Assembly (NCBI GenBank): GCA_950097015.1
Contig: CATNEN010000033.1
Location: 1,302,001 to 1,366,000 of the forward strand
Direction of reading: 5' to 3'
DNA: 64,000 bases
From: Macrostomum hystrix
Taxonomy: Eukaryota > Animalia > Platyhelminthes
Under the pieces are notes generated by a model. That model was not told where the DNA came from. It was given only the letters and a program-made list of their open reading frames with translations, and did no database searches. Shown piece after piece: positions 1 through 64,000 of the stretch; the first letter of the stretch is position 1; the number at the start of each line of letters is the position of its first letter. Position numbers and translations under genes: made by a program.

Positions 1-600
1 CTCAAGTGATTGGATCATGCTCGATGTGGAACTCAAGGGATTGGATCATGCTCAATGTGGAACTCAAGGGATTGGATCATGCTCGATGTGGAACTCAAGG
101 GATTGGATCATGCTCAATGTGGAACTCAAGGGATTGGATCATGCTCGATGTGGAACTCAAGGGATTGGATCATGCTCGATGTGAAACTCAAGGGATTGGA
201 TCATGCTCGATATGGAACTCAAGTGATTGGATCATGCTCGATGTGGAACTCAAGTGATTGGATCATGCTCGATGTGGAACTCAAGGGATTGGATCTTGCT
301 CGATGTGGAACTCAAGGGATTGGATCATGCTCGATGTGGAACTCAAGAGATTGGATCATGCTCGATGTGGAACTCAAGGGATTGGATCATGCTCGATGTG
401 GAACTCAAGGGAATGGATCTTGCTCGATGTGGAACTCAAGGGATTGGATCATGCTCGATGTGGAACTCAAGGGATTGGATCATGCTCGATGTGGAACTCA
501 AGGGATTGGATCATGCTCGATGTGGAACTCAAGGGATTGGATCATGCTCGATGTGGAACTCAAGTGATTGGATCATGCTCGATGTGGAACTCAAGGGAAT
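1..600. repeat. 31-bp tandem minisatellite (GGATTGGATCATGCTCGATGTGGAACTCAAG), ~19 copies, runs off the window start
   Basis: Direct 31-nt periodicity; the overlapping ORFs with 31-aa periodicity in all frames are artefacts of the repeat. Confidence 0.97.
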
Positions 601-1412
601 GGAATGAAGTTGAGCCAATACCTTTCACCAATTCTCACGAAGTCGCGTGAATCAGGCATTATACGACCAGACTGAAATCTGACACCAAATTTAAACAAAA
701 ATGAATAAATAAATGGAATTAACAAGTAGGATAAATTCGGACACAAAAACACAATAAGCGGGCTCGGGCAGAATGTGCGTGGACAAGTCGGATAGCGATG
801 CAGCTTTTGGGACCTCGGGTCGGCGGGAATGTCATTGCTAATCAATTAAGAGCGCAACAGAAGTGAATATTTTTTGCCCGGACTAGTTAGCAAGCAAGTG
901 ATTTGGAATAGAACTCTGCTAAGCAACAATGGCAAACTAAAAATGTAAAAAGCACCCACCCAATATTCGGTTGAATCAAGCCTGGAAACAAAAAGTTACT
1001 GAGCCTAATTGGCAGAAATAGTTTAGTTCGGTAAGTCAATATTACAGACTGATTCTGCAACCAGACCAGCTTGTTTTCTTGTTAAAGACATTAAAGTAAA
1101 TTCAATGTGGCTATCCTGGCATTCTATTTAAATAAATTGGAATATATATAGAGAACGGTCAAGGAGCATTAAAAAGTCCACAATCTAAAAATGTAAAGCC
1201 AAGTGTTTAAAGCTAACAGAGAGACGTCAATAGATAAATAAATAACTTTGCAATAAAAACACTGCTGTCAAAACGAGCTAAAGAACTGTGTTTACTCTAA
1301 AAGTCTCAGGATAACTATGAGAATTTGATTTCTGCTGCTTTGAGAAAGAGTCCTAATTTTATTATATATATATATTGTTTTAAGTAAAGGACAGCTTGCC
1401 AGACCCGGAAAT

Positions 1413-1655
1413 TCACCGCGCCTTCTTAGCCTGGACTGGCGGCTGCAGCTGCACTTTCTTTGCCATCTCCTTCTCTCGGCGCTGCTGCTTCAGCTTGCGC
1501 TTGTTCTCGGCAGCCTCGCGCTTGTCCTTGTGGTGCTTGTAGAAGCGATAGGCAAAGAAAAGCATCAGGGCGATGACAATGACAGCTGGCAGGATAAAAA
1601 TGCTGTTGTCAATGCCCTCCTTGATTGGACTCTTGGGATTGTTCAGATCGACCAT
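1413..1655 (-). CDS. Small (80 aa) single-pass membrane protein with a basic, coiled-coil-like C-terminal tail
   Basis: ATG..TGA ORF with one hydrophobic segment (IFILPAVIVIALMLFFAY) followed by a K/R/E-rich tail. GC-rich codons in an AT-rich surround, an AG acceptor at 1673-1674 just upstream of the ATG, and AATAAA downstream on the - strand near 1360. Confidence 0.75.
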   Translation of the reverse strand: MVDLNNPKSPIKEGIDNSIFILPAVIVIALMLFFAYRFYKHHKDKREAAENKRKLKQQRREKEMAKKVQLQPPVQAKKAR

Positions 1656-1721
1656 TGAGGTGCAGTTGAGGCCTAGCTAGTTGCACTGCAAACACGTAAG
1701 AGTCAAAACTATATTTGACAA

Positions 1722-2096
1722 AAAAATAATACTATTTTGCAGGAGGGCTGCGGGCAATGGCACATCATTTGGTGACACTAGACCCTCAGCCAGCGAGGAG
1801 GCAATTCGGCCCATTTCGCTGACTCCTGAGCACTCAGGCACACATATACTTAATACAGGCAAACCCTCACACAGATGTGTACATCTGCCCTGACTTTCTC
1901 ATCGTCAGGCAGTGTATACTTCACTGTGCGTTGGAGGTTGGCCCTCAAGGGCATAAATTGCACGACAAGCTCCCAAGCCTTCTCTCCGCAGCTGCGCCCC
2001 AAATAAATGGTCGTCATAGGGACCATAGGGATCGAACTTAGGTACTGCGGTGCGAGAGGCAAACTCATTAAGCGCTCTGCCACAGACCCTCTATAT
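1722..2096 (-). mobile_element. tRNA-derived SINE, family A (full length)
   Basis: On the - strand: A-box-like TGGCAGAGCG, B-box-like TTCGATCC, a body shared with copies at 12565, 17810, 18995 and 59155, and a TAT-rich tail. Candidate TSD TATTTGACAA at 1712-1721 and 2097-2106. Confidence 0.85.
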
Positions 2097-2122
2097 TATT
2101 TGACAATACTGCCTAGATGGTA

Positions 2123-2123
<1 letters not shown>

Positions 2124-2160
<37 letters not shown>
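2124..2160. repeat. (CA)18 microsatellite
   Basis: Seen directly. Confidence 0.98.
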
Positions 2161-2161
<1 letters not shown>

Positions 2162-2488
2162 ATTCATGAACAAACACAATTTTGCACACAAAATGTAGTA
2201 TTTTGTAATGCATGTAATTGTAAGCCATGCAACTGTAATCTATGGGAATGATATATATTTAGGTATATATATTTGTGTTCTTTTAAGAAAAAAACAAACA
2301 TCCAATGGTCTAAGCTTCTAAAATCAACTTTAAGTTCAAGTTCATGTTGTAATCATAGGAAATCAAATATAGCATACTGCCAAAAGGCTTGGCAGGATTA
2401 TAACTTGCATCACATGAATCTTTCCAGAGATACAGATATGATTTTGATATAATACCAGATAACCATAGACAACTCAGTTGTTAGGCCT

Positions 2489-4911
2489 TGTAGTGGTCTG
2501 CCTCGCGCACTCACACTCTCCACCCACGCGCCCCTTACATTTGCATATTTGATACACGGGCATCAAAGACAAGAAGCAGGCTGCGGCAGTTGCTTCTCTA
2601 CACAGCTGGCGAGGACCTGCAGACTGTCGCCACCGGCCTGACTGAGGCAGATGGCAAAGACGCGGACACCCCTCGTCAAGGCCTTGGACGAGCGAGCACT
2701 TCACCAGCAAGCTGAACCTGCCCTTCACGCAGTATCAGTTCAGGCTCTGCACACAGCGGTCCGGAGAACCCCTGGACGAGTGGCTCCGGCGATTATGAGA
2801 GGCAGCAGACTGCTGTGGCTTTAAAGGCCTTCGCGATTCCCCTGATTTGCGACCAGGCTCATCGCTGGCTGCGGCTCAGAGCAGCTCCGTCGAAAGCTAC
2901 TGGCTATGGACAATGTAGGCCTGAAGCAGGCGCTTCGCGTGGCCAAAGCCATTGAGGCGGAGGAAGCCCAGGCGACCCTTATGGAGGCCAATGGAGCAGC
3001 AGTACAGCATCCTCTGCCGCCATGAGACACGTCTGTCGGCTTCATCAGGACATTGCCCAGCCGGGCAGACGCAGGGGCAGTCCAAGCCAGACGGGAGGCC
3101 CCTCAAGTGCATCCGATGCGGAGCCGCTGGTCACCGCGCATGGAACCCACCCCAGCTGCAGACCACCTACACAAAGGTGTTCGAGTTCCGCTCGTCCGAG
3201 GCCCTCAGCACCCTGGGGGCCTGCATCCTACAGGTCTCAGTCAACCAGTCCAGCAAGATGGTCCGCTTCATTGTTGTGCCAGGCAAAGGCACCAACATCC
3301 TCAGACGGGAGGCTTTCATATCGCTCCGCCTCTTGAGCCTGGGCCCGCAAGTCCAAGCTATTGCGACCAGTGAGGCAGAGAACCCGGCGATCCTGGCGAT
3401 AGCCAAGGGCTTCCCCGAGGTCTTTAAGGGCCTGGGCAAGGTTAAGGACGTCTCGGTGCAAATCAACATTAAGCCAGATGCCAGGCAAGTCTGCCACCCA
3501 CCGTCAAGGGTCCCAGTGCACCTCCAGGAAGCGCTAGATCCCGAGCTGGACGAGCAGGAGCAGCTAGGTATCATTCAGCCTGTTGAGGGCCCGACACCTT
3601 GGGTCAGCTGCATTGTCGTTGTGCCGAAGGTGGACGGCAAAAGCATTTGCATCACCCAGGACCTGCGAGACGTGAACAAGGCAGCCCTGAGAGAGCGACA
3701 CCAAATCCCAACATTTGAGGAGGCAATCAGCGACATGGTGGGATCAACGATCTTCACCAAGCTCGACATCTTCAAGGCGTTTCACCAGATCGAGATCAGC
3801 GAAGAGAGCCGCAAGTGTTCACAACTTCCCGGGAATGTGGCAGCTCACACGCCTGAGCATGGGATTCGCATTGGCATCGTAGATCCTTCAGCGCGTGATG
3901 CAGACGGTGCTGGCGGGCCTGGCGAGCGTCAAATGGATCCACGATGACATCATCATCCACAGCCAGGACCTGGAGGTTCACAGACGGCATGTCGCTGCCT
4001 GCCTGACCAGACTTCGAGACCACTGTATCACCTTAAACGGCAGCAAGTGCTGCTGGGGCATCACCAGAGCCAAGTTCATGGCCATGACGCTGTCCAAGTT
4101 TGGAATCCAGCCGTCGAGCGAGAAGATCGCCGAGCTGCAGGCCTTTACGGAACCCCAGTTGGTCAAGGAAGTGCGGTCATTCCTAGGCCCGGCCAACCAC
4201 CTAGAGAAGTTCATGCTGCAGCTCGCCAACAAAGCTGAGCCAGCTCCTGGCGGCTCACACGCAATGGCTAGGAGTTTGTCTGGGACAGCGTGAAGTGCAA
4301 CGTACTTCACAAGCAAGGAGTTCCAGGAATTTGTCGACGGCCTCGGTGTCAAGCATCGCAGGGTCACGCCGCTCTACCTGGCAGCGAACGGCGAGGTAGA
4401 GCACTTCAACCACAGTCTCGGCAAGGCCGCCAATGCTGCCGCAGCCGAGGGCAAAGACTGGCGAAGGGCCATCCACGAGTGGCTGCTTGGCTACCGGAAC
4501 TCGGTACACCACAACACGGACCATTCGCCCAACGACCTGATGTTCAACAGAGCCGTCGGCGATGTTCTGCCCTCCGGCCCCACAAAGCAGCGTGTCAGCG
4601 CGGGAGGCAGCTACAGCGACACGACCAGCTCTACAAGCAGGCGATGCGGCACGCTGCGGACAAGCGCCAGGCAGCGGTCCCACATGGCATCAAAGTGGGC
4701 ACACGGGTCCTGCTCAGGAACCGCGGCCAGGTCATTTTTTTTCTCATTTCGGGGGGGGAGAGATGTAGTGGTCTGCCTTGCGCACTCACACTCTCCACTC
4801 ACGCACCCTTACAAATGCTATTTGTGTAACACCTCACCTGCACTCACACTCCGCCCACATGCCCTGACAAATGCTATTGCATAACGCCTCACCCGCACGT
4901 GGCGGCGTACA
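2489..4911 (+). mobile_element. Degenerate, internally deleted Ty3/Gypsy LTR retrotransposon
   Basis: 3' LTR 4764-4911 (TG...CA) is preceded by the polypurine tract GGGGGGGGAGAGA (4751-4763). A truncated 5' LTR copy starts at 2489 with the same TGTAGTGGTCTGCC start. Gag, RT and integrase remnants lie between. Confidence 0.92.
2560..4730 (+). pseudogene. gag-pol remnants of the Gypsy element (frameshifts and stops; most of RNase H and the integrase N-terminus deleted)
   Basis: Gag-like QRSGEPLDEWLRRL...LRRKLLAM and CxxCxxxxH knuckle (CIRCGAAGH). RT motifs PTPWVSCIVVVPK, DLRDVNKA, FTKLD and IHDDIII (YxDD equivalent), then EVRSFLG. Integrase fragment FTSKEFQEF...ANGEVEHFN...WLLGYRNSVH in another frame. 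Confidence 0.9.
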
Positions 4912-5011
4912 ATATATATAGCAGATGCATGGTCCACAGAGGCCTGTGAAGCTTTCTCTTACCACTTAATGACTGCACTACAGGCCTATATACTTTTTCA
5001 TATATCTAACT

Positions 5012-5292
5012 CATACATGCGCAACACCTGGCCGAGCCGGCCGAACCGGCCGGGTGAAACGAGGGCCAAGCAAGGTAAGTCGCAAAAACCAATCGACCAA
5101 GCGCAAAAAAATCAAAGGGGGGACCAAGGGACAAAAAAGGAAGGCGTGAAGAAAAGAAAAAAGGGGAGAGAAAAAGAGAGCAAATGAGAGCAAACTAAGT
5201 CGTAAATAGAGCAATGAAACGAACTAAGTCGCAAATGAGAGCAAAAACTAAGTCGCAAGGCCGGCTAAGATTTGGGAGGTTGCGCATGTATG
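5012..5292. mobile_element. Non-autonomous DNA transposon (MITE), probably P-superfamily
   Basis: TIR CATACATGCGCAAC (5012-5025) / GTTGCGCATGTATG (5279-5292); perfect 8-bp TSD ATCTAACT at 5004-5011 and 5293-5300; internal CTAAGTCGC repeats; no coding capacity. Confidence 0.88.
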
Positions 5293-7434
5293 ATCTAACT
5301 CCTAAAGTGCAATTAAGCTTAGACACATTGGGCCTACTTAGGCAACATGGCAGCATGAATTAAAAAAATTAATACATGAAACAACAGGATTGCCAGTAGC
5401 TATAGCTAACACAACTTACATTATGATTGAAATAAAACATTTTTGAATAATCTACTATGGAGAAACTATTGGACTTTGACAATAATGAATATTGAAGCTA
5501 TTTAATGTTTACATTATTGCACAAACTTGCACAAGAGTAAGCATAGGACTTTTCTTTGTCAGTTGTATTGTTATGTTTTGAGTATACTGATGTGTCATAG
5601 GCCAGTGTACAGAACAGATGTGATATGCCATGAATGTGTGCCAATGTGCACTGGTGTGTGATACAAGGTCAGTGTGCACAAGAATCTTCTGAACAAACTG
5701 CCACATTGACTAGCTAGCCTGGCTACGCTAGCTATCAATAAAAAAACATATTGTTTTGCTTGCTGTAATTAGCTAGATATTAATTTGTTTGTGATTAGTT
5801 TTGTGGGCATATAGGGGCCTATACATTTTATTTGTGATTGTGAATAATGATTTGCATAGATTTATAAAATAGTCCATGAAAAACAAACATGGCAACTCAA
5901 GTGCTAGTAAAGCCTTTTTGCTTTCCTAAAATAAGGAATAGCTAGCTACTAAAATACACTAAGGTTAATATGACTTATGAGCAATTAATACAATAAATAC
6001 ATTGAATAACTTCATATTTCTTTCATATAGCTTTAAATATAATTAGCTTTATCTTTAATATAAAAAATAAAGTCCTAATACTAGGAATACTATATTAGAC
6101 CCAAGCCAAAAAGTTAAGACTTTGACACAATAGCAAATGCATGCAAGCTACAAAGGCCTTTAGTTATGTCTATACATTTCATCATGTCTTTTTTATTCAG
6201 CAACTGAATAGGCCAAGTTCAGCTTCGAATTTTGTTAAATATTTATTGATGTGCTTGTCTTGCGGCCTACATAGATGCACTTGAGTCTTGAGCCCCACAA
6301 TACATCCGTAACATGAAGTTTCGAAACAAGGCTATGTCTACTTCAAAGCTTTACTTTATAATTTTTAGTTTTCGTTTTAACTTATTAAGCAGACAAGATT
6401 TTATGTTTTAGTATATTCGATTTTAAGATTCAAGCACAGAAACACAACAGGACTGTTTTCTCCTTAAATATGTAAAGACGTTCAACACAAAAATCGATTT
6501 AGGGGTACACAAGATTGATTTAATTATGAAATTCATGGAATTCAGGCAATGCTTTAAAAAAGTACAGCAACTTTGCTCCGATAAAACAAAATAAATGTGC
6601 AGCTTATGCTACTGGACTGAAGCGGCACCATTCTATCTATCCTAGCCAAATGAGTACTTTCACGATACATAAAGAAACCTCGAGTAGGTCGTGGAGAATC
6701 TTTTCCGAACGAAATTCCAAAGCTTCTATGCTCGGATTATTTGAATGGCCTAAGTTCTCTACGCCTTCGAATTCAGTGTTGAGGTTGGGGTTGGCGCTGA
6801 TACACAGATATATAAAGAGCGAGAGGGCAACGTTGGGCTGGAGATTCGATTTGGCAACGCGGCGTGGGACCTATTCGACAAGCAGCTTGATCTGACAGTT
6901 TCAAGACGTTGTGCCTGGATTCCATTTGGGAGAGATGACGGTGGAATTTTGATTGGAGTCATAGACTATTTTTTGCGCACAGTTCGTTCAAATCGTATAC
7001 GCAGTTATCCTAAAGTTGCTTTTTTATGTCTAAATTCTGGTATCCTTACCCGACTTGCCGTGTTTCGGCAGTGTGTAAACGTGACACTAGAAAGTATTTT
7101 TTATTATGAATACGCGGACCTGGCCGATATTGAGTTGGTCATGGGCTTCACCTGTTATCACCATGAGATTCGGAGAACCCTTTGCACCAACTTCGCAATT
7201 GGTCTGCAGCCATGACTATGGGTGGAATTGGCCCGCAATCGTGGTAGTTCGGCGAGTCGGAGCATTTTGATGCTTTCTCTTCAAAATCCACGGGGGCATT
7301 GTTGTGTGTGCAGGGTTCTATTCTATTTGTACTACAAGCTCACACAAAATTGTAATTTGAAGAGATTTGTTGATGGTCTGAAGAGACAGAACTTTGTCGG
7401 AGGTGTTTAGGAGGCTGTAGCCTAATTAGGAGGC

Positions 7435-7743
7435 AGAAACAAAGAGGTTGTAGCCTAGTGGTTAGAGCGTCAGACTCACGACTTGAAGGTCGGGGGTTCG
7501 ATTCCCGACTCCACTGGAACAATTTGTGTCCTTTAGCAAGTACACTTAACTCTGCAGTGCTTCAGTTCACCCAGCTGTTAAATGGGTACCAGAATCAGCT
7601 GGGATAATTGAAGGTGGGCCGTGTGGCGTCCCCCCAGTCCATGGACTGAACAGCTGTACGCAGCGCGCAATAGCTGCGGCTGTGCTGTTGGCTGCACATC
7701 TGACCCAATTGGGCCAGGTGTAATCAATTATTATTATTATTAT
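7435..7743 (+). mobile_element. tRNA-derived SINE, family B, with MIR/CORE-like central domain
   Basis: tRNA-like head (TAGCCTAGTGGTTAGAGC...GGTTCGATTCC), then TGTGTCCTTTAGCAAGTACACTTAACTCTGCAGTGCTTCAGTTCACCCAGCTGTTAAATGGG, which matches the recalled CORE consensus. (TAT)n tail; 12-bp TSD TAATTAGGAGGC at 7423-7434 and 7744-7755. Confidence 0.9.
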
Positions 7744-9457
7744 TAATTAGGAGGCTGCGCATTTTGTAGAGCATATCCATTGTTGTAGTATATACTTTGT
7801 AAAGCGTAGATATGATTTGATGTTTCATTATACCATACTTTTCTTAAATCCTATGTTTTTAATATGAATGCTTGTGATTGTTTTGGGAAATTAAATATAA
7901 TAAGTTATAATTGACTTGTCTAGTCTTATCCGCAATTATATCGGTAGTTTGACTGCATGAGAGGTGTTCAGTTGATATATTACTTGATACGCAGGATACT
8001 ACATGTAATATATCGTGACAAATCTCTGCGCGTTTGGGACTAGGAGGCTAGGAATGGTCTCCTATGTGGATTTGTAGGACTTGCAATCCCAATTCAGCGA
8101 GAAAAATATTCAGAGCTAGGGCCTAAATTGTGATTCTTGTAAAAAAGGTCTGTAAATATAAAATTTTCCGCTTTTATATTTTACACAAAAATTCATGGGT
8201 GGGGTTTAGATATAATAGTAGGACATGGAAAAAGTGAAGCTTAATATATGTACTTTTGGTGGATCAATCTCGTTGGTTTCGCTAGGTGAAAGGTTCGTTT
8301 ACCTCAGAAAATATGTTGCATTACTTATCATGACTGTCGTTAGAAAAAGAAATAAGATGAATTTAGCAATTTAAGCTAGATTGTTGCCTCAACGAAATTG
8401 TAAAAACGCCCGTTAACAAAGCTTCTTATCTTGTTTTGTGATCTTATGACCAGTGGTTATTAGTTCGGTGTTAATCAAAGTGCGCCAGGTTACGAAACAC
8501 GATCTCGAAAATGAACAATGTTAAATACTTGAAAAGAGTCCAATCTAGCCACAAGAGGAAACGGGCTGACAGAGCTACTCTAAGAAGCGCATGCATTTAT
8601 ACAGTAAAAGTGCCTATTCGTAATTCTACATGGTCTGTGCTGTTAAAGAATTAAAAAAAGTAGCTCGATCAGAATTCATCCAGCACTCCAAAGGGTGCCA
8701 AATAGTGCTTCTGGTTACAAGGTAATGAAGTGCAAAGAGCTAAAAGCCAGGTGCTGTTTTAAACAACCGACAAAACTATACGAACAAGCGAAAAATAATT
8801 ATTTCAGTTATCCCACATAAATTTAACGCTATCTGCAATGCTGTTGGTAGTTTCTTTATAAAAACTCCTTAAAGTATGTTTTAAAGTCACCATATAGTAA
8901 ATAATATTTAGAGTTGGGTCGCCAGGTGCAGGAGGCCATCACTGTATTTGGACCTCCAATCAAGAAGGGTATTTTCTATAGGCCCCCCAAAAGTTGTATT
9001 AGTAATACGTCCTAATTGTACCATAGACATTCGTGCTTGAGTTCAAAGTCCATCGTTTTTATGATAAATTGAAATTGTTGGATCACGCATCAAGAGTACG
9101 CCTTTGTATGCAAAACGTCAGCAGACATTTTTCTAGTTGATGCTCATATTATGCTGGATGCAGTAAAAAGCTAGCTGAAAAACCAGTTTCTTTACAATAT
9201 TCAGAATTTCTTCACGAGAGGAATGATAAGCCTAGCTCAAGCTGCTATTCTACAAGAGAAATGTACGTTAAGAATAAAAAATTGTCATTATGCTTGTTCA
9301 TTGTAGAATTTTCGTGCTGAACACAAGCGCTGTAGATACCCGAACGGAAACTTTGCGAAATAAAACTTGAACATCGGAGGAGCGTTTCTGAGTCGCCTCA
9401 GAAATACTAAAATCAGCAGTTAGAAGAAGTCCAACACTTTCGTACCACCTTCACGCC

Positions 9458-12400
9458 TCAGCCGGGCTTGCTGGCTCCGCCGAACAGGTTCATCTGAAAC
9501 GACAATTATCCAGGCGTTGAGCACAGGTAAAAACGTTTTATAATTGAATAAATCATCAGTTACGAGTAAATTACCCATTAATTTACGCATTGCGTTTTTT
9601 CAAATTAACAACTGTTGTAAATTCTCGATTTTCTCTAACTAAAAAAGTTGACGTTTTTCTTTATAAGTACATTTATTCGTTAATCGCTAACAAAGCGCAA
9701 GATTTTTATTAAAATCTAGACAGCGAGTGTGAACAAGCCAAATAACAGTACGTGTGAAAATTAGCAGATAATATAGTTTTGTTATTTTTTAATTTTTAAC
9801 TCTAAACGTTTTTAGTATTATTTTAAAGAGCCAGAAAAGTGTGAAACTTTACTAGGCCGAAGAAAGATAATAATATACTGAAAACAATAAACGATTAGGT
9901 TAACCCCAAAAGTCAACGATGAAATTTTGAAATATTCCGAGTTTTTAGATTGGATAGATAATGGAACGATTTTTAACAGTTTTGTGTTGAAACGTACCAC
10001 CGTGTCGCTGAGGGCGTTGAAACTGGAGCGCCTGGCGTTGTTTGGCGCCACTACCCAGTCGGTCCTGTACAGTGAACAGTGAAACGATTCGCTGTCGCTT
10101 TCGAGTTTCAGAGCGATTTCAGAGTTTGGTCATGAACAGTCAAGGCTTCCGACCTGGTGCTGTGTTCTGTACCCCCGGGACTGAGTTTTAATTGGCTGGC
10201 CATCTTGTTTTCATACTCTCCTTGCTCCCCTCAGCTCAATCAGCTTTGTCCTCCCCTCTGCATGATTGGTCTGGGGTTTTGTCAAGCCTCCAACCAAGAA
10301 GGGTATTTTCTATAGGCCCCCCAAAAGTTGGCGCCTATTGGCTCAATTTTACCCCATTCTGCTCGCGAAGCTCACTCTCTCCCAGCTCTTTGGGTTGCTC
10401 GTCTATAGCCTTTTTATTAGTTTATGGTACAAAGCACAGTTATTGCCAGCCGTTAAGGCAATCTCTTAGGCAGACTCTAAGGGTAAGCAGTGTCCGTACA
10501 TTGTCTGGCTACCCGACCCAACAACGCTTGCAGAGGAAGTAAAACAGTGCGTCACCGTACTTTGGGCTGGGGTACCAAACAAGCTCGAACCAATCATATT
10601 CATCATACTTCCTCCATGAGTGAAACCCCTGAGACATACCGTAGCCGTGCTCTGTGTGGACGGCCGACGACTGCCAGGCTTGGAACCGTTTGGTGTAACA
10701 AACGGAATTTCCACGTTGGGCCCGACGGCTGTGATCCCTCCGCCGCTGCCGGCGCCCATCTGATTCGTCAGGCTGTGCCGTCGCTGCTGCACCGAGGGTA
10801 TCGACAGCGTGAAACTTCGGTTCGCCTCATCCTGTAAGAACAATAGTTTTTCGGTATTTAAATCGCAAGCCTCTACAGGCCTGGATCAGAAAGCAGAAAG
10901 GAAGGTTTTTAAACTCGAATAACACAACGCTCAGTGAATGATTTGGCTCGTTGCAGTAACAAATTTAGTTTAACTGCACGCTCCCATGTAGTGGAGCACA
11001 TTGGCTTTAACCCAAAAGATGCCTATACATCAGATCAATCTACAATGTAACTGTGCATATTTGCTAATTAGCAATGGCCCTGAAAGTCTTTCAAGTAAAA
11101 CTTTGCCCAAAAGGTGATCGTCGTTCGATGATTGACAAAAAAGTTTGACGATGCGAATGAAGGTTACTAGTAATGCTTTGCAAGCTTTTTTAATCTATGT
11201 ACTTAGCCTAAGCGGGATCCTGGCATACAAAAGGCACTGGAAATATAAGTTTGGTCTTCGTATTGTGTTAGTACTCCAAATCGAGTGCGAAACGAGTATT
11301 TGCCTCTGCTTCCATGCATTAAAAAGTTCAATAAACGTCCAACATAAATTTAGAAAAAATGTCAAGAACGGAGGCAAATTCAGAGATTAAACAACGCTGA
11401 AAGCACAGTAAATGGCTCATGGGATTCAGGAACCCCCATAGTGAACGGTACGTACTGCATGAGGTCATGGGTACTTTGACATCGATGGCTCTCGCGATCT
11501 TTAAAAGCAAATATGCCTGCAGAGCGAGAGACAATAAGCAAGATCCCTGGCTGCGAAAAATAGTCCGCACGACTAGGATGCGTGATGACGCAGAGATTAA
11601 CAAAACAATGAACCTGACACAATGACGGACACACTGGATGGCGGTTGGGTTGTACAACTCGAATAATTAGACACTGGGTACAGGACACGGATAACGCGAG
11701 TTAAACTGTTAACCTGTATTATCATAGCTAATAGTCTTCTAAAATTAAGTTTTCTAAACCCAACACTTTGATCTGCTCAATTGGTTTATTTAAATTTCGT
11801 TTAATTTAAATAATTCTGATCTGAGACAAGCTGAATGACAGCAGTCCCTGAAAGAACATTAAGTTGTGGCTAATGCACTTCACTCCCATACAACTAGCAC
11901 AATCCCATGGCCTAAATGCAGTCTGGATTTACAGCTGCGGATGCAGCAGCCATGCTGGATTCAGCGTGCGGAGCGGTCGTGATGATGACGGGCACTGAAA
12001 GCGAGTGCTGAGGTGGCGGCGGCGGCTGCTGCACCGCCATCTGCCTCAACTGGCGGAGACTCTCGGGCAGGTTGGCTCGTATCGCCGTCTTAAGCAGCGA
12101 ATCTCCGCTGCTGGCTGCCGCGGCTACCGGTGAGTTCGGCTGATTTTCAGTTGTTCAGGTGAGATAGTTAGTATGGTGCTTGGGACTTTCTACTCTAACT
12201 GAATGCACTGGTTAGTGAGACAAAATTAACTGTAAAACCTCACGAGGAAATAATATAATGCGATCAATTTCTAAAGGTTTCGATAAACTAAGATTAGTAA
12301 ATTGACTAGCTTAGCTTGTAAGACAAATTCTATCACGTTAGGAGGGCTTCAGGAGGGGACATAGGGGCTGTACTTTGAATAAATAAGCTTAAAAATCTCA

Positions 12401-13741
12401 ATCCTATCGGTTTCTGAAAGTCTTTCATTAGCATGGGTGATGTTGTCACTGCACTGAACGGAAATTAAAATAAATAATTATTTATATCTTATATTTATAT
12501 GAGATATAACTCATATCATAATGAGTTGACTCATAATTGGTTGGCGCCATTTTAGACAGCTGTGCGAGGGTGTGGCAGAGCGGTTAACGCGCTTGCCTCT
12601 CGCACCAAGGTCCCTGAGCTCGATTCCGTCGCGAGGCCACATTCATTTGCAAGGCGGAAACGTGTAGAGAAGGCTTGGGGTCTTGTCGTGCAATTTACGC
12701 CATTGAGGGCCAACCTCCAAGGCACAGTCAAAGTGTACACTCCCTGACGATGAGAAAGTCCAAGCAGATGTACACGCCAGCCCTCCTGCATATATTATTA
12801 TATATTGAGTCGCAAGTCTGGCACATCCCTGAACAAGAGAATTGCACAGACTGCTCAAGCTAGCTCATGGGCCGGTTCGCATTCCATTTACTAACCAACG
12901 GTTAGTAAACATTACCAACATTCCATTTACTAGTACGGCTAATCCAGTTCCACCGTCAACAGCGATTACCCCTAGGGTCCAGCCAAGCACGACACCGGAC
13001 CTGCCAGCCCCTTTGGAGAATTTATTTAGCCTTTTCTGAACAGTCACATCTCACTCGAGGTGAGATGATGGGAGATGATGGGAGATTATGCGAGATTATG
13101 TTACTCCGCATTTACTTAGGCACTGTTGTTATGCCTGTGCTTCGTGGTGAGCTTCGAAAACAGTATTTTAAGAAGTTTAAGCATAAGCACTTGGTTAGAG
13201 ACTGCGAGTGCATTCCTTATGCACAATCCAGAATCTAGTCCAGACTACGAATAGTAGTAAGTAGTAGTAGAAGAAGTAGTAGAACTACTACTAGAAGTAG
13301 TATTAGTATCAGTAACATGGCTAATCGGCTTGATTGCAAAGCAGAAAAAAATTATCAAAGGTGGCCTTTTTTCTCGATCCCCAAGTGTATTTACGACTGT
13401 TCACGAGTAGTTGATGGATCAGTGCTTTGTTGGTCTTAGTGATTTACTTCACCATGGAGACATTTGGGGGCATCACATTCGTTAGGCGTGATGAAATAAT
13501 ATAATAAATAAAATTGCCAATCCCCCTCAGTTATGACTTCAGACTTTTTTTCATCCTAGCCCTCCCAGATCTTTCAGTCAACTCACCGCTCCAATACCGC
13601 CGCCGCCGCCGCTGCCGCCGCAGCCACCGCCGCCACCGCCGCCTCCCAGTAAGTCGGTGGCCGAACCCTTGCGCGGACTGGCGCGCAGATTGAAGCCCGG
13701 ACTGCTGCCGGTTTTGCTCATCCGACGCTGCTGGTCGACTC
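9458..13741 (-). CDS. Probable 3' coding exons of the SCYL2-like gene (low-complexity C-terminal tail)
   Basis: GT-AG exons 13587-13741 (phase-1 start matches exon 19481-19692), 11933-12139, 10640-10831 (RRHSL, SRRPST), 9998-10064 (RRSSFNALSDTV) and 9458-9493 (MNLFGGASKPG*). Phases chain except between 10640 and 10064, where a small exon appears to be missing. Confidence 0.6.
12565..12805 (+). mobile_element. tRNA-derived SINE, family A (internally deleted)
   Basis: TGTGGCAGAGCGGTTAACGCGCTTGCCTCTCGCACCAAGGTCCCTGAGCTCGATTCC head, shared body (GAGGGCCAACCTCCAAGG...CTGACGATGAGAAAGTC), TAT tail. Confidence 0.85.
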
Positions 13742-14236
13742 CTAAATGTCAGGCAAGAAAATTGCTGGTTGATAGGTAAAGCAATAGCAATCTATGCAGC
13801 TGTGATACCGATTCCCTGCCACTAAATCAGGTATTAGCTCACATCGACTTGATGCGATCGACTTGTTGCCTTTCCGGGTTAGCAACTATCTTAACTATCT
13901 TACAGTAGTGCAAGCGGAAGTTCAGTATTGGTCGAAATCCTTCTGGGCACAAATTCGAGCAGAAGTTCAATGCCAAGTTAAAAACGCTCCAACGTTAGCA
14001 CTAACCAATGACAGTTTTGTTCTCTGCTTTATGAGCGCGCTCTGATTGGTTGGCGGACTCTAAAAGGCAGGAGATGACCTAACAAATAGTCGGCAACCAC
14101 TTCAGGGCAGCTGCCTTTTTTGCTTTTCTGTGTTGGAGTTTCTCTGGAGCCGTCAGCCATCTATAGCTGGAATCGCTGGAAAATTGGCATCAGCTAAAAA
14201 TAAGACAAAAATACTGAGACCATCTGACGGGCAGTC

Positions 14237-14824
14237 ATGCGTCTTCTAGGAGCGCTGGGCACTGTTGTACTCCTGCTTGGACTATCATCAGCCAGCAGCC
14301 AGCAAGAAGACACTCGAAGTAAACTTAGGGTCGAAGAGAAGAGGTTCTCCGCTCCCGGGACATACGACTGGAGGAAGAGGTTCTCCGCTCCCGGGACATA
14401 CGACTGGAGGAAGAGGTTCTCCGCTCCTGGGACATACGACTGGAGGAAGAGGTTCTCCGCTCCTGGGACATACGACTGGAGGAAGAGGTTCTCCGCTCCT
14501 GGGACATACGACTGGAGGAAGAGGTTCTCCGCTCCCGGGACATACGACTGGAGGAAGAGGTTCTCCGCTCCTGGAACCTACGACTGGAGGAAGAGGTTCT
14601 CCGCTCCTGGAACCTACGACTGGAGGAAGAGGTTCTCCGCTCCTGGAACCTACGACTGGAGGAAGAGGTTCTCCGCTCCCGGGACATATGACTGGAGGAA
14701 GAGGTTCTCCGCACCTGGAACCTACGACTGGAGGAAGAGGTTCTCCGCTCCTGGAACCTACGACTGGAGGAAGAGGTTCTCCGCTCCTGGAACCTACGAC
14801 TGGAAGAAGAAGTCTGTTAACTAA
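14237..14824 (+). CDS. Neuropeptide precursor (195 aa): signal peptide + 13 x FSAPGTYDW separated by RKR cleavage sites; nested antisense in an intron of the SCYL2-like gene
   Basis: Hydrophobic N-terminal signal (MRLLGALGTVVLLLGLSSAS), KR before the first copy, RKR between copies and KKK after the last. All differences between the 36-nt units are synonymous third positions (GCT/GCA, CCC/CCT, GGG/GGA, ACA/ACC, TAC/TAT). Confidence 0.93.
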   Translation: MRLLGALGTVVLLLGLSSASSQQEDTRSKLRVEEKRFSAPGTYDWRKRFSAPGTYDWRKRFSAPGTYDWRKRFSAPGTYDWRKRFSAPGTYDWRKRFSAPGTYDWRKRFSAPGTYDWRKRFSAPGTYDWRKRFSAPGTYDWRKRFSAPGTYDWRKRFSAPGTYDWRKRFSAPGTYDWRKRFSAPGTYDWKKKSVN

Positions 14825-17809
14825 TCTGACATGAATTCTTACTAAAACGATATTATCCCAAGTTTGCACCATCTGAACTGCTTTCCACCCCTACAGTAAG
14901 ATTGCTTGCTCGAGTTAAGCAGACAAACCGCATACGAGGAAACTCGACTTGCTACAATACATAAGACCTTAGAGCTTCTAAACAGGCATAGCGGTTCGCT
15001 TTAATCAAATCTATTTGTTTCGACTGCACTTATAACCTCTTTGTCGGTGTGCCCCGATTATTTTCCCATGGCCGAAATATAAACATTGGATGTGCTCGCT
15101 CTGCTCCTCATTGGCCTTGAAAAGCGCCGACTATTGATGTTTTCGGCCGGGATTTCTCAGATTCAGCTCGATAATTTGCGAGTCACCAGAGGCCGTGCCC
15201 CCCCCCGAGGCTGATAAGCTTCGGCGCGGAGCAAACAATATCCGAACGGCTGGATTTGCGCATTTTTCTCCATTTCTCCCCCTCCCCCGATCCTTCCCTT
15301 TGTGTTTGTTCCGATTCGGAAGCAGAAAAACTCACATCCTGTAGCCGGCGGGGAGGCTGGAAGTCTGCCAGCGCAGTGACAACGGAAGGACAGAAGAAAT
15401 TGAATGACAAAAGCATATTCAGCTGTGTGATCTGTCAGCTTGGGTGTCCTGAATGGCTCCGCTTTCGCTCTCCGATGACTGGGCCGTTAATCATTTCCCA
15501 CTTTCAACCCATTGGCACCAACACGGTCTCATGTAGATTTAGTTCGGATAGAGAATTAACAGGAAAAACAAGTTAACTTGTTGATCCTTGCGGATAATAA
15601 TTCCAAAGACACAGCAAAGATGATAGCCCGTCTGACTATCTTCTCTCAATTCAGTCGCATGAAGCTGCTGTGATTTGCTTACCGGCGATGCCAGTCCTCA
15701 AGAGTTGGATGCCTTTCATGGGGATCAGTGCATTCTCCCATCATGTTCGCAGCGCTGTCTGGTGTCCTGATTCTTGCACAGACAGTATTTCACTTGGCCT
15801 CATTTCACAAAGCAAAACATTACTACGAGCAAATATTGCCACTGGGGACTTAAATCTGTTTAAAATGCTGCCATTGAGTCTCCGTCGCAAAGACCAGCTT
15901 GGGATCTGCCCAGCTGGCTGACAGTGACAAATTGACACCAGGTAAACACGCCAGCGATGGCTAATGGGACAAACAATCGCCCAGGAATTTACCTGAGGTG
16001 GAACAAACAATGGATATGATCTATTAATCACACTCGGATCAGGATGCGGGCGATAGTGCCACCGCAGCTCTTACAAAATGCGAACGTTTCGCCCGAGTCG
16101 GCTAAATATAGTCTGTCATAAATATACGAGTATGCGCATGTGGAATTCGTGTGGTTCAGTATTATTCTGGATCTGCAATCGATGCCTTTGTTAGACAGTA
16201 CTTGTGTCGATTTGGCGACATTAAGGTCGAGGAGTAAGGAGTACAAAGTGAATAATACCAACAGAATTCGTCAATGTGATTGTCCTCTACGAGCGTATGA
16301 CGCTTTTTATTTGGACTAGACTCCACTGAGAACTTGCTTCAGCCAAATCAGTCCTTCATCAACGCATGTTATCAGAATCATTGAGCCTCACTTCAAGCTA
16401 TTTCATGAGTTTCCGGGAGAAGGGAGGACAGTTTGCCAAGTGATTTGTTCCCGAATTGAATAATTCAGCGAAGGGAGATGGAGCGGCTAAGAGTCGACTT
16501 CGAACTCTGTTTGCAGAGTCTCGTTAGCGACAATTCCCGCACGATAACCGCTTGGGCCAGGGGCCCTCAGTTTATTGAGCCGCGTGCGAAACTCGACTCA
16601 TCAAAGCTGGAGGAAGTCCGCCAGAAATTAATGGCAGCTGTTTTTTGCGCGGGTCGCCCCCTCGGCGGCATTACGCGAGCTTTCTACTCGGAGCCAATAT
16701 TAACAAATGATGAAGGAATCGGATGCGAGATGGCGAGAAGAGAAAGAGAAGGGGAGCTGCCATATTTGGCTGAGGCCAGTCAAATAAAGTGAAAAATTCC
16801 TGTCTGGCCAGCAACTGCAGTTCAGAAAGGGAATCAGAAGGGAGTTTATGGGACAGAGCCGCTGAGTTTCTTCAACATGGAAGAGATTTTTGGAGCTCTC
16901 GTAAGGCGCTGTTGCTCGCGCTCAGTCGGGTAACCTGATGCCCGGCTTGTACGGCCTCAGTTTCGGAGGCCGCTTGCCGTTGTTTGCTGGATTTCGGCTC
17001 GACGCCGGAGGAAATGAAAATTGAAGAAGGAATTCTCCCATTTTCCCGGAGATTTTGACAGCCGAACACGAAATGCGAAATGGAAAGCAATAAGCGGCCT
17101 AAATTGGGCTAGATTCGAAGTCCCAGTAGCCAGACGGGCTCAATGCTTTCTATTGAACCCTTTCTAAACAGAATTTCACATATCCAAAAATTTACTTGAC
17201 AATTAGTTTTTTACACACTTTTTCTGACTTCCGGGCTGTCGAAAAGTACTAGTCAAACTTCATGAAATAACCTGACGATACCTGCATGACATTACCCAAT
17301 GATACCTGCTTGACATAACTCAAAGATATATGCGTGACATATCCCGATTTTGATTCTCAAACGTCATTATAGAGTCTCCATACCTCACCTGCACATTGCC
17401 AAACCAGAATAAATATAGCAAATCTTTTGTCACTGCTGCAGTCGCTGTGCTCAATCAACTTGATCAACTCAATCTGCTCCCGTTCCTCAGTGAAGACTAA
17501 AACTGCCTTTCTAAAAATAGACCCAAGAGATGAGCAGACAGGAAGGCGAGGGAAAACACGAAAATGCAGGACAAACACGGCCTGGTCCATATACAGGTGA
17601 GTAAATTTTAGCAATCAACAGAAGGGAAGGATGCGAAATCAAAGCACCACTGCTAGATGAAACGCACGCATTAGACACTTCAATATTGCTTCGCCAACAA
17701 ATCAGCAAGCTAAGGAGCTCTAAAAACAACGTTAAGTGAAGACTTGTCGAAACAAGAACTTAAGTTTACGTCTGCGAAGGAAGTTAAATATTTTTCTGTC
17801 CAGTATAAT

Positions 17810-18115
17810 AATGATAATAGCAGGAGGGTCGTGAGCACTGACAAACCATCATTTGGTGACGGCAGACCCGCAGCCAGAGAGGAGGCAGTTCTGCCCATTC
17901 CACTGGCTCCTCACGCACACACGCACACAGACACCGTATGCAGGCAGACACTCACACAGGTGGTAATGTACACCTGATAGTGTAACTTGGGGGTTGGTCC
18001 TCAAAAGTGTAAACTTCACAAAAATCCTCCAGCCTTCTCTCCGCTTTCCTCCCCAAATGAATGTGGCCTTGCTACGTAATCGAGCTCAACCTTGTGCGAG
18101 AGACAGGTGCGTTGA
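17810..18115 (-). mobile_element. tRNA-derived SINE, family A (diverged)
   Basis: Same body and 3' end (CATCATTTGGTGAC...GCAGGAGGG, TAT tail) as the 1722-2096 copy. Confidence 0.75.
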
Positions 18116-18994
18116 CCCCTCTTTCATTTGATGATTTTAAGGCCTTATAAATACCACACAATGGCCTCACATAGCTCGTATGGCCTCACATTATTTATTG
18201 GGAATAAACTCTCAGGGCCTTTTCATGTGGTCAATCTCCTGAAGTCATGACTTGCCTTCGCTTGGATCAACAAAGATCAGCTGCGAGTTCAAGTGGGGGC
18301 TATCCTCATACCACAGCGAACAACTGCGGCATCGCCTGTTTGAAGAAAAGAGGCACTGCAGCCATGCGACCCGTTATCTCTCAAATTAGCTAATGGGCGC
18401 GTGCCCCACCGCCATGCTGGCTCACTCTACGATTGCCGCGAAGGCAGAAATTTGAGCGAGCAGCGGCTATTCCACTTCCTTTGATGAGAGTCTGATCTGG
18501 GGAGCGCGGCTGGGAAAACAGACGGCGCTAATGAGTCGCCTATAGTTTGGATCCCCTACAACCATCGACTGGGGCGTTCGGTAGGCGAGAAACGGACCCT
18601 CGGTAGGTTCGCCGGCAGTGCTTCAACTGCGAGACTAAATGCCTCATCAGATTAATTGGCTCAGAGATAAGGGAGGGCCGAGACTGGCTCTTGAAAATAA
18701 TTGCCAATTAGATAAGAAAATCTGTCCGATGTTGTTGAGGACGATCTCCGTGATGTTGTTTAAGCCTTCTATTAATCATTGCTGGATTCAAAGGACGAGC
18801 TATTATAGGGCGGCAGGATTTCGAATCAAAATAGATTCAAAGCACTGCGAGCTCGCATTTGTAATGCCTTTTTGATGTCAGGTAGGTTGGATTTTGTGTG
18901 CATCTAAAGAGAATTACGAGCTCGTAGTTAGATAATTTTTTTTCAAATAAGCGCTTGATCGGATTATTAAAGTAGAAAATAGTTTCTGTTTTCA

Positions 18995-19369
18995 CAGGGG
19001 GTCGGTGGCAGAGTGGTTAAAGCGTTCGCCTCTTGCACCAAGGTCCCTGAGCTCGATTCCGAGCTCGAGGCCACATTCATTTGGGACGCAGCCGTGGAGA
19101 CCGGGCTTGGGGCTTGTTGAGCAATTTGCGCCTTTGCCAGCCAACCCCCTATGCGCAGTGAAAGTGTACACTGCCTGACGATGAGAAAGCCAGGGCAGAT
19201 GTACACACATGTGTGAGCGTGTGTACTGTATCTCCAATGCGTGTGTCTTTAGGAGTCGGCGAAATTGGGAAATTTGCCTCGCTGGCTACGGGTCTACTGT
19301 CAGTGAATGATGTTCCATTGCCTGCAGCCCCTACTGCAAAAGTTATTACGAGTAATTATAGTGCTATTA
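18995..19369 (+). mobile_element. tRNA-derived SINE, family A (full length)
   Basis: GGGGGTCGGTGGCAGAGTGGTTAAAGCG head with A- and B-like boxes, shared body, TAT tail; 11-bp TSD TTCTGTTTTCA at 18984-18994 and 19370-19380. Confidence 0.9.
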
Positions 19370-19480
19370 TTCTGTTTTCAAAGACGAACGAGGTGAAGGT
19401 GGTCGACACAGAAGTTTTAGGCACGATACTACCCTGAGAACAACTCTTGCACTGAACACAGTCAAGTACGTTATACTGAC

Positions 19481-22400
19481 CCTTGGCTGAGTTGTCTCCT
19501 CCGATAGTGACAGTCGGGGTGACGGACTGGCCGACAGCTGAGGCTGCCGCGTCAACGCCGCCTCGAGCCGACTGAAAGCCGGCGGAGCTTCGCCTTCTGG
19601 TCGCAGGGTTGTCTGCGCCGGCGCAGAGGCTGTTGAGGTTGGACTCGATGCTTGGCTGTTGCATGGTGATAAGCGGCGGCCGCATCAGATTCCTGCGAGG
19701 GACATTTGGCAGTCTTGGTGAGCTTGCTGTTTCATACGCAGCCTCTCTACTATACTTTCTTGAGTACCGGACCTCAGGTGTGAGACACTTACGCTAATGA
19801 TTCGCCAGCCAGGATGGGAAGATGTATTGAACAAAGAGCTGCTAATTAATTTCGTCTCAAGAGCGTGTGCCTACATACGTATAAGATTTTTCAAATCATA
19901 CAAATGCTACTCTGAGAAGGAGAAAGTTGAGAGGTGAAGCCGCAACGCCACCAACTCTCGGACGAGACGACCACAATCTCATCCTTCAGGAGAGAATGCT
20001 TGGGAAATTACTGAGCCATTTAGTTCGTATTAAGGCTGGCATTCGTACTTCAAGTATGCATTTGTGCGTCCTTAACTGAATTATTAAACAGCACGAATTT
20101 CTACATTCTCCTTTGTAGATATTGTAGAGGGCTTGCACGCCCAATCGTTATTGCGTCCGTCTTCCGACCGAGAGGTCCGTGTGTTCGAATTCAGGCAAAG
20201 GGAAACAGTTGATGCTATCGAGCTAGACGCTTAAATCTCTGGTTCTTCAGTCACTCAGCTGTAAATTGGTTCCAGCTGAGGTGAAATTTATGGGTGTTCC
20301 GGCCTCCCCAGTCAACGGACTGAGCAGCTTTTGGAAGCGCTGTACAATAGCTGCGGCTGGGCCTCTCTATCCGTCTACGAATATCTGATACTCAGAGTAA
20401 AGCAATCACAGTAAGCATCAACCAGCCGACTGCACAATGTCATTAAACACAACCCTTACTCGTCCATCAAGTCATTGCCGTCTGCGTCCTCCAACTTCAT
20501 CTGGGCGGCACGGCCGCACTCCAGACGGTCCCACATCTCGTTGAGGGTCTCCATGACGCAGCGAAAGTCGTCACGGCGCAGGTTGGGGTTCACGGTGTAG
20601 GGGATCAGGTGCGGCAGCACTTTCGTAGCAATCAGGCTGTAGGTCAGGCCAAACTTCTTGTCCGTTAACATGCGCTTGTAGATGTCTGGTAGTAGTGGGC
20701 AGAGAAAGGGGATGCAAATTGGGATCTGGAACGGAATTTCTGAATTCGGGTTTGAAACTGCTCAGCCATGGAATTTCAGCTAAGCCTGCATCTCTGCTTC
20801 CATAAAAGTAGCTTAAAAACCAATCCCAGCGTCTCACTGATGACAGCCATGTAGATGTCTGGGTCTGAAAAGTTTATTTCCAACAGAAAGGGCAGCATGT
20901 CCTCCAGGATGACCATTTTGTCCAGTCGGTCCATCAACTGCTCCAGACAGGACAGGGCGTTCATGCGCATCTGCAATTGACAAACTACTGGCTTACTCAC
21001 AGCATACTACTAGACGCAGTAGCATTGAAAAGATTCTCGAGTTTTATATCACGGAAGGATCAAACTTTCTAGTCGCCACGGTGAGATCCCCAGATTTTCA
21101 ACTAAGGACTCACGGTGTGACTCGAGCTTCGCTGGAAGACGCTCTTGGCTTTGGGCAGAATCAGCTTCCTGAGGGTGGTGTCATCGATGTGCTCCTGCAG
21201 CACGGAGAAGGAGTTGAGCGCGGCTTCCTGGAAAATGAAAGAGAGCAGTTTTTGTGTTGGGGCCAAGTACGATTTTAGGCTGAACCGGATGATTCTGTTA
21301 CCTGCCCAGTGGCTGAGCTTGACTCCAACGTTGAAAACACCAACGGCAGCAGGTCGCTGCGAATCTCCTCATCGTCCAGCTTCTCAACTAGGACGTCAGT
21401 ATGCTCGACGAGCACGACGCTGGTCTGCAGGATCACAAACAGCGGGAGTTCATGCTGCTTCAATGTTCTATGAGTAAAATCGCTACAAGTCGATCCTTCC
21501 GATTGTAACAACGAATTAAAACAAAAACGGACAACTTTCACCATCGGGTCATGGCAAAGTTTGATGTTATGAAGGCTGTTCAGAAGTGATTGTGCGGTCA
21601 GGAGGGGCATATTCGCTGCTGAGATGGTTTAAGCAGAATTTGAGGTCAACATTTTTTAGCAATCTTGAATTTGATCACTGAGGGAAGATCCAGAGTCATG
21701 AAACTGATGCTGAGTCCATGAGAAACATTGCTAATGATAACAAAAACTTTTCTTCTGTTTCCCTGGAGAGGGTCGAGCAACGTTACTTGCGGGCCTCCGA
21801 GTGCAGCAAATGTTATCATTGGTAAAACCTGCGTCCGAGCTACTAGTTGAGGGCTGTTCAGCCGAACAAAATGTGTCAGATCGATTCTGAAGTCAGGAAA
21901 TCAAGGTCATTTGAAGAAGAGCTGCAGCTGTGGCTAAGGGATCGCAGAAGAGGCTAGAAGGAATGAGGAAGCGAGAAGCCACGCGGCTAAAGCGGCCTTC
22001 TCCCCCATCCTGCCCAGCAGCCGGCTAATGCGATTACGCGCACCTCACTAGAAGGCAATTTACCCCCAAGCGGCGTGTAAAATCTGCCCGACCCGAAAAC
22101 GAGATGAGGGATGGCGATGAAGGAGGGAGCCGGGCTTCTGGAATGGGTAGGAAGAGGATCCGATCCGCAATTAGCGCAGAGAATGGGCCCTGTCTGCGAG
22201 CTCGGAGGGCTGATTGGGATCAGACTGAGTGACCCACCTATTCGCTCCGACGGAGCGGTGCGGGGGGAATGCGAGAAGGCCCTGGGCTCTGCGCTGAGCA
22301 AGAGCAGTCGGTGCGGCGTTGCCCTGGAGCTGCGGTCGTCCTTAATTATTCCAATAAAGGCGTGGACCCCAGAGAAAAAATAGGAGTGGGAGCAAGGAAC

Positions 22401-25400
22401 ACGAGCCGGCGGCGTTAGCGTTCACAAGGCAAGAGTTATTGAGCCTGATGCGGTATACGGTACGTGGCTCCCTATTAGCTCTCTGCGCCACCCGGACGCC
22501 AGCTTATCTAGTTGTGCTTTTTTCCTATCCTCGTAGATTGTGGCATCTTAATTTCCCACGGTTCAATCTCTGGACTAATCCGAGGGTTTGAGACGCCTCG
22601 GCGAGTGTGATGGGAAGAAGAGAGGCTCGGGGGCAGGAGGATCAGCGCCGTCCAATTTCAAATGGACCGTCGGTGACAACTGACAGGGCGGGAGATGGGC
22701 AGATAAGACCTGGATGGGCGCGCGATGACGGATGATGGAAGCCGGGCATGGAAAATGAGGCTCACAAAAATGCCGACAGAGAGCCGTACGCGGATGAAGT
22801 CTCCTCAAGCGACAGCGGAAAGAAGACTTTGACCCTCCGCAGACATGCAGAGAACTGGCTTAGCAAAGGTTCACGAGACGCAAGGCGGCATTGGGAAAAA
22901 TGGCAAAGAAAAAGAAGCATTTTGGAGAAGGACTTCTCCGATGCTGCATGCAAATTAGTAATCTTCACTTCTTTCTATTATAGATCACAAAAGAAAATGT
23001 ATTCTTCTACTTCTGTGCTTTAATCAGTGCTAAATCTGTCAACTTTACACGCCTCACAGTCCTCCAGTTTGTTTGCAGCTTTCCTACCAACTTTACGCCC
23101 GCCACCCCGCCACCCCGCGCTCACCTGAGCAGTCTTGGGTCGCCTGAGCACAGCCAGCAGAGGCTCGCGCAGGTGCAGCCGAAACTCGTCCTGCCCAGAC
23201 TGCATGGCCGCCCGCAGCAGGCACGGCAGCACGTAGGGCGTCAGGTCCGCGGCCACTTGCAGATTCTCGGCGATCAGCGGGCTGACCCGCTTGAACAGGA
23301 TGCTCTGCAAGGGCCAATTTCCTGCTTTGAGCTGGTTTGTCTCCGCTAAGCTGGCACAGCCCCGCTGCAATGTCTGATCGCAGCGGACAGCTCCGCTGCC
23401 AGCCATGTATCATTCTGTCAGCCTGCTTCTCCCCTTCTGTTCTGCCAGCCTCATTTTCCATGTACTTTTTTCTCAGCATCGAATTCGTAGTGCTCTGTTT
23501 ACACGAGAGCGCCGTCGCTGCTCCTAGACGAGGCGATGACACGCGGATAGCTTCAACAGTATAGAAGTGCAACTTGCGCTATTTCTAAGGAGGACCAAAA
23601 AACGTCACACATCACCATCTGGTTAAGTGTCTCTGTTTCAGCTCTTTAGATACGCTAATTCTGACAATGCCTTCCACTTCCAGTCATGTGGGTAAATAGA
23701 ATTAGCCCGAGAGATATTTACTTACTTGAGCGTAAAAAACTACAAATATAGTGGAAAGAAAGTGCATTGCCTAATATTTATACAAGTCACCTGATGGGAA
23801 CATCAAACGCTATTTGTAAGGCAAATTACTATCAAATACGGTCACAGCTCATGCTATCTTGGCTTGTCTATTTAACATTATTTGTATTCACTCCACATCA
23901 TTTCAACGTTAAGCCTCTACATGAAGCTCTTGATGTTTCCGAACGGATGGCACAAACCAAAGAGCTATAAAGTCCGTGCAGAATCCCCAGCAACTAAAAC
24001 TTAATTGGGCAAAGCGGCCATGGGAAGATTCCAATTTAAGATTCCGTTGGCCCGTTCAGTTGCGAGCTCTAGCCACTCTCCTGACTTTCCTGTTCTCTTT
24101 GTGAGCGCAGCTTTGTGGCTAGAACACTGGGGCACTGAAATGCTTCACATAACTTTAACTTTAAGCGCAATTTCTGCTCGATGCGTTCTTGTTGTTCGAC
24201 GCTAGTAGAAAACTAGCTGGCTTCTCTCTCACGCGCTGCCACGCCTAGTTTAAAAGCTGCATGCTGTGCCTAAATTAGGCAACTGCTTTTATTTAATCGG
24301 CCTTTCAAAGGCACTTTTGTTTTTGCATAAACTAGTCCAGACAAATTTTACGAGCTGTTACTAAGCTCAGAGTCGCACAGAATCAGAATGTGGATTTACA
24401 TGACATTTACCTTCGGGAACTGCTCCCGCATCATGGTCTGCATGAGTAGGCCAAAGAATTCCTTCTTCTGCTCCATGCTCTTCGCCTCGCAAGTGGTCAG
24501 GCCTTCCAGCGCCAGCAGCAGTGGGTCTTGAAAGTACTTGTTCTGCCAGGGTTGGTATTTTTGCATTCTCGCAATTAAGGCGAGTTACTCATTTCAGAGA
24601 TATTGCGATAAAGCAAATGATGCTGATAGATTTTATCACATTCAATTTTATTCTTCTGTACTCAGGGATAAAGACAGGAAGAGGGCTCACCATGCTGAGC
24701 AGCTGAGCGGACGGCCGGTGCTTGGGATCACGGTCGAGCATCTTCTCCAGCAGGTCGCTGAGCTCGCACGGCAGCTGCGTGAGCGCCTTAGGCAGGTTCA
24801 CCGGCAGCTGAGATTTGGTGCGCGGGAATCATAAAATTGAATAAGGCTCAGACCAGCCAGCCCTTTGTCCCCCAACTGCCGGCCGCTTTTCCTCTCGCCC
24901 GACCCGCAGCTCCCCTCATTGCGGACAGAAAACACTGCCTGGCGGATGTCTGGACCGCGAGAAGGAAATGTTGTCGCTCCCGATACAGCGCTCGGAGACT
25001 CAATATTTAAGCAGCTTTTCTCTGTCTTTCCCGACCCCGGTCCATCAATCTTACTGTGCTCTCCGCCTCATCTCTTCCCAACTGTGGCAGGGCGCAATGG
25101 GAGAAGGGGCAACGGGCTACCCGCTTGGAATGAAAGAAAGAAGGGGATAATGCGACGCCTTGAAGGGGATTATTCAAGAAAAACGAAGACGACATCCTGG
25201 CAGGGGATGCGGCAGGAGGGCGGGCGAAGCCTCACGGCAAGTAGGTGAAGCAATAATTCAAAAAAACACACTCAGCACTCGAGAGTCACTGATTTAGAAT
25301 TTTGGTGAAGCAAGTGTGAAGCATGCGAAGACGAATTGGGGTCGACGGGGCATTTTCAATTAACTCTTGTCGGGACGGCAAAGGCCGAAGCTGGGCTCGC

Positions 25401-28400
25401 TGCCACCAGGAGAACATAACAAACCGAGCACTTATTCAACCCAGGAACATGCAGCTGCTCATTTAGAGTTGTTATTCTTTTGGCACCTGTGTTTACAAGT
25501 CCCAGAACTCTGGTTCTCTGTGTCAGGGCTTAAAACGACAAGCAAACACACTCTTTTGGCAGCAAGATCTGCTTCACTCATCAGCACAAATCTGTCTCCG
25601 AACTGACCTCCTCGACCCTCCGGTGGTACTGCTGACAGCTGCGGCGCGAATCCAGCAGACTGACTCCGCTATTGAAGACGGCGTGAATGACCAGGCCCAG
25701 TGAGAATATATCGCAGGCTTGGGTCGCCTTGCCGTGAATTTGCACATCCGGCGCCATGAAGTCCAGGTCGGGCTGGGCCATCTTCGGCAGCTTTGGGGTC
25801 CACTGGGTGAAGTTGAATGAGTCCTGTAGAACAATCAGATGTTCGTTCGAATGAGCTAAATTGGAGTGCTATTTTTAGCACAAAAGAACAGGTGTCACAT
25901 GATGTTTTTGGATTAATTTAGCATCTATAAAGCTTGTGCAACCTCTACTATGCTCGTGTAAATTTCCCTATTACACAGCAAAAGTTTGACCTTAATTGAC
26001 CTTAGGCTTAAATTAGCAAGGAGAACATGAACAACAATTAGTGAATTTTAAGACACTCCTTACTATAGAAATAAAAAAACTAAATTTATAATTCTTCTTC
26101 TAGATAAACAATTTTGATAGACATTCGAATTTCAAAACGTAGTTAAGCGCTCTTTCGTGTGAGAACGAACTAAAACTAGCTCGAACTAAAGAAAGGAATG
26201 CTGGAGTTTTGGGTTTGTAAGTGCTTGAATCGGAAGTGGAACACCAAACAAACAGGACTAAAGTGACTTTCGCGAATTCTCCATCCGGGTCTAATTGCTA
26301 GTTTCCAGTCGGAAGATTGACAGTGTAATAATAAAACAAGCAACCAGAGGCAGAGCCTAGATTCCAGATTCCTAGCTTACTGCAGCAGGCTGACAGAAAA
26401 TCTCACTCTGAGATTAATTGTAGGGCCAGGCAGACCGCCAGATGTTGCGAGTGGCCAGGTTGATGGTTAGAGTTAGGCGCTCTAGTTTTCCCTACTGCTG
26501 CTGAGTTCATGCTGCCCAAAACACAAAGGGACCTGCAAAATGAGCCACGCAGCCGCTCCCCAGCACAAAGGGGTCGCGGTGTGCTAATCAATCTCTTGGG
26601 CCTGTCCTCCAACATTCGGTTGATTAATCACGCCGCGCTCAAGGTATGCGACTGCGGCCAGGTGATGATGCGGCTTTCTTCATGGCCTTTCTTCATGGGA
26701 GTGGAATCGCAGGCCTGTCGCTATCTCACTTTGAGAAGATCACAATGAATTCGAAAAATAGGATAAAAATGTTCACTTCCACAGCCTGATCATGAACTCG
26801 ATTAGATTGAATCTGATTTCGAGTAATTAGCATGCACCCTGTGACCGTTAAAATGCCTTCTAGGAATACGGCGCAAAGAAATATGCTATTAGCTAGTACC
26901 TCGTCTAGCGCGTCTGTCTACAATTAGAAAGCATAAGAAGTCATTCCGTTCAGAGACCTCTCATTTTATTCTAAAGCATCGTTGAAAAATAGCTTGAAAT
27001 TTTCTGTCATTCAGTTCGCACTTCTCAGACAGCTCTAAAACAAACCAATCAGCAATATTGCAGTCTCTAGGTCTCCTTGCCACCGCCCTGACAGAAATTG
27101 ATAGGCCGTGTTCTGGGTCAACGGAAGCAGCTTCCAAGGGGAGCGGGGCAGGCACGGACAGAGATCTGAAAGCTGGAATCGATCAAAGAGGAAACTTGCA
27201 TTCCCCTTCATCTACCAGGAGCAGATTGATGGAGGGCCTCCCCAATCCACGAGCTGGTCACCTTGCAATCACTAATGCCCCCCAAGGTCTGCGCTTTTGG
27301 CCAAACTTACTTTTGCCAGTGAAAGCTGAGCACTGCTCTGCTAAGCCAGCTCTTTATTTGCCTGTCTGACGGCCCGACCTGCACAACTGTGTGGCGGAGC
27401 CTGATTTATTGATTGCAGTTCTAAACACTTCTTTCTGAGCGCAGGTGGATAAATCGTAAACCTTTGCAACCCCAATAATAACTGCCATCTGACTGGCCGT
27501 ACTGAACCATGGCTGTTGAGTGTCTGTCTGTACTGAACCATGGCTGGTGAGTGTCTGTCTGTACTGAACCAAGGCTGGTGAGTGTCTGTCTGTACTGAAC
27601 CATGGCTGTTGAGTGTCTGTCTGCACTGAACCATGGCTGGTGAGTGTCTGTCTGTACTGAACCAAGGCTGGTGAGTGTCTGTCTGTACTGAACCAAGGCT
27701 GGTGAGTGTCTGTCTGTACTGAACCATGGCTGGTGAGTGTCTGGCTGTACTGAACCATGGCTGGTGAGTGTCTGTCTGTACTGAACCATGGCTGTTGAGT
27801 GTCTGTCTGCACTGAACCATGGCTGGTGAGTGTCTGTCTGTACTGAACCATGGCTGGTGAGTGTCTGTCTGTACTGAACCAAGGCTGGTGAGTGTCTGTC
27901 TGTACTGAACCATGGCTGGTGAGTGTCTGTCTGTACTGAACCATGGCTGGTGAGTGTCTGTCTGTACTGAACCATGGCTGTTGAGTGTCTGTCTGTACTG
28001 AACCATGGCTGTTGAGTGTCTGTCTGTACTGAACCATGGCTGTTGAGTGTCTGTCTGTACTGAACCATGGCTGTTGAGTGTCTGTCTGTACTGAACCATG
28101 GCTGGTGAGTGTCTGTCTGTACTGAACCAAGGCTGGTGAGTGTCTGTCTGTACTGAACCATGGCTGGTGAGTGTCTGTCTGTACTGAACCATGGCTGTTG
28201 AGTGTCTGTCTGTACTGAACCAAGGCTGGTGAGTGTCTGTCTTTACTGAACCATGGCTGGTAACTGAGACTCACGTGGGAAGAGCTAGACTTCTCAACGA
28301 AACCGAGCCCAGAAAGCTTCCAGCAGCCGCGTTTAGTGATGAGCACGGAGCCCAGGTTGAGGTTGCCGTGGATCACCTTCTGTGTGCTGTGGAGGTACTT

Positions 28401-31400
28401 CAGGGCTTCGTTGATCTATAAATGTGTTTCCGATGAGACACCGCTGTTGGATGCATATATTTTGCAATAAAGTAGCTTTTTTAGTGAAAATCTTGATCAT
28501 TCACTCAGACAATTCAAGTGGGCTCGACACCCTCATCTCTCCAATGATGTTTGAGGACCCAAGTTGCTCACCTGGTGAATGCCGTGCTTGATTTCCAAAT
28601 CGGTGAAACCTTCCTGAATAAATAGCATATGTTAGGGTCGCATTGCATTAAAAAAACATTTTAGGTGTAAATAACGAAAAAATAGCTCATTCGTTCTGAG
28701 ACCTTGAGTTCCTGAGGTACAGGCTGAGCAATGCGCTCGTGAATGCCTAGGAAGTTGGCCAGACTCCCCCACACTGGCTCCGTGGCGAAGGCGAGGCTAT
28801 CGCTGCAACGAAATTGGCAAAACCAACTGTACCTTGCCACTTTGCAGTATCGCAGGAGTTGTCAAATGGGGAACTGGGAGAGTGACGATTCTAAATGGGG
28901 ATCTGGGAGAGTGACGATTCTAAATGGGGATCTGGGAGAGTGACGATTCTAAATGGGGATCTGGGAGAGTGACGATTCTAAATGGGGATCTGGGAGAGTG
29001 ACGATTCTAAATGGGGATCTGGGAGAGTGACGATTCTAAATGGGGATCTGGGAGAGTGACGATTCTAAATGGGGATCTGGGAGAGTGACGATTCTAAATG
29101 GGGATCTGGGAGAGTGACGATTCTAAATGGGAATCTGGGAGAGCGACGATTCTAAATGGGGATCTGGGAGAGTGACGATTCTAAATGGGAATCTGGGAGA
29201 GCGACGATTCTAAATGGGGATCTGGGAGAGCGACGATTCTAAATGGGGATCTGGGAGAGTGACGATTCTAAATGGGGATCTGGGAGAGTGACGATTCTAA
29301 ATGGGGATCTGGGAGAGTGACGATTCTAAATGGGGATCTGGGAGAGTGACGATTCTAAATGGGGATCTGGGAGAGTGACGATTCTAAATGGGGATCTGGG
29401 AGTTGAGTTGAGTATCTGGGAGTTGGGCTTAGTATCTGGGAGTTGGGTAATACGCACTTGCACTCTTCCACTGGGTGCCAGATCTGCAGCAGCTTCGGGT
29501 GCTTGAACCGCTCCAGATAGCGCACCTCTCGACGAAGCACCTCCGAGACAGTCTCCTTGCGCTTGGGTTTGTGCAGCTTCTCGGCAATCTTCTTATCAAA
29601 TATGAAGACGGAGCACTCCTGTGGGTGAAGAAGGAATAGGACGCTGAGTCGATGGCGCAAAGTACAAAGTAAATAGCGATCATGCTGGCTTGTGTCGAGA
29701 TATAGTGAAACTAATATAGTGAAGAAGCTTTTGAACTTCTCAGAGGGAACGAATGGTAAGATAATCAGAAAGCGGGCGAACCTGGGTTCGCGATGTTCGC
29801 AGGGATAAATCGGAGCGAAGGGAAGGTGACAGGCCATTACCTTCTTCTCATTCCGTTCTCTTATTAATTTCAGAAAGCTAATCAGATTCAGCTTAATTGC
29901 CTTATCTGGGGCCGAGTGCTGGTCTGATACTACAGCAATGTCCCATCCAAGTGACTGAAGTGACATTCCTGGGAACGGGTTGAAAGCTCGCTGTGAAGGT
30001 TAGCCAGGTGGTGTTTTTTATTTCCTGACGACAATAAAGAACTTGTCGCACTCACTGGCCTGTCTGCTAGCATCAGCTGTTGCTTGCACTGCGAAAAAAA
30101 AGTTAATTCCAAGTCACAACCACCTTGAATGCAAGCTGTCCATCCCTACTACGTTGGGCAAAAGCTAGCGCATGGCTTGAGTGTGAGAAAGTTGTTTAAT
30201 TACAACTTGATTGCATGCGGGACGCGAGTTAGCTAGCAGACAGGTGTGCTTTATGTAATAGTTCATCTCAGACGGGAATGCAATCCGCTCCGCTCATGCG
30301 TTATAAATAAAAACCTGATTCTTTTACAGTACAATGGCAAGCCAAGGGGGACAGCTCGCGTGAGCAGAGATGAATTTGAGGAGACTAAAAGGTCAGCACC
30401 CAAAGGAGGAGGGAAAGTTGAGAACCCGAGACCTTCTAATGCTGAAGTCCTGCGCTTCACCGGTAACGCCTTTGACCGCGTCTTTGAAAGGGAGCCAAAG
30501 CTATTTCCAGGTTCTGCTAGCTTGTTCCTGTGTACTTGCTTGCGAACACTTTACTGAGCAAAGCTTTGCAGCCACCCTGATGCTGTCGAAAGGTTTATAG
30601 GAAAATATTTACTGCACGGAACTTCACGATGCAATCCTTATTAGCAATTGCTTCGTTAAGGCTCCGGCAGAAAAAAAAATTATAATTTTAACTGAATCGG
30701 ACACTGAGTGAAATTGCTGTCCCCTGACTCCGCAGCCAAGCAGCAGCTGATTATTGCTTAAATACTGGCTCCATGAACACATTCAGTCCACCGAGATACT
30801 CCCGCTGCGATTATGGCTACAGCTCCTGCTGCGATTCTGGCTACAGCTCCTGCTGCGATTCTGGCTACAGCTCCCGCTGCGATTCTGGCTACAGCTCCTG
30901 CTGCGATTCTGGCTACAGCTCCTGCTGCGATTCTAGCTACAGCTCCCGCTGCGATTCTGGCTACAGCTCCTGCTGCGATTCTGGCTACGGCTCCTGCTGC
31001 GATTCTGGCTACAGCTCCTGCTGCGATTCTGACTACAGCTCCTGCTGCGATTCTGGCTACAGCTCCTGCTGCGATTCTGGCTACAGCTCCTGCTGCGATT
31101 CTGGCTACAGCTCCCGCTGCGATTCTGTCTACAGCTCCTGCTGCGATTCTAGCTACAGCTCCTTCTTCGATTCTAGCTACAGCTCTTCTGCTGCGATTCT
31201 CGCTACAGCTCCTTCTGCTGCGATTCTGGCTACAGCTCTTCTGCTGCGATTCTAGCTACAGCTCCTTCTGCGATTCTGGCTACAGCTACTGCTACGATTC
31301 TGGCTACAGCTCCTGCTGCGATTCTAGCTACAGCTCCTTCTTCGATTCTAGCTACAGCTCTTCTGCTGCGATTCTCGCTACAGCTCCTTCTGCTGCGATT

Positions 31401-34400
31401 CTGGCTACAGCTCTTCTGCTGCGATTCTAGCTACAGCTCCTTCTGCGATTCTGGCTACAGCTCCTGCTGCGATTCTGGCTACAGCTCCTGCTGCGATTCT
31501 GGCTACAGCTCCCGCTGCGATTCTGGCTACAGCTCCTGCTGCGATTCTAGCTACAGCTCCTGCTGCGATTCTAGCTACAGCTCCCGCTGCGATTCTGGCT
31601 ACAGCTCCTGCTGCGATTCTGGCTACGGCTCCTGCTGCGATTCTGGCTACAGCTCCTGCTGCGATTCTGACTACAGCTCCTGCTGCGATTCTGGCTACAG
31701 CTCTTCTGCTGCGATTCTGGCTACGGCTCCTGATGCGATTCTGGCTACAGCTCCTGCTGCGATTCTAGCTACAGCTACTGCTGCGATTCTGGCTACGCAC
31801 TGATTATCTCAGAGATGAGATAAATCTCGGAAAATGGAAAATTATAAAACTTAATCAGCCAATTCAAATTTTGTTGCACTTGTAAGTTGGTTTCACCAGA
31901 ATTTCTACGAAATGAAGGAATGGAAGGATTTTTGTCCCCACGATTAAATCGTATTGGAGTTTGGTTGCCCTCAATTTGCAGTCATCTTTTAATTTGAAAT
32001 TCAAGTGCTTTCCAACAAGGCCCCACTCGTGGTATGCCTTTTGCATTTTGCATTCTCTTTTGCATTCGGCAAAAATTGCTTTTTTCAGACAGCATAAAGT
32101 TTTTTACTCGCGTACTCGTGCACTGCCTAGTGGAGCTTTTGCACTGTTTCCCATTCCTAGCGCTGATTGATTAATTTCTATCGCATCGCTAAACCCCGTA
32201 CTCTCATTTGCATGTTAAACTGAATTGCGAAGCTGCGCCAGTTCTTCACGTATTTATGCAGGCCATCCACCTCCCAGCATTGGAGATTCAGTCCTGCCGT
32301 CTGACAAGACAGACAAATACTTTCATTTAATGAATGATTGAATTAGTAACAATGAACTTGAGAATGAGGTTGAGAATGAGAATGAGGATGAGAATGAGAA
32401 TGATGATGAGAATGAGAATGAGGTTGAGAATGAGAATGAGGATGATGATGAGAATGAGAATGAGGATGAGAATGAGAATGAGAATGAGGATGATAATGAG
32501 GATGATAATGAGAATGATAATGAGAATGAGAATGATGATGAGAATGAGGATGAGAATGAGGATGAGAATGATATAGAGAATGAGAATGAGGATGAGAATG
32601 AGGTTGAGAATGAGAATGAGGATGAGAATGAGAATGAGAATGAGGTTGAGAATGAGAATGAGGATGAGAATGAGAATGAGGTTGAGAATGAGAATGAGGA
32701 TGATGATGAGAATGAGGATGAGAATGAGACTGAGGATGAGAATGAGGACGATAATGAGAATGATAATGAGAATGAGAATGATGATGAGAATGAGAATGAG
32801 ATGAGAATGAGAATGAGGATGATGATGAGAATGAGAATGAGGATGAGAATGAGAATGAGAATGAGGATGATAATGAGGATGATAATGAGAATGATAATGA
32901 GAATGAGAATGATGATGAGAATGAGGATGAGAATGAGGATGAGAATGATGATGAGAATGAGGATGAGAATGAGGTTGAGAATGAGAATGAGGATGAGAAT
33001 GAGAATGAGAATGAGGTTGAGAATGAGAATGAGGATGAGAATGAGAATGAGGTTGAGAATGAGAATGAGGATGATGATGAGAATGAGGATGAGAATGAGA
33101 CTGAGGATGAGAATGAGGACGATAATGAGAATGATAATGAGAATGAGAATGATGATGAGAATGAGAATGAGATGAGAATGAGAATGAGGATAATGATGAG
33201 AATGAGAATGAGAATGAGAATGAGAATAAGGATGAGAATGAGACTGAGGATGAGAATGAGGATGAGAATGAGGATGAGAATGAGGATGAGAATGATATAG
33301 AGAATGAGAATGAGGATGATGATGAGAATGAGAATGAGAATGAGAATGAGAATAAGGATGAGAATGAGACTGAGGATGAGAATGAGGATGAGAATGATAT
33401 AAAGAATGAGAATGAGGATAATGATGAGAATGAGAATGAGAATGAGAATGAGAATAAGGATGAGAATGAGACTGAGGATGAGAATGAGGATGAGAATGAG
33501 GATGAGAATGATATAGAGAATGAAAATGAGGATGATGATGAGAATGAGAATGAGAATGAGAATGAGAATCAGGATGAGAATGAGAATGAGAATGAGAATG
33601 ATATAGAGAATGAGAATCAGAATGAGAATGATATAGAGAATGGGAATGAGAATGAGAATGAGACTAAGGATGAGAATGAGACTGAGGATGAGAATGAGAA
33701 TGAGAATGATATAGAGAATGAGAATAAGGATGGTGATGAGAATGAGAATGACAATGAGAATGAGGATGAGAATGAGGATGATATAGAGAATGAGAATCAG
33801 AATGAGAATGATATAAAGAATGAGAATGAGGATGATGATGAGAATGAGAATAAGGATGAGAATGAGACTGAGGATGAGAATGAGAATGAGAATGATATAG
33901 AGAATGAGAATGAGGATGGTGATGAGAATGAGAATGAGAATGAGAATGAGAATGAGGATGAGAATGAGAATGAGAATGAGGATGAGGATGATATAGAGAA
34001 TGAGAATGAGACTGAGGATGAGAATGAGAATGAGAATGATATAGAGAATGAGAATGAGGATGGTGATGAGAATGAGAATGAGAATGAGAATGAGAATGAG
34101 GATGAGAATGAGAATGAGAATGAGGATGAGGATGATATATACTCGTAGAATGACAATGAGAATGATATAGAGAATGAGGATGAGGATGATATAGAGAATG
34201 AGAATGAGAATGAGAATGAGAATGAGGATGAGAATGAGAATGAGAATGAGAATGAGGATGAGAATGAGAATGAGAATGAGGATGAGAATGAGAATGAGAA
34301 TGAGAATAAGAATGATATAGAGAATGAGAATGAGGATGATATAGAGAATGAGGATGAGGATGATATAGAGAATGAGGATGAGGATGATATAGAGAATGAG

Positions 34401-37400
34401 AATGAGGATGAGAGTAAGAATGATATAGAGAATGAGAATGAGGATAATATAGAGAATGAGGATGAGGATGATATAGAGAATGAGAATGAGGATGAGAGTA
34501 AGAATGAGAATGATAATAATAAAAATAACTAAAAAATAATTGGAATAAGAATAAGCCTGAGAATGTGAACGATAAGCGCTCTCAAAACCAGCCTTCTTCT
34601 TCTTGTCCGGGTTCTTACACCTCAAACTTGGCCAGCAAATGATTGAGATGAGTGAACTCAATCGCGCTGAAGGGGCCTAAGAGAGACGACTCGCTGGCCT
34701 GTCTGATTAGAGGAGTAACTCGGGATTTCTCGGGATAACCCGCCTGAATAGGAAGGAAATGCAGGGGCCATTTGAACTAGCGCCAGCCATCGCCCTGCCT
34801 CCATCACTGGGTATGGCTGGAAGTTGATTGTACTGCGCGATACTGGGACTATTTTTTAGCAAAAAAATCCCTTTATCATTAGTTTGTGCGTTTTTTCCAA
34901 TGCCGGAGCACTCCATTGCGGGAGCTGCAGTGGATCGCAAAAGGGCTTAATTAACCGCAGAAAATTGTTCTTTTCATAATGAAGTCTTGGCGCAGTGGCC
35001 ACAGAGGTATCTGAGGGATGAAGGATCTGAGGGATGGGGGATCTGAGGGATGAAGGATCTGAGGGATGGGGGATCTGAGGGATGAAGGATCTGAGGGATG
35101 GGGGATCTGAGGGATGGGGAATCTGAGAGATAAGAGATTGGGGATTTGAGAGATGGGGATCTGAGAGATGGGGATCTTAGAGATGGGGATCTGAGGGATG
35201 GGGGATCTGAGGGATGGGGGATCTGTGGGATGGGGGATCTGAAGGATGGGGAATCTGAGAAATAAGAGATTGGGATTTGAGAGATGGGGATCTGAGAGAT
35301 GGGGATCTGGGAGATGGGGATCCGAGAGATGGGGATCTGAGAGATGGGGAATTTGAGAGATGGGGACCTGAGAGATGGGGAATTTGAGAGATGGGGAATT
35401 TGAGAGATGGGGATCTGAGAGATGGGGATCTGGGAGATGGGGATCCGAGAGATGGGGATCTGAGAGATGGGGAATTTGAGAGATGGGGACCTGAGAGATG
35501 GGGAATTTGAGAGATGGGGACCTGAGAGATGGGGACCTGAGAGATGAGGATCTGAGAGATGGGGATCTGAGAGGTGGGATCTGAGAGATGGGGGATCTGA
35601 GAGATGGGGGATCTGAGAGATGGGGGATCTGAGAGATGGGGGATCTGAGAGATGGGGGATCTGAGAGATGGGGGATCTGAGAGATGGGGATCTGAGAGAT
35701 CAGGAATCTAGAATTTTTTTACTTAAAGTACCTGTAGCGATGGCTCAGATCGAAAAATTCCGAATAACTTTCAAAAGAAAGCCTTTCACAAAGAAGCTTC
35801 TCAGTACAGCTGTCCCTGAGGGCCTGAGGTGTTGCTAAACGCAGCCTTAAAATGAGTTCGTTTGTGATCAGCTGGAAGCATTCCCTTGAAGCAGACCCGG
35901 CTCGAAAATGGCTTTTAGAGCGCGCGGGACAGAAGGGGGCTGAATGAGGCCGGAATCTCATTATCAGCGCGGATAGTGGGCCGGGGCAGGGACCGTAGCA
36001 CGGACCGTATCGCTTTGCGTCATGAGCCGCTGGTAGGGGTTAGGGTCCCTGTACGAAATTCATTAGCTTTCGCCCTTAGGCGGCACCAGAGAGGGCGGAC
36101 AGACTGGGCAGAGACGTGAGGAAGGCTCTGAGCCCCAGTTTTCCAATCCGTTGAGCTTCTGTCCGGCAGAGAGTGAAACGAATCGGAAGTGGATGGCCGT
36201 CCTGAGCTACCAGTCAATGTTCTGCTCTCTTTATCTCCGAGTGCTACTAAGAGGGTAACTGATACCTGGCTTTGAGCAACGCAGGCCTTCAATTACTGAA
36301 TCGATATCGAGTTATCACTGAGCAGAAGCTTCTGAAGGATCGGATCTGGAGGATTGTGACTGGGGGTGTGATCTAGAGGAACTGGGGGTGTGATCTAGAG
36401 GAACTGGGGGTGTGATCTAGAGGAACTGGGGGTGTGATCTAGAGGAACTGGGTGTGTGATCTAGAGGAACTGGGGGTGTGATCTTGAGAATTGTGACTGG
36501 GGTGTGATCTAGAGGATGGTAGCTGGGGTGTGATCTAGAGGATGGTAGCTGGGGTGTGATCTTGAGGATGGTAGCTGGGGTGTGATCTTGAGGATGGTAG
36601 CTGGAGTGTGATCTTGAGGATGGTAGCTGGGGTGTGATCTTGAGGATGGTAGCTGGGGTGTGATCTTGAGGATGGTAGCTGGGGTGTGATCTTGAGGATG
36701 GTAGCTGGGGTGTGATCTTGAGGATGGTAGCTGGGGTGTGATCTAGAGGATGGTAGCTGGGGTGTGATCTTGAGGATGGTAGCTGGAGTGTGATCTAGAG
36801 GATGGTAGCTGGGGTGTGATCTTGAGGATGGTAGCTGGGGTGTGATCTAGAGGATGGTAGCTGGGGGTGTGATCTAGAGGATGGTAGCTGGGGTGTGATC
36901 TAGAGGATGGTAGCTGGGGGTGTGATCTAGAGGATGGTAGCTGGGGTGTGATCTTGAGGATGGTTGCTGGGGGTGTGATCTAGAGGATGGTAGCTGGGGG
37001 TGTGATCTAGAGGATGGTAGCTGGGGTGTGATCTTGAGGATGGTAGCTGGAGTGTGATCTAGAGGATGGTAGCTGGGGTGTGATCTTGAGGATGGTAGCT
37101 GGGGTGTGATCTTGAGGATGGTAGCTGGGGTGTGATCTAGAGGATGGTAGCTGGGGTGTGATCTTGAGGATGGTAGCTGGAGTGTGATCTAGAGGATGGT
37201 AGCTGGGGTGTGATCTTGAGGATGGTAGCTGGGGTGTGATCTAGAGGATGGTAGCTGGGGGTGTGATCTAGAGGATGGTAGCTGGGGGTGTGATCTAGAG
37301 GATGGTAGCTGGGGTGTGATCTAGAGGATGGTAGCTGGGGGTGTGATCTAGAGGATGGTAGCTGGGGTGTGATCTTGAGGATGGTTGCTGGGGGTGTGAT

Positions 37401-40400
37401 CTAGAGGATGGTAGCTCGGGTGTGATCTAGAGGATGGACTCTGGAGGGTTGGATATGTAGAATAGATCTTGTTTCGAATAGACTAAAGAAATTAGGATTA
37501 TTTAGATAGTTTTCTTCGGAATGGGATTTTTAGATTGAGATTAAAAAATCTATTTTTATACAAGCTAGTGCGTTTGTTCTAAAAAGGATTCTTTAGAATG
37601 GGATTCTTTGGAATGGGATTCTTTGGAATGGGATTCTTTGGAATGGGATTCTTTGGAATGGGATTCTTTGGAATGGGATTCTTTGGAATGGGATTCTTTG
37701 GAATGGGATTCTTTGGAATGGGATTCTTTGGAATGGGATTCTTTGGAATGGGATTCTTTGGAATGGGATTCTTTGGAATGGGATTCTTTAGAATGGGATT
37801 CTTTGGAATGGGATTCTTTGGAATGGGATTCTTTGGAATGGGATTCTTTGGAATGGGATTCTTTGGAATGGGATTCTTTGGAATGGGATTCTTTGGAATG
37901 GGATTCTTTGAAATGGGATTCTTTGGAATGGGATTCTTTGGAATGGGATTCTTCAGAATGGGATTCTTTGGAATGGGATTCTTTAGAATGGGATTCTTTA
38001 GAATGGGATTCTTTGGAATGGGATTCTTTAGAATGGGATTCTTTGGAATGAGATTCTTTAGAATGGGATTCTTTAGAATGGGATTCTATGGGATGGGATT
38101 CTTTAGAATGGGATTCTTTGGAATGGGATTCTTTAGAATGGGATTCTTTAGAGTGGGATTCTTTAGAATGGGATTCTTTAGAATAGGATTCTTTGGAATG
38201 GGATTCTTTAGAGTGGGATTCTTTGGAATGGGATTCTTTGGAATGGGATTCTTTAGAGTGGGATTCTTTGGAATGGGATTTTTTAGAATGGGATTCTTTA
38301 GAATGGGATTCTTTAGAATGGGATTCTTTAGAATGGGATTCTTTGGAATGGGATTCTTTGGAATGGGATTCTTTAGAATGGGATTCTTTAGAGTGGGATT
38401 ATTTGGAATGGGATTCTTTGGAATGGGATTCTTTAGAATGGGATTCTTTAGAATTGGATTCCTTGGAATGGGATTCTTTGGAATGGGATTCTTTAGAATG
38501 GGATTCTATAGAATGGGATTCTTTAGAGTGGGATTCTTTAGAATGGGATTCTTTGGAATGGGATTCTTTAGAATGGGATTCTTTAGAATGGGATTCTTTA
38601 GAATGGGATTCTTTAGAATGGGATTCTTTAGAATGGGATTCTTTAGAACGGGATTCTTTAGAATTGGATTCTTTAGAATGGGATTCTTTAGAATGGGATT
38701 CTTTGGAATGGGATTCTTTAGAATGGGATTCTTTGGAATGGGATTCTGTGGAATGGGATTCTTTGGAATAGGATTCTTTGGAATGGGATTCTTTAGAATG
38801 GAATTCTTTAGAGTGGGATTCTTTAGAATGGGATTCTTTGGAATGGGATTCTTTAGAATGGGATTCTTTAGAATGGACGAATCATTGCATTAATTCAAGG
38901 ATCGCAGATTTCTCCACCAATCACGTCGGTTCAATCGCAGTACGTGATGGGCAATGGGGGTTGAGAAGGAAAGCAGGCAGAAATATGACCAGATGAAAAG
39001 TCAGCCAGTCTTGATTCACAGCTGTGCTGTCCCGTTGCTGAGCCCACAGAGCCTCCAAGATGGTCAAACTAATTCGAAGCCGATGTTCCAACTTTCTCCA
39101 TATTTTCTTCTCGTGGAGTTCGCATCTTCTACTGCGCTGAAAGAAGTCTGCTGGTCTTTTATTTCAGTCACGCAAGCCCCGTCACGACTCACTCGCCTGA
39201 GAAAGACTTATTCTTTTATGAGCGTTTGTTATTCCCGCAAGTCTAGCCTTTCAAATTCACTCAGAAACTGCGGGTGTTCGGACAGAATAAGCTGGGATAA
39301 AAATGTCCTGCTAAGCCAGCTCGACTGTGATTTGATCCCCCTTTTTGGCACAACTGTTGACAGAGAAATCTTCGGAAAAGTAAGGAGACACTCGTTTAGT
39401 ATCGATTTTATCAAAGTGAGCAGGAAGTGATGTTGAAACTGCTCAGAAGCGCTCAGATTTTGTGACAGAGCTCGCAAAGAGATACACAGCTTAATCCATT
39501 TGAAATATAAGCCTAGACCTTTAAGACACTGCCAATTTCCTGTTCTGTAACTGATCAGAGTGGCATGATCTTCTGAAAGATGACTCTGGATTAAATGCCG
39601 ATTAAGCGAAGAATTTCCCTTGTAGATTAGATTTCATGGGAAGTGTTTCGATCAAGTCTGCGTGGGCGACTGGCAGTAGTTTTGGGAGAGGTGTCTGCTA
39701 GCAGTGTTGCGTTGGTTGTCCTTTTTGCGCTGTCCATAGCAAACACGGCACTAAGTATAACAGGGCAGTAAGCCGCTAAGTGTTGTTGACCAGTTCAGGT
39801 TTTAAGTCTGAGCTCAGGCCTCGAGCAAAGTGCTCGTGTTGAGTCTGGCGTTCAAGAAGCTGCGGGGAATGGCGCAAAGCCAGAGAAGCAGGAGCAGCCG
39901 TCCGGGTCGTTACATTTTGCGATTCCTAGAAAATAAATGAGGTCTGCTGGCGATTCCCGCGGGAGCCGGACAGACCTCGACTCGGGCAGCTGGCAGAGCC
40001 TGCCCGACCTACTGCGCCACGCGGTCTAGAGCAAAGAGCAGAAGCCACAGAAAGCGGCAAGTGAGGACGGGAACTTGGAAATCAGTTAAGGCGTGTGAGT
40101 GAGGGAATCGAATCACTGCTGCACGGCGACCCGGCAGCCTGCACTTCACTCAATAAATTTAGAGCCCCTTTAAATGGCATTTTAAAAGGAGAAATTCTTT
40201 TAAGATAAAATTTTCGAAGTTGAATTCAGCATTTCGGCCTCGGTTTTTTAGTTACCAGTTTGGATAAGCTCTTGGTTGCCAATCACCCCCTCACCTTTCC
40301 ATCATCAACGCGCATGGCGTCAACGACTCGCCAGAGCTGCTCCTGGCCAGCGCTGCCGGTCTGGCGCTTGAGCTGGAAGCTCCGGCAGATCGGGTTGCTG

Positions 40401-40444
40401 CCGCCAGCTCCGGGGTCGCCCTGAGCAGCAGCTGATGAGCGCAT
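19481..40444 (-). CDS. SCYL2: SCY1-like protein 2 family pseudokinase + HEAT repeats (core 14 exons)
   Basis: In-phase GT-AG exons: 40295-40444 (ATG; NPICRSF..LWRVVDA), 29458-29618 (ECSVFIFDKK...RFKHPKLLQIWHPVEEC), 28703-28802 (DSLAFATEPVWGSLANFL), 28572-28613, 28275-28415 (IHGNLNLGSVLITKRGCWKLSGLGF, no HRD/DFG), 25608-25823 (PDLDFMAP), 24691-24807, 24411-24542, 23125-23304, 21302-21424, 21114-21227, 20838-20970, 20460-20685, 19481-19692. Motifs match recalled SCYL2 family sequences. Confidence 0.92.
20155..20360 (+). mobile_element. Diverged copy of SINE family B (CORE-like)
   Basis: B-box-like GTGTTCGAATTC, CTTCAGTCACTCAGCTGTAAATTGG core remnant, and CCCCAGTCAACGGACTGAGCAGC...AATAGCTGCGGCTG as in the 7435 copy. 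Confidence 0.7.
27499..28260. repeat. 31-bp intronic minisatellite (TACTGAACCATGGCTGGTGAGTGTCTGTCTG), ~24 copies
   Basis: Direct periodicity; starts ~14 nt after the donor of SCYL2 exon 28275-28415. Confidence 0.97.
28865..29401. repeat. 29-bp intronic minisatellite (GAGTGACGATTCTAAATGGGGATCTGGGA), ~18 copies
   Basis: Direct periodicity; fills most of the 655-nt intron between exons 29458 and 28802. Confidence 0.97.
30795..31796. repeat. 24-bp minisatellite (CTGGCTACAGCTCCTGCTGCGATT), ~41 copies, with a ~175-bp higher-order duplication
   Basis: Direct periodicity; a variant block recurs at 31161 and 31336. Confidence 0.96.
32358..34515. repeat. Degenerate (GAGAAT/GAGGAT/GAT)n purine-rich microsatellite, ~2.15 kb
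   Basis: Built from GAG/AAT/GAT modules; a ~371-bp internal duplication is marked by GAGGACGATAAT at ~32744 and ~33115. Confidence 0.96.
35006..35700. repeat. ~15-bp G-rich minisatellite (GAGAGATGGGGATCT)
   Basis: Direct periodicity with variable G-run length. Confidence 0.95.
36356..37436. repeat. ~26-bp minisatellite (GGGGTGTGATCTAGAGGATGGTAGCT), ~41 copies
   Basis: Direct periodicity. Confidence 0.96.
37588..38875. repeat. 15-bp minisatellite (GAATGGGATTCTTT[G/A]), ~85 copies
   Basis: Direct periodicity; the 431-aa MGFFG ORF is a repeat artefact. Confidence 0.97.
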
Positions 40445-41756
40445 CGGCTTGCGGTTGCTAGAAGATCAGAGAGAGAATGAGCTGGTCAGGCTTTCAACAG
40501 TGAAGACCAGAGCGATCATTCCCATAAATGCTTCTCGCCGCTTTGTGTGGTCACTTTAGCACCGGATTGACGAATCAGAATTTGGAGCCTCAGCGACAGA
40601 AGGCGAACCTTTGCCAAAGAGGTTAACCAAGGGGAGAAATTTATCGCCTCGCTGTAAAGTCCTATCTGCGCGTTTCCTTCCCGAATGGGGCGGCGAGCGG
40701 AGGGAGGCGGGTGGCAGTCCGTGGATTTTTGCCGTCCGATAGCGTCGAGAAAGTCCTCGGCGAGGAGCTGACAGGAATGGGAGCAGGGAAGGCCGATAGG
40801 CAAGGGAGAGCGTGATCAACTTTAGCCAATGACAGACCGCACGGGTCCTGAACCCCTCTATCTGTTTCATCTGAGAGCATTGCGGCTGCATCTGATTCAG
40901 TCTTTCTCATTTTTGCATTTTCGGGAGTGAATTGTTTTTTTATAAGCCCAATGTGTCTATCTGTATCTGGCGCTCAGTCTGAATGCTTCTCTGACTGTGT
41001 ACAGTCTCCCACTTCCAACTGGGTCTCTAAGAAGTATTCTAGAAGCAGCACTAAAATTCTACTAATCTCGAGGAAGCGAATTTCCGTTTTGAAGTTCTGT
41101 GTTTTACAACTGCGGGCAGATTTGCTCCGCTGAATGGACTTCAAACTAAAGCACTAAAAAGCGACAGGAGTATTGGATCAGCCGGATGAGCGCTGGTTTT
41201 TTTAGGTATCGCAAGAATGATTTAATTAAAACCAAGTCCAACCCAGCCACATCCCGTAGTCGCTGCTGAGACTTATTGATCATAAAACGTAGCAGATAGT
41301 CACTGACTGAAATTATATATTGATAGCGGCTCATAAAATGAAATCTTTTTTTAAGCAGCCACTTTCGAAAGATGATTTCGCCAAGCCAACAGTTATTGAT
41401 CAGCTTCCGGTTTCGAAGCGCAAGAAAAAAGTAACAGCATTAGTGAAACTGATGACACACGCTTACTACTCACTTGGCAATTTTTAGTAGTTTATTAGAG
41501 ACAGTAAAATACTTGCGGAAGCCTGAAGAGGTGTGCAAAAACTAGCAGTCTTTCAAATTCGATTATCTACCATCAGTAGCTATTTAAACTTCTATCACCG
41601 CTGTCCGACCCATTATATTTATGGTAGAAGAGATTTAGTAACGAATCGATAGAGAGGCCCTGATCCATATGCCGGTTTTCATGGATCATGGTGTTTTTTC
41701 GATTCTAGCGCTTTTTTTAATTGGTTAGTTGAACCTCTCAGTCACTGGGTCATTGG

Positions 41757-43785
41757 TCACTGTGAGCCAAGTAAAAATTCGGGCTGTGGCATGACGCTGC
41801 AGACGTAGTCCTTTAGAGACTGCAGATGGTTCAGCAGCTTGGCAGAAGCTGGGTCCTGCTGGCTCGCCCTCAGCTGGGAGATGCGGTGACTCAGGTGGTC
41901 CAAGGGCGTCTTCCTGCACCGGTCCTTGGCCAGAAGGCCAATCAGGTCCGAGTGAGGCTTTTGATTGGCCACACGCCTTATGAACCCGTGGACCATATTG
42001 ACCGATTCTACTGAGTCCAAGCACTTAAAAAAGGCGTAGTGGAAGTGGTTTGTTCGTTCCTCTGCACCGCAGCACAGCTGAGTGGGCGCAGCGTCGTAGT
42101 CCAGAAGGAGTGAAATCAGATCAACTCGGCGCATCTTCAGGCTCAGCGACAGAGGCGTCTGGAAAAAGAGAAGCGTCAAAATTGCTTGACTTTGATAGGT
42201 AGTCGCTTCCAATGCTTCAGCTTTAGTCATTTCGTGTGCGACAAAAGACATTTGAAAGATAAATTTCCGAAGCAATACTGCTGACTGCCTCTTGAGTGTC
42301 TGACGCAGGGTGGAGTAGGTACGCAGGGTGGATGCGTTGAGTAGGTACGCTGCGCTGCTGTGTTGAGTACGTGCGTTGGGTGCGTCAGGTAAGCAAAATA
42401 AAATATTTTCTGGCTGCAGTTAGAAGGACATTATGACATTCGAAATGTCTTGAAATTGACACGGAGTAAAAGGCCGCTGTACTGGCTCATGTGACAAGGT
42501 CTTGTAGTTAACGAGTATTCCTATGTCCCATTTGTCCACAAGTGGAATTATCATAGAAACTAGGAAACTTACATGACCGTACATGTTGACAAGGTTAATC
42601 ACTGGAGTCAACTTTTTCTGGCCCCTCAGGTTGCTGAGAATGAAGTCCACTTGTTCTTTTGTTTGGTTTTGCAGGACAGCATTGTGGATGTGCCTGCGGT
42701 GAAATTCACACAAACGCTAAACAGTGGCATGTGATATCTAAACTCTATGATAAAATGCGCTAAATTTGGTAGTACGTGCGAGATATATTTAGACTGTCCG
42801 TTGGAAACATTGATGATAATATGCCTGACTTTAAATTTATACGAGCTCGTATATGACATTGCTGAACAACTAGTGCAGCTATTTTATTCGAACAGGATTT
42901 TATAGGCATAGTTTATTTTCAGGAGTTTTAGTAAATCTTTAGTTAGCTGTGGCCCATTGCAGCTTAAACCTGACCATTTAACCAGAGCGAAGTCCAGTAG
43001 TGCGAAATTGTTGTAATCTAGGTGTGTTTTCTAGATCTCACGGAAGCACATTTTCAATTTTATTTTTGTGACACACTTCGATCCATTTTAGCAGACAATG
43101 GAAACTCGAGCAAAGTTAATGGTACTCACGAATTCAAGTTCTCATCAACATGGAGAGCTTGTGGATTGAGCTTCTTAATTAATGCGCGGCGCGTTTCACC
43201 AGACAGGACCCCTAAAGCTTGTTTTCCCGGCGATGCCGAGAAAGTTGCGGCAGCGGCAGCTCCTGCACTGATCGACGGCGAAGGCAGCGGTTGTGACGGC
43301 GGAGTCGGTTGAGACGGTGTTGAAATAACCGTGTGTTGCACCGGGATTAAAACGTCCGCCCTGCTTCCCGGTAGTTGGTAGCTGGTAGGTGTGGCGAAAT
43401 CGGACTGTCCTTCATTCAACAGTTCCAGTATGTCAAAGCAGTCCAATTGCTCGTCCATTTCCCTCGGCTGTTGTAGTTGTTGCTGCTGCTGCATCATGAC
43501 ACCTCCATCCCATTGGTGAATCGGTGATTGCATACTTTCGGCTATGACTGGGCTGCAAAGATAGTTCGGCTGCGCCATCAGCTGCGCAGACGTGATGGCT
43601 GGCATTGGGCCAGGCGGCGGCGCTGTCTGCCTCAGCCGATCTTCAGATTTGTTCTTTGGCGGGGATCGCTTTGGCCCCTTCGAGACGATTTCTGCGCCAC
43701 CCACTGCTGTGGCGTCTCCGTCATGAGAAATGCTCGCCTCTCTCATTCCAGACTCCAGTTGCCGCACCGTGTTTTCGTTATTCAT
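41757..43785 (-). CDS. Ankyrin-repeat protein with Q/P/S-rich N-terminus (IkB-like layout), paralog 1
   Basis: In-phase exons 43130-43785, 42573-42693, 41757-42158. Splicing creates DENLNSHIHNAV, INLVNMYGH|TPLSLSLKMRRVDLISLLLDYDAAP and DRCRKTPLD ankyrin-type motifs. Exon structure is identical to paralog 2. Confidence 0.82.
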
Positions 43786-44225
43786 GGCAAGGTACGCGTC
43801 TGCAAGCGAATCTTTAGTGCGATCTTGTGCCCTAACACTAATTGTTTCCTAGGTCGCGGTGTAGTTATGCTTTTAACTGGTCGCGGACCGCTGACTGGGT
43901 ATTGGGGGTAGTGAGGTAGAATTTATAGAGAGAAGAAGCCCGACCAGGCGTACATTGCTTGCACACCTGTTCGAGATGCTGTGTTTTGTCAAATCTAAGT
44001 GTGCATTTTTTACCGGTGGTCGTTTCTGTCGATCTCACTCTACTCTCTACTCCGTAGCTTTGCACGACTGCGGGTTTTTTACAACATCCGCACATCTGCC
44101 CTGCTCTCACACAATTCACAGCAGCCGATGTACGCTGTGCATGTAGCGCTCGAGTCGTTTTTTAGTTTTACGAGCTTCATAACTCGTAACATCCGGAATG
44201 CTGAGAATAAGGGGCACATTTTATT

Positions 44226-44485
44226 CCTGTTCTGTTTCCGTGAGAATTGTTCGCCTATGATTAACAAAAGTGATGTCAATATAAATGGTTTGAAATAATT
44301 TTCTGCATTGCCACCTGTTCTGTTTCCGTGAGAATTGTTCGCCTATGATTAACAAAAGTGATGTCAATATAAATGGTTTGAAATAATTTTCTGCATTGCC
44401 ACCTGTTCTGTTTCCGTGAGAATTGTTCGCCTATGATTAACAAAAGTGATGTCAATATAAATGGTTTGAAATAATTTTCTGCATT
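44226..44485. repeat. 88-bp perfect tandem triplication upstream of ankyrin paralog 1
   Basis: Units start at 44226, 44314 and 44402 and are identical. Confidence 0.95.
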
Positions 44486-45982
44486 CTCCTATTTTTTGCT
44501 GTTGAATTTACACTGGGCGACTATGCGACTATGGACACATGGATTTGTGCATCTCTTTAGGAACCGGATCGCTTGATGCGGATGTTGAAAAGTACCAGTA
44601 CATCTCATTGCGAAGTTAAAGGTGAGCTTCTGTATACATTTTCAAAATCCTGCAATACCGATTGCATTGTCTTCCTGTCAGTAAATTTTATTATTTCTGG
44701 TCAAGAAAAATCGTTCATACGAGCACGTGGTATTTAAAGAATTAGTAGAATAATTCTTGCCCAAACGAGACATTATCATTGATAGATAATTTTTAACTGT
44801 TAATAAATTGAATGGCATCTGGCTTCTTTCAGCTCAGATGGCAGGCTATAGTGATGCCTTAGCATGTGCAATAATATGTTATCGCTATCAATAACTGTAT
44901 TCAACACAAACAATTTGTCAACTGCAAACCCGTCTAATGAGGGAAAAATTTCAGATACCAGGGAAAGGTGTCATTTAAAATTAATGGTGAGAACTTGCTT
45001 AATTGTACTTGTACGGCGTGGCCTACTTATGAATATCGCATTTTGCGGTGTAGTTGGAACAGCTGGCTTTTAAATTGGACACTGAGCTTTCTGCGGTGCC
45101 AAGAAGCGACTGCTGTCTATGGCCAACTCGAAAATACACCTGCGGGCTTTTGAAATTTGAAGCAGGCAGACATTTAGACACAAAGGGGTAGGTTGTCATC
45201 AGCCTACGCATGTTAAAACGAGGTTGAAACTAACGGCAGCCCGCCCTCTGCTGTTGTATATGGTCGAATTCGATAGATATGCACAGCGGGCGGGCCGTGA
45301 AATGCGTCGACGTTTCACCCCATTTCAGCCCTCTGCTGCCTATCAATATTTGTATAATATGCTGATCCCATGCTGATGTTATCCTGATGTATGTCACTGC
45401 AACTCATTGATTCGTTAGGGAAAAAAATTAAAACAGTTTTACTGGCAACCGAGCAGAACGAGCATGTAAAATTTTGCGCAGCTGTTGCAAGGTGACCAAC
45501 GGATTCTCTTCCGTTGCAGAACGGAAGAGAACGGATTCTCTTCAGCTAGCAGAAAGTCTTTCATCGTTTCGGTGGGCTTTCGGTTCTTACTCCACCCCTG
45601 GGCAGTGCTTAGCGTCTCCCTTCCAAATCAAAAGCGTGGTAGATGTTGTACACGGAGAAATATTGCCTAGCGTTCGAGAAATATTGCGCCATGCAGACAC
45701 TGCCAACGGGGCGGACTTTGTTCGCACGCTGTCTCTGCGGCGCGCCATCTGACGCTGCCTCCCTGACTTTTGGGGCCTGCGTCCTTTGTTGTTCTTGTTG
45801 TTGTTGAGAAATATCGCCCACTGGCTCACCTCTTTGCCAAGCTTGGAAAACGATGTCTCTTTTTTTCTCGCGTTATTTTCGCGTAGGTCTGTTATTATCC
45901 ACTTCCATGTCTCGATAACAGAAAATGGTGACACTTTTGGGCAGAGAAATTTACAAGCCTGTTTGAGTTTATTTGATTTAAC

Positions 45983-48900
45983 CATGGATGAATAATATAA
46001 CTGGATCGCCAGAAGCTCGATTTTTTTGGTCCTAGCCATAGACAAGCACCAGCATCACAAGAAGCTCAGAATGCCGTACTTTCACACATAGACAAATTGC
46101 CGCTGCAGAAACCTTTATTTATGAAATATTCCATTTTATGTCCAAGCACATGCTCGCAATATATGCAGGGCGGCAAAAGATGGCTTCGCGAGATGAATAA
46201 GGACGTCAGAATTTGTGCTGCAATCGGATGCCTATCCAAAAGTGGACAAGGCACGAAACCTGTCACCCTTTTTTCTTATCCAATCGGTGATCCGTATCGA
46301 CTAGCGCAGTGGAACAGCAATGTGCAAGCAAAGCCACATTTCAAATTCGGAGCTCGTAAGTTCCTTTGTGAGCTGCACTTCGAGCAGCGAGACATGCAGG
46401 CTCATGGGAGGAGCAAGCGACTGATGACTGGCGCAGTTCCGAAGCTTGAGTGGACTAAGCTTGAACCGCAAGAGCTCACTGACTTCCACGATCCAAACTC
46501 TTATGCAAACGAAGCTACTGGAGACTGTGAGTTTGAGATGCCGATGCCTGTCAGTTGCAGCGCGGCAACCACACGCACATCAGTCGACCCACCACCAAAC
46601 ACCCGACAGCGCCTGTTGATGCGGCTGAAGCACAAGAAGCGCACGATTAAGACTTTTGGTCCACGCGTTGCAAAATGGAAAAGTACCGAAGCGACCTTAA
46701 AACATGTAAAGCAAATGTTGACTTCTGAAGGTCTCAAGCTGTTTTCTTTACAACCACGAAATACCGCAGGTGGTTTCAATAACCACGTCAAAGACTTCGC
46801 CGAGAGGATCAACTTCTGCTCTCCAAAAGCATATCGAGAGTTGAGAAAATTCATGCACCTCCCTTCGCCGTCAACCTTGCGGTCTTGGATTGGAGCAGTG
46901 GATGGCAGGCCTGGCATTTCCATTGCTGGAGTCAAGAAGGTTGGAGCCCTATCGAAACAGATCTTCGATGGCGTCGCTTGCAACGACTGGACTCTAGTCA
47001 TTGATGGCATGCATCTTCGAAAGGAGTTGTGTTGGGAAGCTAGCGAAGGAAGAGTGGTCGGCTATTGTGACTCAGGGATCCATGAAAATTTAGGTCACAA
47101 ACTTGCTTCTGAGGCAATCGTTGTCATGGCCTGCCATCTTCAGCGCCCGTGGAAAGTGCCAGTTGCCTACATTTTGGCCGCTGCAACATCCCCGGTTCAA
47201 CAAGTGGAGCTTTTGACGCGTACTATTAGCGCAATGAACGATGAGGGCGTCGTTGTACGCGCGCTCGTGTCGGACGGTTGCTCTGCGAACCTTGCGACGT
47301 ACAGGAAACTTGGAGCTGAGCTGCCGTCTAGTCCTTATTTCCAAATCGGTTCGCAACCAGATCGCATATTCGCATTCATTGACAACAGTCATTTGATAAA
47401 GTTGGTGCGCAATTCGCTGGCCGATTTGGGAGTATTCGTTGTTCACGATCGCATCATCAACTGGCACTATCTGGAACTATTGCACAATCTGCAAGAAGCT
47501 GAGGGGGTTCGAATCGGAAATCGGCTGACAAAGAAATGCATTGAATTGTGGCAGCGACACAAGATGAAGGTCTGCTTGGCTGCACAGACAATCAGTTCGT
47601 CCGTCGCTGACGCTCTCACATTCCTAAAGGAGCTTGGAGTTTCGGATTTCCAAAATTGTGATGAAACGGTCCGCTTTATTGCATTGATGGACCATCTGTT
47701 CGACATCTTCAACTCGAGGTGAGCCGGTATATTTAACCAAAATAGCATAAAGACGCGCAATCATGGCCTTTAAATTTGCATCCGTTTTTTGCAGGACTCC
47801 GTCGGCGTCAGGCTGGAAAGGTCCCATTTGGAAGTCGCAAGCAAGCCTTTCGACCACATTCGCGTTTCTCGATGAGGCGCGCGACTACATTCGCAGCCTC
47901 TACACGATTAATGGCGTACCGCTGATTGAGAGTCGGCGAAAAACATGGGCTGTAGGATATTGCAACAATATCACAGCCCTGAAGCTGTTACTTCAGGACA
48001 TTTTCTATCAGCCGTCTGCTTGCTTTAAGTACCTCCTGACGTACCGTTTATGCCAAGACCCGCTGGAACACTTCTTTGGTGAGATTCGTCAGAGAGGTGG
48101 TTTTAATAACAATCCGAACGTTCAGCAGTTCAGGTACGCTTATCGGGCGATTTTGGCGCACAGGACTGGATCTGTCGGGCACTGGTCCCTCTCGACACAG
48201 ATTTCACCTCCGCCTGGACTCTCCACCTCTGCTTCTGCCAGTGTACAAGATGAAATCGAGGATCCACCGCAATTAGCACTCAGCCTCATTAGCCAGAATG
48301 TCGGCTGCTACATCGCTGGATTCATTGGCAGATGGCTTACAAACAGACTGTCTTGCGAAAACTGCAAGGCATCTCTTCATTGCGAGATGCACACCAACCT
48401 GCTTACTACTCTCAAAGATCGCGGTCGTCTTTTTCGACCATCAGCATCACTTTGCCGACTGGCGAACATTTGCGAGTCGGCTGTGAAAGGAGTCAGAACT
48501 GACGAACTGTCTCTAGACATACTCGATCGTCTACTTCCAATCTGCATCCAACAGGGTATCGAGTTGTCACTCTTCGCTCACGTTTGCAGCAATAGAGCAC
48601 CCGAAGAAAACCATCAATATTTTCTAGTGCAGGCGATTTCTAAGAAATATCTTTGCATTCGGTTGCGGCATGTACTTCGGAGGCTTAACGCTGTGAACAC
48701 AACAACTGTGCGTCAGATGCTAACAAAAAAAATTATTTTCATGGGTCAGTGACTTCAAATTAGCATTGTGCGGGTGACGCCTTGAATTTATTGTCTTTAC
48801 TTGACTCTCCTTTGTCTTGCGCGGTTTGCTTGCAACTCATTTGGCTGTTTGTTTTCGCCTTTTATTGTTTGTTTGTTTGCTGTCTGTCTACGTGCTTGTT

Positions 48901-49160
48901 TGCTTACTTGCCTGCTTTCGTGTCTGTTTTGTATTAATTCCCTTACATATTCGTTTTCTTCTTTGCTTGCCTTCACATTTGCAATAGTTTCACTTATCCT
49001 ACTAAGTATACTTATAAATAAAGGTTTGCAGCTTCTGCAGCGGCAATTTGTCTATGTGTGAAAGTACGGCATTCTGAGCTTCTTGTGATGCTGGTGCTTG
49101 TCTATGGCTAGGACCAAAAAAATCGAGCTTCTGGCGATCCAGTTATATTATTCATCCATG
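45983..49160 (+). mobile_element. Apparently intact P-superfamily (THAP9-like) DNA transposon, 3178 bp
   Basis: 128-bp perfect TIRs starting CATGGATGAATAATATAAC (45983-46110 / 49033-49160); 8-bp TSD GATTTAAC at 45975-45982 and 49161-49168; uninterrupted spliced transposase. Confidence 0.95.
46193..48752 (+). CDS. P-element/THAP9-type transposase, ~827 aa, 2 exons (46193-47718, 47795-48752)
   Basis: THAP C2CH (CAAIGC...FSYP...W...LCELHF...AVP), LVIDGMHLRK, LVSDG, DNSHLIKLVRN and QDPLEHFFGEIRQRGGFNNNP motifs. A 76-nt GTGAGC...TTTTGCAG intron joins FNSR|TPSASGWKGP in frame. The start codon is uncertain (upstream ATG at 46163). Confidence 0.93.
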
Positions 49161-49516
49161 GATTTAACCATGGACAATTATCATTAACTTTTGCGGGCAT
49201 AGCGATGATTTTTCAGGGCGTCAATGAGAACACTTTTGCCTTGAATATATCTATGGTATTTTTTATTTTAAATAGCAAATAACGATGAAACATAGAAACA
49301 TACGAATTCAAACAGCGGTCCAGCAGTTTTTTTCTCACACGCATGAAATAAACAACCAGTTAGTAAAAGTTTGTCTTATTCGCAGTTCATTATCGAAACT
49401 ATCAGACTGCAAGTAAACTAGTCCTTCAGGCCGTGGATCTCGAACTTACAATTTTGAAATGTTCCGGAAAAATTCACACTGATCGATGGACCTTGCGAAG
49501 GCGACTCAGCTTGTCC

Positions 49517-50838
49517 TTAGGCATGATGAACATTGCAGTTAGACATTGTTTCCTTTATCGACATCACACCAATAGGGCCCACACGTTTAACGCGCACGGT
49601 CGATACACTGGCGTCGACGGACAATGCTTCTGACATTGCTCGAAAGTCGGCGTCTCTCCTCATCCTGGAGTAACGTTCCACACTCTCTGGGTTTTTGTGT
49701 CCCGTGTTACTAGCAATCACTGAATTCGAAAATCCGTGCTCTTTCAAAATCGTAACGTGGGTTACGCGAATACAATGATTCGTGTAACACTTGAGACCAT
49801 GATTATTCGAAAGTTGACTCATGAGTTGATCGATCGTATTTTTGCCAACCGTACGGGATACACAGTACCAGCGCTTATCTTATGTACCTTTTGAAACGTT
49901 GACACACGGCTTCGGGAAAAGCGACTCGATGCGCAGGTCGTTTAGGCACTGCAGGTAGATCTTTAATGCAGCATCGGGACAATTTTGATTTTCAGAATCC
50001 GAATACATGCGTGCCTGCTTAGCATCATGGAATTCGGTCTTCTTCAGAGATGCCTTCGAATTCTTACTTAGAAGGTCATGATTCAGTGCGACATAGTCAC
50101 GGCCTTCAGAATCTTCTAAAAACACGCAACTCTCCTTAGTCAGCGTTGGTAGAGTTTCTCGTCCACGCAGTCCAAAATAATAAATTAGATGAAACATGAT
50201 GAATTTAGATGAAATTAGACCTCCTGCTGCAGTATGACACCATTTGACCTATCAAAATAGCCCATGATTTTCTGCAGGTCATTATTTTCAATTGCAGCAA
50301 ATCTGTCTCGGGATTTTGGCTGATTGGCTAGCTTGTACATCGATACCAACATCCGATTGGCATTCGCGAAAGCAATGTCCGCAATAATATTAATATCCGG
50401 ACGGTTCAGACAGAAGAAGCGATGCAGTCCGGCTCGAACGCAGATAAGACTTGCTGGAGCATAGTACTGCTCGTCCTTTGTTCGCAATCTCGAATAGAAG
50501 AAGCGTAAATAGTTAGCCAAAATAGACCTTGGAATTTGTAACAGGTCAGTTGACAGCTTGCTTGCTACCAAAAATCTCTTGAAGCGGTTCAAATTTTCCT
50601 CCATCTGCCGTGCAGAAGAATCGGGCAGGTGATCTCGCTCAAGCTGATTCAACTCCTGCATCACGTCCTCCGGAACGTCTTGAATCTCCTCAGACTCCAT
50701 CTTGCGCGCGAATTCCTCGCTTAGTTCTTCCAAATACCGACTGTTCGATTCTGATGATATCCAAGGTAACTCTTCGGTTGACATACCGGAGACAATTTCT
50801 CCAGGCATATTGGAAAAATTAATTAAATGTTTGATCAT
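49517..50838 (-). pseudogene. Tyrosine recombinase (Crypton/DUF3504-type), disrupted
   Basis: Catalytic R (YFGLRGRE), H-x-x-R (YTNHCIR), H (TGHK) and Y (SVERY); N-terminal LANYLRFFYSRLRTKDEQYYAPASL and C-terminal WY..VGKNTI motifs. Broken by a 20-nt insertion with a stop (50198-50217) and an in-frame TAA at 49880-49882. Confidence 0.88.
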
Positions 50839-51462
50839 GGTTAGACCGTCAAAAAAAGAGCTAAATCCTGGCAGAGTTAAAATTACAGCGCTTCTCTGGA
50901 AGCCGGGGCAAGTTAAATTTTTTTTAAAGAAATATTTGTCTATGGTACAGAGTGGGGGGGCTTTGCCCACTTCTTGTGTGGGCTTCGCCCCCCACACCCC
51001 CAGATTTCACCCACGCTTCTTCTTTTAGTTGTCTATGGTAAATAATAAGCTATAATACAACATGGAACCCGGAATTTTCGACATGTCTGTTGCCTAAAGC
51101 AGGCATCAATGTACTCGTAGAATTTTGAGGGCGCGTAAGCGCCCGAACTAAATTCTACATTGATGCCTTGCAAAAAGCAATGTTTATATTATATTGTTTA
51201 GATGCCTTAATGTCTGCCCGCTGTCTGATTTCGTATTCTCGAGTTGGCCATAGACAGCAGTCACTGCTTGGCGCAGCAGAAAGCTCAGTGTCCAATTACG
51301 TACTTTACGTGCTAAAAAAGCCAGCTGTCCCAATTAGACCGCAAAATTTTGTAATAGTGCATGCTATAATTTACTGTTTCGTAGCAACGATTTGCCCTTA
51401 GGGGATCTTATTATCGGCGCAATGTCTTTGTCTCTTAGCAACATATTGAAGTCGCTTATTGT

Positions 51463-52885
51463 TCAGCGACCCGCTTCACTATTACAAGCCAGCTCCGCCT
51501 GGGACATGACGCGACAGATGTGAACCTTCAGAGACTGAAGGTGGTTCAGCAGCTCGGCAGAAGCTGGGTCCTGCTGGCTCGCCCTCAGCTGGGAGATTCG
51601 GTGGTTCAGGTGGTCCAAGGGCGTCTTCCTGCACCGGTCCTTGGCCAGAAGGCCAATCAGATCCGAGTGAGGCTTTTGATTGGCCACGCAACTGATAAGA
51701 TGGTAGACCATTTGGATGGATTGAATGCTATCCAAGCACTTGGTGAAAGCGTAGTGAAAATGGTTTGTTCGTTCCGCTGCACCGCAGCAAAGCTGAGTGG
51801 GCGCAGCGTCGAAATCCAAAAAAATTGAAATCAGGTCAACTCGGCGCATCTTCAGGCTCAGCGACAGAGGTGTCTGGGGTTACGGAAAAATGTTTTTTTA
51901 TATTAGAAGGTTGTACGAGCTCGTATTTCCATAAGATTCGTGAACTTCTGAATTCATGGTACTTTCGTGTGGATTAGAATTCCGCAATTGAGTCATGGGA
52001 CCATTTAGATAACACAGCTTTGATAGGCTTACATGGCCGTTAATGTTGACCAAGTTAATGACCGGCAGCAACTTCTTTTGCCTTCTCAGTTCGCTTAGAA
52101 GGTAGTCTACATCTTCCTGACTACGACCTTGCATCACCGCATTGTGGAGCTGTCTGGAGTTTAAAATATAAAGTAAAAAATACTTTACGAACAGAAGAAG
52201 GACAAAAATACAAACAGTAGTATTGGAGATTCAATAGTGTTGGACATGTCTACTTTTCACAACACGCTTTTTAAGCGTTTCGTGTAAAGTGGTTTAGTCC
52301 CACGCCACCACACTACCTGCTGCTTCCGCCGTTGTTTGCGTCTTTGTGGGGCTGTTGGTTACTAAAACTAATCTTGTGTACTTTATGAGTGCTCCAGGCT
52401 CTGCGATTGAAATCAGAAGATATAGATTTTGCTAGCAAATGACGGCTAGCAAATGGGTAACCACTAATATGCTAATAATCCACTAGTAAGCGAACCACTA
52501 ATAAGCAAAATTGGAGACTGCTCAATGTGCACATTGCTTGCGGGTAACTAATCGACATCAACTGTATTGGGTGCCTCACGTGTTGAAGTTATCGTCAACT
52601 AGCAGTGCCTGTGGATTAATCTTCTTCAGCAGGGCTAAGCGTGTTGTAGAGGATAGGCCTGGCCCCTTGTCAGATGTCGGGAAGGTTGTATGTGCCGGCT
52701 GTGTGGGTACTGGCGGGTGCGGCGGCAATGGAGGGGCAAGCTGGGGCTCATTGATAACGACATTCGCTGTGCTTCCCGGGATTCGGCAAGCGGCATCGTC
52801 ACAATTGGCACCATGAGCGGATCCATTTAGCAGTTCTAGTAGACTGTCAAGGCATTCGGCTGACTGGTCCAAAGCCTGCGGCGGC

Positions 52886-52942
<57 letters not shown>

Positions 52943-53247
52943 ATGGCGAAGTTGTCCCAATGTTGTTCTGGCGACTGGGCACCATAGGGAGTCACTGGAC
53001 TCGGAATGTAGTGCTGCATCAGTAAGTGGTCAGATTGTAGCGACTGCGAGACCGTAGGCGGCGCGCTAGTCTTCGCGAGTTGCCGCAGTCCTTTGACGGA
53101 CTTGTTTTGCTGATCAATTCTCTTTGGTGACTTTGTGTAGATCTTAGTCGAGCTGACTTCGGCACTGTTGTCTTCCTCGTCTGAAATTCGCATGGCGCTC
53201 AATCCGGGCTCGACCTGCTGCGAATGGGCCATGCTTGTTGAGTGCAA
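51463..53247 (-). CDS. Ankyrin-repeat protein with polyQ N-terminus (IkB-like layout), paralog 2
   Basis: In-phase exons 52580-53247, 52033-52153, 51463-51873. Same splice positions, phases and 121-nt middle exon as paralog 1. Confidence 0.82.
52888..52941 (-). repeat. Uninterrupted (CAG)18 coding polyglutamine tract
   Basis: 18 CTG triplets on + within exon 1 of ankyrin paralog 2. Confidence 0.97.
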
Positions 53248-54780
53248 CTCTGAGAGTTAGTTTCTTTAGTGGCCTGGCACCCCTCTTATGGGTAGTTCTG
53301 TTTTTACTGAACGCCGTGGGCTTACTGAGTGAGGCGGAGGGCAGAAAGAGAAGTTCAAAAGATGGACTAAACAACAGAAATACAGAGAGAGACATGCAAA
53401 GACTCTACTAATTATTAGAAATGCCCAACCTGCCCTCGTGTGTACATTTGGCATCAGCAAATTTTTTGATGCATGCGTTTGCTTGTTGTATGCGATTACA
53501 TCCGTGTCAGACTCACCTCGTCGCTAAAATGCAACAAGGAAAGCCACTAAATTTTCTACCAAGTGGTTAAGGTTTTTACCTTGATACTAGCTGCGTACAT
53601 CGCAATAAGCTATGTACGCATGTAGAGATGTTAAACTATTCTCTTTTTAACTATTGAGATATAAATATCAGTTTCTAATTGTACTAGTGTAAAACTTTTC
53701 TGCAGAATGTACCTCGGAAAAGCAAGGCTTGTTTTGAAGGTTTTTGTGCTTATACCTTCATGCTTTACGCGTATCCATATGCCCCATTTTCAAGGTCATC
53801 GGTTTTGCAGATGCCACACTCTGGCTATGACTTACACATAAATAAGCTTATACTTGCTAAGTATCAAGCCTCTCTCACCTCCGCCCGCTCGGTATGTGCG
53901 TTTATACAGCCAATGTGCGTTTGTACAGCCAATGTGCGGTGTCCAGCTTTGCTATAGAGGGACAGCACAGACTCTCAGTGGGGCAGGTTTCGCGTCTTGC
54001 ACACTGTTTCTCTTTTCTCTTAAACGAAAAGGGAACCTCCTTCTGTTTATCATATTCTCATGGCAGAACAGCTAGCACAATACGAGCTATTCACAGAGAA
54101 GGTAGCATTCCCAGAAGCAAAGTAATAAACTCAGAATAGTGTAACATAACCGACTTATTTGCAATTCAAAAGCATTTCGCTGCTTGTTTACCACTTGACT
54201 AATTTTCTAAATTAGGTTGCGAATTTGATCTTTTAGCCGATAACAGACGGAAGGTCGAAAAATGGAAGCACTTTGCTGCGAGCGAAAGCAAAGAAATAAA
54301 ATAATTTACATACGAGCGTCCATTTCAAGACAGGAGTATTCAGATTAGCATATTCGGAGCTTGAATAAATTTTATAAGTAGTCCAATCCAGAATGGCAAA
54401 TAATTGTACTTCTACGAGGGCTATCCAAAAGTAGCGTATCATGTGATTTTACACAGTCTTAAAGCGGCTAGTCCCGACTTTATATAGATTCAAACATCTC
54501 TTAAAACAGACATGGAACCTAAAGTTATGAACAAAAAATTAACAGGACCTTGACCATAGATATGTTTGAGTCAGTAAAGAAGCTATTGGAGCAAGTACAC
54601 TTCTCAACCAAAACTTCTTTCTCAAGCTGCTGGTACACGGATATGTCTCTGGAAAAAAACACAATGAAAACATGAAGCAGCAGAGTATGTCACTTGACAT
54701 TGGCTTCAGTGTCTCTTGTTCCCTCTTCTTGCTTCGCCAATGATCATGGATGTGCATTCGAGTGTTGCCCAGAGGATTGA

Positions 54781-57700
54781 TTAACTCTTGAGTCCACTTG
54801 CGCTAACAGGCACCAAGCCTTCAGGCAGGGACCACAGCTGGATGAAGCCTTCTTGAGTTGCTGCTACAATCGTTGTGTCCTGGAACGCGAATGCCATGTC
54901 TGTTGGCAGCGACGCAAAAGGCACAGCTTCGACGGTGGTCAGTGGAGTCTATGAAACAGGTCAAGGGGTTCATGAAGAAAAATAGTATTATTATTACTAT
55001 AGCAATATCATACGTAATTTTCTGTGAGTGAACGAGTAGCCCGTTTGACTTCTGGCACCAAGTTTCCTCTGCTCGAATCCGCAGTTAGGCCCCATTAATT
55101 TGGAGTGCAGCCCCGAAGAGAAGACTCAGGGCTTTCTGCGATTTACCACCAAGGGTCAACCCCGAGGGCACAGTGAGAGTGTACACTGCCTGACGATGAG
55201 GAACTCAGGGCAGATGTATACACCTTGAGTGAGTGTGATTCCGTGTACGTATACTCTGGCTATGGGTCGACTTTCGCGTCGACAATGAAGCTCCAGTGGT
55301 CACTGCAAATATCACAATGAGTACGGAGTTTTCTATATCACGCCAGAATTGATTCACCCACAAGCTAATTAAAATTCGTCCAACAAACCTCCCCAGGCAG
55401 AAACGGGTAGGCGCGGACTTCCAGCTTGCCGTCTCCAGAGCACGAGGCCAGCAGTCGAGAGCTTGACGAAAGAGTCGACAAACATTGAGCATCTCGGCGC
55501 GCTTCAACGCCTCGAATCAAAGATTCGCTGTCAAAGCACCGTTCGTCAATTTTGGCGTCGGGAGACGTTGGCCGCATCGTTGGAGCTGACCCTGAATGTT
55601 GATAAGAGTGCGAGTTTGACATCATTTTTAATTTTTAGAATGTACAGTAAAGACTAGACAAACAAGCTATGACATAAGTGTAACGGAAAGTGTATTTTAA
55701 ATAAGCTTTGTCAGCTAGTACAGGATCATGCATAAACTTAGATTTTCTACATGAACCTTCAATGTCCCAGAGCAGACCGTACTGATTTGACCGTACTTGA
55801 GCAGAAAGCAGACAGTTTGTTGTCAGTTGCCATGATGTCGAGCCAGCTAAAAAAGTTAATCTACAGAAAAATTGTCCCTTTTACTGCAACGGCATTCGAG
55901 TCATCGCGTCACAGAGAGTTCCACCCGACTCTCACACAGCTTCACCAGCAGCTCCTCGCACTGGCTCCTCAGCAGGTGGCCGCTAGGCGACCAGTCCAAC
56001 CTGCGAACAGGAGACGAGTGGCCAAGTACAACAAGCGACGCTGCCGAGCCGGGAAAGGCGGCCGGACAGATGTCTGGGGAGTCCAGAGTAGAGCCCGTGC
56101 GCAACAGGCGCAAACTGCCGTCCCGGCATCCGATGGCTAGGATTGCACCGTCTGTAAGGTTGGTTCGGGTGTTATGTGCCCTGATCAACAACGATGCTGA
56201 ATTTCATGCGAATTACCTGGACTGAAGGAAACTGCGGTCACTCCGATGTCTGAAATAAAATTTAAAGCGTTTTTTAATTTAAGTTGCGAAACGGCCAAAA
56301 CGAGTTAGATAGCTCAAGAGAGTAGCTTGGAACGCCAAAAGCAGGCGTCACCTTAGCTCTCAGTTAAACTCTCTCACGCACTCTTCCGATCGCTGGTTGC
56401 GCAGGAAGCGAGCAGCTCGCCGTTCTCGCTATCAAGCACCACAATCCGCCCGTCCGCTGCGCCAGCTACTATGTGGCGACCGTCCGGCGGACGCCAGGAT
56501 ACACAGTTCAGCGGCACTGCGCCGCCTGCCGCAGCTGCTTCTGCGGACGTCGCTTGCGACCGCCAAAGTCGACGTCGTCTCGACCAGCCGCAGACGTATC
56601 CATCAGCGCCGACTGTGACGAATCCGACTCGTCCGCGACGCGACCCAGCAGGACGCGTTGCTATGGCGACCCTGCCGATACCAGGGTGAACGCAACCGGC
56701 GAGATGGCAGAAGCTGCCAGCCAGCGAGCCTTCGAGGAGCTCACCGGAAGCGGTGATAAGCGCCAACCGACCATCAGAGCCCAGGGTAGCAACTGACACC
56801 AGCGGAGATGTCGGAGACAACGAATGCAGCTAAGGTTTTTTCAGTTGGGATGAGACATTGTATTCTTGGTTTTGTCTAAGTTTGGCAGATCTTTGAATCG
56901 TAATCAGCACAATAGTCTCTCTCACAATAGTCTCCTTCACTAATTCGTAGTCGTTGAAGGTGTCCCAGACTCGAATGCAGTTGCCGGACGCAGAGAGTAG
57001 GGTTCCATCTGGTAGAGCCTGTAAGCAGCTCACTGGACCCTTTAGTATAGTTAATGTACACAGTGATGCATTTTCAGTACCGTTCAAGGCTCACTAACCA
57101 TACAACAATAAAACCAGCTCCTAAAATTTAGCGACCGAATCGAAAAATTGTTGTCTACCTTTGATATACGAGCTAGATAGAAACCATTCGGTTAAGTCCA
57201 TCACTCCATCCACCCGTCACCCACCTTGCAAAACTCACCGGATGAGGTTGACCATCGAGATTTTTCGATGACCACGGTCGAAAAGAGTCATCGTCATGCC
57301 GAGTCCACACTCGTAGACGTCCGTCAGAGCCGCCTGCTACGGCATTGCCCGCTAGATCAAAGACGAGGCACAGCAGCCTCGGTTGAGATGTCGAGGGTGA
57401 TGCAGTCGATGATCCAGAAGGCGAAAGGCCGCCGGCACTGCGCGTGTCCAGCAGCAGCGCCTCCCCACCGAAGAGACGCCAAAAGTGCGCATGTCCTCGG
57501 CCTACTGATACCACGCCAGTGAAAGCCTCTTTTACGTCGAGGATTTCACTCTCGCTAAAGCCATCGCCATCGTTCAGGTTATCCACATTGATGCTTGGCC
57601 GAAAGATCGCGCGTCGGACTCCACGACCGTCGGTCTTTGTTCGGGCAAGCGTGTGGCCTGCCGACCAGTCATATATCACCAAGGACTGTCGTGAGTTGGC

Positions 57701-60700
57701 TTCACTATCACATTCATTGTCACAGTTTTCACCTTCGCCTTCAACAGCAAGCAGAAGTTCGCCATCGACCGAGAAGTTAAGCGAAACTGCGGTGATAACT
57801 GGACCAGCTTCACCGAGTACAATCAGGGTGGCAAGGCTGACGACGTCCCAGATCCGGATACTGCTATTGAAACCGTCGCTGTGGTCTTGGCCGTTGACAC
57901 TGCCGGAACTCCGCGATTGGACACGCTGACTACTGGCCACTATTGGGCGACTTGGGTGGCAATCGAGGCTGTGTTTTCGTAGCAATAGATTTGATGCATC
58001 ATACGGGTCAAGCGTCTCATATGAGCCGTAAATGACCCACCACGGCGGCTATCAGAAGTCATCGGGATGCTTAGAAACTGTTCTATTTTTATCTTTATTT
58101 CTAAGCCTATGTTCACAAGTAGTAGAGTGACGTATGTACGAATTTTGAACCTCAAGCCCAGGGAGACACAATCCGCGATCTGTCTGTGTCCTTCAGCAAA
58201 GTAGTTCCCTAGTGCCTCAGTTCAGCAGCTGTTAAATCAACTGAATCTACCCAGAATCAACTGGGTAGAATTCCCCCAGTCCTTGGACTGAACAGCTGTA
58301 CATATGGCCTTTGGAAGCGCTGCGTAATTACTGCCACTGTGCCACTGGCTGTTCATCTGGCACACCTGTGCTTGTGTGAATTTCGACTCCATTTTTTGCA
58401 AGTATGCAACATTATAGTATAGTCCTATAGTGCAATAGCATGGCCTATAGCAGTATGACATTGAGCAAATACCCGGGAAGCCAACATATTCAGAAAAACA
58501 CGAACCAGACAATATGCAACTGGTGCCCGGTGTAGTGCCTCTGCCTCCGTCTGTCTGGGCTGAGCAGTACAGCCACCGCGGCTGCGGCAAACACTAAAGA
58601 ACCGTCAGGCAGGGCTTGCAGGCAGCCTGACGCAGCATTGACAGGACCGTGGAGCCAATAGAAACTCAGGCTGCCGCTCTTACTGACTGGGCGAAAGTCT
58701 CACGATGGCGAGGGAAACGGTTGTCATGTCATGTGCGAGTTAATGTCTATGGCTTCCTGAGCTAGCTAGACTCCGAGGAGAGGACCAGAACGCCATGCAA
58801 GCATTTTATTATGGTTCCAACCGTTTTTCGCTTCGAGTAACCTTTTTAGCCCGTACCTCGTTGATAGTAGCCCCTTAAGGCTCATTAAAGCTCACGCTGC
58901 CAAAAAACGAGGCTAAAAGACACTATGATTATTTATCGCTGTTATGACCATTCATACCTGTGTCGCCGATCAAAGCTTTTTTAAGACGAAAGAGAAAATT
59001 TTTTTAAATAAATCGCTTATTTAAAATATATAAATTTTTAAATTGAAATCAAATCGCTATCCCTTCGGGGGTGTCGCTCGCTTTCATCTCGCCCAATTTT
59101 TCCGTCTTCCCGGTGTTTAACGAGCCTTACTAACTATTTAGTTTCATCACTCGGGGGTGAGTGACAGAGCAGTCAAACGTATTTGCCTCTCGCGCCAAGG
59201 TCCCTGAGCTCGATTCCGCGGAGAGAAGGCTTTGGGGCTTTATGCCCATGAGGGCCAACCTCCAAGGCCCAGTGAGAGTGCAGTGCACTACCTGACGATG
59301 AGAAAGTCAGGGCAGATGTACACACCTATGTGAGCATGTGCCTGCATATAGTATCTGTGCGTTTGTGCTCAGGAGATAGAGAAATAGGTGGTATTGCCTC
59401 CTCGCTGGCTTCTGGTCCAGTGTCACCAAAATGATGTGTCATTGCCCGCAGCCCTCCTACAATTCTTATATTATAACACTATTATTAGGTTCGTGACTAA
59501 CCCTATTCCTATATTTAGCATGCTTTTCCAGTGTTAGTTTGACTCACCTCGATACTGGCTCTCGTCAGTGAGTTCTCCTGTCGACCTGCTCAGCACCGAC
59601 AGCGGTGGCTGCAGTGGCTCAAAGGAGCGGCCACTTCTTGTAGCCGAGAACTCAACTCTCAGCCGCTCTGTGGGGCTCTCACTCTGAGACCGTCGGTGAC
59701 TGCTGGACGTTTCTGAGTAGGAAATTGTTATTCTGTGTAGTTAATGCCGTTAGCACTACTGTGAGCAGTGTGAGTCTAAAGCTGTTATTATGATTGTAGA
59801 TACGGCTAGAAAATTACATATTATAGTAATCATAATCATTCTGACCAAGAGATCCAGAGTTCGATTCTCAGCCCAAGGGAGAGAATGTGTGTCATCGAGA
59901 ATGAGATTTCATTCCCTTATGCTTCAGTTCAGCCAGCATTAGCCATGAACTGTGTTCATTCCCTTATGCTTCAGTTCAGCCAGCATTAGCCATGAACTGT
60001 GTTCATTCCCTTATGCTTCAGTTCACCCAGCTGTAGCCATGAACTGTGTTCATTCCCTTATGCTTCAGTTCAGCCAGCATTAGCCATGAACTGTGTTCAT
60101 TCCCTTATGCTTCAGTTCAGCCAGCATTAGCCATGAACTGTGTTCATTCCCTTATGCTTCAGTTCAGCCAGCATTAGCCATGAACTGTGTTCATTCCCTT
60201 ATGCTTCAGTTCAGCCAGCATTAGCCATGAACTGTGTTCATTCCCTTATGCTTCAGTTCACCCGGCATTAGCCATGAACTGTGTTCATTCCCTTATGCTT
60301 CAGTTCAGCCAGCATTAGCCATGAACTGTGTTCATTCCCTTATGCTTCAGTTCAGCCAGCATTAGCCATGAACTGTGTTCATTCCCTTATGCTTCAGTTC
60401 AGCCAGCATTAGCCATGAACTGTGTTCATTCCCTTATGCTTCAGTTCAGCCAGCATTAGCCATGAACTGTGTTCATTCCCTTATGCTTCAGTTCAGCCAG
60501 CATTAGCCATGAACTGTGTTCATTCCCTTATGCTTCAGTTCAGCCAGCATTAGCCATGAACTGTGTTCATTCCCTTATGCTTCAGTTCAGCCAGCATTAG
60601 CCATGAACTGTGTTCATTCCCTTATGCTTCAGTTCAGCCAGCATTAGCCATGAACTGTGTTCATTCCCTTATGCTTCAGTTCAGCCAGCATTAGCCATGA

Positions 60701-63447
60701 ACTGTGTTCATTCCCTTATGCTTCAGTTCAGCCAGCATTAGCCATGAACTGTGTTCATTCCCTTATGCTTCAGTTCACCCGGCATTAGCCATGAACTGTG
60801 TTCATTCCCTTATGCTTCAGTTCAGCCAGCATTAGCCATGAACTGTGTTCATTCCCTTATGCTTCAGTTCAGCCAGCATTAGCCATGAACTGTGTTCATT
60901 ACCTTATGCTTCAGTTCAGCCAGCATTAGCCATGAACTGTGTTCATTACCTTATGCTTCAGTTCAGCCAGCATTAGCCATGAACTGTGTTCATTCCCTTA
61001 TGCTTCAGTTCAGCCAGCATTAGCCATGAACTGTGTTCATTCCCTTATGCTTCAGTTCACCCAGCATTAGCCATGAACTGTGTTCATTCCCTTATGCTTC
61101 AGTTCAGCCAGCATTAGCCATGAACTGTGTTCATTCCCTTATGCTTCAGTTCAGCCAGCATTAGCCATGAACTGTGTTCATTCCCTTATGCTTCAGTTCA
61201 GCCAGCATTAGCCATGAACTGTGTTCATTCCCTTATGCTTCAGTTCAGCCAGCATTAGCCATGAACTGTGTTCATTCCCTTATGCTTCAGTTCAGCCAGC
61301 ATTAGCCATGAACTGTGTTCATTCCCTTATGCTTCAGTTCAGCCAGCATTAGCCATGAACTGTGTTCATTCCCTTATGCTTCAGTTCAGCCAGCTTTAGC
61401 CATGAACTGTGTTCATTCCCTTATGCTTCAGTTCAGCCAGCATTAGCCATGAACTGTGTTCATTCCCTTATGCTTCAGTTCAGCCAGCTTTAGCCATGAA
61501 CTGTGTTGTATACAGCTTCTGGATGTGCTGTGCCATTAGCGTTTTGCGTTTTGTGTTTACATCGAGTTGGGCTAGTGTGCAAGCGTCTATCTATCTGTAA
61601 TAAAACTTGATTAGATAAGCAGCAGCAAGCCAGACGCGCAGTTAAAAATTTTATTTCTACGAAATTAGGATTAGTTTGGCACTGTAAAATTGTGAGTGAA
61701 TCAAATCCAAAATAAGTTTTTAAAACAGCTTTCTTTGCTAAAAAGTGGCTTTTTATATTGGCAGCCGAAACAAGAATTTCACGCATTTTAGTACATCTGC
61801 AATTAAAAATCTGCAGGGGAGCCAGGTGGGAATTTCATGACGGATTTGGTGGAAAAATACTCTACAGTCCATTGTCACTTGTTGATTATTCAGCCTGAAA
61901 TTGACGAAACAAGTGTGCCTTTCTTAGAACTGTTAATATTATTTGGCCTCGATGTAAGCATTGTTCGATTTTATTTACCGAAATACCATTCGACCAATAG
62001 ACATACGACTCACATCTCGATCAGACGACCCACATCCTATTCAACTCATATCCCGTTCGACCCATAATTCAATCCACATCCCACTACCTTCATCTAAATG
62101 CCATTAAACTGAGCCTTCTTAATCCCAGTCGAATGGCATCCGTTCCACTTGAAAGCTTGTTAGTAAGAAATACCCCTATAAGCTATGCTCTACAAACACA
62201 GCTCTACGTACATACTCTGAATCAATGACTCAGACACCCACCTGACTGGTGCCAGCCGTTCTCGGGCTGGCGATCGAGTCGCACCGCCGGCGACCTGCTA
62301 TCCTGCGAGACGTCGCCGCTTCGACTGCCACCGCTGCCAGCTAGCTCCACCGGAGTCAGTTCTCGGCCGCAGGCAATGAAGGTGTCGTGGTCCTTAAACT
62401 CGCGAAAGAGCTGGGAGAAGCTTTCCACCTGCATAGCGACGAGTTCAGGTGTTATAATTAGCACTTTAAGGACGAATTTTCGACTAGGCGAACCGATTAT
62501 GAATCCTCAAGCCAAGACAAGTCGATCGACTCACCCGCCTGTATGGAGGCAGCGCGGTGTACAAAGCCCGCACCGGGGGCCCGGACATGATCAACAGGCT
62601 GGCGAAGTCAGCCAGTAGGTCCTCGAACATCAGCCTCGTGCCTGGATTCACCAGCACTTTCTCGCGCGAGCCGCGATGCGTATTGCTCACGACGGTGATC
62701 AGACGGATTCCGCGAGGCGGCACCGACTGCGAGGAACTTGTCGACGATTTGTCGGCGCCGTTTCGACGATGGTAGTGCCGACTGTCCCGCCTGGCCAGCA
62801 GGCGAATGTCTGCTTGGCGCATCCGGCCGGCCACAGAGCTGGGGTCACGTGCTTCCGTCAACCATGGCTTCTCGCTGACGTCGACAGCGGTGCCGTCGCC
62901 GCTGCCATAGTCGAGTCCGCGGACGAGACGTCGGACGCCGGAAACAGCGTACCGGCCACCCGGCTGCAGATCAGCGACGTCTCGCACCGGACGACCGTCT
63001 GGCAGGCGCAGGATGTGGCGGACTCCGGAAGTTGTCGGGATCTTCTCGCCCAACCAGACGAGCAGTGACTCCATGGAGACGAAGGCCTTCTGGCTGATGG
63101 ACGCGTTGAGGCCCTTGAAGTACGGATCGCCATTGCGGTAGAATGTGACAAGACGGCCGCGTCTCGAGCCGACATGGATGCCGGTGGCCTGGGCGGAGAT
63201 GTCTGCGCGAGTAGACGGGAGGTGCGGCAAGAATCGAGTCGGTGCGACACCATCAGGAAATGTGGGCTTGAGTTTATGAACTTTGAAGATTGGATTCGAC
63301 CTCTTAGATTGAAAGCCTCTTGAAGTCTCTGACCTCTGCACGAAACAACTCACCTGGTAGTCTCAATCGCTGCTCATGAGTCAGCGGCTCTGGAAAGTAA
63401 TTCTCAGAGTCCGAGTCCCGATAATCCCAGTAGCCATTTGCTGCCAT
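54781..63447 (-). CDS. DCX-EMAP: Doublecortin-domain EMAP-like protein (2x DCX + HELP + WD40/TAPE), 12 exons, 1068 aa
   Basis: In-phase exons 63354-63447, 62535-63202, 62242-62428, 59548-59712, 58506-58686, 57239-57968, 56926-57039, 56382-56829, 56217-56249, 55936-56151, 55389-55591, 54781-54948 (3207 nt). DCX motifs VTFYRNGDPYFKG and DTFIACGRE; HELP-like YWLHG...QRHYTGH...CLDCHP; EML-type IRIWD, GHSSPVRRLDWS and VRAYP. The symbol follows the Drosophila architecture. Two donors (GTTCGT, GTTTGT) are weak. Confidence 0.87.
55115..55228 (+). mobile_element. Fragment of SINE family A
   Basis: GGGCACAGTGAGAGTGTACACTGCCTGACGATGAGGAACTCAGGGCAGATGTATACAC body segment. Confidence 0.75.
58155..58325 (+). 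mobile_element. Fragment of SINE family B (CORE-like)
   Basis: TGTGTCCTTCAGCAAAG...GTGCCTCAGTTCAGCAGCTGTTAAAT...CCCCCAGTCCTTGGACTGAACAGCTGTAC matches the 7435 copy. Confidence 0.78.
59155..59485 (+). mobile_element. tRNA-derived SINE, family A
   Basis: GGGGGTGAGTGACAGAGCAG head, CCAAGGTCCCTGAGCTCGATTCC, shared body and 3' end, TAT tail. Confidence 0.85.
59908..61505. repeat. 47-bp minisatellite (TTCATTCCCTTATGCTTCAGTTCAGCCAGCATTAGCCATGAACTGTG), 34 copies, embedded in a SINE-B remnant
   Basis: Direct periodicity (1598/47 = 34); B-box head upstream (GAGTTCGATTC ~59858) and SINE-like continuation downstream. Confidence 0.97.
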
Positions 63448-64000
63448 GGGTTCGGCCATGAACGCGGAAGGAGTTTGTGGTTACAAGCCCCTAGCTTCTA
63501 TCGGCTAGCACGACGCCTAGAAACTGTAGCCCCGCTCGCTAATCTACAGCTCGCACGACTATCAAAAGGTGTGCTCAAAAATGAGAGGTTGGTTAGAGAA
63601 GGACTTAATTGGACACTAAGAAAATGTGAATTTAAAGCTGCTCACACTGCGCCTACATGAGTTCATCACTGTGTAGTCAGTACAGCTCAGCTCAGTGTGA
63701 ACAGAGAGGAAAGAAAAAAATGGTGCAACAATAGGCCAACCTCAATACTTCATCTTTATTACTCTGTTCTACTCAGATCTTGTCTGAAACTCTCAGAGGT
63801 TCAATTGTTCAACTAGCGAATAGAAAAGCACTGTGCGGGTGGATCAACTTCGCCTCATTAAACCTGTGAATTCCGCTGCTTGGCCTTGTACATAATGCAT
63901 TAATGTAACCAGACAGCACTCATTGAAATCTACTTGACTGGCACGTTTACACATAATGAGGAGATAAACAATCTGCTTTACTGCGATGACTTAGTAATAT

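Follow-up and report, generated by a model that had tools for sequence, protein, structure and literature searches.

A broken Crypton between long inverted repeats in Macrostomum hystrix: probable nesting of mobile elements and a conserved terminal palindrome in related families

INTRODUCTION

Among the orders of eukaryotic DNA transposons, Cryptons are the one that is least understood. According to the published account of animal Cryptons, these elements have no terminal repeats at all (PMC3212892), and a guide to curation names a terminal direct repeat of a few base pairs as the sole distinguishing feature of the order (PMC8969392). With so little to go by, the ends of Cryptons are hard to annotate and their mechanism is hard to test. 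A locus in Macrostomum hystrix raises the question of what such ends may look like. In a 64-kb stretch of contig CATNEN010000033.1 (the window), a tyrosine recombinase (YR) gene lies between two imperfect inverted repeats (IRs), and a GC-rich hairpin is found near each end. The original prediction, made from this sequence, took the arrangement for a possibly distinct IR-bounded YR transposon architecture whose hairpins may serve as recombination or circle-replication signals. Is the interval from 45040 to 51347 one element with the IRs as its termini, or have several elements come to lie within one another?

RESULTS

The recombinase gene

By its sequence, the gene is a broken copy of a Crypton-type tyrosine recombinase (DUF3504/QRICH1 type). 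The pseudogene spans 49418 to 50838 on the minus strand and would encode ~466 amino acids if intact; its pieces, taken in order, cover intact homologues of 450 to 480 amino acids from end to end, with 54 to 57% identity. The full catalytic set that had been predicted is indeed present (R [in GLRGRE], K, HxxR, H, and Y), but the gene is broken by a frameshifting insertion of 20 nt (50198 to 50217, minus strand) and two in-frame TAA stops (49880 to 49882 and 49517 to 49519, both minus strand). ORF pieces 1 and 2 abut at the insertion on consecutive residues of the homologues, and the conserved C-terminal motif FSGTFQNCKF follows the second stop in the same frame, as judged against the consensus of the relatives. 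The pieces of the broken gene, like the two ORF blocks of the P element described below, were searched separately. In Pfam, the gene pieces match QRICH1 with E = 1.2e-4 and Phage_integrase with E = 1.3e-5, neither of which reaches Pfam's own cut-off; among the aligned relatives, DUF3504 and Phage_integrase are found in 20/20 and QRICH1 in 11/20. Searches with P0005 and P0007, two full-length relatives, recovered ~90 clusters, of which the closest is 57% identical to the window recombinase. A word search with the 260-aa gene piece returned one cluster only, its length window of 143 to 455 amino acids missing the full-length relatives of 456 to 480 amino acids.

Two findings place the gene with the Cryptons: its product would be a tyrosine recombinase that has the R-H-R-Y set (although the ORF is broken), with no reverse transcriptase (RT) or other transposition enzyme beside it, and it is related to the DUF3504/animal Crypton type. 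A DIRS-like element would carry RT/RNase H and a methyltransferase beside the recombinase, and there is no RT domain in 45040 to 51347. The Pfam domains are DUF3504, Phage_integrase, and QRICH1 and not DUF3435, and there is no cargo, which speaks against a Starship/Enterprise element. As predicted, neither RT nor capsid nor polymerase genes (polB included) lie between the IRs; the only other domain-bearing ORFs in 45040 to 51347 belong to a nested P element, and the ORFs at 45474 to 45752 and 45587 to 46045 have no Pfam domain. It is very improbable that the gene is instead the remnant of a virus-like element, e.g., the integrase of a Polinton-like virus, or a decaying domesticated host gene. 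DUF3504 domains do occur in domesticated animal genes too, but these proteins are without a complete catalytic tetrad (PMC3212892), whereas the catalytic residues are kept here. Furthermore, the relatives are multi-copy across samples, in differing flanks and with defined ends, no capsid or polymerase gene is found nearby, and a viral contig collection contained no relative of the recombinase.

The nested P element is separate from the Crypton. It occupies 45983 to 49160 (plus strand) and is flanked by an 8-bp target-site duplication (TSD), GATTTAAC, at 45975 to 45982 and 49161 to 49168; the stretch that had been proposed for removal (45983 to 49168) thus matches the element plus one TSD copy. 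The element looks intact. Its assignment is based on the 8-bp TSD, terminal inverted repeats (TIRs) of 129 bp that are perfect, and THAP and P-type transposase domains; as in P elements, the terminus starts with CATG, and the TNP-like RNase H and GTP-binding-insertion domains are present next to THAP. The TIRs of the Drosophila melanogaster P element measure 31 bp, and those of the nested element are far longer.

Ends and junctions of related families

The ends of relatives were mapped where copies from different samples show diverging flanks. This was the case in three related families, P0016 (mapped unit L085:136-2028), P0062 (L089:420-2354), and P0084 (L093:90-1912). Each unit measures 1.8 to 1.9 kb and runs from a 5'-CAAT through a hairpin and the recombinase gene to a CAAT-3', so that short direct repeats of CAAT bound the element; TIRs longer than 17 nt are present in none of the three. 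The hairpin starts 14 to 19 nt from the mapped 5' end, and the last 15 to 25 nt of the 3' end are an inverted copy of the sequence just past the right arm of the hairpin. When the 3' and 5' ends are joined via one CAAT, a palindrome of ~145 to 165 bp is therefore restored, in which 66 of 79, 66 of 79, and 58 of 69 arm positions match in the three families. A tandem junction is present in L098, whose repeated ends disagree at two positions; this marks it as a tandem pair rather than an artefact of a circle. Related hairpins adjoin the 3' CAAT in L086, L094 to L096, and L015; tandem and mosaic junctions of the relatives occur at CAAT beside resident hairpins. Metagenomic contigs of ~2 kb were also considered as small circles, and the idea was rejected: they are neither circular nor do they have terminal repeats at their ends.

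The right-hand hairpin

The right-hand hairpin of the window (51091 to 51179, minus strand; apex GGGCGC-GTAA-GCGCCC) aligns with the palindromes of the relatives and is homologous to a palindrome that ~16 related Crypton families, known from marine metagenomes, have at the 5' end. It folds better than every shuffled sequence (ΔG = −24.5 kcal/mol; z = −6.9). A hairpin model, R1, was built from the palindromes of the relatives with the window left out of training. It gave the right-hand hairpin as its single match in the 64 kb (43.2 bits; E = 6.5e-8) and, with filters off, no second family hairpin in 44800 to 51600. Among the relatives, R1 matched ~16 distinct families, all of them close ones, and had no match at distant recombinase loci; P0062, one of the families matched, had not been used in training and scored 59.9 bits. 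Rfam contained no known RNA family for the interval.

Many relatives have a palindrome with the apex GCGC-GTNA-GCGC upstream of the recombinase gene. In these palindromes, 91.4% of the cells pair, compared to 71% after shuffling and 39 to 46% with slid partners, and compensatory change is strong, with both sides altered in 22/29 pairs. DNA identity among the relatives is 83 to 89% in the hairpin region, compared to 69 to 70% in the coding sequence. Judged from these sequences, the right-hand hairpin is probably the site of recombinase binding and recombination. The part of the original prediction that regarded it as a recombination signal is well founded, since its counterparts in the relatives occupy the recombination junction.

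Alternatively, the conservation could reflect a promoter, some other element acting in transcription, or an origin of replication. The palindrome lies 150 to 350 nt upstream of the start codon in the relatives, as such an element might, and covariation in a DNA palindrome does not by itself separate a protein-binding dyad from a folded strand. We nevertheless regard this explanation as improbable: the hairpin starts 14 to 19 nt from the mapped 5' end, the 3' end of the element completes its left arm across the junction, the columns of the arms that are invariant or nearly so include CAAT and ATTG, and the insertions of relatives adjoin resident hairpins at CAAT.

The left hairpin (45233 to 45298) is also a real fold, and the surrounding region (45225 to 45330; ΔG = −22.8 kcal/mol; z = −3.3) again folds better than every shuffle, so both GC-rich sub-terminal hairpins stood up as structures. 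R1 did not match the left one significantly, the nearest hit being at 45284 to 45331 (10 bits; E = 0.96), and a role as recombination signal could not be extended to it. A further small GC-rich palindromic insert is found in the gap between the right-hand hairpin and the start codon (50948 to 51025), flanked by 15-nt direct repeats (50933 to 50947 and 51026 to 51040).

The ends of the Crypton in the window

In the window, local alignment with the 5' terminus of P0016 starts at CAAT, the canonical 5' terminal crossover tetranucleotide (51193 to 51196, minus strand). The alignment has a score of 53, compared to a null mean of 16.6 (standard deviation, 4.0; maximum, 41; 2,000 trials), and CAAT and the apex are ~57 nt apart in both the window copy and the P0016 family. 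The 3' end was non-significant by a position weight matrix (PWM) of the 3' ends of relatives, by local alignment with shuffled nulls, and by an nhmmer profile. Alignment of the 3' untranslated region suggests GATAAT at 49177 to 49182 (minus strand) as a candidate, which is not statistically supported; it lies 241 nt past the stop codon, within the family range, and would give a unit of ~2.0 kb. By analogy to the relatives, a length of ~2 kb is most likely. A PWM match at 49510 was rejected as the 3' end since this position falls within the extended coding sequence, and a possible inverted hairpin arm at 49171 to 49230 was dropped at a P value of only ~0.05.

The outer inverted repeats

The IRs are real and longer than the ~100 to 115 bp first described: the left arm (45040 to 45180; outer tip, ATTTTGCGG) measures 141 bp and the right arm (51203 to 51347) 146 bp. 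They pair in three blocks, 45040 to 45071 with 51316 to 51347 (91%), 45073 to 45137 with 51233 to 51297 (92%), and 45161 to 45180 with 51203 to 51222 (85%), and are interrupted by indels of 17 nt (one arm) and 14 nt (the other). Two IR probes of 19 to 22 nt matched the 64 kb at the two arms only (chance expectation, 0.00 to 0.01), and the window contains no further IR copy. No TSD surrounds the IRs, and the flanks differ immediately outside, which is not what a cut-and-paste DDE transposon with TIRs or a MITE would leave. Long IRs are absent from all relatives. Since the window copy becomes alignable with the canonical 5' end only at CAAT (51196), which is 6 nt inward of the right IR, the IRs lie outside the canonical unit of the family. 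Their independence from the Crypton is inferred and not observed, since there is no second IR copy to compare.

The inner edge of the right IR is only 6 nt from the canonical 5' end, which would be an odd coincidence under simple nesting. A single, larger unit mobilised by a recombinase would also agree with the motif-like IR tips and with the 6-bp direct repeat at the outer junctions, which is Crypton-like.

In a rather unlikely alternative, the whole of 45040 to 51347 (3.1 kb once the P element is removed) would be a single Crypton variant, specific to this lineage, with the IRs as its true termini. To the same limited degree of likelihood, the joined tips of its circle would then form a perfect palindrome, CCGCAAAA/TTTTGCGG, that serves as recombination site. 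Consistent with this, the IR tips (TTTTGCGG), like the inner AGCGGGCA, resemble the arm motif of the family. The direct repeat ATTTTG is present at both outer junctions (45040 to 45045 and 51346 to 51351), where it overlaps the IR tips and is the sole feature common to both flanks; such a repeat and the missing TSD are what conservative recombination predicts. In addition, the divergence of the arms (~8 to 9%) is, by judgement and not by computation, roughly in keeping with the damage to the gene, and the 5' CAAT is almost flush with the IR. However, the three end-mapped families all run from CAAT to CAAT and are 1.8 to 1.9 kb in size, compared to 3.1 kb for the IR-bounded unit, homology to the relatives begins at CAAT and not in the IR, and R1 finds nothing within the IRs. 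Furthermore, ~1 kb of the unit (45181 to 45982) has no counterpart among ~25 relatives. The YR copies had been expected to share the boundaries of the window copy, and the relatives end elsewhere. These differing boundaries come from other genomes and not from this one, so a lineage-specific 3.1-kb IR-bounded variant keeps some probability. What stands of the proposed distinct architecture is a recombinase-only element of the Crypton type; the long IRs, which were to define it, are absent from the end-mapped families and outside the family unit.

DISCUSSION

Our data point toward a nest of mobile elements at 45040 to 51347, in which a decayed Crypton of ~2 kb lies within a separate IR-bounded element and a P element has been added; we consider this reading reasonably probable. 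The core would be a decayed Crypton, that is, a DNA transposon encoding only a DUF3504/QRICH1-type tyrosine recombinase, with the 5' CAAT (51196), the palindrome (51091 to 51179), the broken gene (50838 to 49418), and a possible, unproven 3' end near 49177 in this order. It would have been placed 6 bp inside one arm of the 141/146-bp IR pair. The IRs would belong to a separate, non-coding element of ~1.1 kb, which would also hold the left hairpin and, because of its 6-bp terminal direct repeat and its motifs like the family arm motif, may itself be mobilised by a recombinase. The P element, which appears to be young, would have inserted last, 8 bp from the putative 3' end of the Crypton.

With regard to the mechanism, we infer circles, recombinase binding, and the points of strand exchange. 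The recombinase would bind to the TTTTG-N-GGGC repeats of the rebuilt palindrome, of which each arm has two, and recombine the two CAATs, which would release the element as a circle. Re-integration would take place at CAAT targets, often next to a resident hairpin.

If the result at the level of the family is true, it provides exact CAAT-to-CAAT ends, a conserved and covarying junction palindrome, a candidate binding motif, and natural tandem junctions. It would thereby put forward a definite attachment site for tests in vitro, and structure-based annotation of such elements, and of any hairpin-only derivatives, would become possible. What the window itself teaches is more modest: long IRs around a recombinase gene in transposon-rich DNA can stem from nesting, and a one-element reading needs a second copy.

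Support for a crossover at short microhomology comes from the active algal element CryptonF-1_cRei of Chlamydomonas, whose terminus, CACCG, matches its target, CAYCG (PMC9977147). In the same way, the family described here has CAAT termini and CAAT targets. Recombinase-associated inversions are recorded for CryptonF-1_cRei, and its activity was shown by experiment (PMC9977147), whereas that of the family described here is putative. Unlike the window family, it belongs to group F, and the available text of its description mentions no terminal palindrome (PMC9977147).

Like the animal Cryptons (CryptonA/CryptonI; Kojima and Jurka 2011, PMC3212892), the elements have a single DUF3504/QRICH1-type tyrosine recombinase gene, a length of ~2 kb, neither RT nor a C-terminal extra domain, and, in the mapped relatives, short terminal direct repeats. 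Unlike the animal Cryptons reported so far, members of this subfamily carry at the 5' terminus a conserved palindrome of ~80 to 125 bp, which a 3' end of 15 to 25 nt completes; we could not find an earlier description of a conserved 5' palindrome in animal Cryptons in the literature. The bracketing of the window copy by IRs of 141/146 bp is a further difference.

DIRS1-type retrotransposons have inverted terminal repeats and an internal complementary region. Similarly, the Cryptons described here have an internal segment (the right arm of the hairpin plus its extension) whose complement is formed by the joined termini, and a circle is the presumed substrate of the tyrosine recombinase in DIRS1 as well as here (PMC13465315). 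Unlike DIRS1, the Cryptons are DNA-only elements of ~2 kb without RT, RNase H, or methyltransferase.

The attC sites of integrons and the attachment sites of CTX phage, both bacterial, are tyrosine recombinase substrates in the form of a folded single strand. The Crypton palindrome is like them in being an imperfect palindrome of 60 to 140 nt at the junction, with conserved pairing and variable sequence; unlike the bacterial sites, it may act as duplex DNA just as well as in the form of a folded strand. By analogy to attC and CTX phage, the palindrome of ~145 to 165 bp might recombine as a cruciform or folded strand with CAAT in the stem, and the 3.1-kb unit might be a mobile variant that recruited the palindrome of its joined IRs as attachment site; we consider this unlikely. 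As in FLP/FRT of the yeast 2-micron plasmid, a eukaryotic tyrosine recombinase would act on a site composed of several copies of a binding element, in both inverted and direct orientation. FRT measures 34 to 48 bp with an 8-bp spacer, whereas here each arm has two motif copies and the mapped CAAT crossover is 47 to 57 nt from the apex.

The recombinase gene and its relatives

The original prediction placed a tyrosine recombinase gene with a full catalytic set in a unit of about 3.1 kb. The catalytic residues (R, K, HxxR, H, and Y) are indeed all kept, but the open reading frame is broken by a 20-nt frame-shifting insertion (50198-50217) and two TAA codons (49880-49882 and 49517-49519). The gene lies on the minus strand with its ATG at 50838, and its three ORF pieces match intact homologs of 450 to 480 amino acids end to end, at 54 to 57% identity. 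A conserved C-terminal motif is in frame after the second stop, and therefore the coding sequence ends at 49418. This copy of the gene is dead. Searched separately, the pieces gave weak matches to QRICH1 and Phage_integrase, and the aligned relatives contain DUF3504 and Phage_integrase (20 of 20) and QRICH1 (11 of 20); together, these matches identify the gene as a Crypton-type recombinase. Word searches revealed about 90 related protein clusters, nearly all on metagenomic or Logan contigs of 1.2 to 4 kb with 33 to 38% GC, some of them from marine samples, including Tara Oceans, and 80 loci were retrieved in one metagenome scan. Neither circularity nor terminal repeats were found at the ends of the relatives' contigs. 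One contig starts with 29 nt resembling a sequencing adapter (L001:1-29).

A conserved hairpin upstream of the gene

Many close relatives have a long imperfect palindrome 150 to 350 nt ahead of the start codon of the recombinase gene, with the apex GCGC-GTNA-GCGC and two copies of a TTTTG-N-GGGC-like motif in the arms. In an 11-sequence alignment that excluded the window and from which the structure itself was derived, 91.4% of cells were paired, compared to 71% in shuffled alignments and 39 to 46% with slid partners. Both sides had changed in 22 of 29 pairs, a covariation that in a DNA palindrome fits a duplex dyad and a folded strand alike, and none of 500 shuffles reached any of the observed measures. 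A covariance model built from the relatives (R1) had exactly one match in the 64-kb window, at 51091-51179 (43.2 bits, E = 6.5e-8), which is the right-hand hairpin of the original prediction. R1 also matched about 16 different close families, among them P0062, on which it was not trained (59.9 bits), and gave no matches on the distant recombinase loci. In three related loci (L083, L084, and L085), the DNA of the hairpin region is 83 to 89% identical, compared to 69 to 70% for the coding sequence. The proposed pairing of two hairpins holds in part: both fold better than 200 of 200 shuffles (51091-51179, z = −6.9; 45225-45330, z = −3.3), but the left one (45233-45298) was not detected by R1. No Rfam family was found in the interval. 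Whichever reading of the outer repeats holds, the right-hand hairpin is a genuine instance of the conserved junction palindrome.

Its apex loop (51130-51145) reads GTAA on the plus strand, the reverse of the usual orientation to the recombinase gene, as nearly all relatives have GTNA or GCNA on the gene's own strand; R1 scored 43 bits on the plus strand and 26 on the minus strand. One possible cause is a recombinase-mediated inversion between inverted CAAT and ATTG sites. Between hairpin and start codon lies a 78-bp GC-rich palindromic mini-insert with flanking 15-nt direct repeats (50933-51040), perhaps a tiny MITE-like insertion. In L083:165-290, only the right hairpin arm is kept and the left is replaced by GC-rich DNA with a called 90-amino-acid gene; this may be a chimeric contig or a rearrangement.

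Ends and probable nesting of the elements

Identical proteins on contigs from different samples with diverging flanks defined the ends for three families, giving units, counted from CAAT, of 1,892 bp (P0016, L085:136-2028), 1,935 bp (P0062, L089:420-2354), and 1,823 bp (P0084, L093:90-1912). All three have the layout 5′-CAAT, hairpin, recombinase gene, (A/G)ACAAT-3′, with 14 to 19 nt between the 5′ end and the start of the hairpin, and long terminal inverted repeats are absent. The minus strand of the window from 51196 aligns to the P0016 5′ terminus, starting at CAAT (score of 53 versus a null mean of 16.6 and maximum of 41), and the CAAT-to-apex distance is about 57 nt in both. The inverted repeats of the original prediction are real, with arms of 141 bp (45040-45180) and 146 bp (51203-51347) in three collinear blocks with 85 to 92% complementarity and two indels. 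The inner edge of the right repeat, at 51203, places this repeat immediately beyond the canonical 5′ end.

For the 3′ end, neither a PWM nor an nhmmer profile of the relatives' 3′ ends gave a significant match, and local alignments with these ends were likewise nonsignificant. Alignment of 3′ untranslated regions gave a candidate at 49177, 241 nt past the stop, which would yield a 2,020-bp unit within the family range and the target CAATTG. Two further candidates lie about 10 nt inward from the left repeat (45192) and at the repeat tip (45040), where a single 3.1-kb repeat-bounded Crypton variant would end. Such a variant is rather unlikely; none of the relatives has anything corresponding to the ~1 kb at 45181-45982, in which the left hairpin lies. 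We consider it most likely, with reasonable though not high confidence, that a canonical ~2-kb Crypton sits within a separate, noncoding element bounded by the inverted repeats and that this arrangement would later have been struck by a P element. The outer element may itself be mobilized by a recombinase: its tips are motif-like (TTTTGCGG), with an additional inner AGCGGGCA. The 6-bp direct repeat ATTTTG is present at both outer junctions, no target-site duplication was found around the repeat-bounded unit, and repeat-derived probes found no further copies of the repeats within the 64-kb window.

The stretch to be removed for reconstruction (45983-49168) proved to be this P element (45983-49160), as seen from its 129-bp perfect terminal inverted repeats, its 8-bp target-site duplication (GATTTAAC), and the THAP, HTH, RNase-H-like, GTP-binding-insertion, and THAP9_C domains in its two separately scanned ORF blocks. 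It looks intact, both blocks having all expected domains, and its sequence indicates a probably recent, possibly active insertion. The 9-mer TGTCTATGG or its complement occurs at 45114-45122, 46036-46044, 49099-49107, 50938-50946, 51031-51039, and 51248-51256. These sites fall in the inverted repeats of the outer unit, the terminal repeats of the P element, and the direct repeats that flank the mini-insert, which could be coincidental or reflect a common target motif.

Elsewhere in the window, a minisatellite cluster (27499-38876; periods 31, 29, 24, 6, 15-16, 26, and 15) probably explains a strong GC-skew block and long domainless ORFs there. A RAG2_PHD Pfam match (27354-28376) overlaps the 31-bp array and is suspected to be a repeat artifact. 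Exon-like minus-strand ORFs at 57173-63353, with EML beta-propeller, WD40, and doublecortin domains, suggest that a DCX-EMAP-like host gene adjoins the transposon cluster, and a reverse-transcriptase fragment is present at 2952-3947. Taken with the P element, these features point to animal, insect-like rather than human DNA.

Junctions and comparison with known elements

In the relatives, the sequence immediately past the hairpin's right arm recurs in inverted orientation as the final 15 to 25 nt at the 3′ end, and therefore joining of the 3′ to the 5′ end via one CAAT lengthens the left arm. The joined ends form a palindrome of about 145 to 165 bp with 66 of 79, 66 of 79, and 58 of 69 arm positions matched in the three families. 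Among the invariant or near-invariant arm columns are the A, A, and T of an inner CAAT and the A, T, and T of its mirror, ATTG. In L098, two slightly different copies share a single CAAT at their joint, and in L086, L094 to L096, and L015, the 3′ CAAT runs directly into the left arm of a different but related hairpin. Tandem or mosaic arrays of related Cryptons, in which one unit's 3′ CAAT adjoins the hairpin of another, sometimes of a different family, are seen in L098:1-230, L086:1941-2020, the 3′ flanks of L094 to L096, L015:430-2293, and L008:67-2254, as expected if circles integrate beside resident hairpins. We infer a Crypton circle and recombinase binding sites, and the palindrome might also act as folded DNA.

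The CAAT ends fit the Crypton model, in which recombination takes place at a short sequence common to element and target and for which a study on an algal Crypton gives experimental support (PMC9977147). Animal Cryptons have been described as being without any such terminal structure (PMC3212892, PMC8969392, PMC13465315). When the ends are joined, the relatives' right hairpin arm plays a part comparable to that of the internal complementary region in DIRS elements.
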